Assembly (NCBI GenBank): GCA_964513235.1
Contig: CAZEMI010000266.1
Location: forward strand, 34,826 to 98,825
Length of the DNA stretch: 64,000 nt
Direction: 5' to 3'
From: an uncultured Acidobacterium sp.
GTDB taxonomy: Bacteria > Acidobacteriota > Vicinamibacteria > Vicinamibacterales > UBA2999
In this document: positions 1 through 64,000 of the stretch, piece after piece
How positions within the stretch are numbered: position 1 is the stretch's first letter
Layout: every line of letters starts with the position of its first letter
Translations under genes and position numbers: made by a program
The notes under the pieces: generated by a model
Database searches by the model: none
What the model saw: the letters and a program-made list of their open reading frames with translations, nothing else
What the model was told of the DNA's origin: nothing

Positions 1-273
1 TCGGGGATCCTCGCCGATCGGATCGTGATTCCCGAGAGTGAGATCCGCGACGTCGTCAAGCAGGTGCCGGAAGTGCTCGGCTGCCATCATGTGCGGACGC
101 GCGGCTCGGCGGATTTCGTGTTCCTCGATCTGCACATCTGGATGGAGCCGGCGATGCCCCTCGAACACGCGCACGCACTGTCGCACGAGGTGAAGGATCG
201 GCTGATGACGGCGTTCCCGCAGATCAAGGACGCGGTGATTCATATTGAACCTCCGCCCAGGAGTTCAGAGTGA
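1..273 (+). CDS. Cation diffusion facilitator (CDF) family transporter, C-terminal fragment; 5' end lies outside the window
   Basis: The frame is open from base 1 (the ORF track starts at 25). The translation ...GCHHVRTRGSADFVFLDLHIWMEP...IKDAVIHIEP resembles the cytoplasmic C-terminal domain of CDF exporters. Confidence 0.6.
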   Translation, partial: SGILADRIVIPESEIRDVVKQVPEVLGCHHVRTRGSADFVFLDLHIWMEPAMPLEHAHALSHEVKDRLMTAFPQIKDAVIHIEPPPRSSE

Positions 274-318
274 AGAGTTCGGAGTTCAGAGCGATATTCT
301 AAACTCTGCACTCTTAAC
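264..318. terminator. Imperfect inverted repeat between convergent genes
   Basis: GTTCAGAGTGAAGAGTT (264-280) pairs with AAACTCTGCACTCTTAAC (301-318). The tract is built from GAGTTCAGAG-type words. Confidence 0.35.
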
Positions 319-326
319 TTTTAACT

Positions 327-1310
327 TCAGTAACCCAGCTCAGGTTCGACGCGGAACTTAAGAGGTTCACCCCTGAGCCACCGTTCGATGTTGTCGCCAA
401 ACAATTGCACCACTTCATCCCAATGACCCTGGCGGAATCCTGATGTGTGCGGCGTGAGGATCACGTTCGGGGTCTGCCACAACCGATGATCCGACGGCAG
501 CGGCTCCTGGGGGAACACATCGAGTGAGGCGCCCCCGAGGTGGCCCGACGTCAGCGCCGCGATCAGCGCCGCGGTATCGATGATCTTGGCGCGGCCGACG
601 TTGACGACCATCGCGCCCTTCGGCAATTGCGCGAACTGGGCGGCGCCCATCAACGAATGGGTCTCCGGTGTGAGCGGCGCGCAGATGACGAGGACCTGGC
701 ATTGGCCGAGAAAGTCCTCGAGCTCGGCGCGGCCGTAAACGCGCTCGACGTGGCCGATCACGCCGTACGCGGGACGCCGGCGCAAGGCGATCACCCGCAT
801 GCCGAACGCCTCGGCGCGCCTGGCGATCTCGGCGCCGATCGTGCCGACGCCAACGAGCCCCAGCGTGCGCCCCTTCAGCAACCACGGCAGCCGCTCGCCC
901 AGGAACTCGTTCTGGGCCCAGCGGGCCTGCCGCTGGGTCTCGATCACGAACGGCAGCTGTTTCGCGAGCGCCAGCACCACCGCCATCACGTGCTCGGCGA
1001 TCGGCACCGCCTGCACGCCGCGGGTGTTGCTCACGGCAACGCCGCGCGCGAACAGCTCGGGCAGGCAGAGCGTTTCCACGGCCACCGCGGAAGTGTGGAC
1101 CCACCGTAACCCCGGCGCCTGCGCCAACTCGCTGGTGTTGAGGATCCAGGTATAGGCGGCGTCGCAGTCTGTGAGGCCTTCGGCGCGCTGCTCTGGCGTG
1201 GTGGCGTGGATGAATTGAATGGCCGGGAACCGCTCGCGCAGCGCCGCCACGCCGTCAGGCGGAATCTGCCACTGCTGCACCGGCTGCTGGATGGAAATGA
1301 GAATCTTCAT
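327..1310 (-). CDS. D-isomer-specific 2-hydroxyacid dehydrogenase family protein (NAD-binding)
   Basis: 327-aa ORF with Rossmann motif [23 protein letters not shown] and later NVGRAKIID and TPHTSG blocks. Its start overlaps the moaC stop by 4 bp. Confidence 0.85.
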
Positions 1311-1849
1311 TTCCGGCGATAGTGACCTGACTTGCCGCCTTTCTTCTCGACGAGCTCGATGTCGCTGATGACCATCGACTTATCGACCGCTTTCACCATG
1401 TCGTAGAGCGTCAGCGCCGCGACCGACACCGCGGTCAGCGCTTCCATTTCGACGCCGGTCTGGCCCGAGATCCTGACGCGTGCTTCGATCGCATAACCGG
1501 TGCGTGTTGGGGTGAGGTCCACCGACACGTGCGACAGGTTCAGCGGGTGGCACAGCGGAATCAGCTCGCTGGTCTTCTTTGCGGCCATGATGCCGGCCAG
1601 CCGCGCCGCCTGGATCGGGTCGCCTTTCTTCACCGCGCCCGAGCGAATCAGCTTGCGCGCCGCCGCCGACATCGCGATCGACCCGCGCGCCACCGCTTCG
1701 CGATCGGTGACCGGCTTGTCGCCGACATCGACCATGCGGATGCGGCCCTTCGCATCCACATGCGTGAGTCCCTGCGCTCGGGCGCGAGCCGAGCGGCGCA
1801 GTCGCGCCGTAGCGGCCTTCGGCCGCGAAGGCGGATTAGTTTTCGTCAT
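1307..1849 (-). CDS. moaC: Cyclic pyranopterin monophosphate synthase MoaC
   Basis: 180-aa ORF carrying the conserved MoaC segments [28 protein letters not shown] and [24 protein letters not shown]. Confidence 0.9.
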
Positions 1850-2528
1850 CCATCCCTTGAGCGAGATAAAACGACAGGCTCTCGAGCGACACGGTCAGAT
1901 CGACGCTCTTCATCTTGATCCCGCGCGGCACCTTGAGCGCGCCGGGCGAGAAATTGAGCACCGCCTTGATGCCGGCCGCCACCACCTGCTCGAGCACATG
2001 TTGCGCCGATTCGGCGGGCACCGCAATCACGGCGATGTCGATCTTCTCGCGCCGCACCACCTTCTTGAGCTCCTTGAGGTCGTGGATCGGCACGCCGCTT
2101 TTCGACTCGTCGCCGATCTTGGCGTCGGCGACGTCGAACATCGCGACAATCTCGAACCCTTCGCGCCGGAAGCCCGGATAATCCGCCAGCGCCAGGCCGA
2201 GGTTGCCGGCGCCCATCACCGCGACGCGGAGCTTGCGGTCGAGGCCGAGGATCTGGCGCAGGTGCCGCTTCAGGTCCTTGACGTAGTAGCCGACGCCGCG
2301 CACGCCGAACTCGCCGAAATACGCGAGGTCCTTGCGGATCTGGGCGGCGTTCAAATGGAACTGCTCGGCCAGCGCTTGCGAGGAGATGGTGTCCACGCCG
2401 GCCGACTCGAGCTGGTTGAGGCAGCGCAGGTAGACCGACAGGCGATTGGTGGTCAGCTCGGAAACCGGCTCGCTGGCCGCTTTCCGCTTGTTCGGTGAAT
2501 TCACAAGCGTCTTCTCAGAATAACCCAT
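1836..2528 (-). CDS. rex: Redox-sensing transcriptional repressor Rex
   Basis: Winged-helix block RLSVYLRCL...[32 protein letters not shown] plus Rossmann [11 protein letters not shown] chose the ATG at 2528; the ORF-track start at 2579 adds 17 unlikely residues. It overlaps moaC by 14 bp. Confidence 0.85.
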
Positions 2529-2629
2529 TCGACTCACGATTCGCCCTTCGACCCGCAATTCGCATCGCCGACGCTGCAAATTGCTCGCTCAGGGCAGGCG
2601 CGGCCGCCCTCAGGATAGAATCCCGGCCC

Positions 2630-4579
2630 ATGGCAGATACCTCGAAAAGCTTCCAACCCTACGTTCCTGCAACACAATCCATGGCGGAATTCACCGCCAA
2701 GGCGATCGTGCTCGGCGTGCTGTTTGGTCTCCTGTTCGGGGCGTCAACGGTCTACCTCGGTCTGCGCGCGGGCCTGACGGTCAGCGCCTCCATCCCGATC
2801 GCCGTGCTGGCGATCTCGGTGCTCAAAAGACTCGGTGGCTCGACCATTCTCGAGAACAACATCGTCCAGACCATCGGCTCCGCCGGCGAGTCGGTGGCCG
2901 GCGGCGTGGTGTTCACCATCCCGGCGCTGATCTTCCTGTTGCCGGATGGTCCCGCCTATTTCAACTACACGCAGATCCTGATGCTGTCGTTTGCCGGCGG
3001 CATCCTCGGCGTGTTGATGATGGTGCCGCTGCGCCGCGCCCTGATCGTCAAGGAGCATGGCCTGCTGCCCTACCCCGAAGGCACCGCGTGCGCTGAAGTG
3101 CTGGTCGCCGGTGAACGGGGCGGCCGGCTGGCCACGCTGGTGTTCAGCGGCCTCGGCATCGGCGCGCTGTGGAAGTCGCTGTCGTGGACGTTCAACATCT
3201 TCCGGCAGGAGATCGGCCATTCGCTGTCGCCCACGGGCCAGTTTCCCAACGCCACGCTGAACGTCGACATCTCGCCGGAATACATGGGCGTCGGCTACGT
3301 GATTGGCCCCCGCATCGCCGGCACCATGGTGGCCGGGGGCGTGCTGTCGTGGCTGGTGTTGCTGCCGCTGCTCTCGCTGCTGGGCGCGTCAATTAACACG
3401 CCGTTCCCGCCCATCCATCCGAACTTCGCCAACAATCCGGCAACTGGACAACCCTTCCTGATCTCGGAGATGAGCCCGGGCCAGATCTGGAGCGCCTACA
3501 TCCGTTACATCGGCGCCGGCGCGGTGCTGGCCGCCGGCCTCATTACGCTCGCCCGCACGCTGCCGACGATCATCTCGTCGGCCCGCGAAGGATTTAAGGG
3601 GTTCGGCGCCGCCACCGCGGCCGTGCAGGCGCGCACCGAGCGCGACATCCCGATGATGGTGGTGCTGGTCGGCTCGCTGCTGCTCGCGATCTTCCTCGCC
3701 GTCATGCCGGGCCTCCCGACCCAGGGCAATCTCCTGGTCTCGATCCTGATCGTGTTCTTCGGCTTCTTCTTCGCCACGGTGTCGTCGCGCATCACCGGGT
3801 TGATCGGCTCTTCGTCCAATCCCATCTCGGGCATGACCATCGCCACGTTGATCATCACCTGCCTGATCTTCGTCGCGCTCGGATGGACCGGCGATGTCTA
3901 CGCCCCGGTGGCGCTCTCGGTCGGCGCCATCGTCTGCATCGCGGCGGCAAATGCCGGCAACACCTCGCAGGACTTGAAGACGGGGTACATCGTCGGCGCG
4001 ACGCCGCTCTACCAGCAGCTTGGTCTGGTCATTGGCGTCGTCACCTCGGCGTTCGTGATCGGCATCACGATGCTCTACCTGCACAACGTGTTCACGATTG
4101 GATCGGCCGATGTCCCGGCGCCGCAGGCCACGTTGATGGCCACGCTCATCCGGGGCCTGCTGTCACAGAACCTCCCCTGGGGCCTGGTGCTGGTCGGCGT
4201 GTTCATCGCCGTGACCCTCGAATTGTGCGGCGTGCACTCCTTGTCGTTTGCCGTCGGCGCCTACCTGCCGATTGCCACGACGGCGCCGATCTTCGCCGGC
4301 GGTCTGGTCCGGTGGTGGGTTGAACGCAGGACCGGCGAGTCCGCTGAATCCGATCTCAGCTCGGGCACGCTGTTCAGCTCGGGCCTCATCGCGGGCGGCT
4401 CGCTGGCCGGCATTCTGTACGCGATCCTGGTCGGTGCGGATTGGCTGCGGCCGTTCCAGGTGGTCGGCGACATGTTGCCGGCGCTGCGCGGCGACGACGC
4501 CCTGGGCCAGACTGCCGGAGGGCTGCTGTTCTTTGCCCTGGCCGTGATTCTAGCGAGGTTCGCTCAGAGGAAATTCTGA
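2630..4579 (+). CDS. OPT family oligopeptide transporter
   Basis: ATG at 2630 ([14 protein letters not shown]...). About 650 aa and highly hydrophobic with many TM segments. The N-terminal [36 protein letters not shown] block is typical of bacterial OPT transporters. Confidence 0.8.
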
Positions 4580-4705
4580 CAATCGCATTGTTAAATGACC
4601 GATTGACGAATTGGTGACTGTTGGGTGATTCTCGAATGAGGCATTTGGCAATTCGGATTTTCGAATCGTCGATTGTAAATTGGCAATCACCCAACAGTCG
4701 CTAAA
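4580..4705. repeat. AT-richer caat/attg word-repeat element
   Basis: Built from CAATCG, ATTGAC, AATTGG and ATTGGCAAT words. Same vocabulary as 31318-31440. Confidence 0.75.
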
Positions 4706-4726
4706 TTGACAATCGCCAACTCGTCA

Positions 4727-5848
4727 ATGCGCCCGACCATTACCTTCGCCTTTCTAGCCCTGTCGGTGGTCGCCGCCGGGCAGCCGTCGCCGAGGCGCGC
4801 CACCACCATCACGGCCCTCAGGAGCTACCCCGGCTTCTATCACCAGCAGGTCGTGCTGGTCGTCGGGGAGATCAAGGGGCAGGTCGAGCGCGCGACGATC
4901 GGCACCGACGAGGGCGCCATCACGCTCGTGGCGCGAGAACTACCGCGCGAGGGCAAGGTCGAAGCACGCGGCCAGTTCCTCGACGTCGGCCGCCTGTCCC
5001 AGGACGATCCGCGGCTGATTCCGTTCAACCTGCTCGACCGCATCCGCAGCGAGTATCAGGATCGCTGGCCGAGGCCCGGCGAAGAGTTGCTGCTGCTGCT
5101 GTCGAGCACCGTCCCGCCGCCGCCGGCCACCGACGTGACCGCGCCGCCGCTTCGCGCCGTAGCGATGGAGCCGTCGCGCTTCGAGAACCAGAAGGTGACC
5201 GTCGTCGGCCAGTTTCGCGGCCGGAATCTGTTCGGCGATCTTCCGGAAGCCCCGGCGCAGAATCGCTATCAGTTTGTGTTGCGATCGAGCGACGCGGCGT
5301 TGTGGGTGATGGGTGTGCAGCCGAAAGGCAAAGGATTCGATTTCGACCCCGGCAAACGCATCGACTCGGGGCGCTGGGTGAAAGTGGCCGGCACGGTCAA
5401 GACCGCCAAAGGCCTGACCTGGCTCGAAGGCACGAGCATTGAACTGGCGCCCGAGCCGCAGGAGACGACGACCGAAGTCGAGATCGACCTGCCCCCGCCG
5501 CCGCCCGTTGAAGTGCTGTTTACGGCCCCCACCGAGGGCGAGGCCGACGTGCAGCTCACCGAGCGCATTCGCATACAGGTGTCGCGCGATCTGGATCCTG
5601 AGACGCTGAAGGATCGCATCCGCCTCACCTATGCATCCACCGAGTCTCGCGAGCGCGGCGAGGCGCAGCCTCCGTCGGTGGCGTTCACCACCAATTACGC
5701 GCCGGAAAACCGCGCGCTGGAGATTCGACCGACCGAACCGTTCGAGCGGTTTCAAGTGGTGACGCTGGAAATGCTGCCCGGCGTGAAGGGGACCGACGGC
5801 GGCGACATGCTGCCGTTCAAGCTGACGTTTACCACAGGAGGATCATAG
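4727..5848 (+). CDS. Secreted hypothetical protein with C-terminal Ig-like (SbsA/Big_5-like) domain
   Basis: The ATG at 4727 gives a signal-like MRPTITFAFLALSVVAAGQ; the ORF-track TTG start at 4706 lies in a repeat element. The C-terminal VEVLFTAPTEGEADVQL..IRIQVSRDLDPETL... pattern resembles bacterial Ig-like domains. Confidence 0.5.
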   Translation: MRPTITFAFLALSVVAAGQPSPRRATTITALRSYPGFYHQQVVLVVGEIKGQVERATIGTDEGAITLVARELPREGKVEARGQFLDVGRLSQDDPRLIPFNLLDRIRSEYQDRWPRPGEELLLLLSSTVPPPPATDVTAPPLRAVAMEPSRFENQKVTVVGQFRGRNLFGDLPEAPAQNRYQFVLRSSDAALWVMGVQPKGKGFDFDPGKRIDSGRWVKVAGTVKTAKGLTWLEGTSIELAPEPQETTTEVEIDLPPPPPVEVLFTAPTEGEADVQLTERIRIQVSRDLDPETLKDRIRLTYASTESRERGEAQPPSVAFTTNYAPENRALEIRPTEPFERFQVVTLEMLPGVKGTDGGDMLPFKLTFTTGGS

Positions 5849-5862
5849 CCCCCGGCTTGTAG

Positions 5863-5882
5863 CCCCCGGCTTTAGCCGGGGG
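5863..5882. terminator. GC-rich hairpin between convergent genes
   Basis: CCCCCGG-CTTTA-CCGGGGG, preceded by a direct copy of AGCCCCCGGCTT at 5847-5858. Confidence 0.4.
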
Positions 5883-5886
5883 AACG

Positions 5887-7605
5887 TCAAGGAACGATTC
5901 TGAAACCGTAACTCGCGCGTGCCTTCTCGCCCTTAAGTTCGTAGGCCAACTCGAGAACGTACTCCCCAATGGCCAGCGGCGCGAGCGTCACATCCGCAAT
6001 CGTGACCATCTGCCCATTGGTGACCTGCGTCGAGGTGGTGACGATGAGCGGGAGCGCCTGGCCTTGACGGGTCAGCACGCGGCCGGCGGTTGCCGATGCA
6101 CCATCCGGCAACACTACTTCGATGCGCAATCTCTCGGTGCGACGGAAGCGCGGCTGGTCGGCGCGGACGTACGCCAATCCCGTGCTCGGACCGCGGCGTA
6201 ACGCCGTCACCGCCACTCGTCGCACGATCGGTTCAACACCCTCCGGCAGGCTCACCGGCTTCGGCGTCACCCCCGCCGCGCGTGCTTCCGTCTCGGTGGG
6301 CGCGAGATAGCCCGTGCGCGCGCGCACGCGGACACCGGGACGCGACACGCGCACCGTGATTCGGCGGAACCGGCCATCGAGGTTGGTATTCGAGGAGTAG
6401 TAGCGCAGCAGGTAATACGCGTTCAGGTCCGCCATGATGCGCGCCACGCCGCCCTTGACGTCATTCGTGTTGAGGACCACCGCGCCGTCGGTATTCGCGG
6501 CGAGTTCGCGGAGGCCTCCCTGGCGCGCCCCCAGTGGCCGCACGTCCTGTGTGGGCGTCGCCGGGCGGAGCGGCCCGATGGCATCGTCGAACGCAGCCAG
6601 GCCTCGTGGGTCAACCGCGTAGAACGTGACGTTGGCGCGATTGGCGCGATGCGAGAGCTGCCGCACTTCGAGCTCGTGATCGACGAAGGCGAGCCTCAAC
6701 CGCTCGCGCTCGCACGATTCAAACGTGCGATCGTACCCATTCGGCCGATTCGCGCCGGCCGAGACCCGTCCGTCAACGACGCCGACTCCAGGAGCCGCGG
6801 GTATTGAGTCGGATTCCAGTACCGCTCCCAGGGACTCGTTCTGCTTGAAGAGCACCCAGCCTTCCGATAGCAGCACCACGAATTTGCGCTCGCTGCGCAG
6901 GTTGCCGAGATGCGTGATCAGATCGTCGAGGGCCTGCAGCGTCTTCTGCTCGCGGCGGCGCTCGATCATTTCTTTCGCGACACCGCGAAACTGCGGGCGC
7001 CTGGGATCGTTATCGGGATAGCACAGATCGATGTCGCGCTCTCGCGGATCGAGCGCGCCGACGCGATCGCGCTGGTTCCACCCGCTGGTATCGCGGACCA
7101 TGCGATCGATGGCGTCGGTGCGGCGCGTCAGCGGCATGCTGCGGGCGGGCAGGTCGGGCGTCATCACGCCGACCAGATCGTCGGCGCCCACCACGCGATT
7201 CAGGAACGCCGACACCGGCGCCGTGGTCTTTGCCGATCCCTCGAAGCTGACATGCCACTGATCGAGGAACAGCACGAACACCCGTGCCTCAGGCGGTGGC
7301 GCGGCCTCGCGTTCGGCGGCGGCGCCTGTGGGGTCCGGCGGCGGCGCCGTGCTGCCCTGCCGCTGCGCGCGGATCAGGCGGAAGGATTCAATCGTCTGCG
7401 GACGATCGTCCTCGAGGATCTCGATGTCTTCGGGCTCGAGATCGGCGACGGCGGCGCCGTCCTTCGAAAAGTAGGCATCAACCGTCACGAGGTTGGCGCC
7501 GGCGCGGAACCGCGGCAGCTGCTCCTGCGCCTGCAGGGCGACAAGTCCCGTCACCACCGCGCAGGCGCAAAGCGTGTCTGCGAATCGGCGTCGAATCGGT
7601 GTCAA
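5887..7605 (-). CDS. VWA domain-containing protein (VWFA-related Acidobacterial domain type)
   Basis: Signal-like N-terminus followed by LPRFRAGANLVTVDAYFSKDG..V.DLEPEDIEILEDDRPQTIESF. As I recall it, this is the hallmark opening of the TIGR03436-type family. It is a paralog of the adjacent gene. Confidence 0.75.
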   Translation of the reverse strand: MTPIRRRFADTLCACAVVTGLVALQAQEQLPRFRAGANLVTVDAYFSKDGAAVADLEPEDIEILEDDRPQTIESFRLIRAQRQGSTAPPPDPTGAAAEREAAPPPEARVFVLFLDQWHVSFEGSAKTTAPVSAFLNRVVGADDLVGVMTPDLPARSMPLTRRTDAIDRMVRDTSGWNQRDRVGALDPRERDIDLCYPDNDPRRPQFRGVAKEMIERRREQKTLQALDDLITHLGNLRSERKFVVLLSEGWVLFKQNESLGAVLESDSIPAAPGVGVVDGRVSAGANRPNGYDRTFESCERERLRLAFVDHELEVRQLSHRANRANVTFYAVDPRGLAAFDDAIGPLRPATPTQDVRPLGARQGGLRELAANTDGAVVLNTNDVKGGVARIMADLNAYYLLRYYSSNTNLDGRFRRITVRVSRPGVRVRARTGYLAPTETEARAAGVTPKPVSLPEGVEPIVRRVAVTALRRGPSTGLAYVRADQPRFRRTERLRIEVVLPDGASATAGRVLTRQGQALPLIVTTSTQVTNGQMVTIADVTLAPLAIGEYVLELAYELKGEKARASYGFRIVP

Positions 7606-7617
7606 TCGGTGGCCTAG
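7581..7617. repeat. AATCGGTG word family copy
   Basis: CGAATCGGCGTCGAATCGGTGTCAATCGGTGGCCTAG. It overlaps the first codons (MTPIRRRF) of the VWA gene at 5887-7605. Confidence 0.85.
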
Positions 7618-9725
7618 GGAATGAGGCGGAATCCGTAGTTCACGGCTTCCGTCTTGCCATCCTTCGTCAACGCCAACTCCAACACGTATTCGCCGGCGGC
7701 CAGCGGCGCGAGAGCGACTTCGCCAACGGCCAGGTTCCCCCTCGCATCGGTCCGGGAGCTGTAATTGACCACGAGCGGCAACGGCTGTCCTTCGCGCGTG
7801 AGCAGGCGTCCAACGCCCGTGAAGCCCTCCCCAGCCACCGGCACCTCGATCCGGAGCCGTTCGGTCCGGCGGAAGCGCGGATCAGCCGTGGGCACATACG
7901 CGAGCCCCGTGCTTGGCCCGCGCCGCAACGCGAGCGCACCGGTTCCAACCGGCGCGGCGTCTTGCGGCACCGTGGCAAAGGTCGTCACCTGGATGGGGAG
8001 ACGGCCGGCACGCGGTGTGAGCTCGGCGCGAACCGAATAACGGCCGGCGGCGAGCGGCTCGGTGGTGCCGTCGATCGGAATGCTTCGCTGTCCAGGCTCG
8101 ATCGCCATCGTGATGGTTTGTGACGCGGCGGCCTGGCTGGAGCCCAGGGTGCGCTCCGGCTCGAACGTGACTTTCAGCGTGCCGCCGGAAATCCACTCCG
8201 GCCGCTTCGCGGTGGCGGCATCGAGCTCGACGATGGCGCGGATGGTGCCGGCGCCGCCGGCGGCCTGCACCCGCACGGGCAGATTGCCGCGCCCGGGCGC
8301 AATGGCATCGAGCGCGCGCAGCACGGTCGGCGGCGGCGTGTTGGCGCCGGCGCGTGTGGTGGTGCTGCCGCCCCCGGCCGCGCGCGCTTCCGCTTCGGTC
8401 GGTGCCAGATATCCTGGCCGGGCGCGCACCTCGACGTCCGGCCGCTTCACTTCCACACGAATCCGGCGGAAACGTCCATCGAGTCGCGGATTGGTCGAGT
8501 AATAACTGAGCAGGTAGTACGAACCCACGTCCGCGAAAATCTTCTGCATCGCCTGCGAGACGTTGCCGACGTCGAGCACGGCATGACCGTCGGTCTGATC
8601 GGCCATCATCCGCAGGTCGTCGTGGCGCTTGCGCAGCCACGCCGCATCCACCGACGGCGGCACGCCCCAGTTAATCGGCGTGTCGAACACGATCAGGCCG
8701 CGCGCATCGATCGGATAAAAGCTGACGTTGGCGCGATTGGCGCGCTGCAGCAGCTGCCGAAACTCGGTTTCGTGATCGCTGTAGGCCAGCATCGTCCGCT
8801 GCCGATCGCAGGCTTCCAGCGTCTGAAAACCGGTCTGCGGGTCCGGGTCGCCGGCCCGGCGCAAGCCGCCGGTGCGCGGATCCGTGCCGACCGGGTCGCC
8901 GGTCGGGACCCGGCCCTCCCGGGTAACGCGCGCCAGTTGCTCGTTGGGACGATAGAGCGGCCACCCCTCGGTGAACACGAGCACAAACTTCCGCTCGGGA
9001 CGCAGGCCTTCCAGGTGCACCACCAGGCCCTCGAGCGCGTCGAGCGTCTGCTGCTCTCTCAACCGCGCAATCATTTCGTCGGCGAGCTGCTGGTCTTGCG
9101 GATAACACTGCCTGATGGCGTGCTCCTGCGGCAACTCGGCGTTGATGTTGTCGCGCACACCCCAGTGCCACGTGTCGGTCACCGCCTTCTCGATGCTGGT
9201 GGTCTTGCGGCTGAAGGTGATCGCCGACGGCGACATCTCCGGCGTCATCACGCCGATCAGATCATCCGGTCCGATCACCCGATCGAGCGTTTCGATGATG
9301 GGCTTGCGCGCGTGGTACGAGCCCGAGATCGAAACGTAGAACCGATCGAAGAACAACGTGAACACGCGGCCGGCGTCCAGCGCTTCCTGGCGCATGTCGC
9401 GGATGTTGGTGGGGTTGGTCCGCTCGGATTGCGGAATCGGCTCGCGGGCTGTGAACAGCTCGAAGTTCTCGACCGTTTGTAATCTATCGTCTTCGAAGAC
9501 CTCGAAGTCTTCGGCCTTGAGATCGGTGATCGCCTTGCCGTCGAGCGACACGTAGGCATCAACACGGACCAGGTTGGTGCCGGCGCGGAACCGCGGCAGC
9601 TCCTCCGGCTGCCTGCCCTGAGCGAGCGTGCGCTCAGCGAAGCTGGGCACACGCGAGTCGAAGGGAGATTGGGCCAGGAGCAGGGACGGGACGACGAGCG
9701 CGAGCAATGCAATTCTGAGTCGCAT
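7614..9725 (-). CDS. VWA domain-containing protein (VWFA-related Acidobacterial domain type), longer paralog
   Basis: Signal MRLRIALLALVVPSLLLAQ followed by LPRFRAGTNLVRVDAYVSLDGKAITDLKAEDFEVFEDDRLQTVENF. It shares many blocks with 5887-7605, including QTL.AL..L..HL..LR.ERKFV and RANRANV.FY..D.RGL. Confidence 0.75.
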   Translation of the reverse strand: MRLRIALLALVVPSLLLAQSPFDSRVPSFAERTLAQGRQPEELPRFRAGTNLVRVDAYVSLDGKAITDLKAEDFEVFEDDRLQTVENFELFTAREPIPQSERTNPTNIRDMRQEALDAGRVFTLFFDRFYVSISGSYHARKPIIETLDRVIGPDDLIGVMTPEMSPSAITFSRKTTSIEKAVTDTWHWGVRDNINAELPQEHAIRQCYPQDQQLADEMIARLREQQTLDALEGLVVHLEGLRPERKFVLVFTEGWPLYRPNEQLARVTREGRVPTGDPVGTDPRTGGLRRAGDPDPQTGFQTLEACDRQRTMLAYSDHETEFRQLLQRANRANVSFYPIDARGLIVFDTPINWGVPPSVDAAWLRKRHDDLRMMADQTDGHAVLDVGNVSQAMQKIFADVGSYYLLSYYSTNPRLDGRFRRIRVEVKRPDVEVRARPGYLAPTEAEARAAGGGSTTTRAGANTPPPTVLRALDAIAPGRGNLPVRVQAAGGAGTIRAIVELDAATAKRPEWISGGTLKVTFEPERTLGSSQAAASQTITMAIEPGQRSIPIDGTTEPLAAGRYSVRAELTPRAGRLPIQVTTFATVPQDAAPVGTGALALRRGPSTGLAYVPTADPRFRRTERLRIEVPVAGEGFTGVGRLLTREGQPLPLVVNYSSRTDARGNLAVGEVALAPLAAGEYVLELALTKDGKTEAVNYGFRLIP

Positions 9726-9783
9726 CCTTCACCCAGCTTACGGTAAATCTCAGGCGGCGTTCGCAAGTATAGTGAAAGAAAGG

Positions 9784-11139
9784 ATGTCTGGAGCCCAGGG
9801 GCAGAACACCGTCGAGCAGACGGACGTCGGCAGTTATTTCGTCGCCAATTACCCGCCGTTTTCGACGTGGGCGGCCGAAAATATCAGGGACGCCCACGTC
9901 GCCCTGAGCGAGCGTCCCGATTCCGGAGGAATCGGGACGCAAGTCGAAGGGCGGCCTTTAGGCCTGTACCTCCACATCCCCTTCTGCCGCAAGCGCTGCC
10001 ACTTCTGCTACTTCCGCGTCTATACCGACAAGAACGCGCGCGAGGTCGAGCACTACCTCGATCGGCTCGCGCGCGAATGGGAGCTCTACGCGAAGACGCC
10101 GGCGGTGGCCGGCCGCCGCTTCAACTTCGTCTATTTCGGCGGCGGCACGCCGTCGTTCCTGTCGACCAGGCAGCTGCAGAAGGTCGTCAAGCGCCTCAAC
10201 GCCAATGGCGAATGGAACCAGGCCGAGGAGATCACTTTCGAGTGCGAGCCCGGCACGCTCACCGACGCCAAGCTCGCGGCGATCCGCGACATGGGCGTCA
10301 CGCGGCTCAGTCTCGGCGTCGAGAATTTCAGCGACCGCATTCTCGAATTGAACGGCCGCGCCCACCGCTCGCCCGAAATCGGCAAAGCCTACGACGCGGC
10401 GCGCGCGCTGGGCTTTCCGCAGATCAACATCGATTTGATCGCCGGCATGCTCGGCGAAACCGACGCCAACTGGCAGGACTGCATCGCGCGCACGCTGGCG
10501 ATGTCGCCCGACAGCATCACCATCTACCAGATGGAGCTGCCCTACAACACGACGATCAGCGGCGACCTGCTGAAAGGCGGCGGCCAGTTCGCCGACCCGG
10601 TGGCCGGCTGGGCGACCAAGCGCCGCTGGGTGGACGAGGCGTTCTCCGCGCTCGAGCGCGCCGGGTATCACATCGGCAGCGCCTACACGGCGGTGAAGGA
10701 TCCCGCCCGCGCCAAGTTCGTGTATCGCGATCGGTTATGGGAAGGCGCCGACCTGCTCGGCCTCGGCGTAGCCTCCTTCGGCCACATCAACGGCGTGCAC
10801 GTGCAGAACCTCGACACCTGGCCGAAGTACCAGGACGCCATCGAGCGCGGCGAGATCCCGCTCGGCCGCGCCTACCGTCCGAGCCACGAAGAACGGATGA
10901 TCCGCGAGTTCGTGCTGCAATTGAAGCGCGGCTCCAACCGTCCGTCGTACTTCGCCCAGAAGTACGGCGTCGACGTGCTCAGCCGCTTCAACGATGCGCT
11001 CGAGTCGCTCCGCCGGGACGGCTACCTGGCCGAATTGAGCGCCGACCGCATTGCGTTGACCCGCGAGGCCCTCTTGCGCGTCGACGTGCTGCTGCCACGC
11101 TTCTTCCTGCCGGAACACACCGGCATCCGATACACATAA
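9784..11139 (+). CDS. Radical SAM protein, HemN/HemW-like (coproporphyrinogen III oxidase family)
   Basis: ATG at 9784. CxxxCxxC cluster motif in HIPFCRKRCHFCYF, a YFGGGTPS block, and a HemN_C-like C-terminal region. Confidence 0.8.
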   Translation: MSGAQGQNTVEQTDVGSYFVANYPPFSTWAAENIRDAHVALSERPDSGGIGTQVEGRPLGLYLHIPFCRKRCHFCYFRVYTDKNAREVEHYLDRLAREWELYAKTPAVAGRRFNFVYFGGGTPSFLSTRQLQKVVKRLNANGEWNQAEEITFECEPGTLTDAKLAAIRDMGVTRLSLGVENFSDRILELNGRAHRSPEIGKAYDAARALGFPQINIDLIAGMLGETDANWQDCIARTLAMSPDSITIYQMELPYNTTISGDLLKGGGQFADPVAGWATKRRWVDEAFSALERAGYHIGSAYTAVKDPARAKFVYRDRLWEGADLLGLGVASFGHINGVHVQNLDTWPKYQDAIERGEIPLGRAYRPSHEERMIREFVLQLKRGSNRPSYFAQKYGVDVLSRFNDALESLRRDGYLAELSADRIALTREALLRVDVLLPRFFLPEHTGIRYT

Positions 11140-11151
11140 AGCGCGGGCGTC

Positions 11152-12540
11152 ATGTCGAATATTTCCAGTGAATACGACGTAGTTGTGATCGGCGGAGGTC
11201 CCGCCGGGGCCACGACGTCGACGATTCTCGCGCAGGGGGGACTGAGAGTCGGCCTCTTCGAGCGCGAGAGATTCCCCCGCTTCCACATCGGCGAATCGCT
11301 GATCCCCGAAACTTACTGGGTGCTGAAGCGGCTCAACATGCTCGAGAAGATGCAGAAGAGCCACTTCGTCAAGAAGTACAGCGTGCAGTTCGTCAACGCG
11401 CAGGGCAAGGAATCGGCGCCGTTCTACTTCTGGGACAACAAGCCGCACGAGTGCTCGCAGACCTGGCAGGTGGTGCGCAGCGAGTTCGACCAGATGATGC
11501 TCGACAACGCCCGCGAGCACGGCGTTGACGCCCACGACGGCGTGCACGTGGTTGAAGTGCTGTTCGACGGCGAAGCCGACCGCGCGGAGCGCCGTCAGAG
11601 TAATCGTGAAGCCGACCGCGCGGAGCGCGGTCAAGGTAAGGCTACCGGCATTGCAATTAAACAGGACGGCCAGCGCAAAGAGATCAGCGCCAAAGTGGTC
11701 GTCGATGCCAGCGGGCAGGCCGCCATGCTGATGAACCGCATGAAGCTGCGGATCTGGGATCCGGTCCTCAACAAAGGCGCCATCTGGACCTACTGGGAAG
11801 GCGCCTACCGCGACACCGGCCGCGATGAGGGCGCCACCATGGTGCTGCAGACTCCAGGCCGCGACGGCTGGTTCTGGTACATCCCGCAGCACGACAACAT
11901 CGTGTCGCTGGGCGTCGTGGCGCCGTTTGATTACCTGTTCAAGGGGCGAAAGGGCGATCACGAGGCCACCTACTTCGAGGAGGTCGAGAAGACGCCGGCG
12001 GTGAAGAAGCGCGTCGCGAATGCACAACGCGTGACCGGGTTCTTCGCCACGCGCGACTATTCGTATCGATCCACGCAGGTGGCCGGCAACGGCTGGGTGC
12101 TCGTCGGCGATGCCTTCGGGTTTCTCGATCCGCTCTATTCGTCCGGAGTGCTGCTGGCGCTCAAGTCCGGCGAGCTGGCGGCCGACGCGATCATCGACGG
12201 CCTGAAGAACGGCGACACCAGCGGCGCGCAGCTCGGCCGATGGGGCGACACCTTCAACCAGGGCGTCGATCGGATGCGCCGGCTGGTGTGCGAGTACTAT
12301 GACGGCTTCAGCTTCGGCAACTTCGTCCGCAACTTCCCGGAGCTGCGCAACACGGTGACCGATCTCCTGATCGGCGACCTGTTCGAGGACAAGGTCGACA
12401 AGGTGTGGAAGCCCATGGAGTCCCTCTACCCGGCCGACAAGCAGCGCCTCAAGACGTGGCGCGAAGGCGCCGCCCCCGACGCTGCCGAACACAAGGTCAA
12501 CGAGCTCGTGGTGCCCAAGGACTTGCGCCTCGGCATCTAA
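11152..12540 (+). CDS. FAD-dependent oxidoreductase, flavin-dependent halogenase-like
   Basis: GxGxxG (VVVIGGGPAGATT), RFHIGESL, Lys region FVKKYSVQF and the WxWxIP-type motif GWFWYIP. It contains an in-frame 2 x 36-bp tandem repeat at 11572-11643. A non-halogenating enzyme of the same fold cannot be excluded. Confidence 0.75.
   Translation: MSNISSEYDVVVIGGGPAGATTSTILAQGGLRVGLFERERFPRFHIGESLIPETYWVLKRLNMLEKMQKSHFVKKYSVQFVNAQGKESAPFYFWDNKPHECSQTWQVVRSEFDQMMLDNAREHGVDAHDGVHVVEVLFDGEADRAERRQSNREADRAERGQGKATGIAIKQDGQRKEISAKVVVDASGQAAMLMNRMKLRIWDPVLNKGAIWTYWEGAYRDTGRDEGATMVLQTPGRDGWFWYIPQHDNIVSLGVVAPFDYLFKGRKGDHEATYFEEVEKTPAVKKRVANAQRVTGFFATRDYSYRSTQVAGNGWVLVGDAFGFLDPLYSSGVLLALKSGELAADAIIDGLKNGDTSGAQLGRWGDTFNQGVDRMRRLVCEYYDGFSFGNFVRNFPELRNTVTDLLIGDLFEDKVDKVWKPMESLYPADKQRLKTWREGAAPDAAEHKVNELVVPKDLRLGI
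11572..11643. repeat. 2 x 36-bp tandem duplication inside the halogenase-like CDS
   Basis: GAAGCCGACCGCGCGGAGCGC occurs at 11572 and 11608. It encodes EADRAERRQSNR / EADRAERGQGKA. Confidence 0.9.
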
Positions 12541-12542
12541 TC

Positions 12543-12598
12543 TGTGTCTAATCGGTGTCAATCTGTGGCCTGTGTCTAATCGGTGTCAATCTGTGGCC
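12543..12598. repeat. 2 x 28-bp tandem repeat TGTGTCTAATCGGTGTCAATCTGTGGCC (AATCGGTG word family)
   Basis: Perfect duplication between the halogenase-like stop and the thioesterase gene. Related copies lie at 7581-7617 and 26033-26068. Confidence 0.95.
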
Positions 12599-12994
12599 TA
12601 TAAGCGCCGCGTGGAGTTTGCCGAGACCGACATGGCCGGCCAGGTCCATTTCGCGAATTTCTTCCGCTACATGGAGGAGGCCGAGCACGCGATCTGGCGC
12701 AAGGCGGGGATGCGCATCGCCGCCGAAGGCCGCGAGCACCAGTGGCCGCGCATCTCGGCGCAGTGCGACTTCAAGAACCGCTTGAAAGTAGACGATGAGT
12801 TCGAGGTGCGGACCGAGATGGCGAAGGTCAGCAACCGCACCATTCAGTGGGCGCACACCCTCGTGCGCGGCGAGACAGTGATCGCCACCGGAACGGTGAC
12901 GGCCGTCTGCGTGAAAGAACAACCAGACGGATCGATCAAAGCCGTCGAAATACCCGCCGACATTCTGGCCCGCTTGAAGCGGGCTGTGGACTGA
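12572..12994 (+). CDS. Acyl-CoA thioesterase, hotdog fold (4HBT/YbgC-like)
   Basis: RVEFAETDMAGQVHFANFFRYMEEAEHAIW is typical of 4HBT thioesterases. The GTG at 12572 lies inside a 28-bp repeat, and the in-frame GTG at 12593 is an equally plausible start. Confidence 0.7.
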   Translation: MSNRCQSVAYKRRVEFAETDMAGQVHFANFFRYMEEAEHAIWRKAGMRIAAEGREHQWPRISAQCDFKNRLKVDDEFEVRTEMAKVSNRTIQWAHTLVRGETVIATGTVTAVCVKEQPDGSIKAVEIPADILARLKRAVD

Positions 12995-13013
12995 TTGACT
13001 GCCGACTAAACTG

Positions 13014-13619
13014 TCAGACTGCCGACTGAGACTCTGAACTGCCGCCTGTCGACTGCGGACTGCTTCGCAGCCATTTCCAGATCTTCAGCGCAATCACCAC
13101 AATCATCAGCAGAATCACAACGCTGACGCCAAGCGCGAGCAGCGGGAACTTCAGCGTGATCAGGCTGAGGCCGATCACGAACGCATCCTCGGCCAGGCTG
13201 AGGAACCAGTTACTGAACGGCTCGGGGCTGGTGTTGGCGGCCACGCGGGTGCTGGCCTTGGTGACGTGGCTGCCCGCGGCCACCGTGCCCCCCAGCAGCG
13301 CCATCACCGCCTGCAGGCCCGGCGACACGTCGCCGATCGACGCCACGGCGATCAACGCGCCGCCCACCGGGCGAATCAGCGTGTGGACCGAATCCCAGAG
13401 CGAGTCGACCCACGGAATCTTGTCGGCCACGAACTCGACGAGGTAGAGGACGCCGGCGGCGCCGATGATCCAGGAGTTATCGAAGATCGTGAATTGTTCG
13501 GGGAGCTCGACCCAGCCGTAGCGCGACGCCAGGCCGAGAATCACCACGGTCGCATAGAGGTTCACGCCCGCCGCGAGCGAGAACCCGAGCGTTCGACCTA
13601 AGATTACCAGCCACTCCAC
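13014..13619 (-). CDS. DUF4126-like integral membrane protein
   Basis: Several TM helices and the block FVADKIPWVDSLWDSVHTLIRPVGGA match my recollection of DUF4126. Confidence 0.65.
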   Translation of the reverse strand: MEWLVILGRTLGFSLAAGVNLYATVVILGLASRYGWVELPEQFTIFDNSWIIGAAGVLYLVEFVADKIPWVDSLWDSVHTLIRPVGGALIAVASIGDVSPGLQAVMALLGGTVAAGSHVTKASTRVAANTSPEPFSNWFLSLAEDAFVIGLSLITLKFPLLALGVSVVILLMIVVIALKIWKWLRSSPQSTGGSSESQSAV

Positions 13620-13623
13620 GGTT

Positions 13624-13657
13624 CAAGCCCCCAAGTCCTCAAGCCCTCAAGCCCTCG
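13624..13657. repeat. GGCTTGAG word family copy (reverse orientation)
   Basis: CAAGCCCCCAAGTCCTCAAGCCCTCAAGCCCTCG, between plsC and the DUF4126 gene. Confidence 0.8.
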
Positions 13658-13658
13658 C

Positions 13659-14423
13659 CTACTGCCGTCGCAGTTCCTCGATGCGACCGCGAACAATCTC
13701 GATCAATCGATCGCGATCGTCAACCGCATAACCAGTCGTTTCCACCGCCTCCCCGATTCGCACGTCGACCATCACCGGCCGCACCAGCCAGCTGCCCTTC
13801 TGCATCGACGATCGCCCCCCCGACACGGCGACCGGCACGATCGGCGCCTGCGCCTTGATCGCCATGATGAAGCCGCCCTTCTTGAATGGCAAGAGCTCCG
13901 AGGTGCGGCTGCGCGTGCCCTCGGGGAAGATCAGGAACGTGTTGCCCTGCCGGATCGACTCCGCCGCCTCGTCGATCGAGGCCATCGACGCCTCGCGCCG
14001 ATCGCGTTCCACGGGCACGAACCCGCCGGCCATCATGACCTTGCCGAGGATCGGGAGCTTCTTCAGTTCGGCCTTGAACAGCACGTGCAACCGCCGATGC
14101 AGGGCCTGGAACAGCACGGGTGGATCGACGTTGCTCTCGTGATTCGAGCAGAACACCACGGCGCGTCCCTTCGGCATGCGCTCGCGGCCGTGCACGCGGT
14201 AGCGGATGCCGGCCAGCGCCAGCGCGAGACCGACGCCGATGTGGCCGAGGAAGTAGAGAATCCCCTTGATCTTGAACGGCACGCCGATCAGCAAGCCGAT
14301 CGGTCCGGCGATCAGGAGGTACAGGGAGACGATGATGTAGGTGAAGAAGGAGCGGAGGGCAACGTAAGAAGTGGCAAAGTAAGAAGTGAGAAGGGAGAAG
14401 TTGGCCGGCTTCTCGCTTCCCAC
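13659..14423 (-). CDS. plsC: 1-acyl-sn-glycerol-3-phosphate acyltransferase
   Basis: HxxxxD motif (FCSNHESNVDP), an FPEGTRS block and an N-terminal TM segment. The first ~20 codons lie in a word-repeat tract, so the start is uncertain. Confidence 0.8.
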   Translation of the reverse strand: MGSEKPANFSLLTSYFATSYVALRSFFTYIIVSLYLLIAGPIGLLIGVPFKIKGILYFLGHIGVGLALALAGIRYRVHGRERMPKGRAVVFCSNHESNVDPPVLFQALHRRLHVLFKAELKKLPILGKVMMAGGFVPVERDRREASMASIDEAAESIRQGNTFLIFPEGTRSRTSELLPFKKGGFIMAIKAQAPIVPVAVSGGRSSMQKGSWLVRPVMVDVRIGEAVETTGYAVDDRDRLIEIVRGRIEELRRQ

Positions 14424-14441
14424 CTCAAACTTCGTACTTCT

Positions 14442-15065
14442 TTAGGAAGCCCGAGCCTGGCGTCGCGGGGCGGTGACTGCTGCCGCCACCGGCGCCGTGC
14501 GGGCCACGGCCTTCGCCGGAGCCGCCTTGGCATTGGCCGCGCGCGCCACCGCGCGCTGCGCGTTCCGGGCCTTGGTCATGAAGCACTTTTCGAGTGCCTG
14601 GTTGACCCGGTCCTCGATCGCCGCCGCCGTGGTCTGCATCACTTCGGAGATCTCCGAGATGATCAGCGCCTTGGCGCGGTCCAGCATGCGCTTCTCGCGG
14701 AACGAGAGGCTCTTGGACTTGGCGAGGAACGTCAGGCTCTTGAGCACATCGGCCATGTCGTAAATCGAGCCGGTGCGCATCTTGTCTGAGTTATCTTTGA
14801 AGCGGCCTTTCCAATTCTGGTGGTTATCAATCTTGCCGTCGCCCAGCAACAGGAACAGGCGTTCAACTTCTTCGTCGGTGATGGCCCGACGCAGGCCTAC
14901 ATTGTCGACGTTGGCGACCGGAACCAGTACGGTCGTTTCATTCGACAAGATCCGTAGATGAAAAAACCCACAAGTGGTACCAAGAATCGTCTTTTCTTCG
15001 ACTTTTTCGACGACCCCGAGTCCATGGTTCGGGTATATGACCTTGTCACCGATCTTAAATCCCAC
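14442..15065 (-). CDS. carD: CarD family transcriptional regulator with Ala/Lys-rich C-terminal tail
   Basis: The GTG at 15065 gives VGFKIGDKVIYPNHGLGVVEKVEEK... (CarD/TRCF-RID-like N-domain). A sigma70-like promoter at 15128-15157 lies downstream of the ORF-track ATG at 15182, which favours the GTG start. Confidence 0.8.
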   Translation of the reverse strand: MGFKIGDKVIYPNHGLGVVEKVEEKTILGTTCGFFHLRILSNETTVLVPVANVDNVGLRRAITDEEVERLFLLLGDGKIDNHQNWKGRFKDNSDKMRTGSIYDMADVLKSLTFLAKSKSLSFREKRMLDRAKALIISEISEVMQTTAAAIEDRVNQALEKCFMTKARNAQRAVARAANAKAAPAKAVARTAPVAAAVTAPRRQARAS

Positions 15066-15127
15066 GTGCCCCTCGTTTCGAGATGTGGTGTGTATGGCAG
15101 GAGTGGAGTGCGCTATCAGGTCTACAC

Positions 15128-15157
15128 AGTATAGCCGAGAAAGGGGGCTAAAATCAA
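15128..15157 (-). promoter_or_regulatory. Sigma70-like promoter for carD
   Basis: On the minus strand: TTGATT, an 18-nt spacer, then TATACT. This lies about 60 nt upstream of the GTG at 15065. Confidence 0.45.
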
Positions 15158-15255
15158 CGGAAATGGCCGGAAATTGGCGCATTTTGGTAAATTAGGACAC
15201 CCGGCGCCACCCTCTCCTAAACCCTGATTTCGTGCACGGTTAGGCCGTTTTTTGT

Positions 15256-15909
15256 ATGCTCAAACCCATGATCCGTTATGTCGTTCTTCTGACAGTTTTT
15301 GTAATTTCTGCCGTGGGCCCCGCGCGCGAAGCGCGCGCCCTGAGCGAGACTTCGGCCGCCGAAGGCGGTCGAAGTCGAGTCGAACGGGTGAGCGAGCAGA
15401 CCGCAACGCAAAGGCGGCCTGACGCGCCTCAGCTGGCACCCTACGTCCCCACAGGTCACGACGTGGTCGAGCGAATGCTGAGCTTGGCCGGCGTCACCAA
15501 GAACGACTTCGTCGTCGACTTGGGCTGTGGCGACGGCCGCATCCCGATTTGGGCCGCGAAGAAGTACGGCGCCCGAGGCCTGGGCGTCGACATCGATCCG
15601 GTGCGCATCGCCGAGGCCAAAGCGAATGCGAAGAAGGACGGCGTCGAGCACCTCGTCGAGTTCCGGCTGGAGGACGCGCTCAAGACCGATGTGAGCAACG
15701 CAACCGTGGTGACCACGTTCTTGCTGTCGGCATCGAACCTGCGCCTCAGGCCGATCCTGACCAAACAACTCAAACCCGGCTCGCGCGTGGTCACCAACAC
15801 CTTCAGCATGGGCGACTGGGAAGCGGCTAAGACCGACACGTTTGTTGACGCCACGGGACGCACCCGGACGGTCTACTTGTACGTGGCCGACGGTAAGGTG
15901 CGTCAGTGA
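15256..15909 (+). CDS. Class I SAM-dependent methyltransferase with hydrophobic N-terminal signal/anchor
   Basis: Motif I VVDLGCGDGRI, then GLGVDIDP, with the APYVPT motif upstream. The stop overlaps the next gene start (GTGA). Confidence 0.7.
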   Translation: MLKPMIRYVVLLTVFVISAVGPAREARALSETSAAEGGRSRVERVSEQTATQRRPDAPQLAPYVPTGHDVVERMLSLAGVTKNDFVVDLGCGDGRIPIWAAKKYGARGLGVDIDPVRIAEAKANAKKDGVEHLVEFRLEDALKTDVSNATVVTTFLLSASNLRLRPILTKQLKPGSRVVTNTFSMGDWEAAKTDTFVDATGRTRTVYLYVADGKVRQ

Positions 15910-18401
15910 CCGACTTCGAGAAGCTCGGGCTGTTCTATCTCGGCCGAGCGCTCGATCCGGCAACCCACTCCCCACTCACAACTCCCCACTCCCCACTTCT
16001 TTATGACGCTGCCGATCTCGTCACGCACGGCGTGATCGTCGGCATGACCGGCAGCGGCAAGACGGGCCTCGGCATCGGCCTGATTGAAGAATGCGCCATC
16101 GACGGTGTGCCGGTCATTGCCATCGACCCCAAGGGCGATTTAGGAAATTTGTTGTTGGCCTTTCCCACATTGGCCACGGAAGACTTTTTGCCGTGGGTGG
16201 AGGCAGACCAGGCGCGTCGGGCCGGACAAACCGTCGAGACCTTTGCCGCCGCCGAAGCCGCGCGATGGTCGAAGGGCCTCGCCGAGTGGGGCCAGGACGG
16301 CACGCGCATCGCGCGCTTGCGGGATGCGGCGGAATTCGCGCTCTATACGCCGGGCAGCTCGTCGGGCCGGCCGCTGTCGATCATGAAATCCTTCGCGGCG
16401 CCCGACCCGGAGATCGTGAACGACGCCGAGCTGCTGCAGGACCGCGTGTCGACGGCCGCTACCAGCGTGCTCACGCTGGCGGGGATCGACGCCGAGCCGA
16501 TCAAGAGCCGCGAGCACGTGCTGATTGCGAATCTCTTCACCAACAGCTGGCGCGCCGGCGTCGATCTCGATCTGCCGGCACTGATCGCGCAGATCCAGTC
16601 GCCGCCCATCGCCAGGGTGGGCGTGCTCGATCTCGAGAGCTTCTTTCCGTCGAAGGAACGCTTTCCCCTGGCCGTGCAGCTGAACCAGCTGCTCGCGGCG
16701 CCCGGCTTCGGCGCGTGGCTCGAGGGCGAAGCCCTCGATATCGACCGCCTGCTCTATGGATTGAACGGCCGACCCCGCGTCAGCGTGATCTCGATCGCCC
16801 ATCTCGACGACCAGGAGCGGATGTTCTTCGTCTCGCTGCTGCTCAACGAGATCGTCGGGTGGATGCGCAGCCAGCGCGGCACGTCGAGCCTGCGCGCGCT
16901 CGTGTACTTCGACGAGATCACCGGCTTTCTGCCGCCGGTGGCGAACCCGCCGTCGAAGCCGCCGCTGCTGACGCTGTTGAAACAGGCCCGCGCGTTTGGA
17001 TTGGGCGTGGTGGTGGCGACGCAAAATCCCGTCGACCTGGACTACAAGGCACTCTCCAACGCCGGCACGTGGATGCTGGGCCGGCTGCAAACTGAACGGG
17101 ATAAATCGCGCGTGCTAGACGGACTGGAAGGCGCCGCTTCGTCGGCCGGCGGCGGGTTCGAACGCGCTCAACTGGATCGGATGCTCTCGGCGCTCGCAAA
17201 GCGACAATTCCTCCTGCATAACGTTCACGAAAAAGAACCGGTATTGTTCGAAACCAGGTGGGCACTCTCGTACCTGCGAGGGCCGTTGGGGCGCGATGAG
17301 ATCAAGCGGCTGACGCGTACTCAGCCTCCACCACACGCTGCCGCTGCGACCGAAGGTCGCATCTCGACGAAGCTCGCGGCTGGTTCGAGCGCGAGCGAAG
17401 TCGGACGCAGTGCACCTATTGTCGATCCGTTGATCGACCAGTTCTTTGCGCCGGGTGGTACCGAGTACGTCCCGATGCTCATGGGAACCGCGCGGGTTGC
17501 GTACTCGGATTCCAAGATCGGTCTCGCCGAAACCCGCGACGTCACCGTCGTGACGCCAATCAGCACCAGCGCGGTCGCGGTGAATTGGGATCAGGCGGAG
17601 CTCGCCGATTTCTCGGTCAACGATCTATCGAAAACCGCGCCGGATGGCACAACCTTCGGCCCGCTGCCGGCCGCGGCCACCAAGCCGAAAAACTACGCGA
17701 CCTGGAAGAAGGATTTCGCGCACTGGATTGCGCAGTCGCAATCGATCGAATTGTTCAAGAGCGCGCGCGCGAAGCTGGTGTCGGCCCCGGATGAATCCGA
17801 ACGTGACTTTCGGATTCGCCTGCAGACCGAGGCACGCGAAGCCAGGGATGCCGCGCTCGCCAGGGTCCGTGACAAATACGCGTCGAAGATGACCACGCTG
17901 CAGGATCGCATTCGCCGGGCTGAGCACGCGGTGCAAGTGCAGTCGGAGCAGGCCAGCGGCGCGAAGATGGGCGCGGCGGTGTCGATCGGCGCGACGATCT
18001 TCGGGGCGTTGCTGGGCCGCAAGGCGGTCGGCACCGGCACCCTTGGACGCGCCACCACGGCGGCCCGGGGCATGGGGCGCATCAGCAAAGAGGCCCAGGA
18101 CGTGGCGCGGGCCACCGAGAACGTCACGGCCCTCACGACGCAACTGGGCGAGCTCGAAACGGCCATGGAAGCCGACCTGCAATCCGTGTCGGCCGACTGG
18201 GATCTGTCGAACGAGCCGTTTGAGCACGTGCTGGTCAAACCCAAACGCGGCGGCGTGTCGGTGCAACTGGTCGCACTGGTGTGGATGCCCGCGAAACCTG
18301 TCCTGACCCTTCGACAAGCTCAGGGTCATCCCGAGCGTAGTCGAGGGATGAGCGAGCGACGCGTGGTCGCTCCGAACATGCGTCGCGAGTCGAACGGATG
18401 A
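15906..18401 (+). CDS. HerA/FtsK-like (DUF87-type) P-loop ATPase with long coiled-coil/Gly-zipper C-terminal extension
   Basis: Walker A GMTGSGKTG, IDPKGD, Walker B-like LVYFDEI and ATQNPVDLD. The C-terminal ~350 aa holds a coiled-coil plus GAKMGAAVSIGATIFGALLG. The last ~30 codons run through a REP-like element. Confidence 0.7.
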   Translation: MTDFEKLGLFYLGRALDPATHSPLTTPHSPLLYDAADLVTHGVIVGMTGSGKTGLGIGLIEECAIDGVPVIAIDPKGDLGNLLLAFPTLATEDFLPWVEADQARRAGQTVETFAAAEAARWSKGLAEWGQDGTRIARLRDAAEFALYTPGSSSGRPLSIMKSFAAPDPEIVNDAELLQDRVSTAATSVLTLAGIDAEPIKSREHVLIANLFTNSWRAGVDLDLPALIAQIQSPPIARVGVLDLESFFPSKERFPLAVQLNQLLAAPGFGAWLEGEALDIDRLLYGLNGRPRVSVISIAHLDDQERMFFVSLLLNEIVGWMRSQRGTSSLRALVYFDEITGFLPPVANPPSKPPLLTLLKQARAFGLGVVVATQNPVDLDYKALSNAGTWMLGRLQTERDKSRVLDGLEGAASSAGGGFERAQLDRMLSALAKRQFLLHNVHEKEPVLFETRWALSYLRGPLGRDEIKRLTRTQPPPHAAAATEGRISTKLAAGSSASEVGRSAPIVDPLIDQFFAPGGTEYVPMLMGTARVAYSDSKIGLAETRDVTVVTPISTSAVAVNWDQAELADFSVNDLSKTAPDGTTFGPLPAAATKPKNYATWKKDFAHWIAQSQSIELFKSARAKLVSAPDESERDFRIRLQTEAREARDAALARVRDKYASKMTTLQDRIRRAEHAVQVQSEQASGAKMGAAVSIGATIFGALLGRKAVGTGTLGRATTAARGMGRISKEAQDVARATENVTALTTQLGELETAMEADLQSVSADWDLSNEPFEHVLVKPKRGGVSVQLVALVWMPAKPVLTLRQAQGHPERSRGMSERRVVAPNMRRESNG
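15964..15998. repeat. 5 heptamers CCCACTC (one ACAACTC variant) inside the ATPase CDS
   Basis: It encodes THSPLTTPHSPLL between the conserved N-terminal LGRALD and LLYDAADLVTHG segments. Confidence 0.85.
18303..18356. repeat. REP-like palindromic element within the 3' end of the ATPase CDS
   Basis: CTGACCCTTCGACAAGCTCAGGGTCATCCCGAGCGTAGTCGAGGGATGAGCG. Translations are LRQAQGHPERSRG (+) and TLSLSKG (-), strings I recognise as products of a widespread bacterial repeat. Arms are TCATCCC/GGGATGA and CCTTCGAC/GTCGAGGG. Confidence 0.55.
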
Positions 18402-19393
18402 TCCCTGGCCGCTGCACCGTCGAAGTGCTGCGCGGCGAGGTCGTTGAATCCAGCCACCGCGTGCATGTGGCGGTGGTGCATGCCGAGGACGGCCTGACGG
18501 CCAGCGCCGGCAACCCCGCGCACCAAAGTTTCGTGCGATCGGCGATCAAGATGTTCCAGGTGCTGCCCTTTGTGGAAGCGGGCGGCGTCGATCACTTCGG
18601 GCTGACCGCCGAAGAACTGGCGCTCTGCGTGGCCTCGCACAGTGGGGAGTCGTTTCATGTCGCCGCGGCGCGGTCGATCCTCGCCAAGGCCAGGATCACG
18701 GAAGCCGCGCTCGCGTGCGGACCGCACCTGCCGCTCCATGAGCCGACGGCACACGCGATGATCGCCGCCGGCGAGAAGCCAGGCAGGATCCACAACAACT
18801 GTTCGGGTAAACATGCCGGCATGCTTGCCTGTTGCATGTGCCAGCAATGGGTGACCAACGGCTATCACAAGCCGACGCACCCGATGCAGCAGCGCGTGCG
18901 CTCGACGCTCGAGCGATGGACGCGCGTGCATGCAGACGAGGTATCGCAGGCGGTGGATGGTTGCGGGCTGCCGACCTTCGCGCTGTCGCTCGACGCCGTC
19001 GCCGAGGGTTGCGCGCGGTTCTCGGCGGCCGCGGCCGAGGGAGTGGCGGCGCCGGCACGCATCGTCGACGCCATGGTCAAGCACCCGGAGTTTGTGGCCG
19101 GCACTCATCGCCTCGACACCGACCTGATGCGGGTGGCCAGGGGGCGCCTCTTTGCCAAGGTCGGCGCGGAAGGTTTTTACTGCGCCGGCGTGCCGTCGAT
19201 GAAGCTGGGCATCGCGCTCAAGGTCGAAGACGGCGCCAGGCGGGGCGCCGAGCCGGCATTGCTCGCCGTGCTCCGTCGCGTCGGGGCGATCGGCGCGCCC
19301 GAGCTCGATCACCTCTCCGACTACATCCGGCCGAATATCCTCAACACGCGCCAGGAAATCGTCGGCTGCATCCGCGTCAGTCTCGACCTGTGA
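18398..19393 (+). CDS. Asparaginase II family protein
   Basis: Blocks RSAIKMFQVLP, ASHSGE..H and NNCSGKHAGMLA. ATGA overlap with the upstream ATPase gene. Confidence 0.75.
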   Translation: MIPGRCTVEVLRGEVVESSHRVHVAVVHAEDGLTASAGNPAHQSFVRSAIKMFQVLPFVEAGGVDHFGLTAEELALCVASHSGESFHVAAARSILAKARITEAALACGPHLPLHEPTAHAMIAAGEKPGRIHNNCSGKHAGMLACCMCQQWVTNGYHKPTHPMQQRVRSTLERWTRVHADEVSQAVDGCGLPTFALSLDAVAEGCARFSAAAAEGVAAPARIVDAMVKHPEFVAGTHRLDTDLMRVARGRLFAKVGAEGFYCAGVPSMKLGIALKVEDGARRGAEPALLAVLRRVGAIGAPELDHLSDYIRPNILNTRQEIVGCIRVSLDL

Positions 19394-19414
19394 ATCACAA
19401 ATCAGATCACCAGC

Positions 19415-19446
19415 TCAACAGGTCAACAGATCAACAGATCAACAGA
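19415..19446. repeat. 4 x octamer TCAACAG(G/A)
   Basis: Lies between the asparaginase stop (19393) and the BACON-lipoprotein start. Confidence 0.85.
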
Positions 19447-19493
19447 TTCCACTCCAGCTTGTGATCGTCCGCGAGGGCAATTACGCTCGATCC

Positions 19494-20159
19494 ATGAGCC
19501 GAGGTTTGCCGATCGCGCTCGTCGCCGTGATGCTCGGTGCGTCCTGTTCGGCCTCGAAGTCACCAGCGTCTCCGAGCCCACAGCCAACGGCGTGCACGTA
19601 CGCGGTGTCGACGATGTCGCTCAGCATCGCGGGCACGGGCGCGAGCGCGTCGGTCGGCGTCACCACCAACGCCGGCTGCGGCTGGACCGCAGCGTCCAAT
19701 GCCGCGTTTGTGACGATCACGTCCGGTTCCGCCGGCACGGGGAATGGAACGGTGGGGTTGTCGATTGCCGAAAACACCGGCGACGCGCGCACGGCAACGC
19801 TGACGGTGGCCGGGCAGTCCGTAACGATCACGCAAGCCGCGAGCGACCCGTTGTTCGGCAGCTGGAGCGGCTCGATCGCAAAGGGCGCCGGATGTCCGGC
19901 CGCGCTTCCGGCCAGTGCGGGTTGGGTTGGGACCATTCGCCGCAATTCGATCGGGCAAGCCGAGCTCGTCATTACGGCGGCGACGGTTGGGGTGGTCAAC
20001 CAGACGCTGCCGCTGATCGTGAGCGGCAACACCATCCAGTTCGCCGTGCAGATCGATGCGGTTTACACCTTCGTCGCGACGTTAGCGGCGGACCGACGAT
20101 CTTTTACCGGCACATTCTCCGGCGGCGGTTGCAGCGGAACTTGGAACGGCACGCGATAG
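19494..20159 (+). CDS. Lipoprotein with BACON-like all-beta domain
   Basis: The ATG at 19494 gives MSRGLPIALVAVMLGASCS. CTYAVS...GCGWTAASNAAFVTITSGSAGTGNGTVGLSIAENTGDARTATLTVAGQSVTITQ fits the BACON-type pattern. Confidence 0.55.
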   Translation: MSRGLPIALVAVMLGASCSASKSPASPSPQPTACTYAVSTMSLSIAGTGASASVGVTTNAGCGWTAASNAAFVTITSGSAGTGNGTVGLSIAENTGDARTATLTVAGQSVTITQAASDPLFGSWSGSIAKGAGCPAALPASAGWVGTIRRNSIGQAELVITAATVGVVNQTLPLIVSGNTIQFAVQIDAVYTFVATLAADRRSFTGTFSGGGCSGTWNGTR

Positions 20160-20188
20160 GCGAATTGCCGTGATACACAAGCGGTAAC

Positions 20189-20869
20189 GTGCGCGCTATC
20201 GTCATTATCTCTCTGGTCGGTCTTCTCGCGTCGGCGGCGTGCAGCTCTCCAACCGAGCCGGACTCGCGCACAGGTTACATGGCGCTGCGGGTGGCGTGCA
20301 TCGACGGCGCCAGTCCGTTGATTTGCGTCTCGCAGACCTACTGCGCCGGCTCGTATCGCTGCCCTGATCCCGCCGGTGACAAGGCAGACGTGACCGGTCG
20401 TTCTGAGTGGATGGTCGAGCACCCGCACATCGTCCGGCAGGAATCACAACCGAATTGGTTCGTGGCGGAAGCGCCGGGCGACACCGTTGTGAGGGTGCGC
20501 GACCCTGTCATTCAGCAAGAGGCCGCGGTTCGCCTCAGCGTGTTCCCCGGTACGCCGCCGCTGCAAACGAGTGAAGTGTGGGGGCGCGTCACCGAGGCCG
20601 GCACCTCCACGGGGATTTCTGGAGCGGTGCTCGAAATCACCAATGGCCTGGTCGCCGGCCGCACGGCCGTGAGTGGAACCGCACCGGCGCTGTTGCCAGG
20701 TTATGTTTTCCTGCTTGGCGGAACGAACGGATTTCAATTTTTCGGGATTCCGCGAGGCACGTACGAACTGACGATTCGTGCGGCTGGTTACGTCCCTCAG
20801 ACGCGCACCATCACAGTCGAGCCCCCAGGCGGCCCGTCAGCCTCCTTCGAACTCGTTCGGCAGCAATAG
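20189..20869 (+). CDS. Lipoprotein with carboxypeptidase-regulatory-like domain
   Basis: Signal plus lipobox-like LLASAACSS. The C-terminal GRVTE..GISGAVLEI...GTYELTIRAAGYVPQTRTITV resembles CarboxypepD_reg-like folds. Confidence 0.5.
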   Translation: MRAIVIISLVGLLASAACSSPTEPDSRTGYMALRVACIDGASPLICVSQTYCAGSYRCPDPAGDKADVTGRSEWMVEHPHIVRQESQPNWFVAEAPGDTVVRVRDPVIQQEAAVRLSVFPGTPPLQTSEVWGRVTEAGTSTGISGAVLEITNGLVAGRTAVSGTAPALLPGYVFLLGGTNGFQFFGIPRGTYELTIRAAGYVPQTRTITVEPPGGPSASFELVRQQ

Positions 20870-20899
20870 GTAGATACCCCCCGGCGAGAAGTGCCGAGA

Positions 20900-20986
20900 T
20901 GGTGCCGGAGGAGGGGGTCGAACCCACACACAGTTGCCTGTACGGGATTTTGAGTCCCGCGCGTCTGCCAGTTCCGCCACTCCGGC
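20900..20986 (-). tRNA. tRNA-Leu (anticodon CAA), class II with long variable arm, CCA encoded
   Basis: The reverse complement folds by hand. Acceptor GCCGGAG/CUCCGGC, anticodon stem CGGGA/UCCCG with loop CUCAAAA, variable arm ACAG-GCAA-CUGU, T-loop UUCGACC, and a 3' ACCA. There is one U-U mismatch in the T stem. Confidence 0.85.
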
Positions 20987-21022
20987 CGGAACCATCAATT
21001 ATAGCGCGACCGGATCAGACGG

Positions 21023-21301
21023 CTAGACGATACGTCGCGCCAGTTTTTTCTGCTTGGGCGCCGCGGGCTCCGACGCCTTCACTCGGGTGGACTTCTTCGT
21101 CGTCGTCGGGGGTTTGCTGGCCTTGAATTCGTCGTCGGTCGCCGCCTGGAGATGCTCGTCGGCGATGACGGTTTTCAGCTTCTTCAATCCGCCGGCGGTG
21201 AAGTCGATCTGGAGATACTCTTCGCTGCGCAGCAGCACGCGCCCGACGCCCCAATCGGGGCGAAGTCGGTGGCGAACAATAGCTTTCTCTTTGAATGGCA
21301 T
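21023..21301 (-). CDS. Small DUF3553-like protein with Lys/Thr-rich basic tail
   Basis: The ATG at 21301 gives MPFKEKAIVRHRLRPDWGVGRVL..., an HP.WG.G.V-like core. The tail is KASKPPTTTKKSTRVKASEPAAPKQKKLARR. Confidence 0.45.
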   Translation of the reverse strand: MPFKEKAIVRHRLRPDWGVGRVLLRSEEYLQIDFTAGGLKKLKTVIADEHLQAATDDEFKASKPPTTTKKSTRVKASEPAAPKQKKLARRIV

Positions 21302-21422
21302 CGGCTTGCTGATGATACTCGCGAAAAGGGGGGCGAGGGCCGTGTTTCTTCCGCGATGCCGTTTCCCGTGCAGCCGCGCCTTGACCGGAGGCGGCCGCGT
21401 CACCGATGCGGTGCCTGGCCTA

Positions 21423-21452
21423 TGGTAAGATTCTTACCAGTAAGAGTCTTAC
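21423..21452 (+). promoter_or_regulatory. Two adjacent palindromes, putative VapB operator
   Basis: TGGTAAGA-T-TCTTACCA (21423-21439, perfect) is followed by GTAAGA-G-TCTTAC (21440-21452). The second ends 1 nt before the vapB ATG. Confidence 0.55.
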
Positions 21453-21453
21453 C

Positions 21454-21702
21454 ATGAAAATCACCAGCAAGGGCCAGGTCACGATCCCTCAGGAGATCCG
21501 GGAGAAACATGGTCTCCTCCCGAACACCGAAGTCGACTTCGTCGTCGAGCGCGGCCGCGTCTTTCTCAAGCCCAAGAAGGGCCGGCAGAGTCGGGTCGAT
21601 CGCATGATGGAGCACTTCCGCAACGCGCCCAAGATGCGGATGAGCAGCAAGGAACTCCTCGCCGTCCTCCGCGACGAACCCGATGAGCTCGACACTGATT
21701 GA
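21454..21702 (+). CDS. vapB: AbrB/SpoVT-family antitoxin (VapB-like)
   Basis: MKITSKGQVTIPQEIREKHGL is a swapped-hairpin motif. Two palindromes lie immediately upstream, and the gene overlaps the PIN gene by 20 bp. Confidence 0.8.
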   Translation: MKITSKGQVTIPQEIREKHGLLPNTEVDFVVERGRVFLKPKKGRQSRVDRMMEHFRNAPKMRMSSKELLAVLRDEPDELDTD

Positions 21703-22087
21703 TTCGAACGTCTGGATCGACCTGTTCGACGAAGAATCCGATTGGCGTAGGTGGTCGGATGCCATGGTCACCGACGCGCTGCGGCGGGGCCCGCTGATCA
21801 TCAATCCCTTGATTTACGCCGAGGTGTCGGCCGGCTACGACACCTACGAGGAGGTTGCTGCTCTGTTTTCTGAGTCATATGTGACGAAGGAGCCACTGCC
21901 GTGGGAAGCCGCGTTCCTCGCCGGGCGAGCCTTCTGGCTGTATCGTCAACGCGGTGGCACCCGCACGTCGCCGCTGCCCGATTTCTACATCGGCGCTCAC
22001 GCCGCCGTCGCTGGCCACACGCTCTTGACCCGCGACCCGCGGCGCTACCGCCACTACTTCCCCAAACTCCGCATCGTCGCGCCGTAA
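21683..22087 (+). CDS. vapC: PIN-domain ribonuclease toxin VapC
   Basis: N-terminal LIDSNVWIDLF with a conserved Asp. The size (134 aa) and the pairing with the AbrB-type antitoxin fit VapC. Confidence 0.8.
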   Translation: MSSTLIDSNVWIDLFDEESDWRRWSDAMVTDALRRGPLIINPLIYAEVSAGYDTYEEVAALFSESYVTKEPLPWEAAFLAGRAFWLYRQRGGTRTSPLPDFYIGAHAAVAGHTLLTRDPRRYRHYFPKLRIVAP

Positions 22088-22089
22088 TC

Positions 22090-22124
22090 GGCACTGCTTG
22101 CCGGGGAAGGCACTGCTTGCCGGG
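22090..22124. repeat. 2 x direct repeat GGCACTGCTTGCCGGG (19-bp period)
   Basis: Lies between the vapC stop and the convergent ADOP-1 stop. Confidence 0.85.
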
Positions 22125-22158
22125 AATGACGGGTCCCGCGTCAAGAATTGCTTCCCCT

Positions 22159-24765
22159 TCATTCCGCACGTAAGGCGATCACCGGATCGACCACCGCCGC
22201 CTTCAGCGCCGGGGCGCTGCAAGCCACAAACGCCACGGCGGTGAGCAGCAGCGTCGATACCACGAACGTGGGCACGTCGGTGGCCTCGACGCCGTAGAGC
22301 AGTCCGGCGATCAGCCGCGTGGCCGCCGCCGCGGCGACCAGACCGATGACGATGCCGGCGATCACGCTGGCCATGCCCTGCCCCACGATCATCCTCACCA
22401 CGCGCGAGCGCTGGGCGCCGAGCGCCATGCGAATGCCGATCTCATGCGTGCGCTCGGACACCGCATATGCCACCACGCTATACACGCCCAGCACCGCGAC
22501 CACCAGCGCGACCAGGGCAAACGTCCCCAGCAGCAGGAGATTGAAGCGGCGCGGCGCGATCGACTCGGCGAGCCCCTGCTCCATCGTCTTGATCGAATGA
22601 AACGACTGGGTCGGATCGATCGTCGACAGCGCTTTTCTGATCCCCGGCGCGGCCGCAGTTGGGTCGCCGTCGAGACGCATCGCCAGCGTGACGCCGAACA
22701 CCGGAGTGGCAGCGTAATGAAACAACAACTCGGGTTTGGGGTCGACATCGATGTCCGCGTACTTCAGGTCGGCGACCACGCCGACGACGGTGCCATAACC
22801 GTCTCTGCCCACCCACGGCATGCGGATGCGCGCGCCGATCGGGCTCGTGCCCGCAAAGTCACGGCGCGCCAGGGTTTCATTGATCAGCAGCGCGACACCT
22901 GTCTCGACCTCCTCGAGCCAACGGCCGCTGACCAGCGTCATCCCCAGCAGGCGGGGGAAGTCCGCCGAGATCTTGCTGACCAGCGCGGCGCGGGCTGCCC
23001 TCTGCTCCGGCGGCGGCATCGATTCTCCCTCTTTCATCACCAGCATGGTCGAGTCGCGCCCCGACGTGATGGCGGCCTCGCGGACGCCAGGAAGAGTCTT
23101 GGCCTTCTCGAGTACCGCCGTGGCGTAAGCCAGGCGCGCGGACTCCTGCCGATACAGCGGTCCTCGAAATTCCACTTGCATGGTCAGGATGCGATCGGGC
23201 GTGAAGCTGTGCGGATACGTCGTGATGCGCCAGACGCTCTTGAACATCAGTCCCGCGCCCACCAACAACACGATCGTCAGCGCCACTTGCAACGCCACCA
23301 TCGCCCGGCCTGTGATCAACACACGCCGCGAGGCAGAGGCGCTGCGGCCGCCCTCCTTCAGCACTTCCTGGACATTCGTGAAGCACAAGGCGATGGCCGG
23401 CCCGACGCCGAACAGCAATGCGGTCGCGAGGGAAATGGCCATCGCCACGGCCATCACGCCGACATCGAGCGTCGTCTCCGTCAATCGCATCACGGCCGGC
23501 CCCATCAGCGCGATCACGGTATTGACGAGCCAGTACGCCAGCACGATGCCGCCTGCGCCGCCAAGCAGCGCGTACGCCAGGCTCTCCGCAAGCAGCAGCC
23601 GGACCACCCGCAGCGGCCCGCTGCCCACCGACATGCGCAGCGCGATCTCCTTTCTTCGCTCGGCCGACCGCGACAGCAACAGGCTCGCGACGTTGGCGCA
23701 CGTAATCAACAGCACGACGATGGCCGCCGCGAGCAGGATGCCGAGCGCCCGGCGGGACGGCGCGACCAGCCGGTCGCGCAGCGGCGTCACGATCGCCGCC
23801 GAGTTTCCAAACCCGGTGGGACGTTCACGCAGAGCGCGGGCATGGATCACTTCAATCTCGGCGCGCGCGTCCTCGATGGTGACGCCCGGCTTCAACTCGG
23901 CAATGGCCCGGTAGACACGAATCTGCGTTTGCGGACCGATCTCGGTTGGCGGCGGCTGCACGATCATCACGCGATACGCCGCGGCATCCACGCGCTCGAG
24001 TTCCGGCCTGAACCCCTGCGGGAGTAGCTGCGGACCAAAGTCCTCGGGCAGCACGGCGCCGATCGTCATCTGCCGGCCGTCGATAGCAACGGCCCGGCCA
24101 ATGACCTGCGGATCGCCCTGAAACCGTTCGCGGAACGTGGCGTGAGTCAGGACGAGCATCTCGGTCTCGTTCGCCGATGGCAGTGCGCCGAGCAACGGTT
24201 GCGCGCCCGTGACCTGCCAGAACCCCTCCGACGCCGACACAATCCTGATGCGATTCGCGTCTCCGCCGGCAACCAGCGTCGTATCCGAGTAGTCATACGC
24301 GATCACATGCGAGAGCGAGGTGGCCTGCGTTTGCCACGTGGCGAAGTCGATGGAGTTCATGAACTCCCCGCTCGACCGCAGTGGGCGCGTGGTCAACCAC
24401 ACCATCCGATCCGGATTGGCGTAGGCAAGCGGCCGGATGAGAACGGCCTGGACCACGCTATAGATTGCCGTGGTCAGGCCGATGCCCAACGCCAGCGTGA
24501 CGATGATGGCGAATGAGAACGCCGGCTTGCGGCGCACCGAGCGGGCCGCGTCGCGGGCGTCCTGCCGTAGCTGATCCATCCAGCCCGGCACCCACACTTC
24601 GCGCACGTCCTCCTTCATGCGGGTGATGTTCCCGAACTTCCGAATCGCGGCGCGGCGGGCATCCTCCCGCGATATGCCGCGCGCGATGTTGTCCTCGGTT
24701 TCGGCGTCGATGTGGTCGCGCATCTCTTGATCGAGGCCGTCCAGGTCGGGCCGTTGAGAACTCAT
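22159..24765 (-). CDS. ADOP family duplicated permease (MacB/FtsX-like ABC permease)
   Basis: The ATG at 24765 forms an ATGA overlap with PadR. Two FtsX-type 4-TM modules each follow a MacB-like periplasmic domain. The N-terminal [23 protein letters not shown] is typical of ADOP proteins. Confidence 0.8.
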
Positions 24766-25112
24766 GACGTCTTCTCGCGGGTATGGAGGATCCGGGCGAT
24801 CGCGCCGGCCAGCTTGTCCCACTTGGTGGTTTCCACCGATAACTGCTTCTTGCCTTGCGGGGTCAGGCGGTAGAACTTGGCGCGCCGGTTGTTCTCCGAC
24901 GTGCCGTCTTCGGCCGCGATCCAGCCACGCTTGATCAGGCGATGTAACGCCGGGTACAGCGACCCCTGCTCCACTTGCAGCACGTCATCCGACGTCCGCT
25001 CGATGGCCTTGGCGATCGAATGGCCATGGGCGGGGCCCGGCTGAAGCGTGCGCAGGATCAGGAGATCGAGGGTTCCCTGCAACAGCTCGATGCGATCGTC
25101 TTTAGTAGACAT
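24762..25112 (-). CDS. PadR family transcriptional regulator
   Basis: [29 protein letters not shown]....[16 protein letters not shown] is a winged-helix signature. Confidence 0.9.
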
Positions 25113-25115
25113 TCC

Positions 25116-25139
25116 AGGTGAAGCTACCGCCGCTCACCT
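25116..25139. promoter_or_regulatory. Inverted repeat AGGTGA-N12-TCACCT upstream of PadR, candidate operator
   Basis: Perfect 6-bp arms lie 4 nt upstream of the PadR start, with a third AGGTGA copy at 25149-25154. This is in the divergent region shared with the Big_2 lipoprotein gene. Confidence 0.35.
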
Positions 25140-25203
25140 AGAATGTCAAGGTGAGACAGCCGTCCTGCCGTCCCCGGCACGTTTTGTGAAAGCGCCATCC
25201 CTG

Positions 25204-26019
25204 ATGCCCGTACTGTCGAGATTCGCCGGGGCGATTCTGGGTGCCGCGATGCTCGTTAGTTGCACGCGCGGCGTGGTCGAGGAGTCGTCCAACCCCGTGG
25301 CGCCGACGCCCGCCGCGACCGTGACCAAGCTCACCATCACCCCTGTCGGCGGTGGCACGATGATGATCGGCGGGTCGGCCACGATCGTCTCCAGTGGCGC
25401 GTTACCGGCCAACGGCCTGGCGCTGGGCGCCTTCGCGGAATTCAGCAACGGCACGGGCCGCTATGTGGAAGCCACCTGGACCAGCAGCAATGCCGGTATC
25501 GTGTCGGTGGACAACGGCACGCTCACCGCCATGGGTGTCGGCACCGCCATCATCACGGCGACCCTTCAGGGCCGGTCTGATGACGAGCAGTTCGAGGTCA
25601 TCGGCGGCATCACCGGACGCTGGGCGGGGACGTATATCGTCGAACAGTGCGGCGGCAATTCGGGGTCGATCAGCGAGGTGCTCTGCACCCCGCCGAACAC
25701 CGGACGCCAGGCCGGCATCGCGCATGTCGGCGCCACACTGCCCATTTCGATGGAGCTCAGCGTCAGCGGCACCGACGTCACCGGCGTCGTTTCCTTTGGC
25801 AACATCCGCGGCACGCTCACCGGCAAGGACCGGGGCGCGGGCTTTTTCTACCTGCAGGGCGTGATCGAAGGCGCCGCCGGCACGATTAACATCACGCACT
25901 GGGACGCGCGGGTACAGCGCGACGACATGCAGGGATTCATCAACTACCAGGTGCGCATCGCCACCCTGCCGGGCTTTGGCGGCGTGGCCACTCGTCTCGT
26001 GAACATAGCGCGGCGCTAG
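25204..26019 (+). CDS. Lipoprotein with bacterial Ig-like (Big_2) domain
   Basis: The ATG at 25204 gives MPVLSRFAGAILGAAMLVSC. LTITPVGGG...ATWTSSNAGIVSVDNGTLTAMGVGTAIITATLQG fits the Big_2 pattern. Confidence 0.5.
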   Translation: MPVLSRFAGAILGAAMLVSCTRGVVEESSNPVAPTPAATVTKLTITPVGGGTMMIGGSATIVSSGALPANGLALGAFAEFSNGTGRYVEATWTSSNAGIVSVDNGTLTAMGVGTAIITATLQGRSDDEQFEVIGGITGRWAGTYIVEQCGGNSGSISEVLCTPPNTGRQAGIAHVGATLPISMELSVSGTDVTGVVSFGNIRGTLTGKDRGAGFFYLQGVIEGAAGTINITHWDARVQRDDMQGFINYQVRIATLPGFGGVATRLVNIARR

Positions 26020-26032
26020 GAAGCGTGTCCGG

Positions 26033-26068
26033 GTAATCGGTGTCGAATCGGTGTGAATCGGTGGCCTA
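26033..26068. repeat. AATCGGTG word family copy
   Basis: GTAATCGGTGTCGAATCGGTGTGAATCGGTGGCCTA, in the same orientation and with the same GGTGGCCTA end as the other two loci. Confidence 0.85.
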
Positions 26069-26167
26069 CCTGGCCCCGCCGACTTGTCCGCCGAAGCGCG
26101 AAGGTGGAAGCTCACGAGCGACGGCGGGCTTGCGCGCCGAAGCTCCCGAGCGAAGGCGGGCGATAAC

Positions 26168-26746
26168 TCAGGCCATTCCCCAGCGGCGCAGCAAACGTAC
26201 CACCTTCGCGCGAAACCGATCGTCGCGCCACTCGTGCTCTGCATCGCGCTTGTCGGCCTGCTGTTCGACGTTCGAGATCTGACCGAACATCAACAGCCGC
26301 GTCGCCTCGAGCAGGCCGTCGGCGCCAAACGGCTTTTCGATGAACGACTCGGCGGCGCCGAGCTCGTTGACGCCGGTGAAGAGCGTATCCGCGAAGCCCG
26401 TCACGTACAACACCCGCACGTGCGGATTCAACTTGCGCACCGCCGCGGCGAGCTCGCGGCCGTTCATGCCGGGCATCTTCAAATCCGTGACGAGCAGGTC
26501 CACGCCGGCAAACCCCGGCTGCTGGATGACGCGCACCGCCGCCTCGCCGGATTCGGCCGCGGCAATCTCGTAATTGTCGGTGGCCAGAATGCGGGTCACC
26601 AGCTTGAGGACCGGCACCTCATCGTCAACGACGAGCAGGCGCTTGCGGTCGGCCAGCGGCGGACGATCGAGCGGCGCTCCCGCTGCCGTTCGATCGGAGC
26701 GATGGATGATCGGGACGTTGGGAAGCGGCGCGTCTGACTTCGACAA
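26168..26746 (-). CDS. Stand-alone response regulator (CheY-like receiver)
   Basis: LLVVDDE...VDLLVTDLKMPGMNG...VLYVTG with no recognisable output domain. The C-terminal ~35 aa run into a repeat element. Confidence 0.8.
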   Translation of the reverse strand: MSKSDAPLPNVPIIHRSDRTAAGAPLDRPPLADRKRLLVVDDEVPVLKLVTRILATDNYEIAAAESGEAAVRVIQQPGFAGVDLLVTDLKMPGMNGRELAAAVRKLNPHVRVLYVTGFADTLFTGVNELGAAESFIEKPFGADGLLEATRLLMFGQISNVEQQADKRDAEHEWRDDRFRAKVVRLLRRWGMA

Positions 26747-26788
26747 TCAGCGGCCATTCTATAGTTACGCCCGCTGATGAGGAAATGT

Positions 26789-26910
26789 GTTCCAGGGGTT
26801 CCAGGGGTTCCAAGGGTTCCAATAGTTCCAAGGGTTAGGTTCGCAAGGGTTCCAGGTTCGGAATCGAACCCCGCCGTGGAACCCCTGGAACCCCTTGGAA
26901 CCTCTGGAAC
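26789..26910. repeat. Palindromic array of 9-mers GTTCCA(G/A)GG and inverted GGAACC copies
   Basis: About 5 direct units (26789-26850) face about 4 inverted units (26877-26910). The array abuts the glycine-zipper gene stop and could form a long imperfect hairpin. Confidence 0.9.
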
Positions 26911-27509
26911 TATCGCTTCCTTGATTCGTAGATCGTCGCCGCGCCGCCGCCAACCGCCGCGCCGATGAGCGCGCCCTTCTTGCCGCCGATGAGGCCGCCG
27001 ATGCCCGCGCCGGCGCCCGTGCTGCCGCCGATGATCATCGCGGTCTTGCCCCACGAGCGATCCGAGTCACGCCGCACCGTTTCGCGCGACTGCGTCGACG
27101 CGCGCCGGACCGGCGCGCTCTGCGTGGTGCGCACCACCGGCCGGGTGACCATGTCGTCGCGGTAGACCGGCTGAGCGGAGACCGGTTGCGCGTAGCCGGG
27201 CGGCGCGTAGTAGGCCGGCGCCGCATTCGCGCGCGTGATGCACGTCATGGCGGAGACTTCGCGGCCCTCGACCAAGGCGCGCTGCCACACGGCCTCTTCA
27301 TGCGGCTGGCACTGCAGCACCGGTGCAACGTTGCCGAATGAGGTATTCATCGAGGCCGTGTTCGCCACCGGCATCGCGTATGCCGACTGCGGCTCCATGC
27401 CAAACGCCGGGGCCGGGGAAGGCCGCATCGCCGCGGCGGCGCCAAGCGCCACCACTCCCGCCACCAAACCACCAATTGCCGATCCCAACACCGTGTTCAA
27501 CATGATCAA
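26910..27509 (-). CDS. Secreted glycine-zipper protein (hypothetical)
   Basis: Hydrophobic N-terminus, a C-terminal GGSTGAGAGIGGLIGGKKGALIGAAVGGGAATIY, and AAGGAG 7 nt upstream of the ATG. Confidence 0.5.
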   Translation of the reverse strand: MIMLNTVLGSAIGGLVAGVVALGAAAAMRPSPAPAFGMEPQSAYAMPVANTASMNTSFGNVAPVLQCQPHEEAVWQRALVEGREVSAMTCITRANAAPAYYAPPGYAQPVSAQPVYRDDMVTRPVVRTTQSAPVRRASTQSRETVRRDSDRSWGKTAMIIGGSTGAGAGIGGLIGGKKGALIGAAVGGGAATIYESRKR

Positions 27510-27561
27510 ACTCCTTTGCTGACCGAATAGTCATCAAGGGATGTGCCAGCGTTTTGGAGGT

Positions 27562-27600
27562 GAAAACGCACTGATTCGGAGACGAATCAGCGGTGTTTTC
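27562..27600. other. Long extended hairpin in a gene-free ~310-bp region
   Basis: Inner perfect 8-bp stem CTGATTCG-GAGA-CGAATCAG, extended by the outer pairing GAAAAC/GTTTTC. On the minus strand it lies about 50 nt upstream of the glycine-zipper gene start. Confidence 0.4.
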
Positions 27601-27820
27601 GGCGAAAGACGAGGTCGGCTGAGGACACCTCGGCCGTCACCGGACGCGAGCGATACTCACGGATTCGTGTTCGGTTCGCACGGCGTTGACCAACCAGATG
27701 TTGCCGGCGAATTTTCAGACGGTTTGGAAATTTGGCCACCAATGCCACTAAGCAGCAATGGTATTTAGAAAACGATCTCCGTGTCTTCGCGCCTCCGTGT
27801 GAGACGTCCGTGGAAGGGTG

Positions 27821-28387
27821 CTACGGCACGATTGCCCACATCAGCGTGATGCCGATCGAGATGCGCCAGAAGCCGAAATTGTCGGGCCGCCGCAAATCAG
27901 GATGATCGGCCGACGCGAAGAAGTAGCGCACGTCGCCACGCACGCCGGCGGTGTCGTTGAGCACCGCCAACACCCCGCCGCCGAAGTTGAGTCCGAGATC
28001 GTAGGTCGTCGCCGGGCGGTTGCACGGCGCGTCGCAGCCGTTGATCTGCAAGACGCCGGCGCCGGCGATGCCAAACGGGCGAAGTAATCCCTCAGGCCTG
28101 ATCCATGACGCGTTCACCATGTAAGTGGTGAGGTCGAGGATCTGGACGCCCGACGAGGCGTCCGAGGTGCGGCCGAAATCCAGCTCGGCGCCCCAGCCGT
28201 CCTGCTCCTGCACCGACACCGAGGCGCCCAGGGTGCCTCTCGCCTCCGATACGTCACCGCCGGCCGCCAGGCCGACATGCGGGGTGAACAGGCCGCGAAA
28301 CGAGCCCATGCTCCGGCTTTGCGCAAAACCATCGGATGAAGTCAGCGCGACGAGCACGAGGGCCGCGAGGCCGCAGTGGATTTTCAT
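27821..28387 (-). CDS. Small outer-membrane beta-barrel protein (OmpA-like barrel / porin family)
   Basis: Signal MKIHCGLAALVLVALTSSDGFAQ followed by an alternating hydrophobic beta-strand pattern with Gly/aromatic girdles. Confidence 0.55.
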   Translation of the reverse strand: MKIHCGLAALVLVALTSSDGFAQSRSMGSFRGLFTPHVGLAAGGDVSEARGTLGASVSVQEQDGWGAELDFGRTSDASSGVQILDLTTYMVNASWIRPEGLLRPFGIAGAGVLQINGCDAPCNRPATTYDLGLNFGGGVLAVLNDTAGVRGDVRYFFASADHPDLRRPDNFGFWRISIGITLMWAIVP

Positions 28388-28389
28388 GG

Positions 28390-28986
28390 TCAGCACGTGT
28401 CTCCGCCGGTAAAAAGCCGATGTCCTTCGGTCAGCAGCCAGCGGCGCGCGTCTTCATGCCACGGACACGCCGCCGCGACGTGCCGCCAGAATCGTTTCGA
28501 GTGGTTGAGCTCGCGGCGATGCATCAGCTCGTGCACCATCACGTATTCGCGCACGAAGCCGGGCACGAGGATCAGCCGCCAGTTCAAGGTGATCGCGCCG
28601 TGTGCCGAGCAGGCGCCCCAGCGTGACCGCTGATTGCGCACCGAGACGCGCGACACGGTGACGCCGTGGATGGCGGCACACGCCAGCAGCTCCGGCGGCA
28701 GTTCCGTCGCCGCCCGCCGCCGCAGCTCGGCCTCGTTCGGATGCACGACGGCCGGCCGCGCGCGCGCGCGCTGCCGCTGCTTGGCGATCCATGGCGCGCT
28801 CTTTTCGACAAACGCCTGCGCCTCGCGCTTCGATCCCCATCGTGGCAGCGTCACGCGCAGCGTCCCGTCGTCCAGGACACGCAGGATGTAACGGCGTGCA
28901 CGGCGATGGCGGACGAGCACGACCCGTCCCCCATCGCTCGAGAGATCGTCAGGGACGTGAGAGACGAGAGGCAGGGCGAGCTGCAT
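28390..28986 (-). CDS. YgjP-like (DUF45/M48-like) zinc metallopeptidase
   Basis: HELMHRRELNHSKRFW (HExxH + NHS..FW), characteristic of the family. Confidence 0.75.
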   Translation of the reverse strand: MQLALPLVSHVPDDLSSDGGRVVLVRHRRARRYILRVLDDGTLRVTLPRWGSKREAQAFVEKSAPWIAKQRQRARARPAVVHPNEAELRRRAATELPPELLACAAIHGVTVSRVSVRNQRSRWGACSAHGAITLNWRLILVPGFVREYVMVHELMHRRELNHSKRFWRHVAAACPWHEDARRWLLTEGHRLFTGGDTC

Positions 28987-29051
28987 GGAACGACACTACG
29001 ATAGCAGTCCGCCTTCGCTAAAGCTACGGCGGGACAGGTAAAGTAGCGTTC

Positions 29052-30557
29052 ATGGCCTCCGGGTTCGACGCGCTTGCCGACCTTGTCCGCGGCGCCACGT
29101 TCGACGACTTCCTCCTCCGACCGCAGCAGAGCGTGCTCGAGCGGCGCGACCCGTCGGTGATCGATCTGTCGTGCCGGTTCTCGACCAACATCACGCTGAA
29201 ACGGCCGCTGGTCTCGGCCAACATGGACACCGTCACCCGCGCGCCCATGGCCATCGTCCAGGCCGAGGAAGGCGGCCTCGGGATCATCGACCGCGGCTTC
29301 AGGAACGGCGACATCGAGCCGCAGGTGCGCGAGGTCGAGAAGGTCAAGCGGATGCAGCACGTGATCATCCGCGATCCGTACGCGGTGACGCCGCAGACTT
29401 CGCTGGCCGACGCGGTGGCGATGATGCGCCGCACCCGCGCCGGCACGCTCGTGGTGGTCGAGGGCCCGCGGCGGCTGAAGGGACTGCTCACCGAGCGCGA
29501 CGTGCGGTTTGTGAACACGCGCGAAGGCACGGTGGCCTCTCGGATGACGCCCGTCGAGGCGCTGGTCACGGGCCAGGGCGAGCTGACCCTCGACGTCGCC
29601 GAGCGCCTGATGGTGGAGCGCAAGGTCAAGAAGCTGCCGCTGGTGGACCCGCACGGCACGCTGATCGGCTTGATCACCGCCAAGGACATCACGCGCCAGG
29701 AGCGGCTGCCCTTTTCCACGCGCGACACGCACGGGCGGCTGCGCGTCGGCGCCGCGATTGGCGCGACCGGCGATTATCTCGAGCGCGCCGCGGAGCTGGT
29801 GAACTCGCAGGTCGATGTGATCGTGATCGATATCGCCCACGGCCATTCGGTGGTGATGGCGAAGGCGATCGACGCGTTCCGGAAGGTTTTTCCCGACGTC
29901 GAGCTCGTGGCCGGCAACGTCGCCACCGCCGAGGGCGTGCGGTTTCTCGTCGAGCGCGGGGTCAACGCCGTGAAGATCGGCATTGGTCCCGGCGGCGGCT
30001 GCACCACGCGCCTGACCACGAGTTTCGGTGTGCCGCAGCTGCAGGCGCTGTGGGAATGCAGCGTCGCCGCTCACCGTCACCACCCGGTGCCGTTGATCGC
30101 CGACGGCGGCATCAAGCGTCACGGCGCCATCCTCGAGGCGCTGCTGTTCGGCGGCGACACGGTCATGCTCGGCAGCATGTTTGCCGGCACGGAAGAAACG
30201 CCGGGCGACGTCGTGCAGAAATCGGTGGTGCTTCCGGATCAGCAGCGCTCGGTGAAGGTCCCGTTCAAAGTGCTGCGCGGCATGGCGTCGATCCAGGCGA
30301 TCCGCGATCGACTCGACGTCGAAGACGACGAGGTGGTCGACCTGGAAGCCCTCGGCGCCGAGGGGACCGAGGTCAGCGTGCCCGCGCGCGGATCGGTGCG
30401 GCCGATCATTCACGACATCCTCAAGCACCTGTGCTCGTCGATCAGCTACGGCGGCGCCAGAAGCCTCGCGGAGCTGCGGACGATGTTCCGCGAGGATCCG
30501 ATGCGGTATCTGGTGAAGCTGTCGTCGGCGGCGAAACGCGAGAGCTACGAGCGGTAA
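29052..30557 (+). CDS. guaB: IMP dehydrogenase (with CBS pair)
   Basis: [12 protein letters not shown]...[12 protein letters not shown], a CBS-like insert, and the catalytic Cys loop [12 protein letters not shown]. The loop and C-terminus are somewhat divergent. Confidence 0.75.
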
Positions 30558-30587
30558 GGGCTCCGTCTATCCGCTTGAAGGCGGACT

Positions 30588-31223
30588 TCACCTGCGAGAC
30601 CAGCCGACCAGCACGACGTGACTGTTGACGCCGGGATTCGAGCCGAGCTGGTTGCCGTTCGACAGGTGCTGAAAGCGATAGGCGACGACCACGGAGTGCG
30701 GGCCGCGCGGCCGCAGGCGAACGCCGGCGCCCCAATGCGCCGTGAAATTACCGCGGCTGGTCTTTTCGGGGATCGGTTCGGTCGACCACATCCCGCCCAT
30801 CGCCAGCTCGCCGAACGCCGACCACCGCGGTTGCGGCCGGAAGTTCCATCGCCACACGACCGGCGCCAGCCCGATCCCGTAGATCGATGCCGGCGAGAAT
30901 TGCGCGAAGATCGGCATGGCCTCGACGGCCCACACGAATCGACCGCGCAGCGCCCCCCGCCCCCACTCACGCGTCAGCTCACGGCCCCAGCTGATGGTCT
31001 GCACGGCGTAGGAGCGACCGGCCGTTGACTGGAACAAGTTCACACTCCGCGCCACGCCGACTGAAACGTGCCATTCAGACGAGAGTTCGACAGGTTCGAC
31101 AGGTGCGACTGGTTCGACCGGCTGCTCCGGTTCGACGGGTGCGTTCATTGCGCATTGCGCTTCGATGCAGGTGGCCACCGGTCCGGCGGCCACCTGCGCC
31201 ACCATGAGCATCACAAACAGCAT
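30588..31223 (-). CDS. Acyloxyacyl hydrolase / lipid A deacylase (PagL)-like outer-membrane protein
   Basis: Signal-like N-terminus. The C-terminal RFQHLSNGNQLGSNPGVNSHVVLVGWS resembles the His-Ser catalytic block of PagL-type barrels. An in-frame 9-bp repeat encodes (PVE)n after the signal. Confidence 0.6.
   Translation of the reverse strand: MLFVMLMVAQVAAGPVATCIEAQCAMNAPVEPEQPVEPVAPVEPVELSSEWHVSVGVARSVNLFQSTAGRSYAVQTISWGRELTREWGRGALRGRFVWAVEAMPIFAQFSPASIYGIGLAPVVWRWNFRPQPRWSAFGELAMGGMWSTEPIPEKTSRGNFTAHWGAGVRLRPRGPHSVVVAYRFQHLSNGNQLGSNPGVNSHVVLVGWSRR
31085..31138. repeat. About 6 x 9-bp degenerate repeat GTTCGAC(A/C)G, in frame in the PagL-like CDS
   Basis: On the minus strand it encodes PVEPEQPVEPVAPVEPVEL, just after the signal peptide. 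Confidence 0.8.
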
Positions 31224-31226
31224 CGA

Positions 31227-31451
31227 TCAGTCGCCAGCTACCCGCTCGGCGAACGTGATGATGTGCCCGTCGGGATCGGTAATCGCAAACTCGCGCATGC
31301 CGTAGAACTGCTCAGGGAATCGACGATTCAAAATCGACCGATTTGGCGTTTTAATCGGACGATTGGCAATTGGCGATTGACAATTGATCGGTCGATTGAC
31401 AAATCGACGATCGCCAATTTCGCCTGACATTTTATCTGATATGGTCACCAC
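31227..31451 (-). pseudogene. Relic of a VOC/glyoxalase-family gene (only the last ~30 codons are recognisable)
   Basis: Only the C-terminal FPEQFYGMREFAITDPDGHIITFAE looks like a VOC beta-alpha-beta-beta-beta module end. The rest of the ORF is translated caat/attg word repeat. There is no room for a full N-terminus before the opposing gene at 31452. Confidence 0.4.
31318..31440. repeat. AT-richer caat/attg word-repeat element
   Basis: CGATTGGCAATTGGCGATTGACAATTGATCGGTCGATTGACAAATCGACGATCGCCAATT. It occupies most of the VOC relic ORF. Confidence 0.75.
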
Positions 31452-31688
31452 ATGGCCCGGGGGTTCGAGAGTAAGTCGGTGGAGTCTCAGCAGGAAGAAG
31501 CCCAGCGCACCAAGACCGTCCGCCCGGAGCTGACCCCTGAGGAGAAAGAACGTGAAACCAAGCGGGCCGGGTTAAAACTGGCCCTGGCGCAGACGCAATC
31601 CGAGATAGGTGCGGCCTGCCGGCCGGCTCATCGTGAAATGCTCAAGCTGCGGCTGGACGCTATTCGCGCCCAAATCGAGGGCTTGTGA
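31452..31688 (+). CDS. Small charged hypothetical protein (coiled-coil-like)
   Basis: 78-aa ORF with GC3-rich codon usage and no recognised family. Confidence 0.4.
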   Translation: MARGFESKSVESQQEEAQRTKTVRPELTPEEKERETKRAGLKLALAQTQSEIGAACRPAHREMLKLRLDAIRAQIEGL

Positions 31689-31789
31689 CGGTTTGACGGA
31701 TTTGCTAAGCTTTTGCCCAAAGCGTTTACCCACCCACCAACCGCAACAGTTCACCTTATTGCTTTAGCCGCCACCCGTTAGAGCGCACC

Positions 31790-32479
31790 GTGCCACCAGT
31801 CAGATTGTTCGTGGGCAATTTGCCCTATCAAGCAACCGAAGACGATTTGCGTACTCACTTTTCGCAAGTCGGTCAGCCGACGCAGATCGTCCGTCCGCTC
31901 GATCGCGAAACCGGCCGTGCCCGGGGCTTTGCGTTCGTGGAATATGCGGAACGCACCGTCGCGGAAGACGCCATCAAGAAATTCGACGGCCAGTTGTTCA
32001 TGGGCCGCCCGCTCGCCGTGAGCGAAGCGCGCGCGCGTGAAGATCGCGGGCCGGGTGGTCCGCCACGGCCCGGCGGGTTCGCGCCGAGGCCCGGAGGCTT
32101 CGGCGGCGGCGGTGGTGGCTTCAGCGGCGGTGGCGGCGGGTACTCCGGCGGGGGTGGCGGCTTCGGCGGCCCGCGTTCCGGTGGTGGCGGCGGCTTCGGC
32201 GGTCCGCCGGGCGCCGGCGGCGTGCGCCAGCGCGACTTCGGTCCTCCGGCGCCGCCGAAAGACAAGAAGAAGCCGTTTCAGAAGAAGGAAGACAAGCCGC
32301 GCGGCCCCATCCCGACGAAGTTCTCGGGCCGCATGTACGACCTGGATGGCACCGAGGAAGATGATGCCATCGACATCACGCCCGACTTCATGAAGCACGA
32401 CGATCCGGAAGTGGATGCGCCCGAGGCCGCGGCCGATCCCGGAGCCGACGACCAGGACACCGAAAAGGACAAGGACTAG
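31790..32479 (+). CDS. RRM-type RNA-binding protein with Gly-rich linker and acidic tail
   Basis: RNP-2 (LFVGNL) and RNP-1 (RGFAFVEY) motifs, a GGGGF/GGGGY tract, then a Lys-rich and an Asp/Glu-rich C-terminus. GTG start. Confidence 0.8.
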   Translation: MPPVRLFVGNLPYQATEDDLRTHFSQVGQPTQIVRPLDRETGRARGFAFVEYAERTVAEDAIKKFDGQLFMGRPLAVSEARAREDRGPGGPPRPGGFAPRPGGFGGGGGGFSGGGGGYSGGGGGFGGPRSGGGGGFGGPPGAGGVRQRDFGPPAPPKDKKKPFQKKEDKPRGPIPTKFSGRMYDLDGTEEDDAIDITPDFMKHDDPEVDAPEAAADPGADDQDTEKDKD

Positions 32480-32486
32480 CGCACCC

Positions 32487-33047
32487 GTGAAACGTGAAGA
32501 CGTCATCCTCTTCAGCGGCGGCGCGCAAGGTGCGGAAGCGGAGTTCGGCGCCTGCGCCGAGCGCTTCGGCGTCGAGGAAGTCAACTTCTCCTTCGAGGGC
32601 CACAAGCCGTCACGCACGCGCGGCCTGCGCGTGCTCAATCACGAAGAGCTCTACGCCGGCGACATCAGCCTCGCCTACGTCTCGCGCTTGATGAACCGGC
32701 GGTTTCCCGACACGCTGACGTTCCGCAAGATCCTGCAGAGCATCTGGTATCAGATCAACAACGGCCAGGAAATCTACGTGATCGGCGTGATCCAGCCGGA
32801 TCTCACCGTCCGCGGCGGCACGGGCTGGGGCGCGGAGTTCGCCAAGCTCTGCAACAAGCCGTTGTTCGTCTTCGACCAGGAGAAGACCCGCTGGTTCGCA
32901 TGGGACGGCGAGGCGGCGAAGTGGACCGCGCTCAGCAGCAGCGACGAGCCGGTCATTCAGCACGCGCACTTCACCGGCACGGGCACGCGCCTGCTGAACC
33001 CCGCCGGCCAGAAGGCCATCACGGCCCTCTTTACGCGCTCCTTCTAA
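32487..33047 (+). CDS. Hypothetical Rossmann-like (SLOG/DprA/YpsA-like) protein
   Basis: GTG at 32487. ILFSGGAQGAEAEFG and a later RGGTGWGAEFAKLCNKPLFVF resemble the SGGA.G.D ... GGT ... KP motifs of the SLOG superfamily. This is a weak call from motifs only. Confidence 0.45.
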   Translation: MKREDVILFSGGAQGAEAEFGACAERFGVEEVNFSFEGHKPSRTRGLRVLNHEELYAGDISLAYVSRLMNRRFPDTLTFRKILQSIWYQINNGQEIYVIGVIQPDLTVRGGTGWGAEFAKLCNKPLFVFDQEKTRWFAWDGEAAKWTALSSSDEPVIQHAHFTGTGTRLLNPAGQKAITALFTRSF

Positions 33048-33089
33048 TCCCGTTCGTTTTGACGCGTCCCCGTCCCGTTCGCGGACAAT

Positions 33090-33123
33090 TGTAAAGGGGC
33101 CTGGCACCTTTACATGGGTTTTT
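33090..33123 (+). terminator. Stem-loop plus T-run after the SLOG-like gene
   Basis: TGTAAAGG-9 nt-CCTTTACA, then TGGGTTTTT. Confidence 0.45.
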
Positions 33124-33174
33124 GCCGCAATTTCTGCAGTCAGCGTGGCAAGGAGATTGCTGAATTCGCCACCC

Positions 33175-35619
33175 ATGGCCACTTTCTGCCGCGACCTCGC
33201 TTACGCGCTTCGGATTGCGGTGCGGAGGCCCGCGCTGACGGTCGTCACCATCCTGACCCTGGCGGTCGGCATCGGCGGCAACAGCGCCATCTTCACGTTG
33301 GTCAACGGATTGTTCCTCCGGCCCCTCCCGGTCGAGCGGCCCGGCGAAGTGGTGCGGGTATTCGGCACACGCGGCGGCGCCGGTGGGTTCGACGTCTCGT
33401 CGTACGCGAACCTCTCCGACATCGGCACGCGGTCGCAGACGCTCGCGGCGCTCGCGATCCACCAGCAGACGGAATCGGCGTACGGTCTGGGCGACGCGGC
33501 CGAGACCGCCGATGTGGAACTGGTCAGCGGCAACTACTTTTCCATGCTCGGCGTCGGCGCCGCGACGGGACGTGTGCTCACGCCGGCGGATGAGGTCGAA
33601 GGCAAGCCCGAGTTGGTGGCGGTGGTCAGCGACGCGTGGTGGCGCACGCGACTCGGCGCGCGTCCCAACGCCGTCGGCTCGTCGATCTACCTGAACGGCA
33701 CCGTCTTTACCGTCGTCGGCGTGGCGCCACGCCCGTTCCGCGGCAGCTACGATGCGCTCGGCACCGACGTGTGGGTGCCGTTGATGACCTACGACATCGT
33801 GCGGCCCCGCGGCCTGGCGATCACCACGCGGGGATGGGGATGGCTCAGCGCTACCGCGCGGCTCAAGCCTGGTGTGACGATCGAGCAGGCGCAGGCGGAT
33901 GTCGATCGCGTGGCGGCGTCAATCCGCGCCGACTTCCCCAACGACAACAGTGCCTTCCGGATTGTGCCGGCCTCGACGATGCCGGAGGACATGACGGGCA
34001 CCGTGCAGCGCGTGCTGCTGTTCGCGTTGATCGTGGCGGCGCTGGCCCTGGCCGCGGCGTGCGCGAACGTGGCCAATGCGCAACTGGCCACCGTGTTCGA
34101 TCGCCGGCGCGAAATTGCCGTGCGCGTTGCCATGGGCGCATCGCGCGGACGGATCATCCGCCAGTGGTTGACCGAAAGCCTGCTGGTGGCGGCGGCCGCC
34201 GCGGTCGTGGGAACGCTCGGCGCCATGTGGCTGCAAGACTTGGTGGGCACGGTCGGCACGCCGGTCGGCCTCGAGAACTTTGCCCCAGCGATGGAGTTCG
34301 ACGTGCGCCTCGTGTTGTTCTCGACGATCCTGATCGTCGCGGTCACGATGCTGTTTGGCGCCATGCCGGCGGTGCGCGCGTCGCGCATCGACGTGGTGGT
34401 GCCGCTCAAGGAAGAAGCCAATGCCGCAACCGGCGGCTCCCGCCTGGCGTGGGCGCAAGCGGTGCTGGTGTCGGCGCAAGTCGCCGTGTCGGTGGCGCTC
34501 CTGGTCTCGAGCGCGATGTTGATGCGCAGCCTGACGGCGTCGCGCGCCTTCGACGTCGGCTTCGACACCACCAACCTGTTCATTGCCTCGCCGAGCATGG
34601 CGAACCTGCGCCTCGACGCGGAACGCGGCCGCGCCTACTACCAGGAGACGCTGTCGCGGGTGCGCGCGCTGCCCGGTGTAAAGGAGGTCACACTCGGCGC
34701 GGTGGTGCCGCTCGGCTTCGGTAGTGAATCCCGCGGCGTCAGCATCGACGGCTACACGCCGCCCGACGGGGCCGCGCGTGTGTCGATCGCGAATAACATC
34801 GTGGCGCCCAATTACTTCAGCGTGATGAAGATAGCGATCCGGCGCGGGCGCGGTTTCACGGAGAACGACGGCGACGCCGGCGCGCCGACCGTGGCCGTGG
34901 TCAACGAGACGATGGCGAAACGGTTCTGGCCGGATCGCGATCCGATCGGCCGGACGCTGATATTTCCCGGCAACGTGCCTCCGGTCGAGATTGTCGGTGT
35001 GGTTGCCGACATCACCTACCGCACGCCGGGGGAACAGCCGCGGCCGTTCTTTTATCTCCCGTTCGGGCCAGTGTATTTCGCCGACGGCCTGTCGTTTCAT
35101 CTCCGCACCGATCCCGGCAACGCCGGGCTCGCGCGTGCCGTGGGCCGCGAGCTGCGCGCCTTCGATCCGCGCATCCAGGTGCGGACGGCGCTGCCCTACG
35201 AGGAGCTGCGCCAGCTCGCCCTGTATCCCAGCCGCGCGCTGGCACTGGCCAGCACCGGGTTCGGGGCGATTGCGCTGATGCTGGCCGTGGTCGGCATCTA
35301 CGGCGTGATGACGCACGTGGTCACGTCGCGGCGGCGCGAGCTTGCGGTGCGGCTCGCGCTCGGGGCGCATCCTGGCGCGCTGGTTTCGAGCATTCTTCGG
35401 CAGGGACTGCGATGGAGCGGGATTGGCATTGCCGCCGGGGCGGTGCTGGCCGTCGGCATGGCGCAGTTGCTCGAATCATTCTTGTTCGGTGTCTCGACGT
35501 CGGACGCGTTGTCGATCGTCGGGACGGTGATGGTCCTCGTGATTGCATCGGTTGCCGCCTCGTACGTGCCCGCTCGCCGCGTCGTCAAGATCGATCCGGC
35601 TGCCACGCTGCGGAGCTGA
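33175..35619 (+). CDS. ADOP family duplicated permease (second copy, no adjacent PadR)
   Basis: ATG at 33175 (MATFCRDLAYALRIAVRRPALTVV...). Two MacB-like periplasmic plus FtsX 4-TM modules. Confidence 0.8.
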   Translation: MATFCRDLAYALRIAVRRPALTVVTILTLAVGIGGNSAIFTLVNGLFLRPLPVERPGEVVRVFGTRGGAGGFDVSSYANLSDIGTRSQTLAALAIHQQTESAYGLGDAAETADVELVSGNYFSMLGVGAATGRVLTPADEVEGKPELVAVVSDAWWRTRLGARPNAVGSSIYLNGTVFTVVGVAPRPFRGSYDALGTDVWVPLMTYDIVRPRGLAITTRGWGWLSATARLKPGVTIEQAQADVDRVAASIRADFPNDNSAFRIVPASTMPEDMTGTVQRVLLFALIVAALALAAACANVANAQLATVFDRRREIAVRVAMGASRGRIIRQWLTESLLVAAAAAVVGTLGAMWLQDLVGTVGTPVGLENFAPAMEFDVRLVLFSTILIVAVTMLFGAMPAVRASRIDVVVPLKEEANAATGGSRLAWAQAVLVSAQVAVSVALLVSSAMLMRSLTASRAFDVGFDTTNLFIASPSMANLRLDAERGRAYYQETLSRVRALPGVKEVTLGAVVPLGFGSESRGVSIDGYTPPDGAARVSIANNIVAPNYFSVMKIAIRRGRGFTENDGDAGAPTVAVVNETMAKRFWPDRDPIGRTLIFPGNVPPVEIVGVVADITYRTPGEQPRPFFYLPFGPVYFADGLSFHLRTDPGNAGLARAVGRELRAFDPRIQVRTALPYEELRQLALYPSRALALASTGFGAIALMLAVVGIYGVMTHVVTSRRRELAVRLALGAHPGALVSSILRQGLRWSGIGIAAGAVLAVGMAQLLESFLFGVSTSDALSIVGTVMVLVIASVAASYVPARRVVKIDPAATLRS

Positions 35620-35623
35620 GGGT

Positions 35624-35777
35624 CCAAGCCCCAAACCCCAAGCCCCAAACCCCAAGCCCCAAGTCCCAAGTCCCAAGTCCCAAGTCCCAAGTCCCAAGCC
35701 CCAAGTCCCAAGCCCCAAGTCCCAAGTCCCAAGCCCCAAGTCCCAAGTCCCAAGCCCCAAGTCCCAAGTCCCAAGTC
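35624..35777. repeat. 22 tandem heptamers CCAAG(T/C)C (two CCAAACC variants)
   Basis: Counted unit by unit. The array begins 5 nt after the ADOP-2 stop and ends 21 nt before the NCS2 permease ATG. The 3' half shows a 21-bp T-T-C superperiod. Confidence 0.95.
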
Positions 35778-35798
35778 CCCACGATATGATGCCCGCGC

Positions 35799-37058
35799 AT
35801 GTCGCGGGAGATCGTCGCCGGCATCACCACCTTCCTCACGATGTCCTACATCGTGGTGGTGAACCCGGCGATCCTGTCCACGCCGGGCACGGGCATGCCG
35901 TTTTCCGGCGCGCTCACCGCCACCGTGCTCGTGTGCTTCACGATGACGCTGCTCATGGGCGTCTACGCGAAGCTGCCGTTCGGCGTGGCGCCGGGCATGG
36001 GCCTCAACGCCTTCTTCGCCTACACGCTCGTCATCAACGGCGGCATTCCCTGGCCGGTAGCGCTCGGGATCATCTTCTGGGCCGGCGCGCTGTTCCTGCT
36101 CGTCTCCGTCACGCCACTCCGCGAGCGGATCGCCATGGCGATTCCTCCCGCGCTGCGCGCCGCCACCGCGGCGGGCATCGGCCTGCTGCTGACGTTCATC
36201 GGGCTGCAGAACTCCGGCTTCGTGGCCGCCAATCCGGCCACCATCGTCGGCGTGGGCGCGCTCGATCACCGCGCCCTCCTCACGCTGGCGGCGCTCATCG
36301 TCAGCGTGTGGCTGGCGCGACGCGATCACCCGTTCGCCTATCTCGCCGGCATTGCGCTGGTCACCGTGGTGTCGTGGACCGCCGGCTACGTCGCGGCGCC
36401 GGCCACGTGGTTCAGCGCGCCAGATTTCTCGTCGGTGTTCCTGAAGCTCGACGTCGTGGGCGCGCTGCAACTCGCGCTGGTTCCGGCGATTATCACCGTG
36501 ATGATGACCGACCTGTTCGACTCGCTGTCGACGTTCATCGGCGTGGCCGATGCGGCCAACCTCGTCGACGACAAGGGCGAGCCGAAGCACCTGCGGCAAG
36601 GGTTGATCGTCGACTCGGTCGCCACGCTGGGCGCGGGCCTGTTCGGCAGCTCCCCGGGCACGGCGTACGTGGAAAGCATTGCCGGCGTGCGCATGGGTGG
36701 GCGCACCGGCCTCACCGCGGTGGTCACGGCACTCTGCTTTCTCCCGTGTCTGTTCATCGCGCCGCTCGCGTCGGCGATTCCGAACTACGCGACATCCGCA
36801 GTGCTGATCCTCGTGGGCGTGGCGATGTTCCAATCGGTGACGCGCGTCGACTTCGACCGCCTCGAAATCGCGGTGCCGGCGTTTGCCACGCTGATCCTCA
36901 TCCCGCTGACCTTTTCCATCACCCAAGGTATCCTGTGGGGGTTCATCCTTCACGCCGTGCTGCATGCCGTGGCGGGCAAGGCCCGCGAGGTCACCGGCGC
37001 CGCGTGGGGGCTGGCCGCCGTGTCCGTCGTGCTCCTGGTCATCGAACATGCCAACTGA
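35799..37058 (+). CDS. NCS2 family permease (AzgA/PurP-type adenine/guanine/hypoxanthine permease)
   Basis: MSREIVAGITTFLTMSYIVVVNPAILS and the overall TM-rich pattern are typical of AzgA-like purine permeases. Confidence 0.8.
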   Translation: MSREIVAGITTFLTMSYIVVVNPAILSTPGTGMPFSGALTATVLVCFTMTLLMGVYAKLPFGVAPGMGLNAFFAYTLVINGGIPWPVALGIIFWAGALFLLVSVTPLRERIAMAIPPALRAATAAGIGLLLTFIGLQNSGFVAANPATIVGVGALDHRALLTLAALIVSVWLARRDHPFAYLAGIALVTVVSWTAGYVAAPATWFSAPDFSSVFLKLDVVGALQLALVPAIITVMMTDLFDSLSTFIGVADAANLVDDKGEPKHLRQGLIVDSVATLGAGLFGSSPGTAYVESIAGVRMGGRTGLTAVVTALCFLPCLFIAPLASAIPNYATSAVLILVGVAMFQSVTRVDFDRLEIAVPAFATLILIPLTFSITQGILWGFILHAVLHAVAGKAREVTGAAWGLAAVSVVLLVIEHAN

Positions 37059-37590
37059 TTCTCCGGTGCTGTCGGTCGTAATCGACGAATTTCAGAAAAC
37101 CAAGAAGCTCGCGGACACGTCGATCGCGCAGCTGTCGGACGAGCAGCTCTCCGTCACGATCGATCCGGAGGCCAACAGCGTGGCGGTGCTGATGCGGCAC
37201 ATGGCCGGCAACATGCGATCGCGCTGGGTGAATTTCCTTACCACCGACGGCGAGAAGCCGGATCGGATGCGCGACCAGGAGTTCGAGGATCCGCATCAGA
37301 CGCGCGACGAACTGATGGCAGAGTGGGAGCATGGCTGGCAGTGCCTCTTCGATGCGCTGTCGCCGTTGACCGACGCGGATCTGCAGCGCACCGTGGTGAT
37401 CCGTGGCGAGCCGCATTCGGTCTACAAGGCGATCAGCCGCCAGATGGCGCACTATGCGGGACACGCCTACCAGATCCTCCTGCTCGCCAAGCACCTGTGC
37501 GGGCCGGACTGGAAGACGCTCTCGATCCCGCGCGGCCAATCCGAGGAATTCAACCGGCGCATGCTGGCGAAGCTGAAGGCCGAAGGCTGA
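37048..37590 (+). CDS. DinB-fold / DUF1572-like protein
   Basis: ATG at 37048. ...EANSVAVLMRHMAGNMRSRW...H..YHAGH four-helix DinB-like His pattern. It overlaps the upstream gene by 11 bp. Confidence 0.6.
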   Translation: MPTDSPVLSVVIDEFQKTKKLADTSIAQLSDEQLSVTIDPEANSVAVLMRHMAGNMRSRWVNFLTTDGEKPDRMRDQEFEDPHQTRDELMAEWEHGWQCLFDALSPLTDADLQRTVVIRGEPHSVYKAISRQMAHYAGHAYQILLLAKHLCGPDWKTLSIPRGQSEEFNRRMLAKLKAEG

Positions 37591-38552
37591 TGGTTCGCTG
37601 GGGAATGCTCGGCACCGCCCGCATCACGCGCCGTCTCATTCCGGCGTTTCGAGCCTCGCGTCGTGGCGAGCTGCGCGCGGTGGCCAGCCGCACGCTGGCG
37701 CGGGCCACGGAACATGCGCGCGAGTACAGCGTCCCGCACGCCGTTCAGGGTTACCAGACGGTGCTCGACGATCCGTCGATCGACGCCGTCTACATTCCCT
37801 TGCCCAACACCGAGCACGTCCCGTGGACGCTCGCCGCGATTGCCGCGGGCAAGCACGTGCTGTGCGAGAAGCCGCTCGCCCTGGACCCACATGACATCGA
37901 TCGTATTGCCGCGGCCGCCGCGGCGGCGGGCGTCATCGTCGAAGAAGGGTTCATGTATCGCCATGAGCCGCTGACCAGGGAAGTCATCCGGCTTCTCAAC
38001 GACGGGGCGATCGGCAGCGTGCGCGCGATCGTGTCGGGCTTCACCTTTGCGCTCGACGGCGAGGGCAACATCCGCCTCGACCCGTCACTCGGCGGCGGTT
38101 CACTGTGGGACATCGGCAGCTACCCCGTCACCTATGCGCAGCTCATTGCCGGGCACGAACCGAAGATGGTGTTCGGCAGTGCGCATTGGCACGCGTCAGG
38201 TGTGGATGAGGAGTTCATGGGCATGCTGCGGTTCGACGAGGGCATGTCGGCGAACATCTACGCGGGGTTCCGCACGCCGTATCGCACGTGGCTCGAAGTG
38301 TTGGGAACCGACGGCGCGTTGACGGTGCCGAACCCGTTCCGCCCCGGTCCACTGGAAACGCTCGAACTGGAACGCACGGGTGGCGTGGACCACATCGAGG
38401 TGCAGGGTTCATCGCTCATCTTCGTGAACGAGATCGAGGACTTCGAGGCACGCATCCTCGACGGCGCGCCGGCGGTCGTGACGTTGGTGGAAAGCCGCCG
38501 GACCGCGGCGACGCTCGCGGCACTCTACGCGTCTGCACGATCCACGGCTTGA
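37590..38552 (+). CDS. Gfo/Idh/MocA family oxidoreductase
   Basis: The ATG at 37590 overlaps the upstream TGA. Rossmann VRWGMLGTARI and a CEKPLAL motif. Confidence 0.85.
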   Translation: MVRWGMLGTARITRRLIPAFRASRRGELRAVASRTLARATEHAREYSVPHAVQGYQTVLDDPSIDAVYIPLPNTEHVPWTLAAIAAGKHVLCEKPLALDPHDIDRIAAAAAAAGVIVEEGFMYRHEPLTREVIRLLNDGAIGSVRAIVSGFTFALDGEGNIRLDPSLGGGSLWDIGSYPVTYAQLIAGHEPKMVFGSAHWHASGVDEEFMGMLRFDEGMSANIYAGFRTPYRTWLEVLGTDGALTVPNPFRPGPLETLELERTGGVDHIEVQGSSLIFVNEIEDFEARILDGAPAVVTLVESRRTAATLAALYASARSTA

Positions 38553-38630
38553 GGGCTTGAGGGCTTGAGGGCTTGAAGGCCCGAAAGGCTGACGTCCAAG
38601 CCCTCAGGTCCTCAGGTCCTCAAGCCCTCA
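38546..38630. repeat. GGCTTGAG octamer array (x4) followed by inverted CCTCA(G/A)G copies
   Basis: GGCTTGAG GGCTTGAG GGCTTGAG GGCTTGAA ... CCAAGCCCTCAGGTCCTCAGGTCCTCAAGCCCTCA. It spans the Gfo/Idh/MocA stop codon and has hairpin potential. Confidence 0.9.
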
Positions 38631-38632
38631 CG

Positions 38633-38878
38633 ATGTACACTCAATACGTGGACCCCGGGGCGACGACGGTTCTATGGCGGCTTTACCGCGCCGACGGGCC
38701 GAACAAGGGTGATCGCATTCATGCGGTCGTCGTGCACGGCGGTCCACCGTTCACGCTCGCGTTTCTTGCCAACGAAGAAATGGAGCGGGTCGAGAACTAC
38801 GACTCGATGGATCTCGCGGTGTTTCGTGCGGATGAGATCAGGCGCGGGCTGCTTGACGATGAGTGGAAGGAAGACTGA
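38633..38878 (+). CDS. Small hypothetical protein
   Basis: 81-aa ORF from the ATG at 38633, flanked on both sides by GGCTTGAG word repeats. No recognised family. Confidence 0.35.
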   Translation: MYTQYVDPGATTVLWRLYRADGPNKGDRIHAVVVHGGPPFTLAFLANEEMERVENYDSMDLAVFRADEIRRGLLDDEWKED

Positions 38879-38879
38879 C

Positions 38880-38910
38880 GGCTTGAGGAGTTGAGGGCTT
38901 GAGGACTTGA
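38880..38910. repeat. GGCTTGAG word family copy
   Basis: GGCTTGAGGAGTTGAGGGCTTGAGGACTTGA, directly upstream of the ispG ATG. Confidence 0.8.
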
Positions 38911-38911
38911 A

Positions 38912-40171
38912 ATGTTGAGTGTGGGCAAGCGACATCGCACGGTCGGCGTGAAAGTCGGCAACGTCACCGTCGGTGGCGGGGCGCCGGTGGTCGTGCAGTC
39001 GATGACGCTGACCGATACGGCGGATGCGCAAGGGACCGCCGAGCAGTGCATCGAGCTGTGGCAGGCGGGGTCGGAGATGGTGCGCGTCACCGTGAATCTT
39101 CCCGAAGCGGCCGCGGCCGCGCCCGAGATCAAGCAGCGCATGCTCGATGCGGGATGCACCGCTCCGCTGATCGGCGACTTCCACTACAACGGGCACCTGT
39201 TGCTGACGCGCTTTCCCGACTGTGCGAGGGCCCTCGACAAATACCGCATCAATCCCGGCAACGTCGGCACCGGCAAGCGGCGCGACGAGCAATTCGCCAC
39301 CATCTGCCAGGTCGCGATCGATCACGGCAAGCCGGTGCGCATCGGCGTCAACGGCGGCTCCCTCAACCAGGAGCTGGTGATGGCGAAGATGCAGGAGAAC
39401 ACCGACCGCGATCTCGGGAAGGAATCCGACGACATCATCAACGAGTGCATGGTGCTGTCGGCCATCCAGTCCACCGAGCTGGCGATCGACACGGGGCTGC
39501 GGAAGGACCAGATCATCATCTCGTGCAAGGTGTCACGCCCGCGTCACCTGATCGACGTGTATCGCGCGCTCGCGAAGCAGACCGAGCAGCCGCTGCATCT
39601 CGGGCTCACCGAAGCCGGCATGGGCACCAAGGGGCTGGTGTGGTCGGCGTCGGCGATGGGCGTGCTGCTGAGCGAGGGCATCGGCGACACGATTCGCGTG
39701 TCGCTGACCCCGCGGCCGGGCGGCGACCGGCGTGAAGAAGTCTATGCCGCGTGCGAGCTGCTGCAGGCGCTGGGCCTGCGGACGTTTGCGCCGAGCGTGA
39801 CCGCCTGCCCGGGCTGCGGCCGCACGACCAGCACCACGTTCCAGGAACTGGCGGAAGCGGTGCAGGGTTACATCCGCGATCAGATGCCGGCGTGGAAGAA
39901 GAAGTACGAGGGCGTCGAACATCTCACGCTCGCCGTCATGGGATGCGTGGTCAATGGTCCTGGCGAATCGAAGGCCGCGAACATCGGCATCTCATTGCCG
40001 GGCACCGGTGAAGCACCCAACTGCCCCGTCTTCATCGACGGTGTTCACGCGACGACGTTGAAGGGCACGTACGACGAGCTCGCGCACGCCTTCCACGTCC
40101 TTGTCGACGACTACGTCGAGCGAAAGTACTCAAAGAAAGTTGACAGTTCACAGTTGACGGTTGACAGTTGA
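38912..40171 (+). CDS. ispG: 4-hydroxy-3-methylbut-2-en-1-yl diphosphate synthase (flavodoxin) IspG/GcpE
   Basis: [23 protein letters not shown], and the Cys ligand blocks CPGCGRT and GCVVNGPGE. Confidence 0.9.
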
Positions 40172-40197
40172 GTTCGCGAGTTCAACAGTTGGCAGTT
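40139..40197. repeat. GTTGACAG word repeats spanning the ispG stop / GNAT start
   Basis: GTTGACAGTTCACAGTTGACGGTTGACAGTTGAGTTCGCGAGTTCAACAGTTGGCAGTT. Confidence 0.8.
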
Positions 40198-40659
40198 TCG
40201 ATTCGCGCCGCCCTTCCATCCGATCGACAGTTTGTCCTGGATCTCGCGGAGCGACTCGTGTCGTTCGACGTGCCAACCTGGCGGCCGAAGGCCGAGCTGA
40301 TCGAAGGCGATCGCCGCGCGCTGGCGCAGTGGTTCGATTCGCCGAAAGCCGACGAGGCCATGTATATCGCCGAAGTCGACGGCCGCCCTGCGGGGTGCGC
40401 GTATCTGGTTACGCTGGTGGATTACTTCAATGAACGGCCGCACGCGCACCTGTCGGTCCTCGCGGTGACCGCCGAGGCCGAGGGCAAGGGCGTTGGCACC
40501 GCGTTGATCGATCTGTCGGTGGCCTGGGCGAAGGCGCGCAACTCGGATCGCCTGACGCTGAGCGCGCTCGTGACCAACAGCCGCGCCCGCGCCCTCTACG
40601 AGCGCAAAGGCTTTGGCGGCGAATACCTCAGATATGTCCTGCCGCTGAAATCCGGCTAA
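40168..40659 (+). CDS. GNAT family N-acetyltransferase
   Basis: [11 protein letters not shown]...[11 protein letters not shown] is an acetyl-CoA binding motif. The TTG start overlaps the ispG stop, so the start is uncertain. Confidence 0.75.
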
Positions 40660-40691
40660 AGCCGGACACTACGATGCGGGATAATGCGCGG

Positions 40692-42272
40692 ATGTTGAAG
40701 CGCGCATCCCTGGGCCTGCTCACCATTCTGGCGTTCTTCGCGCCACTGGTCGCACAGACGCCACAGCAATTCGACGTCCTGATCCGCAACGGCCGTGTGC
40801 TCGATGGCACCGGCAATCCGTGGTACCGCGCCGACATCGGCATCACCGGCGACCGAATCCGCGCGATGGGCCGGCTCGGGAACGCGACGGCGACGGTGGT
40901 GATCGACGCCGGCGACCGCTACGTGACGCCGGGCTTCATCGACGTGCACTCGCACGCCGGCGGTGGCCTCGCGACCGAAGAGCTCAAGCACGGACAGCCG
41001 CTGCTGGCGCAGGGGCTCACCACCGTGTTCGTCAATCCCGACGGCGGCGGTCCGGTCGACCTGGCCGACCAGCGCGCCACCTATGAGCAGCAGCGCATCG
41101 GCGTCAACGTCGCGCCTATGGTGCCGCACGGATCGATCCGCCGCGAGGTGATGGCGATGTCGGACCGCGATCCGGACGCGGGCGAGCTGGCGAAGATGGT
41201 CGAGCTCACGCGGCAGGGCATGCTCAGCGGCGCGTTTGGGCTGTCGAGCGGCCTCTACTACGCCCCCGGCAGCTATTCGAAGACCGCCGAGGTGATCGCC
41301 ATGGCACGCGCCACTGCGCCATTTGGCGGCGTCTACTCGAGCCACATTCGCGATGAGTCCGACTACACCATCGGCGTGGTTGCGGCCGTGCAGGAAGTGA
41401 TCGACATCGCCGAGCAGGGCGGCGTGATCGGGGTGGTGTCGCATATGAAGGCGCTCGGACCGGGGAGCTGGGGCCTCTCGAAAACACTGATCAACAACAT
41501 CGAATCGGCCCGCAAGCGGGGCGTGCAGGTGTTCGCCGATCAGTATCCGTACGAGGCCAGCGGCACCGGCATCGTCGGCGCGCTGATTCCCCGATCGGCG
41601 CAGGTCGGCGGACGCGACGCCATGATGAAGCGGATCACGGGCGAGCTGCGCAACGAGATTCGCGTCGAGGTGAAGACCAACATCGCGCGCCGCGGCGGCG
41701 CCGACACGCTGATGATCAGCCGCTACACGGCGGACCCATCCTTCGAAGGGCAGCGTCTGTCAACGCTGGCCGCCAAGGCCGGCGTGGCGCCGGAAGAATA
41801 CGCGCTGCAGATGCTGGAGAAAGGCGACGCGAGCCTGGTGTCGTTCAACATGTCGGAGGGCGACATCGAAGGGATCATGCGACAGCCGTGGACCATGACC
41901 TGCAGCGACGGCGGCCTGGGGCCCATGGGCGTCGGCAAGCCACACCCGCGCGCCTACGGCGCGTTCGCCCGCAAGATGAAGAAGTATGTGCAGGAGCGCG
42001 GCGCCATCGATCTGGCATTCGCGATTCGATCGATGACCACGTTACCGGCCACGGTGTTCGGGATGAAGGATCGCGGACAGTTGCGGGCGGGCGCGTTCGC
42101 GGACGTGCTGATTTTCGATCTGGCGAAGATCAACGACGCCGCCACCTATGAGAACCCGCACCAGCTCACCGAAGGGATGACCGATATCATCGTCAACGGC
42201 GAGGTGGCGCGGCGCGATGGAAGGTTCACAACGGCGCTCGCCGGCCGGGTACTCAGGCCTGAGCGTCAGTAG
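40692..42272 (+). CDS. N-acyl-D-amino-acid deacylase (D-aminoacylase), amidohydrolase superfamily, secreted
   Basis: Signal-like MLKRASLGLLTILAFFAPLVAQ, then FDVLIRNGRVLDGTGNPWYRADIGITGDRI...VTPGFIDVHSH. Confidence 0.75.
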   Translation: MLKRASLGLLTILAFFAPLVAQTPQQFDVLIRNGRVLDGTGNPWYRADIGITGDRIRAMGRLGNATATVVIDAGDRYVTPGFIDVHSHAGGGLATEELKHGQPLLAQGLTTVFVNPDGGGPVDLADQRATYEQQRIGVNVAPMVPHGSIRREVMAMSDRDPDAGELAKMVELTRQGMLSGAFGLSSGLYYAPGSYSKTAEVIAMARATAPFGGVYSSHIRDESDYTIGVVAAVQEVIDIAEQGGVIGVVSHMKALGPGSWGLSKTLINNIESARKRGVQVFADQYPYEASGTGIVGALIPRSAQVGGRDAMMKRITGELRNEIRVEVKTNIARRGGADTLMISRYTADPSFEGQRLSTLAAKAGVAPEEYALQMLEKGDASLVSFNMSEGDIEGIMRQPWTMTCSDGGLGPMGVGKPHPRAYGAFARKMKKYVQERGAIDLAFAIRSMTTLPATVFGMKDRGQLRAGAFADVLIFDLAKINDAATYENPHQLTEGMTDIIVNGEVARRDGRFTTALAGRVLRPERQ

Positions 42273-42274
42273 CG

Positions 42275-42703
42275 CTACTGTACGATCTCGACTTCAGGGT
42301 CCTCGGTGACCGCGTCTGGAGCCGTGACCGAGTACTTGTAATAGCCATAGTCGGGGTTATTGAGCGAGCACCGGATCTTTTTCTTGCCGCGTTTCACGCA
42401 CTGCGGGTCAAGAGGGTCATCGCCCGTAAAGGCGATCGCCACCTCGGCTGACGCCTCTACCAGCACGCCACACCGATCGACGATGGTCCATTCGACGGTT
42501 TCACGCCGGAAGGCCTCGAGGGTCTGCGGTGCGGTCACGATCAGGCAGTTCCCGCCAACTCGATCCAGCGTAATCGTCGCGTGAACCATCCTTTTTCCAC
42601 TGGCGGGCGGCGACAACAATGCGAGGCCGCTCGAGGCAGCGATCACCGCCGCCGCAATACCGACGACCGCCGCAACCGCGGCGCTGACGAAAGCGTTCCT
42701 CAT
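42275..42703 (-). CDS. Small kinase-associated partner protein, membrane-anchored/secreted paralog
   Basis: GAGGA lies 3 nt upstream of the ATG, 8 nt after the kinase stop. The N-terminus is hydrophobic. The core aligns with 45358-45771 at TAPQ, VEWT.V and YKY.V.A.DA..EDPE.EI. Confidence 0.55.
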   Translation of the reverse strand: MRNAFVSAAVAAVVGIAAAVIAASSGLALLSPPASGKRMVHATITLDRVGGNCLIVTAPQTLEAFRRETVEWTIVDRCGVLVEASAEVAIAFTGDDPLDPQCVKRGKKKIRCSLNNPDYGYYKYSVTAPDAVTEDPEVEIVQ

Positions 42704-42711
42704 CTGTCCTC

Positions 42712-45273
42712 CTAGGGGATTGGTGACCGCACTACTGCTTGGAAGTCCTGACGTTGCTTCAGTGCCAAGAAATCGTCATCGTCGCTCGCTCGCGCGCGGC
42801 TATACCCACCGTCCACGGCCTGTCGCAGGAATTTCATCGCCTCGTCAGCCTCGCCGCGAAGCGCGTGAATCACGGCGGCACGATAGAGCACGTCCATGTC
42901 CGTGGGGGCCAGCGCGAGCGCCTCGCTGATTCTGGCCGTCGCCTGCCGCGAACGTGCCGCTTTCTCGAGGTACACGGCCAACGTGGCCACCATGCGTGGA
43001 TTCTGCGGATTGACCTTGAGCTCGGCTTCGCCGAGTTCGACCGCCCGCTGGTAGGCGGTCACAGCTTCACCGCGGCGCCCCAGCCTGCTCAGTGCGTCGC
43101 CAAGATTCCGGTGAGTGATGGCCGCGTTCGGGCGCAACTCGATGGCCCGTCTATAGGCATCGATGGCTTCGGCGAATTCGCCGCGACTGTGGTGCAGCGC
43201 GCCGATATTCCCCAAGGTGGGTGCCGACGGTCGAAGGGCGTTCGCCCTCTGCCAATTGAGGAGCGCTAAATCGGTCTTGCCGGTGGCGTGGTAAGCGGTG
43301 CCTAACTGCGAAAAGCCCACGTAGCTGTCGGGTTGCAGCGTCGTCACCTTGGAGAACGCGGCGATCGCTTCGTCATAGCGCGCGGCCTCGTAAAGGACGA
43401 GGCCCATTGAACTATAGGTGCTCCAGTAATTCGGTCGAAGGGCGAGCGCTTTCTGATACTCGGCGACCGACTCATCGATCCGTCCCTGCCGCCCCAGGAT
43501 CAACGCCAGCTCGCGCCGCGCTTCATTGTAGTTGGGCCGCATGGCGAGGGCACGATGCAGTTCCTCAATCGCCTCGCTGGCGCGGCCGCGCCCGGCGAGC
43601 GTAATCGCCAGGGCATAACGAACCTCGGGGCGAGTCGGATCGAGACGAAGGGCGCGCTCCCCTGCCTCGACCGCGCGTTCTGTCCATACCGGGACCTTTG
43701 TCTCCAGGTACTTCAGCCAATAGGCCGCGCCCAACGCGGCGTGGGCCAGCGCGAACTGCTGATCGCGCTCAATTGCCGCAGAGAATGCGGCGATCGCGGC
43801 GTCGAGGTTGCCGGTGATATCCCGCCGCTCCACCATCGCCTGGCCTTGCCAGTAAGCGGCCAGCGCATCGGCGTTGGTCGTCGGCTGGGCGTTCATGCGC
43901 TCGCGCTCGCTCGCCGAGACGCGCACGACCAGCGCGCCGAGCAGGGCCGACGACAATCGCGACTGCAAATCGAAGATGCGATCGAACGTGCCCTCAACGG
44001 AATCCCCCCACGCCACCGTGCGATCGGGCCTGACGAGATTCAGCGACACCCTCAGCGTGCCGCCGGATTCCTGCACGCTGCCGTTGACGAGATAGGTCGC
44101 GCCCAGATCCTTGGCCAGCGCTGCCTCGTCCTTGACCCGGCCGCGAGCTTCGGCGACCGACGCCCGCGACAGCACGGTGACCGTCGGCAACGCCGCCAGG
44201 CTCGAGATCAAACTTTCCGCGATGCCGGCGGCCACGAAATCCCTCGAGGGATCGCCGCTGTTGTTGGTCAGCGGTATCACCGCGATCACCGGCGGTGACG
44301 AGGCACTGCCGGGCGGCGGCGGCTCACGCCTCATCCACAGGCCGGCCCCGGCGAGGGCCATCAGCACGACGGCGGTAGCCATGGCCATCAGCCGCGTGCG
44401 CGCGCGCGGCGCCGGCAGGCCGGCGGTGCTCGGCGTCCCGTAAATCGCGCGCAATTGCGCCAGCACCTCACTCGCCGACGCCGGCCGCTGGTCGCGATCA
44501 CGCGCGAGGAGCGAGGCCACGAGCCGCTCGAGCGCCGGCGGAACGAGCTGGCCGGTCGACGACAGCGGCGGGGCGTCTTGCGATAATTTCGATGATGCCA
44601 GTTGCACCGGATCGTGACCGGCAAACGGACGCTTGCCGCTGATCATTTCAAACAGGACCACGCCGAGCGCGTAGAGGTCGGCGCGCTCGTCGACGGCCGA
44701 CGACACCATCTGCTCGGGCGCGGCATAGCTGGCAGTGCCGACCAGCCCAAGACCGCTGGCGGTCTGCACCGGACCGGCGGAGGTCTGCGTCATGCCAACA
44801 CCGAGGAGCCGGGCGATGCCGAAATCCAGCACCTTCACGTGCGCGCCCGCACCGATGATGACGTTGGCCGGTTTGAGATCGCGGTGCACGATGCCGATCG
44901 CGTGGGCGGCTGCGAGCCCCGTCGCAATCTGGCAGGCGATGTCGACCGCCTCCGGAGCGGGCAGACGGCCGCGCGCGATGCGCGCGTGCAGCGTTTCGCC
45001 TTCGACGTACTCGAAGACGATCACGATCTGCCCGTCCTGCTCGAGCACATCATGGACGGTGGCCAGATGCGGATGATTGAGCGCCGCCGCGGCCCGGGCT
45101 TCGCGCATCAGCCGGTCGCGTGACGCCTCATCCTGATGATCGGCAGGCCGCACCATCTTGAGCGCGACGTGGCGATGCAGCCGGCTGTCTTCGGCAAGCC
45201 ACACCGCGCCCATGCCGCCTGTTCCGAGGTGGCGAAGAATCCGGTACGGGCCAACGGTTGCGCCTATGTGCAC
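42712..45273 (-). CDS. Ser/Thr protein kinase with TM segment, periplasmic module and TPR repeats
   Basis: The GTG at 45273 gives VHIGATVGPYRIL.., parallel to the paralog's MHAGATVGPYHIL. Hanks motifs GxGGMG, VALK, HRDLKPAN, DFG and APE are present, followed by a TM segment, an IAVIPL..NSGDP module and multiple TPRs. Confidence 0.85.
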   Translation of the reverse strand: MHIGATVGPYRILRHLGTGGMGAVWLAEDSRLHRHVALKMVRPADHQDEASRDRLMREARAAAALNHPHLATVHDVLEQDGQIVIVFEYVEGETLHARIARGRLPAPEAVDIACQIATGLAAAHAIGIVHRDLKPANVIIGAGAHVKVLDFGIARLLGVGMTQTSAGPVQTASGLGLVGTASYAAPEQMVSSAVDERADLYALGVVLFEMISGKRPFAGHDPVQLASSKLSQDAPPLSSTGQLVPPALERLVASLLARDRDQRPASASEVLAQLRAIYGTPSTAGLPAPRARTRLMAMATAVVLMALAGAGLWMRREPPPPGSASSPPVIAVIPLTNNSGDPSRDFVAAGIAESLISSLAALPTVTVLSRASVAEARGRVKDEAALAKDLGATYLVNGSVQESGGTLRVSLNLVRPDRTVAWGDSVEGTFDRIFDLQSRLSSALLGALVVRVSASERERMNAQPTTNADALAAYWQGQAMVERRDITGNLDAAIAAFSAAIERDQQFALAHAALGAAYWLKYLETKVPVWTERAVEAGERALRLDPTRPEVRYALAITLAGRGRASEAIEELHRALAMRPNYNEARRELALILGRQGRIDESVAEYQKALALRPNYWSTYSSMGLVLYEAARYDEAIAAFSKVTTLQPDSYVGFSQLGTAYHATGKTDLALLNWQRANALRPSAPTLGNIGALHHSRGEFAEAIDAYRRAIELRPNAAITHRNLGDALSRLGRRGEAVTAYQRAVELGEAELKVNPQNPRMVATLAVYLEKAARSRQATARISEALALAPTDMDVLYRAAVIHALRGEADEAMKFLRQAVDGGYSRARASDDDDFLALKQRQDFQAVVRSPIP

Positions 45274-45311
45274 GAGGGGCCTACGGCAGAGGCAGCGAGA
45301 GGATAGCACCG

Positions 45312-45347
45312 AAAAACCTCTCGGGCGGCCGCTGCCGCGACCGCCCG
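45312..45347 (-). terminator. Rho-independent-type terminator after the first kinase/partner module
   Basis: On the minus strand: CGGGCGG-12 nt-CCGCCCG, followed by AGAGGUUUUU. It sits between the partner gene stop (45358) and the second kinase start (45273). Confidence 0.5.
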
Positions 45348-45357
45348 AACCGACAAC

Positions 45358-45771
45358 TCAGTTCTGCGGAAACTCGATTTCAGGGTCCTCCTGAGCGTCA
45401 AGGGCGTGGACGACATACTTATAGACACCCGGCTTCACGCCCTCGGCACTGATCCGGCTCCAGCTGCGAATATTGAGCTCCTGGTGGCCCCACGGACCGC
45501 CAGCAGGCCACGTGATCCTGACGGGCACATCGGTACCGTCGATCAGGTTCACCACGGTCCATTCCACGTGACCCGGTCCGGCGTAGGCATGTTGCGGCGC
45601 AGTCCGGATCTTGTTCCCCGAACCTGTTCTGCAGAGGAAGATCGTGATTTGCGACGTCGTGCCGCTGTCCGCCGCCACGGTCGCCGACCGGCGCGATGTC
45701 GCGGCTGACTTCTTCACCGTCTGCTTCTTCGGCGCCTTCCTGGCAGCCGCCTTGCCCTTCTTCTTGCTCAT
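45358..45771 (-). CDS. Small kinase-associated partner protein, paralog with Lys-rich N-terminus
   Basis: ATGA overlap with the upstream kinase stop, with GAGGTG 5 nt upstream of the ATG. The N-terminus is MSKKKGKAAARKAPKKQTVKK. The C-terminus GVYKYVVHALDAQEDPEIEF matches 42275-42703. Confidence 0.55.
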   Translation of the reverse strand: MSKKKGKAAARKAPKKQTVKKSAATSRRSATVAADSGTTSQITIFLCRTGSGNKIRTAPQHAYAGPGHVEWTVVNLIDGTDVPVRITWPAGGPWGHQELNIRSWSRISAEGVKPGVYKYVVHALDAQEDPEIEFPQN

Positions 45772-48341
45772 CGTTTCACCTCAGCTGGGGTTGCAACCAT
45801 GGCCGCAAAGCGCGGCATGGGTCGGAGCCTGACGAAATCTTCTTCCTCTGCCACGGCGCGCGTTGACAGGCCATTCGCCATTGCGCGTTCGATGGCGTTC
45901 AGAGCGTGGTCGCTGCGATCGGCGATGGCGTGAACGATCCCCTCACGATGGATCACCTGCGGATCTTTCGGGGCCAGCGCCAATGCGCGGCGAATGCTGC
46001 GCATCGCCGCGGCATCGTCACCGGCCTTCGCCTCATAGACGGCCAGACGCGCGATGGCTCTCGCGTCCAACGGACTGACGGACACTTCGGCCTCCGCCTG
46101 GGTGGCGGCGCGCTGGTACGCCTCGCGTGCGTCACGCAGCCGCCCGAGCTTGGCGTAGGCGTCACCCAGATTGCGATTGGTGACGCCGCTAGTCTGGCGA
46201 ATCAACAGTGAGCCTTGATAGGCCGCGGCGGCCTTCGCGAAATCACCCAGGCCGTAATAGATCGTGCCCATGTTGGAAAACGTATCGGCGCGGGGCTGAA
46301 TGGCGTTGGCCCGTTCGTAATAATCGAGGGCGCGCTTGTTGTCGCCCAGCTGCTGCGCCGTGGCGCCCGCGCGCGTGAGGGTGATCGCCGACGCGGGCGA
46401 CAGGGCGAGCGTCTTCTCGAGGGCAACGAGCGCTTCTTCGTAACGTCCGGCGTTGTACAACGAAACCGCCATATCGCTATGCACCGCCACCGCGTTGGGC
46501 CGCAACGCCATCACTTTCCTGAATTCGGCGAGGCCTTCATCCACCTGGCCTTGCCGCATCAAGATCGTGGCGTGCAGACGAATGGCGTCTTCGTATGTCG
46601 GCTGCAGCGCCAGGGCCCGCTCGACTTCGGCTTGCGCGTCGGCGTACTGGCCGCTGCGAAACAGCGTCAACGCCGCCGTGTAGCGCACGCTGGGACGGTT
46701 CGGCTCGAGCTCGAGCGCGCGCTTGGTCGAGTCCATCGCCCGCTGTGCCCACAATTTATCGTTGGTCTGCAGATAGACCTGCCACTGCGCCTCCGCCAGG
46801 CCGGCATGCGCCATCGCGAAATTGCCGTCGGCAGTGAGCGCGGCTTCGAACTCAGCCAATGCTCCGTGCACATTGCCGGTGAGATCACGACGATCCAGGA
46901 GAGCCCGGCCCTTCCAATAGGCGATCTGCGCCGGACCGCTGCTGGTAATTGCCGCCGCCGGCTCGGCCCGCTCACCCGCCGGCGTCTGATCGGCAATCGC
47001 GTCGCCCAACATCACCGCCAGGCGTTTCTGCAGCTCGAATAGATCGCTGGTGGTGCCCTCGACGGTGTCGCCCCACGCCACCGACGCATCCGGGCGCTCG
47101 AGATTCAGCGTCACGCGCAGGCGATCCGCAATCGCATGAACGGAGCCGGTGACGAGATAGTTCGCATCGAGCGCCCGCACAAGACTCGACCGATCGGGAT
47201 TCTGTTGCCGGCTGTCTTCGACGGCACTGCGTGACAACACGGTCACCCGTGGCGCCGACGCGAGGCTGGTGATCAGGCTCTCGGCCAGCCCCGTCCCGAG
47301 ATAATCATTCGCCGGATCTCCGCTCATATTCGACAACGGCAGCACCGCCACCACCGGCGCCGTTGGCCCAAGTTGTTGCGCGTTCCATTGCACGCGCATC
47401 ACCAGCGCGATCACGGCGGCGAGCACCACGGCCCCGGCGACGTAGGTGCTGACCGGCATGCGGCGGCGCAACCGGACCGTGCGGCGCGCGAGCGGCGACG
47501 ATGCGGTGTCGCGCAGCGGGTTCAGCTCGACCCGCACTTCATCACCAGACGAAGGCCGCCTGGCGGGATCGCGATCGAGCAGCCGCGCCACCAGCGACTG
47601 CAGCCGCGGCGGCACCCAGGTGCCGCTCGCCGGCGAGAGCTTCGGCGCGCCGTCTCGCAGCACCGACGTCGCCAGCACCACCGGATCGTGTCCCGGGAAC
47701 GGCCGCCGGCCGCTAATCATCTCGTAGATGATCACGCCGAGCGCGTAGAGATCGGCGCGGCCGTCGACGTTGCGCGACAAATACTGTTCGGGTGCGGCAT
47801 ACCCGGGCGTGCCGACCAGGCCGACGCCGATGGTGCCCGGCACACTCTGCGCCATGTCCGCGCCGGCGGGGACGAGCCTTGCGATGCCGAAATCGAGCAC
47901 CTTCATCCGGCCGTCCGGGCCGAGCACCACGTTCGACGGCTTCAGGTCGCGATGAATCACCCCTTGCGCATGCGCGGCCGCGAGCGCATCCGCCAGCTGC
48001 CACGCCACTTCAACGGCTTCGGCGACCGACATCGGGCCGCGGTGCAGCCGCATCGCCAACGTGTCGCCCTCGACGTACTCGAAGACCACGACGACCTTGC
48101 CCTCGACGTCGAGGACGTCGTGGACCGTGGCAATGTGCGGATGATTGAGCGCGGCGGCGGCGCGGGCCTCGCGCATCAGACGCTGGCGGCCCTCCGTCGT
48201 GTCGGCAGCCGCCGTCTTCACCGTCTTGAGCGCGACCTTGCGATTGAGCCGCGTGTCTTCGGCCAGCCACACCACGCCCATGCCGCCGGCGCCAAGCTGG
48301 CGGAGGATGTGGTACGGGCCTACGGTGGCGCCGGCGTGCAC
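45768..48341 (-). CDS. Ser/Thr protein kinase with TM segment, periplasmic module and TPR repeats
   Basis: Hanks motifs (GAGGMG, VALK, HRDLKPSN, DFG, APE), a TM segment, a VAVLPLSNMSGDP module and TPR repeats. It is a paralog of 42712-45273. Confidence 0.85.
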   Translation of the reverse strand: MHAGATVGPYHILRQLGAGGMGVVWLAEDTRLNRKVALKTVKTAAADTTEGRQRLMREARAAAALNHPHIATVHDVLDVEGKVVVVFEYVEGDTLAMRLHRGPMSVAEAVEVAWQLADALAAAHAQGVIHRDLKPSNVVLGPDGRMKVLDFGIARLVPAGADMAQSVPGTIGVGLVGTPGYAAPEQYLSRNVDGRADLYALGVIIYEMISGRRPFPGHDPVVLATSVLRDGAPKLSPASGTWVPPRLQSLVARLLDRDPARRPSSGDEVRVELNPLRDTASSPLARRTVRLRRRMPVSTYVAGAVVLAAVIALVMRVQWNAQQLGPTAPVVAVLPLSNMSGDPANDYLGTGLAESLITSLASAPRVTVLSRSAVEDSRQQNPDRSSLVRALDANYLVTGSVHAIADRLRVTLNLERPDASVAWGDTVEGTTSDLFELQKRLAVMLGDAIADQTPAGERAEPAAAITSSGPAQIAYWKGRALLDRRDLTGNVHGALAEFEAALTADGNFAMAHAGLAEAQWQVYLQTNDKLWAQRAMDSTKRALELEPNRPSVRYTAALTLFRSGQYADAQAEVERALALQPTYEDAIRLHATILMRQGQVDEGLAEFRKVMALRPNAVAVHSDMAVSLYNAGRYEEALVALEKTLALSPASAITLTRAGATAQQLGDNKRALDYYERANAIQPRADTFSNMGTIYYGLGDFAKAAAAYQGSLLIRQTSGVTNRNLGDAYAKLGRLRDAREAYQRAATQAEAEVSVSPLDARAIARLAVYEAKAGDDAAAMRSIRRALALAPKDPQVIHREGIVHAIADRSDHALNAIERAMANGLSTRAVAEEEDFVRLRPMPRFAAMVATPAEVKR

Positions 48342-48345
48342 CCGT

Positions 48346-48936
48346 CTATTGCCCCGAGAGGTAGGCCTTCGACGCCGCCTCGTCTTTGAGCGGCACGACC
48401 TTGTCCGGATCGATGCGGATCATGAGGTAGCTGATGTGATCGTCGATCCTGGTGAACCAGTGGCCGGTGCCGGCCGGGATGATGATCGCATCGCCGGCCT
48501 TGAGCTGATGCGTCACGCCGTTGCGGATCGACGCGGCGTTGCTGCCGGGACCGTTCAGCAAACGCACGTTCTCGTTGGTCGCCGGCCGCCGTTGCGCATC
48601 GACCAGGTCGGGACCCGTCACGAGCGTCGCCGAACCGGACATCACGTGATACACCTCGCTCACGTGATCGTGCTCGGCGACGGAATTATTTGCAGGCTGG
48701 TCGAGCCTGGTGCGATGCACCATGCCAATCGCCACGCCGCTGTTGCCGGCGTCGACCGCTCGCACCTGCTGATCGATCTGCCTGCGCGCGATCGCGCGCT
48801 TCAAGTACGCCTGCAGCTCGTCGTTGGAAACGTAGCTCGCGGGACAGCCCTTGCAGGTAGCAGTGGGAACGTTCTGCGCATATACAGCCGCCATCGTCAT
48901 CACGACGGCGCAGGCAATCAGCGTGGGCTTCAGCAT
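48346..48936 (-). CDS. Secreted cupin-domain protein
   Basis: Signal MLKPTLIACAVVMTMAAVYAQ and cupin motif GDAIIIPAGTGHWF. It lies 4 nt upstream of the kinase gene. Confidence 0.6.
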   Translation of the reverse strand: MLKPTLIACAVVMTMAAVYAQNVPTATCKGCPASYVSNDELQAYLKRAIARRQIDQQVRAVDAGNSGVAIGMVHRTRLDQPANNSVAEHDHVSEVYHVMSGSATLVTGPDLVDAQRRPATNENVRLLNGPGSNAASIRNGVTHQLKAGDAIIIPAGTGHWFTRIDDHISYLMIRIDPDKVVPLKDEAASKAYLSGQ

Positions 48937-48966
48937 CGGGGAATCCTCTCAGGAGAGGATTCTACG

Positions 48967-50214
48967 TCATGGATCCCTCGTGATCAGCCTGACGCTGCGC
49001 TGATACGTGAGATACGCGGCCGCCCACTGGAGCATCACCGACATGCGGTTGCGGAAGCCGATCAGGAACAGGATGTGGATAAACAGCCAGAGCAGCCAGC
49101 CGAGATAACCCGAGACGCGAAGGAAGCCAAAGTCGGCGATGGCGGCATGGCGCCCGATGGTCGCCATGTTGCCCGGGTCGTAATAGTGAAACGGCCTGGT
49201 GGGCTGCCCGGCAATCAGCCGCCCGATATTCGCCGCGGCGTGCGCGCCTTCCTGCTTGGCGACCTGCGCCACACCAGGCAGCGGCGTGCCGGTCTGGTGC
49301 GAGAACGACGCGAGATCGCCGGCCACGAACACGGCGGGATTGCCGGGCACCGAAAGATCGGGGTTGACGATCACGCGCCCGGCGCGATCGAGCTCCTGGC
49401 TCAGATCGCGTGCGATCGATTCGGCGGCCACGCCCGCGGCCCACATGATGGTGTGGGCCTCGATGCGTTCGTCGCCGATGCGCACCACGCCGGGCTCGAC
49501 GTTGGTCACGGCACGGCCCTCGCGCACGTCGACGCCCAGCCGCTGCAGCGCGCGCCGGGCCGAGTCGCGCAGGTTCTCGGGGAACGCGGGCAGGATCGAC
49601 GGGCCGGCTTCAATCAGCAGGATGCGCGCGGAGGCCGGATCGATGGCGTCAAACTCCTCTTTGAGCGCCTGCCGCGCGATCTCGGCGAGCGCGCCGGCCA
49701 GCTCCACCCCGGTGGGTCCGCCGCCGATCAACACGAACGTGAGCAGGAGCCGCTGCCGCGTGGGATCGGTTTCGCGTTCGGCGTCTTCGAAGGCCAGCAA
49801 CAACCGGCGGCGAAGCGCGAGCGCATCATCCAGCGTCTTGAGGCCGGGAGCGATGCCGCTCCACTCATCGTGGCCGAAGTACGAGTGCGTGGCGCCGGCG
49901 GCCACGATCAGATAGTCGTACTTCAGCCGTTCGCCGCGATCGAGGACCAGCTGTTTGGCCGAAGGTTCGATCCGATCGACGTTGGCCAGCAAGACCCTCA
50001 GGCGGGCCTGCTTGCGCAGGATCCAGCGGATCGGGGAGGCGATATCACCTGGGGACAGTCCCGCCGTCGCCACCTGGTACAGCAGCGGTTGAAAGACGTG
50101 GTGGTTGTGACGATCGACGATCGTCACCTCGCAGGGCACCTTGCGGAGACGCCGCGCCGCATCCAGGCCGGCAAACCCGCCGCCAATAATCACCACTTGG
50201 GGGAGGGCGGGCAT
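48967..50214 (-). CDS. ndh: Type II NADH dehydrogenase (NDH-2), FAD/NAD(P)-binding
   Basis: The ATG at 50214 gives MPALPQVVIIGGGFAGL...IVDRHNHHVFQPLLYQVATAGL. A second dinucleotide motif is LIGGGPTGVELAG. Confidence 0.8.
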   Translation of the reverse strand: MPALPQVVIIGGGFAGLDAARRLRKVPCEVTIVDRHNHHVFQPLLYQVATAGLSPGDIASPIRWILRKQARLRVLLANVDRIEPSAKQLVLDRGERLKYDYLIVAAGATHSYFGHDEWSGIAPGLKTLDDALALRRRLLLAFEDAERETDPTRQRLLLTFVLIGGGPTGVELAGALAEIARQALKEEFDAIDPASARILLIEAGPSILPAFPENLRDSARRALQRLGVDVREGRAVTNVEPGVVRIGDERIEAHTIMWAAGVAAESIARDLSQELDRAGRVIVNPDLSVPGNPAVFVAGDLASFSHQTGTPLPGVAQVAKQEGAHAAANIGRLIAGQPTRPFHYYDPGNMATIGRHAAIADFGFLRVSGYLGWLLWLFIHILFLIGFRNRMSVMLQWAAAYLTYQRSVRLITRDP

Positions 50215-50235
50215 GTCCTCTATTCTAAGAGGTGC

Positions 50236-52269
50236 ATGCCCAAGCCTGGTGTCGCGCCTCCGGAATCCACCGTCACCACCGCGTGTCCGCTCGATTGTCC
50301 TGATGCGTGCACCTTGAACGTCACGGTGCGCGGCGGGCGCGTCACCAAGATCGACGGCTCCAGCGACAACCACATCACCAACGGCTACATCTGCGCCAAG
50401 GTGCGGCGCTTCCCGGAACGCGTCTACGGGGACGATCGCCTGCTCTATCCGGCGATGCGGCGCGGGAGTAAAGGCGCGGGGCTGTTCAAGCGTGTGACCT
50501 GGGACGCTGCGCTCGATCTCGTCGCGTCGAAGATGCTCGAGGCGCGCGAGGGCGCGGGCGCGGACACCATCCTGCCGCTCTGTTATGGCGGATCGAACGG
50601 CTTTCTGACGCAGGATTACGCGGACGCGATCCTGTTCCGGCGGTTCGGCACCTCGCGGCTGCTGAAAACCGTCTGCGCGGCACCAACCGGCGCGGCCAAC
50701 CTCGGTCTCTACGGCAAGATGGCGTCGGTCAGCTACGAGGACTACCCCGCGGCGAAGATGATCATCGTGTGGGGCGTGAACCCGGGCGTGTCGGGCATTC
50801 ATCTCATGCCGTTCCTCAAGGAGGCACGCGAGAACGGCGCCGACATCGTGGTGATCGATCCGCGCGCCACGTCCGTCGCGCGGCAGGCGGACCTGCACCT
50901 CGCGGTGCGGCCGGGCACCGATCTCCCGGTTGCCCTTGCGATTCACCGCTACCTCTTCGAGGAGGGGCACGCCAGCCAGACGTTCCTCGATGCGCACACC
51001 ACCGGCGCCGCGCAACTACGCGAGAAAGCACACGGGTGGACGTTCGAGCGCGCCGCCGAAGTCAGCGGCCTCAGCGCCGATCACCTGCGGCAACTGGCCG
51101 AACGGTATGCGAAGACCTCACCGGCGCTCGTGAAGTGCGGCTGGGGCCTCGAGCGCAATCGCAACGGTGGCAGCGCCGCCGCGGCGGTGCTGGCGCTGCC
51201 CGCGGTGGCCGGCAAGTTCGGCGTCCGTGGCGGCGGCTACTCGATGAGCAACTCGACGTCGTGGAACATCGATCGCACGTGGCTCACCGATGCGGAGCCG
51301 CCGACCCGCGCGGTGAACATGAACAAGGTCGGGCGCATCCTCACCGAGCCCGAGGGCGCGCCGGTGAACGTGCTGTTCGTCTATAACTGCAACCCGGTGG
51401 CGATCCTTCCCGATCAGCGGCGCGTGATCCGCGGCCTCGAACGCGACAATCTGTTCACGGTAGTGTTCGACCAGGTGCTGACCGACACGGCAATGTATGC
51501 CGACGTCGTGCTGCCGGCCACGACGTTCCTGGAGCACTATGACTTCGCGAAGGGCTACGGGCCGGTGACCCTGCAACTGGGTAAGCCCGTGATTGATGCG
51601 GTCGGCGAATCGCGATCGAACACCGACGTGTTCATGGACCTCGCGCGCCGGCTCGATCTCACCCTGGACGGCGATCCCGCCGACGATCTCGACGCGATGC
51701 TGGCGGTGCTCGCGGAGCTGCCGCCGCCGATCGGCGACGACTTGCGAGAGAACTGGGTCGCGAAGCATCCGCCGCAGGGCGGCCGGCCGGTGCAGTTCGT
51801 CGACGTGTTCCCGAAGACCGCCGATCAGAAAGTCGACCTCTTCCCCGCCGTGCTCGACACGCAGGCGCCGATGGGGCTGTACGGCTTTCAGCCCGATCCG
51901 GGAACCGCGGAATTTCCGCTGGCGCTGATTTCGCCGGCCAGCGATCGCACGATCAGCTCCACGCTCGGCGAGTTGTCGCGCCCCGAGGTCAGGCTGGAGA
52001 TGAATCCCCAGGACGCCGAACCGCGCGGCATCGAGGATGGCGATCGCATCCGCGTCTGGAACAACCTGGGCGAAGTGCGGATCAAGGCGCAGCTGACGCC
52101 GCTGGTCAGGCCGGGGCTCGTGACGATGCCGAAAGGCGTGTGGCGAAGGCACACCGCCAACGGCTACACGTCGAACGCCTTGACGCCCGATGCGTTGACG
52201 GACCTTGGAGGGGGCGCGTGCTTCAACGACGCACGCGTCCAGGTCGAGAAGTCAGAAGGGAAAAGTTAG
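50236..52269 (+). CDS. Molybdopterin (bis-MGD) oxidoreductase family protein
   Basis: ATG at 50236. An N-terminal 4Fe-4S motif CPLDCPDAC...C, long molybdopterin oxidoreductase core blocks, and a C-terminal dinucleotide-binding beta-barrel (GDRIRVWNNLGEV). There is no in-frame TGA. Confidence 0.8.
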   Translation: MPKPGVAPPESTVTTACPLDCPDACTLNVTVRGGRVTKIDGSSDNHITNGYICAKVRRFPERVYGDDRLLYPAMRRGSKGAGLFKRVTWDAALDLVASKMLEAREGAGADTILPLCYGGSNGFLTQDYADAILFRRFGTSRLLKTVCAAPTGAANLGLYGKMASVSYEDYPAAKMIIVWGVNPGVSGIHLMPFLKEARENGADIVVIDPRATSVARQADLHLAVRPGTDLPVALAIHRYLFEEGHASQTFLDAHTTGAAQLREKAHGWTFERAAEVSGLSADHLRQLAERYAKTSPALVKCGWGLERNRNGGSAAAAVLALPAVAGKFGVRGGGYSMSNSTSWNIDRTWLTDAEPPTRAVNMNKVGRILTEPEGAPVNVLFVYNCNPVAILPDQRRVIRGLERDNLFTVVFDQVLTDTAMYADVVLPATTFLEHYDFAKGYGPVTLQLGKPVIDAVGESRSNTDVFMDLARRLDLTLDGDPADDLDAMLAVLAELPPPIGDDLRENWVAKHPPQGGRPVQFVDVFPKTADQKVDLFPAVLDTQAPMGLYGFQPDPGTAEFPLALISPASDRTISSTLGELSRPEVRLEMNPQDAEPRGIEDGDRIRVWNNLGEVRIKAQLTPLVRPGLVTMPKGVWRRHTANGYTSNALTPDALTDLGGGACFNDARVQVEKSEGKS

Positions 52270-52286
52270 AGATAAAAAGTAGAAGG

Positions 52287-52305
52287 GGCCAAGGGGTATT
52301 TGGCC
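52287..52305. terminator. Short hairpin between convergent genes
   Basis: GGCCAA-GGGGTAT-TTGGCC, with an A/T run on the upstream side (AAAAAGTAGAA). Confidence 0.3.
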
Positions 52306-52343
52306 GCACTTCCGACTTTTCACTTCCGACTTCTCACATCTCG

Positions 52344-52544
52344 TTACGCGACTGAGGGTAGCTTGCCACGTCCGCCGCGACTCGCCTGTCCGCCCTTGCG
52401 GCCGGCGCGACGCGCTTCATCTGCTGACCATTCGTGTGCGGTGCCCTTGGCGTGGGCGGCACGTCCACCCTTGCTGGCAATCTCGCGCTGTTTTTCTGCT
52501 GACATCGAGGCAAAACCCCGGCGTGCCTTGCGGATCTCAAACAC
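52344..52544 (-). CDS. KGG-repeat general stress protein
   Basis: SAEKQREIASKGGRAAH and ARRAGRKGGQAS are repeats of the stress-induced KGG motif family. Confidence 0.7.
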   Translation of the reverse strand: MFEIRKARRGFASMSAEKQREIASKGGRAAHAKGTAHEWSADEARRAGRKGGQASRGGRGKLPSVA

Positions 52545-52751
52545 GGTGACCTCCCATCGGTCGAAGTACGGCTATACCTGCGGCTTGTTGTTAGCGAATC
52601 GCGTGCCAGCTCAACAGGCTTTAGGGAGTCTGTAAGTTGTTGAATCTAAAACTGTTACGTGGTTACAAATAGAGACAATTATTGCAGGGTTTGCCCTACA
52701 TGCATGAAATCACTACAGATGGGGTAACTACTGAAGAGGATCAATACAATC

Positions 52752-53525
52752 GTGAGCGTGAGACTTTTGAAATTTATCGTCATCCTGGCCTTGTCGATCG
52801 CCGCCGTCGCGGCGATGCTGCACAGCCCACGCGGCATCGAAATCCGCAAGCAGTACCGCGCCAATCGCGTCTGCTGCGATCTCTCGATGGCGCAGGCCCT
52901 CGCGCTGACATGGCAGGAGGCCATTGGCGGCGGTCCCTCGTATCCCTCGGAGATCGGCCAGGACAAGTGGGTGCTGGTCAGGATGTTTCCCGAGGTGACC
53001 GGCGGCTTTTTCCTGGACGTCGGCTCTGGCCACGGCACCATCGGCTCGAACACCAAGGCGCTCGAGGAACGCGGCTGGACGGGCATCTGCGTCGACCCCT
53101 TCCCCACGCACATGGAAGGACGCACCTGCGAGATGGTCAAGGAAGTGGTGTCGAGCGTCTCCGGCCAGACGGTGAAGTTCCACACCCACTCGGGCCTGGG
53201 CGGCATCGCCGACACGCTCGGGAAGTGGAAAGAAGAAGCGCAGAAGAGCCCGGCCGTCGAGCTCACGACCATCACCCTGCGCGAGATCCTCGAGCGGCAC
53301 CACGCGCCCACCTACATTCATTTCATGAGCATTGACATCGAGGGTGCCGAGCTCGACGCCTTGAAAGGGATTGGGCTCGAGACCTATCGATTCGGCGCCA
53401 TGGCCATCGAGCACAACGAGGAAGAGCCGAAGCGGAGCGACATCATCAACTATCTGCGGCAGTACGGCTACCAGCGCGTGCACACGTACCGGCAGGACGA
53501 CTACTTCGCGCCGGTCGCGCCGTAG
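52752..53525 (+). CDS. FkbM family methyltransferase with N-terminal TM anchor
   Basis: FFLDVGSGHGTIGSNT...GICVDP and FMSIDIEGAELDALKG blocks. GTG start, preceded by an AT-richer ~200-bp region. Confidence 0.7.
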   Translation: MSVRLLKFIVILALSIAAVAAMLHSPRGIEIRKQYRANRVCCDLSMAQALALTWQEAIGGGPSYPSEIGQDKWVLVRMFPEVTGGFFLDVGSGHGTIGSNTKALEERGWTGICVDPFPTHMEGRTCEMVKEVVSSVSGQTVKFHTHSGLGGIADTLGKWKEEAQKSPAVELTTITLREILERHHAPTYIHFMSIDIEGAELDALKGIGLETYRFGAMAIEHNEEEPKRSDIINYLRQYGYQRVHTYRQDDYFAPVAP

Positions 53526-53683
53526 CGACCAAGTCGCGCCGGCGGACCAGCTCAGCCCGTGTCGCCGTAGCGGCGAGCAGCAGCGATGCCGTTCTTCGGG
53601 CTCCACAAGGGAAGACTCCAGCCGGGAAGGTGATCGGTTCTTCCCGACAAGAGGTTCCTCCCGGCAAGTATTACAATGTCCTT

Positions 53684-54013
53684 ATGGCAATGTGTGGCGG
53701 TCCCGCGGGACCAGGCGACAAGCCGATCACGAATACGAGCGGGCGCGTGGTCAAGTGCGTGAAGTTCCAGAAGGACCTTCCCGGCCTCGACGCGGCGCCG
53801 TGGCCGGGCGAGATCGGCCAGCGCATCTACGAACAGGTGTCGGCGCAGGCGTGGAAGCTCTGGGAAGAGCGCCAGAAGATGATCCTCAACGAGTACCGGC
53901 TGATGCCCTGGCAGAAGGAAGGCCAGGAGCTGATCCGGAAGCAGATGGAAGATTTCTTCTTCGGCGAAGGCTCGGCGTTGCCGCCGGATTTCGTTCCGCA
54001 GCAGGCTAAATAA
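53684..54013 (+). CDS. yggX: Fe(2+)-trafficking / oxidative damage protection protein YggX-like
   Basis: VKCVKFQKDLPGLDAAPWPGEIGQRIYEQVSAQAWKLWEERQKMILNEYRL aligns well with my memory of E. coli YggX. Start at M 53684 or 53690. Confidence 0.75.
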   Translation: MAMCGGPAGPGDKPITNTSGRVVKCVKFQKDLPGLDAAPWPGEIGQRIYEQVSAQAWKLWEERQKMILNEYRLMPWQKEGQELIRKQMEDFFFGEGSALPPDFVPQQAK

Positions 54014-55325
54014 CCGGGATCAGGGGATCGATCGTGAAGCGCAGCGCCGCGTGCGCTTCACGCACCGACCCTTCGGCATCGCGTGGCGTGGCCGCGCGCC
54101 CGAAGATAAATCCCAGATAACTGGCGCCTTCCGGCAGCGCGTGCAGCTGCTGGTCGGGCCGCGCGGTGATCTGGATCTCGTCGATGTACGGCACCGCCGC
54201 CGCCGTTTCCAGTCCATGCACCGTGCGGAAGGTGCCGCTGCGCGGAATCGGGATCATCATCACCGCCGACGCCAGGTGCTCGCGCCGCCACTCGCCCGTC
54301 GGCTCGCCGGCGGCGTGCATCAGCAGCAGATCCTCGAAGCCGATGCGCTGTCCCCGGCGCTCGAAGCGCAGCGTCTTCGCGCACAACCCGCCGATCGGCC
54401 GCGCCGCCACCTCCAGCACGTAGACGCCCTTGCTGTTGACGCGGCATTCGGCGTGTACCGGACCGTGATAGAGGCCGAGCGCTTGCGCCGCGCGCGTGAC
54501 CGCCGAGGTGACTTGCGCCTGGATGCCGGCGTTCACCTGCGACGGCGTGACGTAGATCGTTTCCTCGAAGAACGGGCCCTCGAGCGGATCGGGCTTGTCG
54601 AAGATGGCGATGGTGCGCAGCGTGCCCCACTCGAGCAGGCCCTCGAGGGCGAACTCGGCGCCGGGAATGTACTGCTCGATCTGGATCACGTCGGCTTCCG
54701 GATCGCGCATCTCCTTCACTTCCGGAGACGCCAGCAGGCGGCGAACGCGATCGAACGCCGACGCGAAGCTGAGGTCATCGTCGGCGCGAATCACGCCGCG
54801 GCTGCCCGACAACACGGTCGGTTTCAACACCGCGGGAAAGTCGACGCGCGGAAGGATCGTGAGTGGATCGACGCCCATCGGCACCGCGAAGGCGGCCGGG
54901 ACCGGCAGGCCGGCGGCCTTGAACTTCTCGCGGGCCAGGCGCTTGTCGCGCGCCGCCACCGCGGCTTCCGGCGGGTGGCCCGGGAGGTCGAGCAGCCGCG
55001 CCACCTGCGCGGCCATCACCGTGGGCCGATCGCCGACGGCCAGCACGCCGTCCACCGGGCGCTCTTCGAGGGCTTTCAGGACGCCGTCGACGGATCGCCA
55101 CTCTTCATGGAAGCGAACGGGGATGGCCCGATCGCTCCACGGATCCTCGAGCTGATCGCAGCGGTCGGTGGCGTAGACGAGCTCGATGCCGAGACGCTCT
55201 GCGGAGGCCGCGAACATGCGCGTCTGGTAGCCGGTGGTCGTCGCGAGTAGAAGTACGCGTTTCGCACCCTGCGCACCCTGTGCACCCTGTGCACCCTGCG
55301 CACCCTGTGCACCCTGTGAATTCAT
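54006..55325 (-). CDS. ATP-grasp domain protein (L-amino-acid-ligase-like) with N-terminal (QGA)n repeat
   Basis: The ATG at 55325 forms an ATGA with the stop of the extended radical SAM ORF. A pre-ATP-grasp KRVLLLATTTGYQ is followed by AVLKP..LSGSRGV, IEQYIPG.EF..EG and HAECR...G.YVLEVAARPIGG. The ORF-track start at 56072 is a shadow extension. Confidence 0.8.
   Translation of the reverse strand: MNSQGAQGAQGAQGAQGAQGAKRVLLLATTTGYQTRMFAASAERLGIELVYATDRCDQLEDPWSDRAIPVRFHEEWRSVDGVLKALEERPVDGVLAVGDRPTVMAAQVARLLDLPGHPPEAAVAARDKRLAREKFKAAGLPVPAAFAVPMGVDPLTILPRVDFPAVLKPTVLSGSRGVIRADDDLSFASAFDRVRRLLASPEVKEMRDPEADVIQIEQYIPGAEFALEGLLEWGTLRTIAIFDKPDPLEGPFFEETIYVTPSQVNAGIQAQVTSAVTRAAQALGLYHGPVHAECRVNSKGVYVLEVAARPIGGLCAKTLRFERRGQRIGFEDLLLMHAAGEPTGEWRREHLASAVMMIPIPRSGTFRTVHGLETAAAVPYIDEIQITARPDQQLHALPEGASYLGFIFGRAATPRDAEGSVREAHAALRFTIDPLIPVI
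55264..55317. repeat. 6 x 9-bp tandem repeat GCACCCTG(C/T), in frame in the ATP-grasp N-terminus
   Basis: Six units counted on the DNA. It encodes (QGA)n directly after MNS. Confidence 0.9.
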
Positions 55326-56608
55326 AGCAGAGCCACCTGCTCTGCGGTGGGTTCCGCTCAACAGTACCAGGGTTCGTCCAGGTAAGGGATCGCGGAGCGA
55401 GACATGCGCGGCGCGTTGGCCAGCTCCATCATCGTCCGTTGCAGCGCGTCGACGCGAGGATCGGGATGCGTCCACGGATACGTCAGGGTCTTGGGATCGA
55501 AGGGACCGATCACGGCTTGAATGTCTGGCAGCTCGAGCAGTCGTGACTGCCAGGTCACGAGGAGGCGAATGGCCAGCTGCACGGGCGCCACATGAGCCGT
55601 GAGCCCGAGATCGTCCACCACGTTCAGCAGATCGACGTAGGTGGCCACCGTGGTCCACGGCGTGAACGCGACAAACGTCGGCACCAGCGTCAGGCCGGCG
55701 GATCGGCACAGTTCCGCCGCGAGAATGAAGTCCGCGCGGGTGTGGCCCTTGTCGAGCTTGGCGAGCACGCGATCGTCCACCGACTCCACGGCGCTCGTCA
55801 CGAACAGGCATCCGGTCCTGGCCAGCAGCGGCAGCAGCTCGCGCTGCGCGAGGAGGTGCTCGACCTTGATGATGGCGTCGTAGGTCACCTGCGGATGCTC
55901 GCGATGCAGCGCGTCGACGATCTTGCGCGCGTGCGTTGGGCCGTTGAAGAAATCCGGATCGCCGAAGGTGATGTGCGTGGCGCCGTGCGCCACGTGCGAT
56001 CGCACGTCGGCCATCACGACCTCGACGGGCACCACCCGAAACTGCCCGTCGTAGACCGGCACGATCGGGCAATGCCGGCAGCGGTGCTTGCAGCCGCGCG
56101 AGGCATCGGTCGCGCCGACGATCTTGGTGGTGCCGTCGGGCATCTGCAGCTTCGCATAGCGATCGAGCGAAGGCAGACCGGATCGATCCGGTGCAATGAA
56201 GTTGAGACGAGGGAGTTGCCGGGAGGGCGGCCCATTTGTGCCGCCGGTCCTACCGGTCGCGAGTGTAACAAGATCTTCTTCCGCCTCAGGGCCGAGGATC
56301 ACGCTGACGCCGTGCTCGCGCAAGATCGCTTCGTTGAGCGGCGCATACAGGCCATAGGCGCAGGTCGTCGCGGCGGGATTGATCGCGCGCACGCGATCGA
56401 TCATCGGCAGGGCCAGGCGCGTGGCGGTGTGCATCGGCAGGTAAAACGCCACGAGCGACGCCGCCGACACCGCGTGGGGATCGAGACGATCGCGCGACAG
56501 GTCGATCGCGTGCACCTCCATACCAGCGCGCCGCAACCACGCCGCCGGCGAGGCGACGCCAAACGGCTGCCGGCCGAGATCGTAGGTGCTGAGGAGCAGG
56601 ACGGCCAC
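55322..56608 (-). CDS. B12-binding-domain radical SAM protein, probable selenoprotein (CUAEP tail; TGA 55358-55360 read as Sec)
   Basis: GTG at 56608 with AGGA upstream. An N-terminal B12-binding-like domain and a CxxxCxxC in SRGCKHRCRHCP. The ORF-track stop TGA is followed in frame by AEPTAEQVALL-TGA, with a SECIS-like hairpin at 55327-55345. If the TGA is a true stop the CDS is 55358-56608. Confidence 0.7.
55327..55345 (-). other. SECIS-like stem-loop downstream of the in-frame UGA
   Basis: The mRNA sequence GCAGAGC-AGGUG-GCUCUGC gives a perfect 7-bp stem with a 5-nt loop containing GGU. The stem starts 13 nt after the UGA. The AGGUG loop could alternatively serve as the SD for the ATP-grasp gene. 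Confidence 0.5.
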
Positions 56609-56632
56609 GTCCCGATCCTACCGCGCCCGCAG

Positions 56633-58132
<1,500 letters not shown>

Positions 58133-58167
58133 GTGGCCGACATTGTAGCCGTTGCTCCGACCTGTTT

Positions 58168-59181
58168 TTATTCCTTGAGAAACGCGACCAGCGGCGGCAC
58201 GACTCTGTCCGGCGCCTCGAGATGCGGGACGTGGCCGAGGCCGGGGATCAACAAGACGCGGCCGTTGCCGTTCGGGATGCTCTTCGCAAGGAACTGCATC
58301 CGTTCCTGGAAGGCCGCCGCCGGTCCCAGTAACAGATCTTCGGCGCCGCCGAACGCCAGGGTCGGCACCTGGATGTGCAGCCAGTCGTACACGACCACAT
58401 CGTTGTAGAGCATCTGTGAGATCAGGGACTGGACCATCGCCAGTCGCGGCCACTCGGCACTGAGCGTCCACGAGTAGCGAATGCGCGTGTAGAGCTCGAA
58501 CTCGTCGTTCCACGCCTTCGGGTTGTGCGCCACGTAGCGGCTCAAGCTGGCGCGCGTACTCTGATAGTCGGTCTTGAGCGTCTGCTGATAGATCTCGTCG
58601 ATCGGTGTCATCGGCCGATTGAACCGGCCGTCGGTGAGCCCAATCGGGTTATAGATCACCAGCCGTTCAACGGCCTTGGGAAACTGCGTCGCGAACCTCG
58701 CCGTGAGCATCCCGCCCATCGAGTGGCCGACCACGCTGACCCGCGCTATTTTTTCGTGCTCCAGGATCCGGTAGGTGTTGCGTGCCTGCGAGTTGAGGTT
58801 GTACGGCGCAATCGGCTTCGACGACCGGCCGTAGCCGATCTGATCGGGGACGATCACCCGGAAGCCTTCCTTCACGAGCGGGTCGATGATCGGCTTGAAA
58901 TAGAAGCCGCCGAAGTTGTTGCCATGCAGGATCAGCACGGTTCGCCCATTGGGTGTCCCCTGTGGGGCGACATCCATGTAGGCAATGCGGACAGGCTGGC
59001 TGTAGACGTTGAGGTCGAGGTACTTGGTGGGATATGGATAGGGACACTCGTCACACGTCAGGCTGCCGGGCTTGACGTCGGTCGGCGTGGGCACCGGCGG
59101 CAGGACGGCGCGCCCCTGGGCATGGACAAGACCCGCCGATGACCAGAGGACTGCAACAAACAGAATTTGAATCATCTTCAC
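58168..59181 (-). CDS. Secreted alpha/beta hydrolase
   Basis: Signal MKMIQILFVAVLWSSAGLVHAQ, the oxyanion region ILHGNNFGG, the nucleophile elbow GHSMGG, and a C-terminal GHVPHLE. Confidence 0.8.
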   Translation of the reverse strand: MKMIQILFVAVLWSSAGLVHAQGRAVLPPVPTPTDVKPGSLTCDECPYPYPTKYLDLNVYSQPVRIAYMDVAPQGTPNGRTVLILHGNNFGGFYFKPIIDPLVKEGFRVIVPDQIGYGRSSKPIAPYNLNSQARNTYRILEHEKIARVSVVGHSMGGMLTARFATQFPKAVERLVIYNPIGLTDGRFNRPMTPIDEIYQQTLKTDYQSTRASLSRYVAHNPKAWNDEFELYTRIRYSWTLSAEWPRLAMVQSLISQMLYNDVVVYDWLHIQVPTLAFGGAEDLLLGPAAAFQERMQFLAKSIPNGNGRVLLIPGLGHVPHLEAPDRVVPPLVAFLKE

Positions 59182-59188
59182 CTTCTTA

Positions 59189-62056
59189 TCACTCCATGTT
59201 CACCGGGCCGAGATATTTTTCGAGCCAGTCCAGGATCGGCTTCACGATCTCGAGACGCGGGGGCACGTGGCCGCTCTTGATGATGTGATGCACTTTCTCT
59301 TGGCTTCCCAGCGCCTGAAACATCGGCAGCTGCGACTCTTCGTACGGGAAGCGGAAGTCCTCGCGGCCGTTGATCATCAGGGTCGGAACCACGACGCGCG
59401 GCGCAAAGTTGATCTGGTCGGCTTCGGGCGCAAACCGGCTGTTGTCAAAACCGCCGGCCATCAGGATGCTGGCGCGGAACCGCCGCTCGACGGCGGTGAT
59501 GTTCACGCCTTCCCGCGCTCCCCAACTGAAGCCGTAATAGGCCAGCTTCTGTGCATCGATATCGGGACGCGATACCAGGTAATCAATCGTCCGCCGGACT
59601 TCCTTCACATTCTGAATAACCAGGTCGCGGTGGCCAAGCGATGCCCGGCGCGGCAGTTGCTTCAACTGGCGCTCGAAGGTCGAGTTGTAGGTAGGAAAGA
59701 TCAGCGCGCGGCCGCTCTTCACGATGAAATCGAAAAAGTACGGGGTGCGGTCGGTCGACCGCGGCCCTGCTTGCGCGCTCGATCCCGGGAACATCACGAC
59801 CGCCTGAAATGGCGGACGCCCACGGGCCGGCAGATACAAATCGGCGGTGATCCGCTCCTCGCCATAGCCGGCGTCATACGACACCCGTTCGATGGTGTAA
59901 TCAACCGTGCCGGCGACAACGCCTTCGCTCGTCGCGCCAATCGGCTTCGGATCGTATTCATAGAGGCGCGCATAGGCGGCGAACGTCACGTCATCGACGG
60001 GGCGCTCCGCGGCATAGTTGCGCCAGGTCCGCTCGATCGGCGCCAGCAGCTGCGGCGGGGGCGGCTCGAGGTACTTGGCCAATCGCACGCCATTGGTCTC
60101 GGAGCGGTCGAACGGGTCATAGGCGTAACGCGACCGATAGGTGTAGGTGACCTCGTTCCATCCACCGCCGTAATTTGAGCGCTTTTGCCCGGTGGCATTC
60201 CACGTCCACTCACGCACGTTCCCCGCCATGTCGTGAGTGCCGAAGAAACCGAGCCCTCGAAACGCTCCGACCCGCGCCGGACCCGTGCCGCGGTAATTGC
60301 TCAAATCCATGAGGACCGGCGGCGTGAATGCGTAGGTCGCGGCGAGCCAATGCCATGCGGTCGGCAGGCGCTTGCCTTCGAACTCCGCGAGGGCGGCGGC
60401 CTCGTACCAACTGATGCCGCGGACGGGAAAGTCGGCTTCGCCTTCCGGATAGCTGCTGGATTCCCACGTGGAAGGGCCAGGCTGCCCGGTCTTGTCGGTC
60501 AGCCGGGCCATCGCGTCCCGGAACGTCAGCGCTTTCCCCTCCACCTGGAAAGGCACCTTCCAATACGTTGGGTCACGGTAGCCTCCGGCGTCGACAAACG
60601 CTTTGTATCGCCGGTTTGTGACTTCGAATTTGTCGAGCCAAAACGCCGGACGGCGAACGGACTCCTCGTCGATCGTCACGGCGCCGCCTGGCACATACAC
60701 CATGTCAACCGGCGTCTCCGAGAGTGGAAACAACGTCACGGTCTGATTCAGGGGTGGGGCAGCGATCTCGACGGGAGTAAAGCCCTCCTTTTGGAATCGA
60801 AGCTGCACGAATTGCGCCGGCAGGCGCAGGTCCACCGGTGTGATGCCGGCCTGCAACCACGCCGGGTCATCACCCTCGTACGCTCGCCACGACACGGCAG
60901 CGCCCGGCGGGTCGGTGGTGAGCCGAACGGGCGCAGAAAGCCTGGTCAACAACCGCTGGAATTCCACGTCATCGCCGATCACCGGCCCCACCGTTTGCAG
61001 CATCGTGAACGCGTCGGCCATCCGACCCTGATCACCGAGCCGTTCAACTTCAGGCAGCACGTCATAACGCGCCGATTGCCGCTGCCAGGCGCGATAGCCG
61101 AACCAGGATCCGATCGCCATGATCAGGATGGCCGCGGAAGCGCCGGCGATCAGCACGCGGCGTGATATATACGGCCGCCGCGTCGCCGCCTCACGTGCCT
61201 TCCGCAAGTCGGTTGCGAGGTCCGTCCCCGAAATGAACCGTCGTTCCGGATGCTTTTCCAGGCAGCGCTCGACGATGCGTGCCAGTGAGACGGGTGCGCC
61301 CGGACGCAATGTGCGAATGGGTGCCGGCGTATGCGAGAGCACCGCCATCCGCGTGGATATTTGCGAATCGCCTTTGAAGGGACGGGTGCGCGTCAACAGT
61401 TCGTACAGCAAGGTGCCGAACGAGAAGATGTCGGAACGCTGATCGACGGGATGTCCCGCCGCCTGTTCAGGGGACATGTAGGCCGCCGTGCCGAGAACCG
61501 CCCCCTCCGCGGTGTAGAGATCTCCGCCCTTGGTTTCCGCGTCCGATGAGACCTCGACCAGCTTGGCGAGGCCAAAATCGACCAACTTGGCGTCGCCGCG
61601 TGAGGTGACCATCACGTTCGCCGGCTTGAGATCACGGTGCACGATGCCGGCGGCATGGGCCGCCGCCAGTCCGTCGGCTATCCCACACGCGACATCGAAA
61701 ATCCGGTTCAGCTCCAGCGGGCCAGACTCGATCAGGCGATCGAGCGGCTGGCCCTCGATCCACTCCATGACGATGCAGTCGTGGTCCTCGCCGTCGATGC
61801 GGCCGCGCTCAACCTCGTAAATCGTGACGATGTTCGGGTGATTGAGCGCGGAGGCCGCCTTCGCCTCGCGCCGGAACCGCTGGCGGCGCTCCTCGCTGAG
61901 CGACCGGTCGGGCCGCAGCACCTTGATCGCCACCGTGCGTTCGAGTCGAAGATCTTCGGCCTTGTAGAGGACACCCATCCCGCCGCGGCCCAGTTCGCCA
62001 ACGATGCGGTAGTGCGAAAGGATTGTGTGGGTCATGGCCACCCCGCGAAACTGCAC
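59189..62056 (-). CDS. Ser/Thr protein kinase fused to FGE/SUMF1-type domain and C-terminal alpha/beta hydrolase (S9/DLH-like) domain
   Basis: Hanks motifs (GRGGMG, VAIK, HRDLKPAN, DFG, SPE), then a TM segment. The FGE-sulfatase-like blocks are FWLDKFEVTN..Y..F, GISWYEA.A.A, MAGNVREWTWN and YGGGW. The hydrolase part has GFSWG and GHVPP. The start may be M at 62035. Confidence 0.75.
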   Translation of the reverse strand: MQFRGVAMTHTILSHYRIVGELGRGGMGVLYKAEDLRLERTVAIKVLRPDRSLSEERRQRFRREAKAASALNHPNIVTIYEVERGRIDGEDHDCIVMEWIEGQPLDRLIESGPLELNRIFDVACGIADGLAAAHAAGIVHRDLKPANVMVTSRGDAKLVDFGLAKLVEVSSDAETKGGDLYTAEGAVLGTAAYMSPEQAAGHPVDQRSDIFSFGTLLYELLTRTRPFKGDSQISTRMAVLSHTPAPIRTLRPGAPVSLARIVERCLEKHPERRFISGTDLATDLRKAREAATRRPYISRRVLIAGASAAILIMAIGSWFGYRAWQRQSARYDVLPEVERLGDQGRMADAFTMLQTVGPVIGDDVEFQRLLTRLSAPVRLTTDPPGAAVSWRAYEGDDPAWLQAGITPVDLRLPAQFVQLRFQKEGFTPVEIAAPPLNQTVTLFPLSETPVDMVYVPGGAVTIDEESVRRPAFWLDKFEVTNRRYKAFVDAGGYRDPTYWKVPFQVEGKALTFRDAMARLTDKTGQPGPSTWESSSYPEGEADFPVRGISWYEAAALAEFEGKRLPTAWHWLAATYAFTPPVLMDLSNYRGTGPARVGAFRGLGFFGTHDMAGNVREWTWNATGQKRSNYGGGWNEVTYTYRSRYAYDPFDRSETNGVRLAKYLEPPPPQLLAPIERTWRNYAAERPVDDVTFAAYARLYEYDPKPIGATSEGVVAGTVDYTIERVSYDAGYGEERITADLYLPARGRPPFQAVVMFPGSSAQAGPRSTDRTPYFFDFIVKSGRALIFPTYNSTFERQLKQLPRRASLGHRDLVIQNVKEVRRTIDYLVSRPDIDAQKLAYYGFSWGAREGVNITAVERRFRASILMAGGFDNSRFAPEADQINFAPRVVVPTLMINGREDFRFPYEESQLPMFQALGSQEKVHHIIKSGHVPPRLEIVKPILDWLEKYLGPVNME

Positions 62057-62136
62057 CGCGGTTCGTTCCAGCTGCGCGCATTATAGGCTGTCGCGTCAAG
62101 AACAAGCAGAAGGGCGAGCTTCTGAGTCTTTGTGAG

Positions 62137-62706
62137 TCAGCGCTGACGGTCGGCGTTGGCGAACAGGCGTTCGAGGACCTCGGCGCCGCCGGTTATCGCG
62201 CGCGCAACCGCCGAGCGAAGGGCGTCGCGATCAACGCCGGATTCCGCGATCGCCTCGATATCGGCCAAGTCCTGGGTGCGGCCGGCCAGCAGCTTCATCA
62301 CGACGATCGTGTCCACCGGCGCAATCGGCACGCCGTCCGAGATCGTCGCGCGCGCCAGCCCATCCTCGACAATGCGCAGCGCATCGGTGAGGGGAACCTG
62401 GTCGACGTTGATGCCGTCGAACTCGACGACCGGCACGCGCATGGTGACTATCCCTGTGCTATGGCGTTCGAAAGCTTCGTCGCCGACCAGGAAATCGATA
62501 TCTTCGGTCGTGCGGGGGCGATTGCGATAGGCGTTGGCGCCGAGCGCGCCAGCGAGCGCATGGCGAATGCCGGCGTCCGTGAACAGTTTTGAGACCTCGC
62601 GAACCGCGCGCTCGTAGTGCGGGACCGGCCGCAAAGCACGCTTCAGGTCGGCATCGCGGCCAGCGTTCATATACCGGCTCCTCTGGCTGGCAATCTGCGC
62701 CCGCAT
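62137..62706 (-). CDS. Nucleotidyltransferase-fold protein (MNT/AbiEii-like), hypothetical
   Basis: Only the 3' ~570 nt of the 413-aa ORF are plausible, because the rest overlaps the LigD-PE gene. GALGANAY......EDIDFLV and VVMKLLAGRTQDLADIEAI resemble minimal nucleotidyltransferases. Start at 62706 or 62670. Confidence 0.5.
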   Translation of the reverse strand: MRAQIASQRSRYMNAGRDADLKRALRPVPHYERAVREVSKLFTDAGIRHALAGALGANAYRNRPRTTEDIDFLVGDEAFERHSTGIVTMRVPVVEFDGINVDQVPLTDALRIVEDGLARATISDGVPIAPVDTIVVMKLLAGRTQDLADIEAIAESGVDRDALRSAVARAITGGAEVLERLFANADRQR

Positions 62707-62790
62707 GGCCCAGCGTAGCACGCGCGCGATCGTTAGCGGCGGACCTTTCCATCTTCCTTTCTTCGGTGATTCCTGGAGGACAATCTGGGC

Positions 62791-63558
62791 ATGGCCCTCG
62801 AAGACTACAAGCGCAAGCGCGACTTCACCAAAACACCCGAACCACCGCCCGAGGTCAAGACAAAGCAGAAGGGCGACGAGCTGTTTTTCTGCGTCCAGAA
62901 GCACCTTGCCTCGCACTTGCACTACGACTTTCGTCTCGAATGGAAGGGCGTGCTGCTGTCGTGGGCGGTGCCGAAGGGGCCCTCGATCGATCCGCGCGAC
63001 AAGCGGCTCGCGATGCAGACCGAGGATCACCCGTTTGATTACGGCATGTTCGAAGGTGTGATTCCTGAAGGCTATGGCGCCGGCATCGTGTTGCTGTGGG
63101 ACTACGGCACGTGGGAGCCCGAGGCCGAGACCGCGGAAGTGGACGCGGCGTTGCGGAAGGGTGAGCTGAAGATGCGCCTCGACGGGTTCAAACTGAAAGG
63201 GTCGTGGGTGCTGATCAAGACGCGCTATGGCGGTGCGCCGAACAGCTGGCTGTTGATCAAGCACACAGACGAGTGGGCCGGACCGCTCGCCATCACCGAG
63301 TTCGCGCCGCTCAGCGTGAAGACGCCCGACGCCGACTTCGCGGAGATTCTTTCCGGCAAGACACCGGAGCTCTGGCACAGCAACGCCCCGGCGAAGGGCG
63401 GCGATACGGGCGCGATGTTCAAGAAGATTATCGAGCGCGCGCTGAGCATGAAGGCGCCCGCCAAATCAACCACGAAGAACACGAAGACCACGAAGGCAAA
63501 GACATCCAAGTCAAAGCCCGCTAAGAAGACGACAACCAAGAGGGCTACACGCGCCTGA
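62791..63558 (+). CDS. Stand-alone DNA ligase D 3'-phosphoesterase (LigD PE) domain protein with Lys/Thr-rich tail
   Basis: L..Y..KRDF..TPEP, FCVQKHLASHLHYDFRLE..GVLLSWAVPKGPS.DP..KRLA...EDHP..Y..FEG.IP.GYGAG are the hallmark PE-domain blocks. The tail is KSTTKNTKTTKAKTSKSKPAKKTTTKRATRA. Confidence 0.85.
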   Translation: MALEDYKRKRDFTKTPEPPPEVKTKQKGDELFFCVQKHLASHLHYDFRLEWKGVLLSWAVPKGPSIDPRDKRLAMQTEDHPFDYGMFEGVIPEGYGAGIVLLWDYGTWEPEAETAEVDAALRKGELKMRLDGFKLKGSWVLIKTRYGGAPNSWLLIKHTDEWAGPLAITEFAPLSVKTPDADFAEILSGKTPELWHSNAPAKGGDTGAMFKKIIERALSMKAPAKSTTKNTKTTKAKTSKSKPAKKTTTKRATRA

Positions 63559-63606
63559 GGCCGACGTTTCGCAGGTGCCGATCCGGGTGCCGCACGCTAA
63601 GGCCAT

Positions 63607-64000
63607 CTACTTCCGATAGTCGAGCGGCGGCTTCCGATCCGCGACCCTGGTCGTGTACTTGAAGTTGGGGCCGCGGCGTTTGTTGAATTCCTCTCGCGCC
63701 TGCACCAGATGCGACGGGTCGGTGAACAGATCGATGGCAGTGAGGCTCATCGACTTGGCCGCCACGATCATGCCCTTGATGCCGATCGACGTGCCGCCGG
63801 CGGCCACCGCCTGCCAGCTATGCGCCGGCGTGCCCGGCACCCACGTCGCGGCGGTCAGCTGCACGGTGGGCACCCGCCAGCTCACGTCGCCGAGATCCGT
63901 CGAGGCGTTGCCGATGCCCGGCTCCGGTGCGAACACGCTATTGGCGCTGTCGATCGGCGGCAGCTCGCCATCGAGCGTTTTCCGGAGCGCGTCCGCGAAC
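63607..64000 (-). CDS. M20 family amidohydrolase (AbgB-like), C-terminal part; 5' end outside the window
   Basis: The frame stays open to base 64000. TDLGDVSWRVPTVQL...PGTPAHSWQAVAAGGTSIG.KGM..AAK is typical of M20D aminoacylases. Confidence 0.6.
   Translation of the reverse strand, partial: FADALRKTLDGELPPIDSANSVFAPEPGIGNASTDLGDVSWRVPTVQLTAATWVPGTPAHSWQAVAAGGTSIGIKGMIVAAKSMSLTAIDLFTDPSHLVQAREEFNKRRGPNFKYTTRVADRKPPLDYRK

Follow-up and report, generated by a model that had tools for sequence, protein, structure and literature searches.

A conserved gene module of a predicted radical SAM selenoprotein, an ATP-grasp ligase, and YggX in an uncultured acidobacterium and its relatives

The locus described here lies in a 64,000-nucleotide stretch of DNA from an uncultured Acidobacterium sp., which was analyzed as a whole and is referred to as the window. 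Five ORFs run one behind the other on its minus strand, spanning positions 54006 to 62056, and encode, in the direction of transcription, a kinase fusion protein, an alpha/beta hydrolase, a POT/PTR2 di/tripeptide:proton symporter, a radical SAM enzyme, and an ATP-grasp ligase. The first three junctions are gaps of 7, 35, and 24 nt, and the fourth, between the radical SAM and ATP-grasp genes, is an overlap (−4 nt). This co-directional arrangement, as set out in a preliminary description of the window, is reproduced by the ORF coordinates, and the domains assigned there to the kinase with its FGE portion, hydrolase, POT, radical SAM, and ATP-grasp proteins hold in Pfam and NCBIfam. No promoter-like or terminator-like excess was found inside the row. 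Missed by that description was yggX (53684..54013, plus strand; 109 aa; Iron_traffic/oxidative damage protection), which is convergent with the ATP-grasp gene, the 3′ ends of the two overlapping by 8 nt.

Our comparison set comprises 164 loci: 80 related loci from 80 genomes, with radical SAM orthologs at 56–84% identity, and 84 distant loci. Those flanked by 2 kb of sequence or more are referred to as well flanked (65 of the related loci), and 39 of the distant loci are well flanked. The co-occurrence of all five genes was not found in the relatives. Instead, two of the five, the radical SAM and ATP-grasp genes, form the conserved unit. The ATP-grasp gene follows the radical SAM gene in the same orientation at 73/80 related loci, among them 65/65 that are well flanked, and one order-level clade with extended synteny contributes much to the latter count. 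The yggX gene is present in 71/80 related loci and is convergent downstream in all 65 well-flanked ones, such that the conserved module consists of three genes: the radical SAM selenoprotein gene, the ligase gene, and the convergent yggX.

The upstream end of the row does not share this conservation. The hydrolase (58168..59181, minus strand; Abhydrolase_1), which carries an N-terminal signal-like segment as judged by eye and had been described as a secreted member of the cluster, recurs in only one of the 80 related loci, that of the closest relative, L025 (94% identity). The kinase fusion (59189..62035 from an ATG, or to 62056 from an alternative GTG, minus strand) combines a Ser/Thr kinase, a transmembrane segment, an FGE-sulfatase domain, and a hydrolase-like C-terminus; while the kinase and FGE domains are supported by Pfam, the C-terminal hydrolase matches only below threshold (Peptidase_S9, 20.6 bits versus a cut-off of 22.6; PETase-like, 20.4 versus 28). 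This gene lies within a 3.67-kb segment (59120–62789) that is absent from the otherwise collinear L025 and that also contains an AbiEii-like nucleotidyltransferase gene upstream of the kinase (62137..62721, minus strand; PF08843, 26.1 bits versus 22.5). No FGE or kinase-fusion hydrolase match was found near the radical SAM gene in the 80 related loci. The hydrolase and kinase are lineage-specific neighbors and not part of the conserved module.

The radical SAM gene (55322..56608, minus strand; 428 codons, Sec counted) contains an in-frame UGA at 55358..55360, in the context tgg tac tgt TGA gcg gaa ccc, which would be read as W-Y-C-U-A-E-P. Among 76 orthologous loci, the aligned codon is TGA in 56 and a Cys codon (TGC or TGT) in 20. 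The frame downstream of the TGA is conserved: AEP follows in the window and in all but one of the 56 Sec-type loci (55, the exception having VEP), and a stop codon lies exactly 12 codons past the Sec codon in all 56. The C-termini of the Cys-type orthologs vary in length and sequence. Immediately downstream lies a candidate bacterial SECIS hairpin (55328..55344, minus strand), with a 6-bp stem and a 5-nt AGGUG loop, starting 16 nt past the U of the UGA. Its positions are paired in 91.9% of alignment cells, against 35–53% when the partners are slid, and four pairs have changed on both sides, giving a covariation score reached by none of 500 shuffles. This conserved hairpin was not seen in the Cys-type orthologs, and the candidate has no match in Rfam. 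Judged on these sequence features, the UGA is predicted to be read as selenocysteine with the aid of the hairpin, and the Sec tail ascribed to this protein in the preliminary description appears to be real. Only 9 nt separate the AGGUG loop from the ATG of the ATP-grasp gene downstream, and the loop may double as the ribosome-binding site of the ligase gene. The one tRNA in the window is a Leu tRNA.

The encoded protein is a member of the CUAEP/CCAEP-tail family NF040546 (572.8 bits versus a cut-off of 500, E = 4.9e-172, scored without the 12-residue tail), from which it differs in nothing, and this family is catalogued but called uncharacterized (Haft and Gwadz, 2022), in line with the earlier remark that no assigned function is known for it. 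The family occurs in genomes labeled Acidobacteriota, Chloroflexota, Thermomicrobiota, Nitrospirota, and Nitrospinota, and it has thousands of members, set among housekeeping genes. The cluster-binding motif C173-x3-C177-x2-C180 is present (Pfam Radical_SAM, 49.3 bits), embedded in a GCKHRCRHCP sequence that is invariant across alignments A1, A3, and A4. The protein ends in PWYC-U-AEPTAEQVALL, an instance of the C-[U/C]-A-E-P motif also found in the 76 orthologous loci, and the context of the dyad across the family is a conserved E-x-W-[FY]-C-[CU]-A-E-P. Across NF040546, cysteine is invariant only in the radical SAM motif (three residues) and in the tail dyad, so that candidate ligands for an auxiliary cluster of the sacrificial kind are not apparent.

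A B12-binding domain had also been assigned to this enzyme, a label that finds no clear support here: PF02310 has no match in the window protein at E ≤ 0.001, although weak matches of this type occur in some homologs. The best structural match to an AlphaFold model of the ortholog P0344 is AprD4 (PDB: 6fd2; E = 1.3e-19, TM 0.68–0.71), which has a cobalamin-free Rossmann-like domain and a radical SAM barrel. AprD4 is, however, only 14% identical, is without a CC/CU tail, and has a known reaction of its own, diol dehydration. The tail segment is predicted at pLDDT 81–93, which suggests that it is ordered rather than floppy.

By sequence, the nearest family is ArsL, known from the arsinothricin cluster arsQML. 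The ArsL model NF040542 is the second-best match to the window protein, aligning over its full length at 259.9 bits (E = 5e-77) without reaching its cut-off of 450, and the next model follows at 1e-14. The two families align end to end and share GCxHxCxxC, FxDxDF, SAxE, and PW, as well as an N-terminal Rossmann-like domain preceding the radical SAM core and a C-terminal vicinal Cys pair. NF040546 is the sister family of ArsL. ArsL makes a 3-amino-3-carboxypropyl (ACP) radical and holds As(III) on an RCCLKC tail, a variant with an altered tail motif, MCCA, being most active on methylarsenate (reduced in situ); ArsL homologs do not bind cobalamin, according to a review. The vicinal CC/CU dyad of NF040546 aligns with the arsenic-binding CC of this tail, but the RCCLKC sequence itself is absent, leaving a [FY]C[CU]AEP tail with two ligands in place of three As(III)-binding cysteines. 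NF040546 further differs from ArsL in the frequent use of Sec, in being a far larger family, and in its partner, which is YggX or Nfu rather than a CobW-type GTPase.

The genomic context of the two families is similar in one respect. Of 36 plasmids encoding a radical SAM protein with an RCCLKC tail, 35 also carry an ATP-grasp ligase; in four that we inspected, the ligase (checked to be of the L-amino-acid-ligase, or LAL, type in one) lies within a few kb, and in two of these, those with ArsM, it is next to an MFS carrier. The ArsL plasmid versions thus resemble the window locus in combining an LAL-type ATP-grasp gene with an MFS-fold carrier. With no more than 29% identity between the ligases of one family and those of the other, this parallel is one of analogy, not orthology. 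The inspected RCCLKC loci have ars genes and either ArsN1 or a GNAT acetyltransferase nearby, whereas no arsM, arsR, arsN, or ACR3 context and no flanking ars, mer, or selenium-metabolism genes were found in the window or the 164 loci. An ArsB-like permease occurs in four loci only, with a score below cut-off, and no MerB gene was found in any locus. In a single metagenomic protein, a radical SAM domain of the CCAEP type is joined to a MerB (carbon–metal lyase) domain, which we regard as a weak lead.

Vicinal C-terminal dyads in MerA and thioredoxin reductase either deliver soft metals to the catalytic center or shuttle electrons. The dyad described here likewise lies near the C-terminus and resembles those of MerA, thioredoxin reductase, SaoL, and HgcA in being a vicinal Cys-Cys or Cys-Sec (CU) pair, but the folds are unrelated and here it resides within a radical SAM enzyme. 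Elsewhere, CU motifs are known from proteins that handle heavy metals, such as SaoL and HgcA.

The ATP-grasp ligase (54006..55325, minus strand; 439 aa) carries a (GAQ)6 tract in its N-terminus and has an ATPgrasp_N, ATP-grasp_4, LAL_C2 architecture (37.6, 105.6, and 55.0 bits, all above cut-offs). An ATGA start/stop overlap joins it to the radical SAM gene, and 31/56 Sec-type loci have an overlap of this kind (ATGA or GTGA), consistent with the translational coupling of the pair proposed in the preliminary description. The L-amino-acid-ligase assignment made there is also upheld, as a predicted activity: the best solved match is the L-amino acid ligase BL00235 (PDB: 3vot; E = 1.4e-36, residues 40–425), followed by BacD at 6e-12. 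The three-domain ATP-grasp architecture is shared with both BL00235 and BacD/YwfE, the match to BL00235 being full length, while the protein scores far below the equivalog cut-offs of BacD (53 versus 850 bits) and DdaF. BL00235 presumably accepts Met at the N-terminal position. The ligase recurs in 11/39 well-flanked distant loci, and the pair occurs in at least three gene orders; because it is not next to the radical SAM gene in the other 28/39, the ligase may not be obligatory. In bacilysin biosynthesis, a ligase stands beside an enzyme making a non-proteinogenic amino acid, together with a carrier, and by analogy, the combination of ligase, amino-acid-making enzyme, and carrier proposed here may follow the logic of Trojan-horse peptides such as bacilysin and bialaphos. 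No self-resistance gene was identified.

The assignment of YggX rests on profile scores (PF04362, 112 bits, E = 1.2e-32; NF003817, 114.1 bits versus a cut-off of 74) and synteny. Among the distant loci, 46/84 (24/39 of those that are well flanked) also have a YggX or Nfu gene adjoining the radical SAM gene, and for many NF040546 members this is the sole companion. This pairing of a small carrier or protection gene with a radical SAM gene resembles NfuA, which acts with LipA and MiaB, and the Fe-S maintenance role of YggX, but no auxiliary-cluster ligands are evident in NF040546. The simpler reading is that YggX or Nfu would serve in cluster repair.

The POT transporter (56633..58132, minus strand; 499 aa; TIGR00924, 436.8 bits versus a cut-off of 130.2; PF00854, 224 bits) has a counterpart no more than 3.5 kb from the radical SAM gene at 55/80 related loci, where 20 copies share the direction of that gene and 35 diverge from it, with a median gap of ~20 nt. 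It is present in 48/65 of the well-flanked related loci and confined to the Vicinamibacterales-like clade; in none of the 84 distant loci was a POT gene found beside the radical SAM gene. Hence, of the two partners suggested earlier, the ATP-grasp ligase stands as a conserved one, whereas POT is a clade-level accessory of the module. A sodium:solute symporter (SSF) adjoins the radical SAM gene in ~9 loci without POT, and the transporter families found beside it vary with lineage, comprising POT, SSF, MFS (Thermomicrobium roseum), and Dpp-type ABC. An RND efflux system is directly downstream in one clade only.

Our best reading of the module, drawn by analogy with ArsL and held tentatively, is that the enzyme transfers an ACP group to a soft atom held on the Cys-Sec dyad, with dipeptide formation to follow. 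The radical SAM enzyme would cleave SAM at the Cγ–S bond, as ArsL does, and the resulting ACP radical would attack a soft, thiophilic atom on the vicinal Cys-Sec (or Cys-Cys) tail dyad, possibly a chalcogen, a metalloid, or an organometalloid for which two ligands suffice. This would yield a 2-amino-4-(X)-butanoate, resembling homocysteine, methionine, or glutamate, which the ligase would couple to a second amino acid. In the lineage of the window, POT would transport the dipeptide or its precursors, and elsewhere a sodium:solute symporter, MFS carrier, or Dpp-type ABC system would do so instead. The role of YggX, taken by Nfu in other phyla, would be to maintain the [4Fe-4S] cluster, which is sensitive to oxygen, in these aerobic organisms. 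Against this reading stand the lack of flanking ars, mer, or selenium-metabolism genes, the many distant loci without an adjoining ligase, and the size and setting of the family, whose thousands of members, located among housekeeping genes, fit a core function better than an antibiotic.

A possible, though somewhat unlikely, alternative is that the enzyme performs 5′-deoxyadenosyl radical chemistry (epimerization, dehydration, or C–H functionalization) on an amino acid or a ligase-made dipeptide, the dyad being a hydrogen-atom donor or redox tail rather than a substrate holder. Sec surpasses Cys as a donor of hydrogen atoms or electrons, and such tails have parallels in thioredoxin reductase and the C-terminal Cys of ribonucleotide reductase. 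The fold, nearest to that of a 5′-deoxyadenosyl-type diol dehydratase, the ordered tail, and the lack of metal or metalloid genes nearby agree with this, and the housekeeping-like distribution and YggX/Nfu partnership would suit a sensitive redox enzyme. Its weak points are that ArsL is by far the nearest sequence family (5e-77 versus 1e-14), that the dyad aligns with the ArsL CC, and that the theme of ligase and transporter is common to the sister-family clusters. We consider it distinctly unlikely that the module serves detoxification or salvage, with methylarsenite, Sb(III), Hg(II), selenide, or another soft toxicant converted to an amino-acid conjugate that the ligase and carrier dispose of or recycle. 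The company that the CU motif otherwise keeps, a two-ligand tail suited to MAs(III)-like species, the downstream RND system, and the single MerB fusion all speak for such a role, but no ArsR/MerR regulators or resistance genes are adjacent in the 164 loci, POT carriers are normally importers, and the RND association is confined to one lineage.

A five-gene operon along the lines of the original proposal, in which the kinase would sense an extracytoplasmic signal and the two enzymes would receive peptides by way of the hydrolase and POT, draws on the close co-directional spacing and the uninterrupted row, yet it is contradicted by the comparative data and is now very improbable: the kinase is found at 0/80 related loci and the hydrolase at 1/80, and because the kinase lies inside an indel absent from the closest relative, with an AbiEii-like gene typical of accessory DNA, it is not the sensor of the cluster. 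Scarcely credible, finally, is a RiPP pathway, in which both enzymes modify a ribosomal precursor or the radical SAM enzyme itself has its C-terminal tail lengthened by the ligase. Pairs of radical SAM and ATP-grasp enzymes are known from some RiPP clusters. As the preliminary description had already judged, however, this reading is not favored, because the gaps of ≤35 nt leave no room for a precursor gene and many family members, lacking an adjoining ligase, stand alone with YggX or Nfu. No conserved small ORF besides these two, which are not precursors, was found at the compared loci; the ligase is of a type acting on free amino acids, and the variable Cys-type C-termini also count against this reading.

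What is new here for the NF040546 family is the identity of its partners, the ATP-grasp ligase and YggX or Nfu, of which our literature search found no mention. In its broadest form, the ArsL-like reading would make the CUAEP/CCAEP enzyme and its ligase a widespread, unrecognized soil pathway that forges a carbon–heteroatom bond and yields a dipeptide antimetabolite or metabolite, a proposal that we rate as unlikely. The bonds considered are C–Se, C–S, C–Sb, C–As, or one to another soft atom. If true, ArsL would no longer be an uncommon oddity of arsenic chemistry but one example of a large class of enzymes, and peptide-bound arsinothricin would be predicted for the plasmid clusters of Bacillus and Pantoea.

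Five minus-strand open reading frames fill positions 54006-62056, exactly as the preliminary description had claimed: a kinase-FGE-hydrolase fusion (59189..62035, or to 62056 with a GTG start; Pkinase 162 bits, FGE-sulfatase 77 bits), an alpha/beta hydrolase (58168..59181; Abhydrolase_1), a POT carrier (56633..58132; TIGR00924, 437 bits against a cut-off of 130), a radical SAM gene starting at 56608 with an in-frame TGA at 55358-55360 (NF040546, 572.8 bits against a cut-off of 500), and an ATP-grasp gene (54006..55325; ATPgrasp_N, ATP-grasp_4, and LAL_C2). At the C-terminus of the fusion, the domain search returned only sub-threshold hydrolase matches. Successive gaps measure 7, 35, and 24 nt, and the second TGA of the radical SAM gene overlaps the ATP-grasp start codon as ATGA; both the −4 junction and the "Sec tail" had been read correctly. 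The inventory was nevertheless incomplete, having overlooked a plus-strand YggX gene at 53684..54013 (PF04362, 112 bits; NF003817, 114 bits against a cut-off of 74), which overlaps the ligase stop by 8 nt. A promoter and terminator scan gave no signal over shuffled controls and was uninformative.

Just past its start codon, the ATP-grasp gene contains a 9-nt tandem repeat of 6.1 copies (55264-55318) encoding (GAQ)6 at the N-terminus, a tract that is possibly slippage-prone. Elsewhere in the window, a 7-nt tandem repeat, CCAAGTC (35624-35779; 22 copies, 91% matches), separates two plus-strand open reading frames and reads as WDLGLG repeats on the minus strand.

A scan of one genome per species found at least 558 places encoding a relative of the radical SAM protein, from which the best 80 loci (56-84% identity) were kept, nearly all from metagenome-assembled genomes labelled Vicinamibacterales or Acidobacteriota. 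Linkage was counted by tblastn in these 80 and in the subset of 65 flanked by 2 kb or more on each side. The ATP-grasp gene lies downstream on the same strand in 73/80 loci and in all 65 well-flanked ones, and YggX (Iron_traffic) is present in 71/80 and again in 65/65, almost always convergent and just past the ligase. Some of this 65/65 agreement comes from common descent, because synteny among the 80 loci extends further, to a molybdopterin oxidoreductase, a predicted NADH dehydrogenase, and a LigD phosphoesterase gene. A reciprocal search with the ATP-grasp protein returned only relatives of at least 70% identity, too close to tell whether this subfamily of ligases also occurs apart from a radical SAM gene. 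Six loci have taxon labels at odds with their gene order (L025, L003, L009, and L033 as Acidimicrobiia; L020 and L038 as Bifidobacteriaceae) and with their proteins, which are 62-84% identical to those of Vicinamibacterales- or Acidobacteriota-labelled loci; these labels may be binning or classification errors.

A POT gene occurs within 3.5 kb in 55/80 loci (20 co-directional, 35 divergent) and in 48 of the 65 well-flanked ones. A sodium:solute symporter gene (PF00474) is found upstream in 13 POT-less loci and one POT-bearing locus, and adjoins the radical SAM gene in about nine (L011, L017, L018, L021, L030, L032, L048, L054, and L061); in the subclade without POT, one transporter has taken the place of another at a constant position. 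The five genes do not form one module as had been proposed, since the hydrolase recurs at only one of the 80 loci (L025, 94% identity) and the FGE/hydrolase part of the kinase fusion at none (0/80, 0/65 well-flanked).

The closest relative of the window, locus L025, clarifies the standing of these two genes. The two DNAs are collinear over 16 kb at 82-89% identity, except for a 3.67-kb segment (59120-62789) that is missing from L025 and holds the kinase gene together with an AbiEii-like nucleotidyltransferase gene (62137-62721). Either this segment was inserted at the strain level or L025 has lost it. Hence, the kinase cannot be the dedicated sensor of the cluster, a role suggested for it earlier and now ruled out, as it has no counterpart in L025 or at any of the 80 related loci. 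A terminator-like hairpin lies between the kinase and AbiEii-like genes (62107-62124). Two further minus-strand open reading frames of about 880 amino acids (42712-45357 and 45768-48419), separated by a 140-amino acid one, have by eye similar kinase-like N-termini (…GATVGPY.IL..LG.GGMG.VWLAED…). The hydrolase, found only in L025, is likewise ruled out as a pathway member. It is 94% identical to its counterpart there (L025 7444-8481), whereas the flanking POT is only 72% identical, and the 2 kb around it have a G+C content of 0.615 against about 0.67; it may have been recently acquired or exchanged.

Beyond this clade, we compared 84 distant loci, 39 of them well flanked, comprising 80 metagenome loci and four from named genomes (Dictyobacter aurantiacus and assemblies labelled Nitrospinota, Nitrospiria, and KSB1). 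The pairing of radical SAM and ATP-grasp genes, which the preliminary description had noted as translationally coupled, recurs here, with a ligase of the L-amino-acid ligase (LAL) type in 18/84 loci (11/39 well-flanked) and in no fewer than three gene orders: radical SAM-Nfu-ligase, convergent, and upstream. YggX is present in 21/84, nearly always directly upstream of the radical SAM gene, and the two genes overlap in Dictyobacter; an Nfu or NfuA-like gene adjoins the radical SAM gene in 25/84. Taken together, YggX or Nfu accompanies 46/84 distant loci and 24/39 well-flanked ones. POT is absent from all 84, so that its claimed partnership holds within the clade but not outside it. Other neighbours include DUF169 (8/84) and several confined to single lineages: an enoyl-CoA hydratase with an RND efflux system, a formyltransferase, a Dpp-type ABC transporter, and an ArsB-like permease. 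The Dpp-type transporter and the RND system each occur in one closely related lineage and are therefore each counted as one event. The conserved module thus consists of the radical SAM gene, an LAL-type ATP-grasp gene, and a gene for iron-sulfur protection or carriage (YggX or Nfu), with carriers of different families adjoining the radical SAM gene in different lineages, and with the hydrolase and kinase outside it.

The radical SAM gene ends in tgg tac tgt TGA gcg gaa ccc acc gca gag cag gtg gct ctg cta TGA, encoding W-Y-C-U-A-E-P-T-A-E-Q-V-A-L-L. Among the 76 related loci that cover the tail, the Sec codon position is TGA in 56, making the Sec form the majority, and TGC or TGT in 20; AEP follows in frame in 75/76, the exception being one Sec-type locus with VEP. 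Every Sec-type gene stops exactly 12 codons past the UGA. Starting 16 nt past the U of UGA, the Sec-type sequences have in common a hairpin with a 6-bp stem and an A-G-[G/U]-U-N loop, which was not seen in Cys-type orthologues. Across 55 distinct sequences, pairing holds in 91.9% of cells compared with 35-53% for slid partners, four pairs have changed on both sides, and none of 500 shuffles reached the observed covariation score. The window hairpin at 55328-55344 is accordingly taken as a putative bacterial SECIS element, and the gene as encoding a predicted selenoprotein of the NF040546 family. Its loop, AGGUG (55334-55338), is 9 nt upstream of the ATP-grasp ATG, a Shine-Dalgarno distance, and could double as the ribosome-binding site of the ligase gene, in which case SelB binding and ligase initiation might compete or be coupled. 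The hairpin is not merely a translation-initiation signal, as it is kept where the ligase starts hundreds of bases away (e.g., L022). An Rfam search of the window returned nothing but one tRNA, and its tRNA content is tRNA-Leu only.

The radical SAM family exceeds 8000 database proteins among the matches listed at E ≤ 1e-20, and occurs frequently in Acidobacteriota-labelled genomes assembled from soil metagenomes. An exhaustive profile search gave 582 representative clusters (50% identity, E ≤ 1e-30), with the E-x-W-[FY]-C-[C/U]-A-E-P tail retained in nearly all full-length representatives, and ten distant members at 35-40% identity still have NF040546 as their best model. Cultured carriers include Dictyobacter aurantiacus (Cys form) and Thermomicrobium roseum DSM 5159 (Sec form). 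On the T. roseum megaplasmid (NC_011961.1; L165 6938-8410), the gene has an aminotransferase gene on one side and an MFS carrier gene on the other and reads …WFC-TGA-AEP, with the annotated end at the UGA; the deposited protein, of 478 residues, is probably truncated at the Sec codon. Haft and Gwadz (2022) catalogued NF040546 as an uncharacterised CU-motif selenoprotein and argued that CC/CU motifs point to heavy-metal contact. We found no published characterisation of the family, in line with the earlier statement that it has no assigned function.

The second model to match the window protein is that of the ArsL family (NF040542, 260 bits), all others scoring below 54 bits. An alignment of four ArsL-family and eight CUAEP/CCAEP proteins is collinear, with superposed CC/CU dyads and common GCxHxCxxC, FxDxDF, SAxE, and PW motifs. 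ArsL, the only characterised relative, carries out a reaction that is among the rarest of its superfamily: it cleaves SAM to methylthioadenosine and a 3-amino-3-carboxypropyl (ACP) radical, which is added to As(III) held by three cysteines of the RCCLKC tail. Without the tail, SAM cleavage is intact but the product is only 2-aminobutyrate, and an engineered variant with an altered tail motif (MCCA) is most active on methylarsenate, which is reduced in situ.

The plasmid search that found the T. roseum gene also recovered 36 plasmids with RCCLKC-tail genes (Bacillus, Priestia, Alicyclobacillus, Pantoea, Klebsiella, and Pseudomonas). Four loci were inspected (L166-L169, from Bacillus cereus, Alicyclobacillus acidocaldarius, Pantoea agglomerans, and Priestia filamentosa), and all have an "ATP-grasp domain-containing protein" within a few kb, a CobW-type GTPase, and an ArsN1 or GNAT acetyltransferase. 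An aquaporin or MIP channel and a CMD/AhpD-like gene are each present in three, an MFS carrier with ArsM in two, and further ars genes in two. A search with the Pantoea ligase as query hit 35 of these 36 plasmids. The ArsL family hence has the same type of ligase partner, the LAL type having been checked in B. cereus only (LAL_C2 domain; 29% identity to the window ligase, E = 6e-20). The arsinothricin cluster paper makes no mention of this ligase. NF040546 itself has been catalogued before; descriptions of the module, of its partners, and of the resemblance to ArsL clusters are absent from the literature searchable here.

[quoted passage not shown] The ligase, whose best solved relative over its full length is the LAL BL00235 (3vot, E = 1.4e-36), followed by BacD, would build a dipeptide from the product, an amino acid resembling homocysteine, methionine, or glutamate, and POT would move that dipeptide or its precursors. 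YggX or Nfu would most simply serve the upkeep of an oxygen-sensitive cluster in these aerobes; family alignments contain no invariant cysteine beyond the radical SAM cysteines and the dyad, which leaves the family without evident ligands for a sacrificial auxiliary cluster. The main rival to ACP transfer is ordinary 5′-deoxyadenosyl chemistry, in which the dyad would act as a hydrogen-atom or electron donor.

Several other readings were set aside. The B12-binding label of the preliminary description is not supported: Pfam finds no such domain in the window protein, and the AlphaFold model of a Nitrospiria Cys-Cys orthologue (P0344; 97 aligned sequences, mean pLDDT 95.3, tail segment 81-93) best matches cobalamin-free AprD4 (6fd2, TM 0.68-0.71), ahead of OxsB, TsrM, and MiaB. 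For ArsL there is no deposited structure, and ArsL homologues are reported not to bind cobalamin; cobalamin dependence is thus unsupported. A RiPP, already disfavoured, was rejected as unlikely given cluster gaps of at most 35 nt and a ligase of the free-amino-acid type, and ligation at the radical SAM protein's own C-terminus was rejected because Cys forms differ from one another at that end. The module is not flanked by ars, mer, or selenium genes. One metagenomic contig (JGI sample 3300047160, 8.3 kb) encodes P0129, an in-frame fusion of a CCAEP-type radical SAM protein, a proline-rich linker, and a MerB-like domain with a C-A-W-D stretch similar to the Cys96/Asp99 site in MerB, and has a second merB-like gene 3.7 kb downstream. 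An arsenic or mercury context was rejected, given that the ArsB-like permease scores below cut-off at four loci of one lineage, neither the window nor any of 169 loci gave a hit in a search for MerB domains, and the fusion is confined to that one contig.

The function of this large family with no known reaction could now be tested with existing ArsL assays, and the ligase of RCCLKC clusters predicts arsinothricin-containing peptides. If ACP transfer is true, NF040546 would lead to non-proteinogenic amino acids and dipeptides of a new family, and the C-terminal Cys-Sec dyad would have a functional reason.

Follow-up and report, generated by a model that had tools for sequence, protein, structure and literature searches.

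A minus-strand radical SAM gene in the 64-kb window (the whole stretch of DNA analysed here) meets an in-frame TGA immediately after a cysteine codon, which raises the question of whether the protein ends at this codon or continues through it by insertion of selenocysteine (Sec). The open reading frame that starts at GTG 56608 comprises 416 codons, ends in ...L-D-E-P-W-Y-C and is followed by TGA 55360-55358. Past this codon, the same frame reads GCG GAA CCC ACC GCA GAG CAG GTG GCT CTG CTA TGA, that is, A-E-P-T-A-E-Q-V-A-L-L-stop, and its final TGA shares an ATGA overlap with the ATG (55325-55323) of an ATP-grasp gene. The TGA, the continuing frame and the ATGA overlap, together with a 7-bp hairpin carrying an AGGUG loop, had been described in the original prediction, and all of them are confirmed on re-reading (Table 1).

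We consider it very probable, on comparative sequence grounds, that UGA 55360-55358 is read as Sec in a gene of the NF040546 family and that the hairpin is a bacterial SECIS element. The central claim of the original prediction, a Sec recoding event missed by ORF calling, is thereby supported by the family HMM, the alternation of UGA and Cys codons among orthologues, the coding character of the tail and a covarying hairpin; each of its proposed checks that we ran gave a favourable outcome. The call is thus right but not new, since NCBI had already catalogued the selenoprotein family and Sec recoding in CUAEP-tail proteins is part of curated knowledge. Across the 64-kb window, a scan revealed no other in-frame TGA codon with coding sequence on both sides.

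Table 1. Position and supporting evidence of the features discussed in the text; the recoding-related assignments follow the preferred reading.
Feature	Position	Strand	Evidence or remark
YggX-like Fe(II)-trafficking / "oxidative damage protection" gene	53630..54013	+	NF003817, 113 bits; convergent with the ATP-grasp gene
ATP-grasp L-amino-acid-ligase-type gene, 439 aa	54006..55325	-	Pfam ATPgrasp_N, ATP-grasp_4, LAL_C2
Full CDS, putative CUAEP-tail radical SAM selenoprotein	55322..56608	-	428 aa including Sec417; GTG start 56608; true stop TGA 55322-55324; NF040546, 592.4 bits (U read as C)
Proposed true selenoprotein stop TGA, overlapping the ATP-grasp ATG (ATGA)	55322..55324	-	Overlap not kept in relatives
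SECIS-like hairpin, 7-bp stem GCAGAGC/GCUCUGC, 5-nt loop AGGUG	55327..55345	-	Covariation; specific to UGA forms
Spacer from UGA to hairpin, 12 nt, encoding A-E-P-T	55346..55357	-	Coding signature in the A-E-P codons
In-frame UGA, proposed Sec417	55358..55360	-	Orthologous loci: TGA 57, TGC/TGT 21, never TAA/TAG
Cys416 codon TGT, first residue of the putative vicinal Cys-Sec pair	55361..55363	-	Invariant Cys in every orthologue, shared by the B. cereus ArsL-family protein
CxxxCxxC motif C173-K-H-R-C177-R-H-C180, radical SAM [4Fe-4S] ligands	56069..56092	-	Invariant in alignments A2 and A3
POT/PTR2-family oligopeptide:H+ symporter gene, immediately upstream	56633..58132	-	TIGR00924, 435.7 bits; probable ATG 58132

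Family assignment and truncated database entries

NF040546, "CUAEP/CCAEP-tail radical SAM (seleno)protein", is an NCBIfam equivalog family with a curated cutoff of 500 bits, which the full-length translation passes; the form truncated at the UGA scores 572.8 bits. The tail peptide alone matches the model with 34.7 bits (E = 7.7e-9), aligning to profile positions 442-467 of 468, the last 26. The family that the original prediction had named thus exists, and, judged by these matches, the gene at 55322-56608 on the minus strand is an orthologue of its members. The window copy shares with them a full-length match, the CxxxCxxC core, the ...W-[YF]-C-[U/C]-A-E-P tail and the UGA/Cys alternation, and it differs in nothing that was tested; its linker is short, and its tail is of the 11-residue form. 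Homologue alignments begin at residue 1-3 of the 428-aa protein, whose closest match in the searched collection reaches no more than about 91-93% identity. In one preprint, the family is named as an uncharacterised CU-motif selenoprotein (Haft & Gwadz, bioRxiv 10.1101/2022.07.06.499078). A 2026 review does not list it in its selenoprotein table, and it is abundant in soil Acidobacteriota.

The radical SAM domain scores 49.2 bits with Pfam PF04055. In a predicted structure (pLDDT 74.6), the N-terminus adopts a Rossmann-like fold similar to that of corrinoid-binding domains and of the N-domains in AprD4 and OxsB, and the Foldseek matches of this model include AprD4, OxsB, MgmA and corrinoid proteins. 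The earlier description of the gene as B12-binding finds support in the predicted domain architecture only; the corresponding Pfam model, PF02310, reaches 17.5 bits, under its threshold of 32.1.

Among the 120 closest database proteins, 119 end exactly at ...EPW[YF]C and the remaining one at ...EPRYC; gene callers stopped at the same codon, and an entry from Thermomicrobium roseum (plasmid table) is likewise truncated at the same Cys. Standard ORF callers would shorten the CUAEP-tail protein by 12 residues, and the lost piece includes the Cys-Sec pair, in all probability the tip on which the enzyme's function depends.

The codon after Cys416 and the downstream hairpin

The orthologue set comprised 80 genome loci, two of which were cut short, leaving 78 informative loci, mostly from Acidobacteriota. 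The C-[U/C]-A-E-P motif and its frame are conserved in 78 of 78, with the codon counts given in Table 1. Cys at the U position, which the original prediction had proposed looking for, therefore occurs in 21 loci, and the pattern it had named as contrary evidence, orthologues ending in TAA or TAG with no conservation of the following codons, did not appear. Within the A-E-P codons, the first and second positions are invariant or nearly so and the third is variable (entropy 0.9-1.5 bits). The tail after the UGA spans 11, 18, 25 or 29 codons among orthologues, in frame throughout, and the window's AEPTAEQVALL is intact and the commonest version. Among the 57 Sec-form rows, made up of 56 loci and the window, TGA occupies the recoded position without exception, while the true terminal stops of the same genes vary (TGA 33, TAG 17, TAA 7).

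These codon patterns bear directly on the alternative that the TGA terminates translation after Cys416, with the hairpin serving the ATP-grasp gene in ribosome binding, translational coupling or mRNA stability. Several points speak for it: TGA makes up 58% of the true tail stops, more than any other stop codon in these genomes; the AGGUG loop precedes the ATP-grasp ATG by 8 nt; the extension terminates in the ATGA overlap; and Sec machinery was not found in the 64-kb window. A genuine stop is nevertheless difficult to reconcile with Cys codons at the exact position in 21 orthologues and TAA/TAG in none, or with a downstream A-E-P that carries a protein-coding substitution pattern and aligns to the final positions of the family HMM. 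The ATGA overlap speaks against it as well: a relative with 87% identity no longer has it, the ATG there being out of frame with the ligase, and we rejected the overlap as a conserved coupling device for this reason.

The hairpin, located within the last 7 sense codons of the putative selenoprotein gene, bears on the same alternative. In alignment A1, 84% of the cells in its stem form standard pairs, against at most 52% in slid controls, and covariation occurs at pairs 23-39 (CG 28, AU 11, GC 11), 24-38 (AU 30, GC 12, GU 8) and 26-36 (AU 39, GC 7), with an observed score reached by 0 of 500 shuffles. Amino-acid changes encoded by the 5' arm are offset by synonymous changes in the 3' arm. The loop has an invariant G and a near-invariant U, and occurs in two registers across the family, AGKUG and AGUU. 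The structure is not terminator-like. When the window sequence is folded alone, the minimum-energy solution is a different pairing, mutually exclusive with the hairpin, which we rejected because its covariation equals the shuffled expectation.

Presence of the hairpin follows the UGA and not the downstream gene. It was found in 53 of 56 UGA forms and in 1 of 21 Cys forms, with mean folding energies of -10.2 and -4.2 kcal/mol, respectively (p = 4e-8). UGA forms without a downstream ATP-grasp gene retain it in 6/6 cases, whereas Cys forms with that gene lack it in 15/16. Moreover, its distance from the UGA is fixed, while ATP-grasp homology begins anywhere between 39 and 945 nt from the codon after Cys416, depending on the locus. 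Since the hairpin covaries, is specific to UGA forms and persists where the ATP-grasp gene is missing, we interpret it as a SECIS element and not only as a ribosome-binding site, as the original prediction had preferred; its own alternative, that the loop is simply the ribosome-binding site of the ATP-grasp gene, is contradicted by the same distribution. A genuine stop at the TGA is accordingly very unlikely, although the AGGUG loop in the window may additionally act as a Shine-Dalgarno sequence for the ligase. The stem and loop stand as originally described, with the distance corrected to a spacer of 12 nt, so that the first base of the stem is the 13th nucleotide after the UGA.

A sequencing or assembly error, with TGC or TGT (the CCAEP form) as the real codon, would require a single base change, and Cys forms do exist in the family. 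The same TGA is, however, present in 57 independent assemblies, the database homologues stop at this codon in 119 of 120 cases, and the window possesses the hairpin that Cys forms generally lack; we attach hardly any probability to such an error.

In the fdhF-type SECIS of E. coli, the minimal element is an upper stem-loop located about 11 nt after the UGA, whose apical-loop G and U are bound by SelB. The window hairpin resembles it in its placement inside the coding sequence, its 12-nt spacer, its short G/U-containing apical loop and a stem maintained by compensatory changes. It differs in sequence and in having no evident bulged U, and it is placed in the last codons of its gene, abutting the start of the next. 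A search of 55280-55400 against Rfam at a permissive threshold matched no SECIS family and returned only chance matches (miRNA, lncRNA), a result of little weight because bacterial SECIS models in Rfam are few and gene-specific.

Under Sec recoding, UGA 55360-55358 would not act as a terminator, by a mechanism that is established in bacteria and proposed here for the window gene. The 19-nt hairpin starting 12 nt past the UGA would present its G/U-containing apical loop as a SECIS, and SelB with GTP and Sec-tRNA(Sec) would bind this loop and bring Sec to the UGA occupying the ribosomal A site. Eleven further codons would then be translated, up to TGA 55324-55322, yielding a 428-residue enzyme that ends in ...EPWY-C416-U417-AEPTAEQVALL.

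Selenocysteine machinery and gene neighbourhood

None of selA, selB, selD or tRNA-Sec was found in the 64-kb window. Searches for tRNA-Sec with ARAGORN and Rfam on the window, and with ARAGORN on 60 related loci, were negative; an NCBIfam scan of the 31 larger window ORFs gave no match to SelA, SelB or SelD; and tblastn with E. coli SelD (an approximate query, 98.8% identical to real E. coli records) retrieved nothing from the window or the 80 loci. A weak "Nterm_to_SelD" match (102 bits against a cutoff of 310) corresponds only to a pyridine-nucleotide disulfide oxidoreductase, and a molybdopterin oxidoreductase near the cluster falls below the formate dehydrogenase threshold and is without sign of Sec. 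According to a published study, the Sec trait is documented in Acidobacteria and its loss is frequent among bacteria.

Such losses, together with the sel genes and tRNA-Sec not found in these 64 kb, would fit a relic selenoprotein gene in a genome that has lost the Sec machinery, giving a tail-less product or low-level near-cognate read-through. Yet the window hairpin has a perfect 7-bp stem, and all 11 codons of the tail are preserved with the sequence most common among orthologues, neither of which is expected after loss of selection, and lineages of the family that abandoned Sec show UGA to UGC/UGU replacement and decay of the hairpin. We therefore regard a relic as having only a slight chance of being the correct explanation.

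The neighbours of the gene in the window are a POT permease, an alpha/beta hydrolase, the ATP-grasp ligase, the YggX-like protein and an FkbM-type methyltransferase. An ATP-grasp ligase lies directly downstream on the same strand in 57 of the 65 loci with enough sequence, and a YggX-like gene within 3.5 kb downstream in 49 of 58, while 22 of 73 loci have a POT symporter gene next to the radical SAM gene, usually on the other strand. Adjacency to the ligase suggests that the product may be small and amino-acid-like.

Relationship to ArsL and possible chemistry

The second-best NCBIfam model for the window protein is ArsL (NF040542), which scores 259.7 bits over the full length, its cutoff of 450 not being reached. 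ArsL, an enzyme forming arsenic-carbon bonds, is the nearest characterised relative, with whole-length homology at about 32% identity, and the CUAEP-tail family is in turn its closest relative. ArsL cleaves SAM to a 3-amino-3-carboxypropyl group, which is attached to arsenite held by its C-terminal CCxxC tail; this tail binds As(III) and is needed for C-As bond formation. The two proteins have in common an N-terminal Rossmann-like domain, a radical SAM core and a short Cys-rich C-terminal tail starting with a vicinal pair, CC in ArsL and CU in the window protein. Tail Cys416 and the following Cys/Sec align with the CC of RCCLKC, with no further match in the tail: ArsL has three Cys in R-C-C-L-K-C, whereas C-U-A-E-P would offer two soft ligands, Cys and Sec. 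The ArsL cluster of B. cereus also contains an ATP-grasp gene. The neighbourhood of the window gene has no arsM, arsR, ACR3 or aquaglyceroporin genes. A PDB sequence search did not retrieve an ArsL structure and returned only AprD4 and MgmA, at low similarity.

Other CU-motif selenoproteins (SaoL/MerB-like, HgcA, MerT variants and KCU-star) share a vicinal Cys-Sec near the C-terminus and are typically truncated in databases, although their folds and gene neighbourhoods are unrelated to those of the window protein. The CU dipeptide has been suggested to contact a heavy metal or metalloid (Haft & Gwadz, bioRxiv 10.1101/2022.07.06.499078). The radical SAM selenoproteins TIGR04167 (GxxU type) and TrsS (NF045646) also carry Sec, but belong to other subfamilies and have it in another motif and position; neither model is among the NCBIfam matches of the window protein at E-values up to 0.01.

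By analogy, we tentatively suggest an ArsL-like function, a possibility we rate below an even chance, in which the vicinal Cys-Sec on a flexible C-terminal tail would sit at the radical SAM active site and either keep a soft heteroatom substrate in place or serve as a redox pair. The amino-acid-like product might then become a substrate of the ATP-grasp amino-acid ligase, whose gene follows directly. Considerably more speculative, and in our judgement improbable as a whole, is a pathway conserved in Acidobacteriota in which the CU-tail enzyme would transfer 3-amino-3-carboxypropyl from SAM to a tail-held heteroatom (arsenic, selenium or sulfur species being candidates), and the resulting unusual amino acid would be joined into a dipeptide by the ligase and moved by a neighbouring peptide permease. 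Since the putative SECIS falls within the last codons and, in the window, adjoins the start codon of the ligase, translation of the ligase could in addition be coupled to successful Sec insertion and so to the supply of selenium. That the pairing with an amino-acid ligase is conserved offers a concrete lead to the chemistry of the family, whose members in Thermomicrobium roseum and Bacillus cereus also neighbour amino-acid-modifying enzymes and transporters.

Probable recoding of the in-frame UGA

The radical SAM gene as called ends at a UGA, past which the same minus-strand frame reads GCG GAA CCC ACC GCA GAG CAG GTG GCT CTG CTA TGA, giving AEPTAEQVALL and a stop. The original prediction had taken this UGA for selenocysteine (Sec) in a CUAEP tail, followed by a SECIS hairpin and by an ATGA overlap with the downstream ATP-grasp gene, and its coordinates and sequence statements for all three proved correct on re-reading the minus strand. 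Among the closest proteins in a collection of 5.8 billion (70-91% identity), 119 of 120 stop exactly at ...EPW[YF]C or ...EPRYC, gene callers having halted at the same codon every time.

We compared 80 orthologous loci, nearly all from Acidobacteriota MAGs (Vicinamibacterales, Bryobacterales, Terriglobia). Directly following the conserved Cys, 57 loci carry TGA (UGA forms) and 21 carry TGC or TGT (Cys forms, CCAEP), the cysteine thus appearing at the U position where it had been anticipated; two loci end too early to be read. The pattern of a genuine stop, TAA or TAG at this codon with an unconserved tail, was not seen: none of the 80 loci carries either triplet there, and A-E-P comes next in every locus readable that far. 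The stops that truly end the UGA forms serve as an internal control and are mixed, with 33 TGA, 17 TAG and 7 TAA. Codon positions 1 and 2 of A-E-P are invariant or nearly so and only position 3 varies, a signature of translated sequence, and the tails, of 11 codons in 46 cases and otherwise of 18, 25 or 29, are always in frame. The same split, between proteins ending at ...W[YF]C and those continuing as ...W[YF]CCAEP..., is found among 150 more distant cluster representatives. A Thermomicrobium roseum megaplasmid copy, which bears the family name in a plasmid table, ends ...ESWFC followed by TGA GCG GAG CCG; this Sec form from outside Acidobacteriota (NC_011961.1, 7938-9440) is truncated in its plasmid-table entry.

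Features of the window (its own coordinates)
Feature	Position	Strand	Remarks
Radical SAM ORF to first TGA	GTG 56608; TGA 55360-55358	-	416 codons; ends ...L-D-E-P-W-Y-C
Hairpin	55345-55327	-	stem GCAGAGC/GCUCUGC, loop AGGUG; 12-nt spacer after UGA
Second TGA, end of extended frame	55324-55322	-	overlaps ATP-grasp ATG 55325-55323
Tandem repeat	55264-55318	-	9-nt unit CAGGGTGCR, 6.1 copies
POT peptide permease	56633-58132		co-directional with radical SAM gene
Radical SAM/ATP-grasp/YggX-like synteny	53630-58132
Molybdopterin oxidoreductase	~50245-52269	+	~675 aa
ORF	48145-52269	+	overlaps the next ORF; gene boundaries provisional
ORF, NDH-2-like match	48967-51015	-
Ser/Thr protein kinase genes (three)	42712-48341; 59189-62056	-
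VWFA-domain proteins (two) and ADOP-family permeases (two)	5887-9725 (-); 22159-24822 (-); 33145-35619 (+)

The hairpin downstream of the UGA

By its covariation and its co-occurrence with the UGA, the hairpin is a predicted SECIS element, in keeping with the original prediction. Across the 57 UGA forms, aligned gap-free, 84% of the cells of the 7-bp stem contain standard pairs, a share that is at most 52% when the 3' arm is slid, and compensatory changes occur at column pairs 23-39 (CG 28, AU 11, GC 11), 24-38 (AU 30, GC 12, GU 8) and 26-36 (AU 39, GC 7), the observed stem covariation score being reached by 0 of 500 shuffles. In several of them the substitution in the 5' arm alters the amino acid whereas its partner in the 3' arm changes a Leu codon synonymously, a combination for which selection on the protein does not account. 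Hairpin energies average -10.2 kcal/mol for the UGA forms and -4.2 for the Cys forms (Mann-Whitney p = 4e-8); with the threshold set at -7.5 kcal/mol, 53/56 of the former and 1/21 of the latter have the hairpin.

The loop has an invariant G and a nearly invariant U, with a shifted register and an AGUU loop in a minority of the sequences, those with long tails. Tails of 11 codons go with a 5-nt AGKUG loop, while the second register, a 7-bp stem on the 4-nt AGUU loop, accompanies tails of 18-29 codons (AEPTGDQLVPI...; loci L019, L041, L046, L049, L053, L055, L061, L066-L069 and L071). The alternative pairing preferred by RNAfold for the window sequence alone has no covariation behind it in the relatives, the element does not resemble a terminator, and no SECIS model matching the hairpin was found in Rfam.

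Could the UGA instead be a true stop, and the hairpin simply the ATP-grasp ribosome-binding site, as the original prediction had also considered? The AGGUG loop may act as an additional Shine-Dalgarno sequence in the window, a role that leaves its conservation unexplained, since the hairpin goes with the UGA and not with the ATP-grasp gene. Its distance from the UGA is fixed, whereas that from the post-Cys416 codon to the start of ATP-grasp homology varies from 39 to 945 nt; it occurs in all six UGA forms without a downstream ATP-grasp gene and is missing from 15 of the 16 Cys forms that have one. The ATGA overlap exists in the window but is already lost in an 87%-identical relative (L084), where the ligase is not read in the frame of that ATG. 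In the window, the tandem repeat encodes (Gln-Gly-Ala)x6 straight after the ATP-grasp start codon; in L084 (11306-11360) a degenerate version stands in another frame with respect to the ATG upstream, which implies that the gene starts at GTG there, and more distant homologues start near M-x-R-V-L-L-L and lack the repeat.

Standard bacterial Sec insertion is thus the best-supported account, its signatures being visible at the sequence level, and from these we infer SelB binding and selenium incorporation. The hairpin, 12 nt past the UGA, would recruit SelB with Sec-tRNA(Sec), and the product would carry a vicinal Cys416-Sec417 pair eleven residues from the C-terminus. The sole tRNA in the window is tRNA-Leu, no SelA, SelB or SelD was found among its 31 scanned ORFs, and tblastn gave no SelD-like match in it; among Acidobacteria, the Sec trait has been recorded (Zhang et al. 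2006, PMC1794560).

Family, neighbourhood and possible chemistry

The CUAEP/CCAEP family named in the original prediction exists as NCBIfam NF040546, "CUAEP/CCAEP-tail radical SAM (seleno)protein", the best model for the 428-residue protein with U written as C (592.4 bits, curated cutoff 500), followed by the ArsL model NF040542 (259.7 bits, under its cutoff of 450). The UGA-truncated form scores 572.8 bits, and the last 32 residues alone align to NF040546 positions 442-467 of 468 (34.7 bits, E = 7.7e-9), so the end of the model is the post-UGA tail. Recoding in this family is already known, being built into the NCBI equivalog model and noted in a single preprint (Haft & Gwadz, bioRxiv 10.1101/2022.07.06.499078); the family is not among the entries of the selenoprotein table in a 2026 review, and no functional study of it was found in the literature. 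The selenocysteine interpretation is supported and amounts to a correct rediscovery of a known, little-studied selenoprotein.

The "B12-binding" label fits the architecture: in the AlphaFold2 model (pLDDT 74.6) a Rossmann-like domain at the N-terminus precedes the radical SAM core, the closest structural neighbours of the model are AprD4, OxsB, MgmA and MiaB, and the N-domain alone retrieves corrinoid-binding proteins. Pfam, however, finds Radical_SAM and only a sub-threshold B12-binding match, so the label describes architecture rather than a demonstrated cofactor.

An ATP-grasp enzyme with L-amino-acid-ligase domains lies directly downstream at 57/65 loci, a convergent YggX-like iron-trafficking gene comes next at 49/58, and a POT peptide permease, usually divergent, stands beside the radical SAM gene at 22/73. 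The radical SAM/ATP-grasp/YggX-like synteny is conserved across Acidobacteriota (L001-L080), and a LigD 3'-phosphoesterase gene occurs at 33/80 loci. Elsewhere too, members of the family have enzymes of amino-acid modification and transporters as neighbours: the T. roseum member neighbours a PLP aminotransferase, an MFS transporter and a GNAT acetyltransferase, and the Bacillus cereus RCCLKC form (pBFR_2, NZ_CP009606.1; L082/L083) neighbours ATP-grasp, ArsR, MIP channel, GNAT acetyltransferase and ACR3 genes. This ATP-grasp protein is 29% identical to that of the window (E = 6e-20), so an ATP-grasp partner may be a recurrent feature of this radical SAM clade.

In ArsL, the closest relative that has been characterised, SAM is cleaved to yield a 3-amino-3-carboxypropyl species, and a C-As bond is made to arsenite bound by the CCxxC tail at the C-terminus. 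When this tail is removed or mutated, both product formation and the binding of arsenic are lost, while at least the tail-truncated enzyme retains SAM cleavage. The CC of the ArsL RCCLKC aligns on the C-U/C-C of NF040546, past a variable linker; Haft & Gwadz, remarking on the rarity of CU motifs, propose contact with heavy metals. Unlike that of ArsL, the window neighbourhood has no ars genes, and the CUAEP tail offers two soft ligands rather than three, which counts against the analogy. A small amino-acid-like product, subsequently ligated, would fit the gene neighbourhood; given the phylum-wide synteny, the role could also be housekeeping.

A molybdopterin (DMSO-reductase-superfamily) oxidoreductase that reaches the threshold of no named subfamily is encoded 2-5 kb away from the radical SAM gene, both in the window and at 21/80 related loci. 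The two VWFA-domain proteins in the window are of acidobacterial type; these and the two duplicated permeases of the ADOP family, taken with the taxonomy of the orthologues, assign the window to Acidobacteriota. Flanking the region are three large genes for Ser/Thr protein kinases, two of them TPR-repeat fusions; the fusion domain of the third gives weak, sub-threshold matches (60 and 51 bits) to EgtB and SenA, sulfoxide synthases of ergothioneine/selenoneine biosynthesis.
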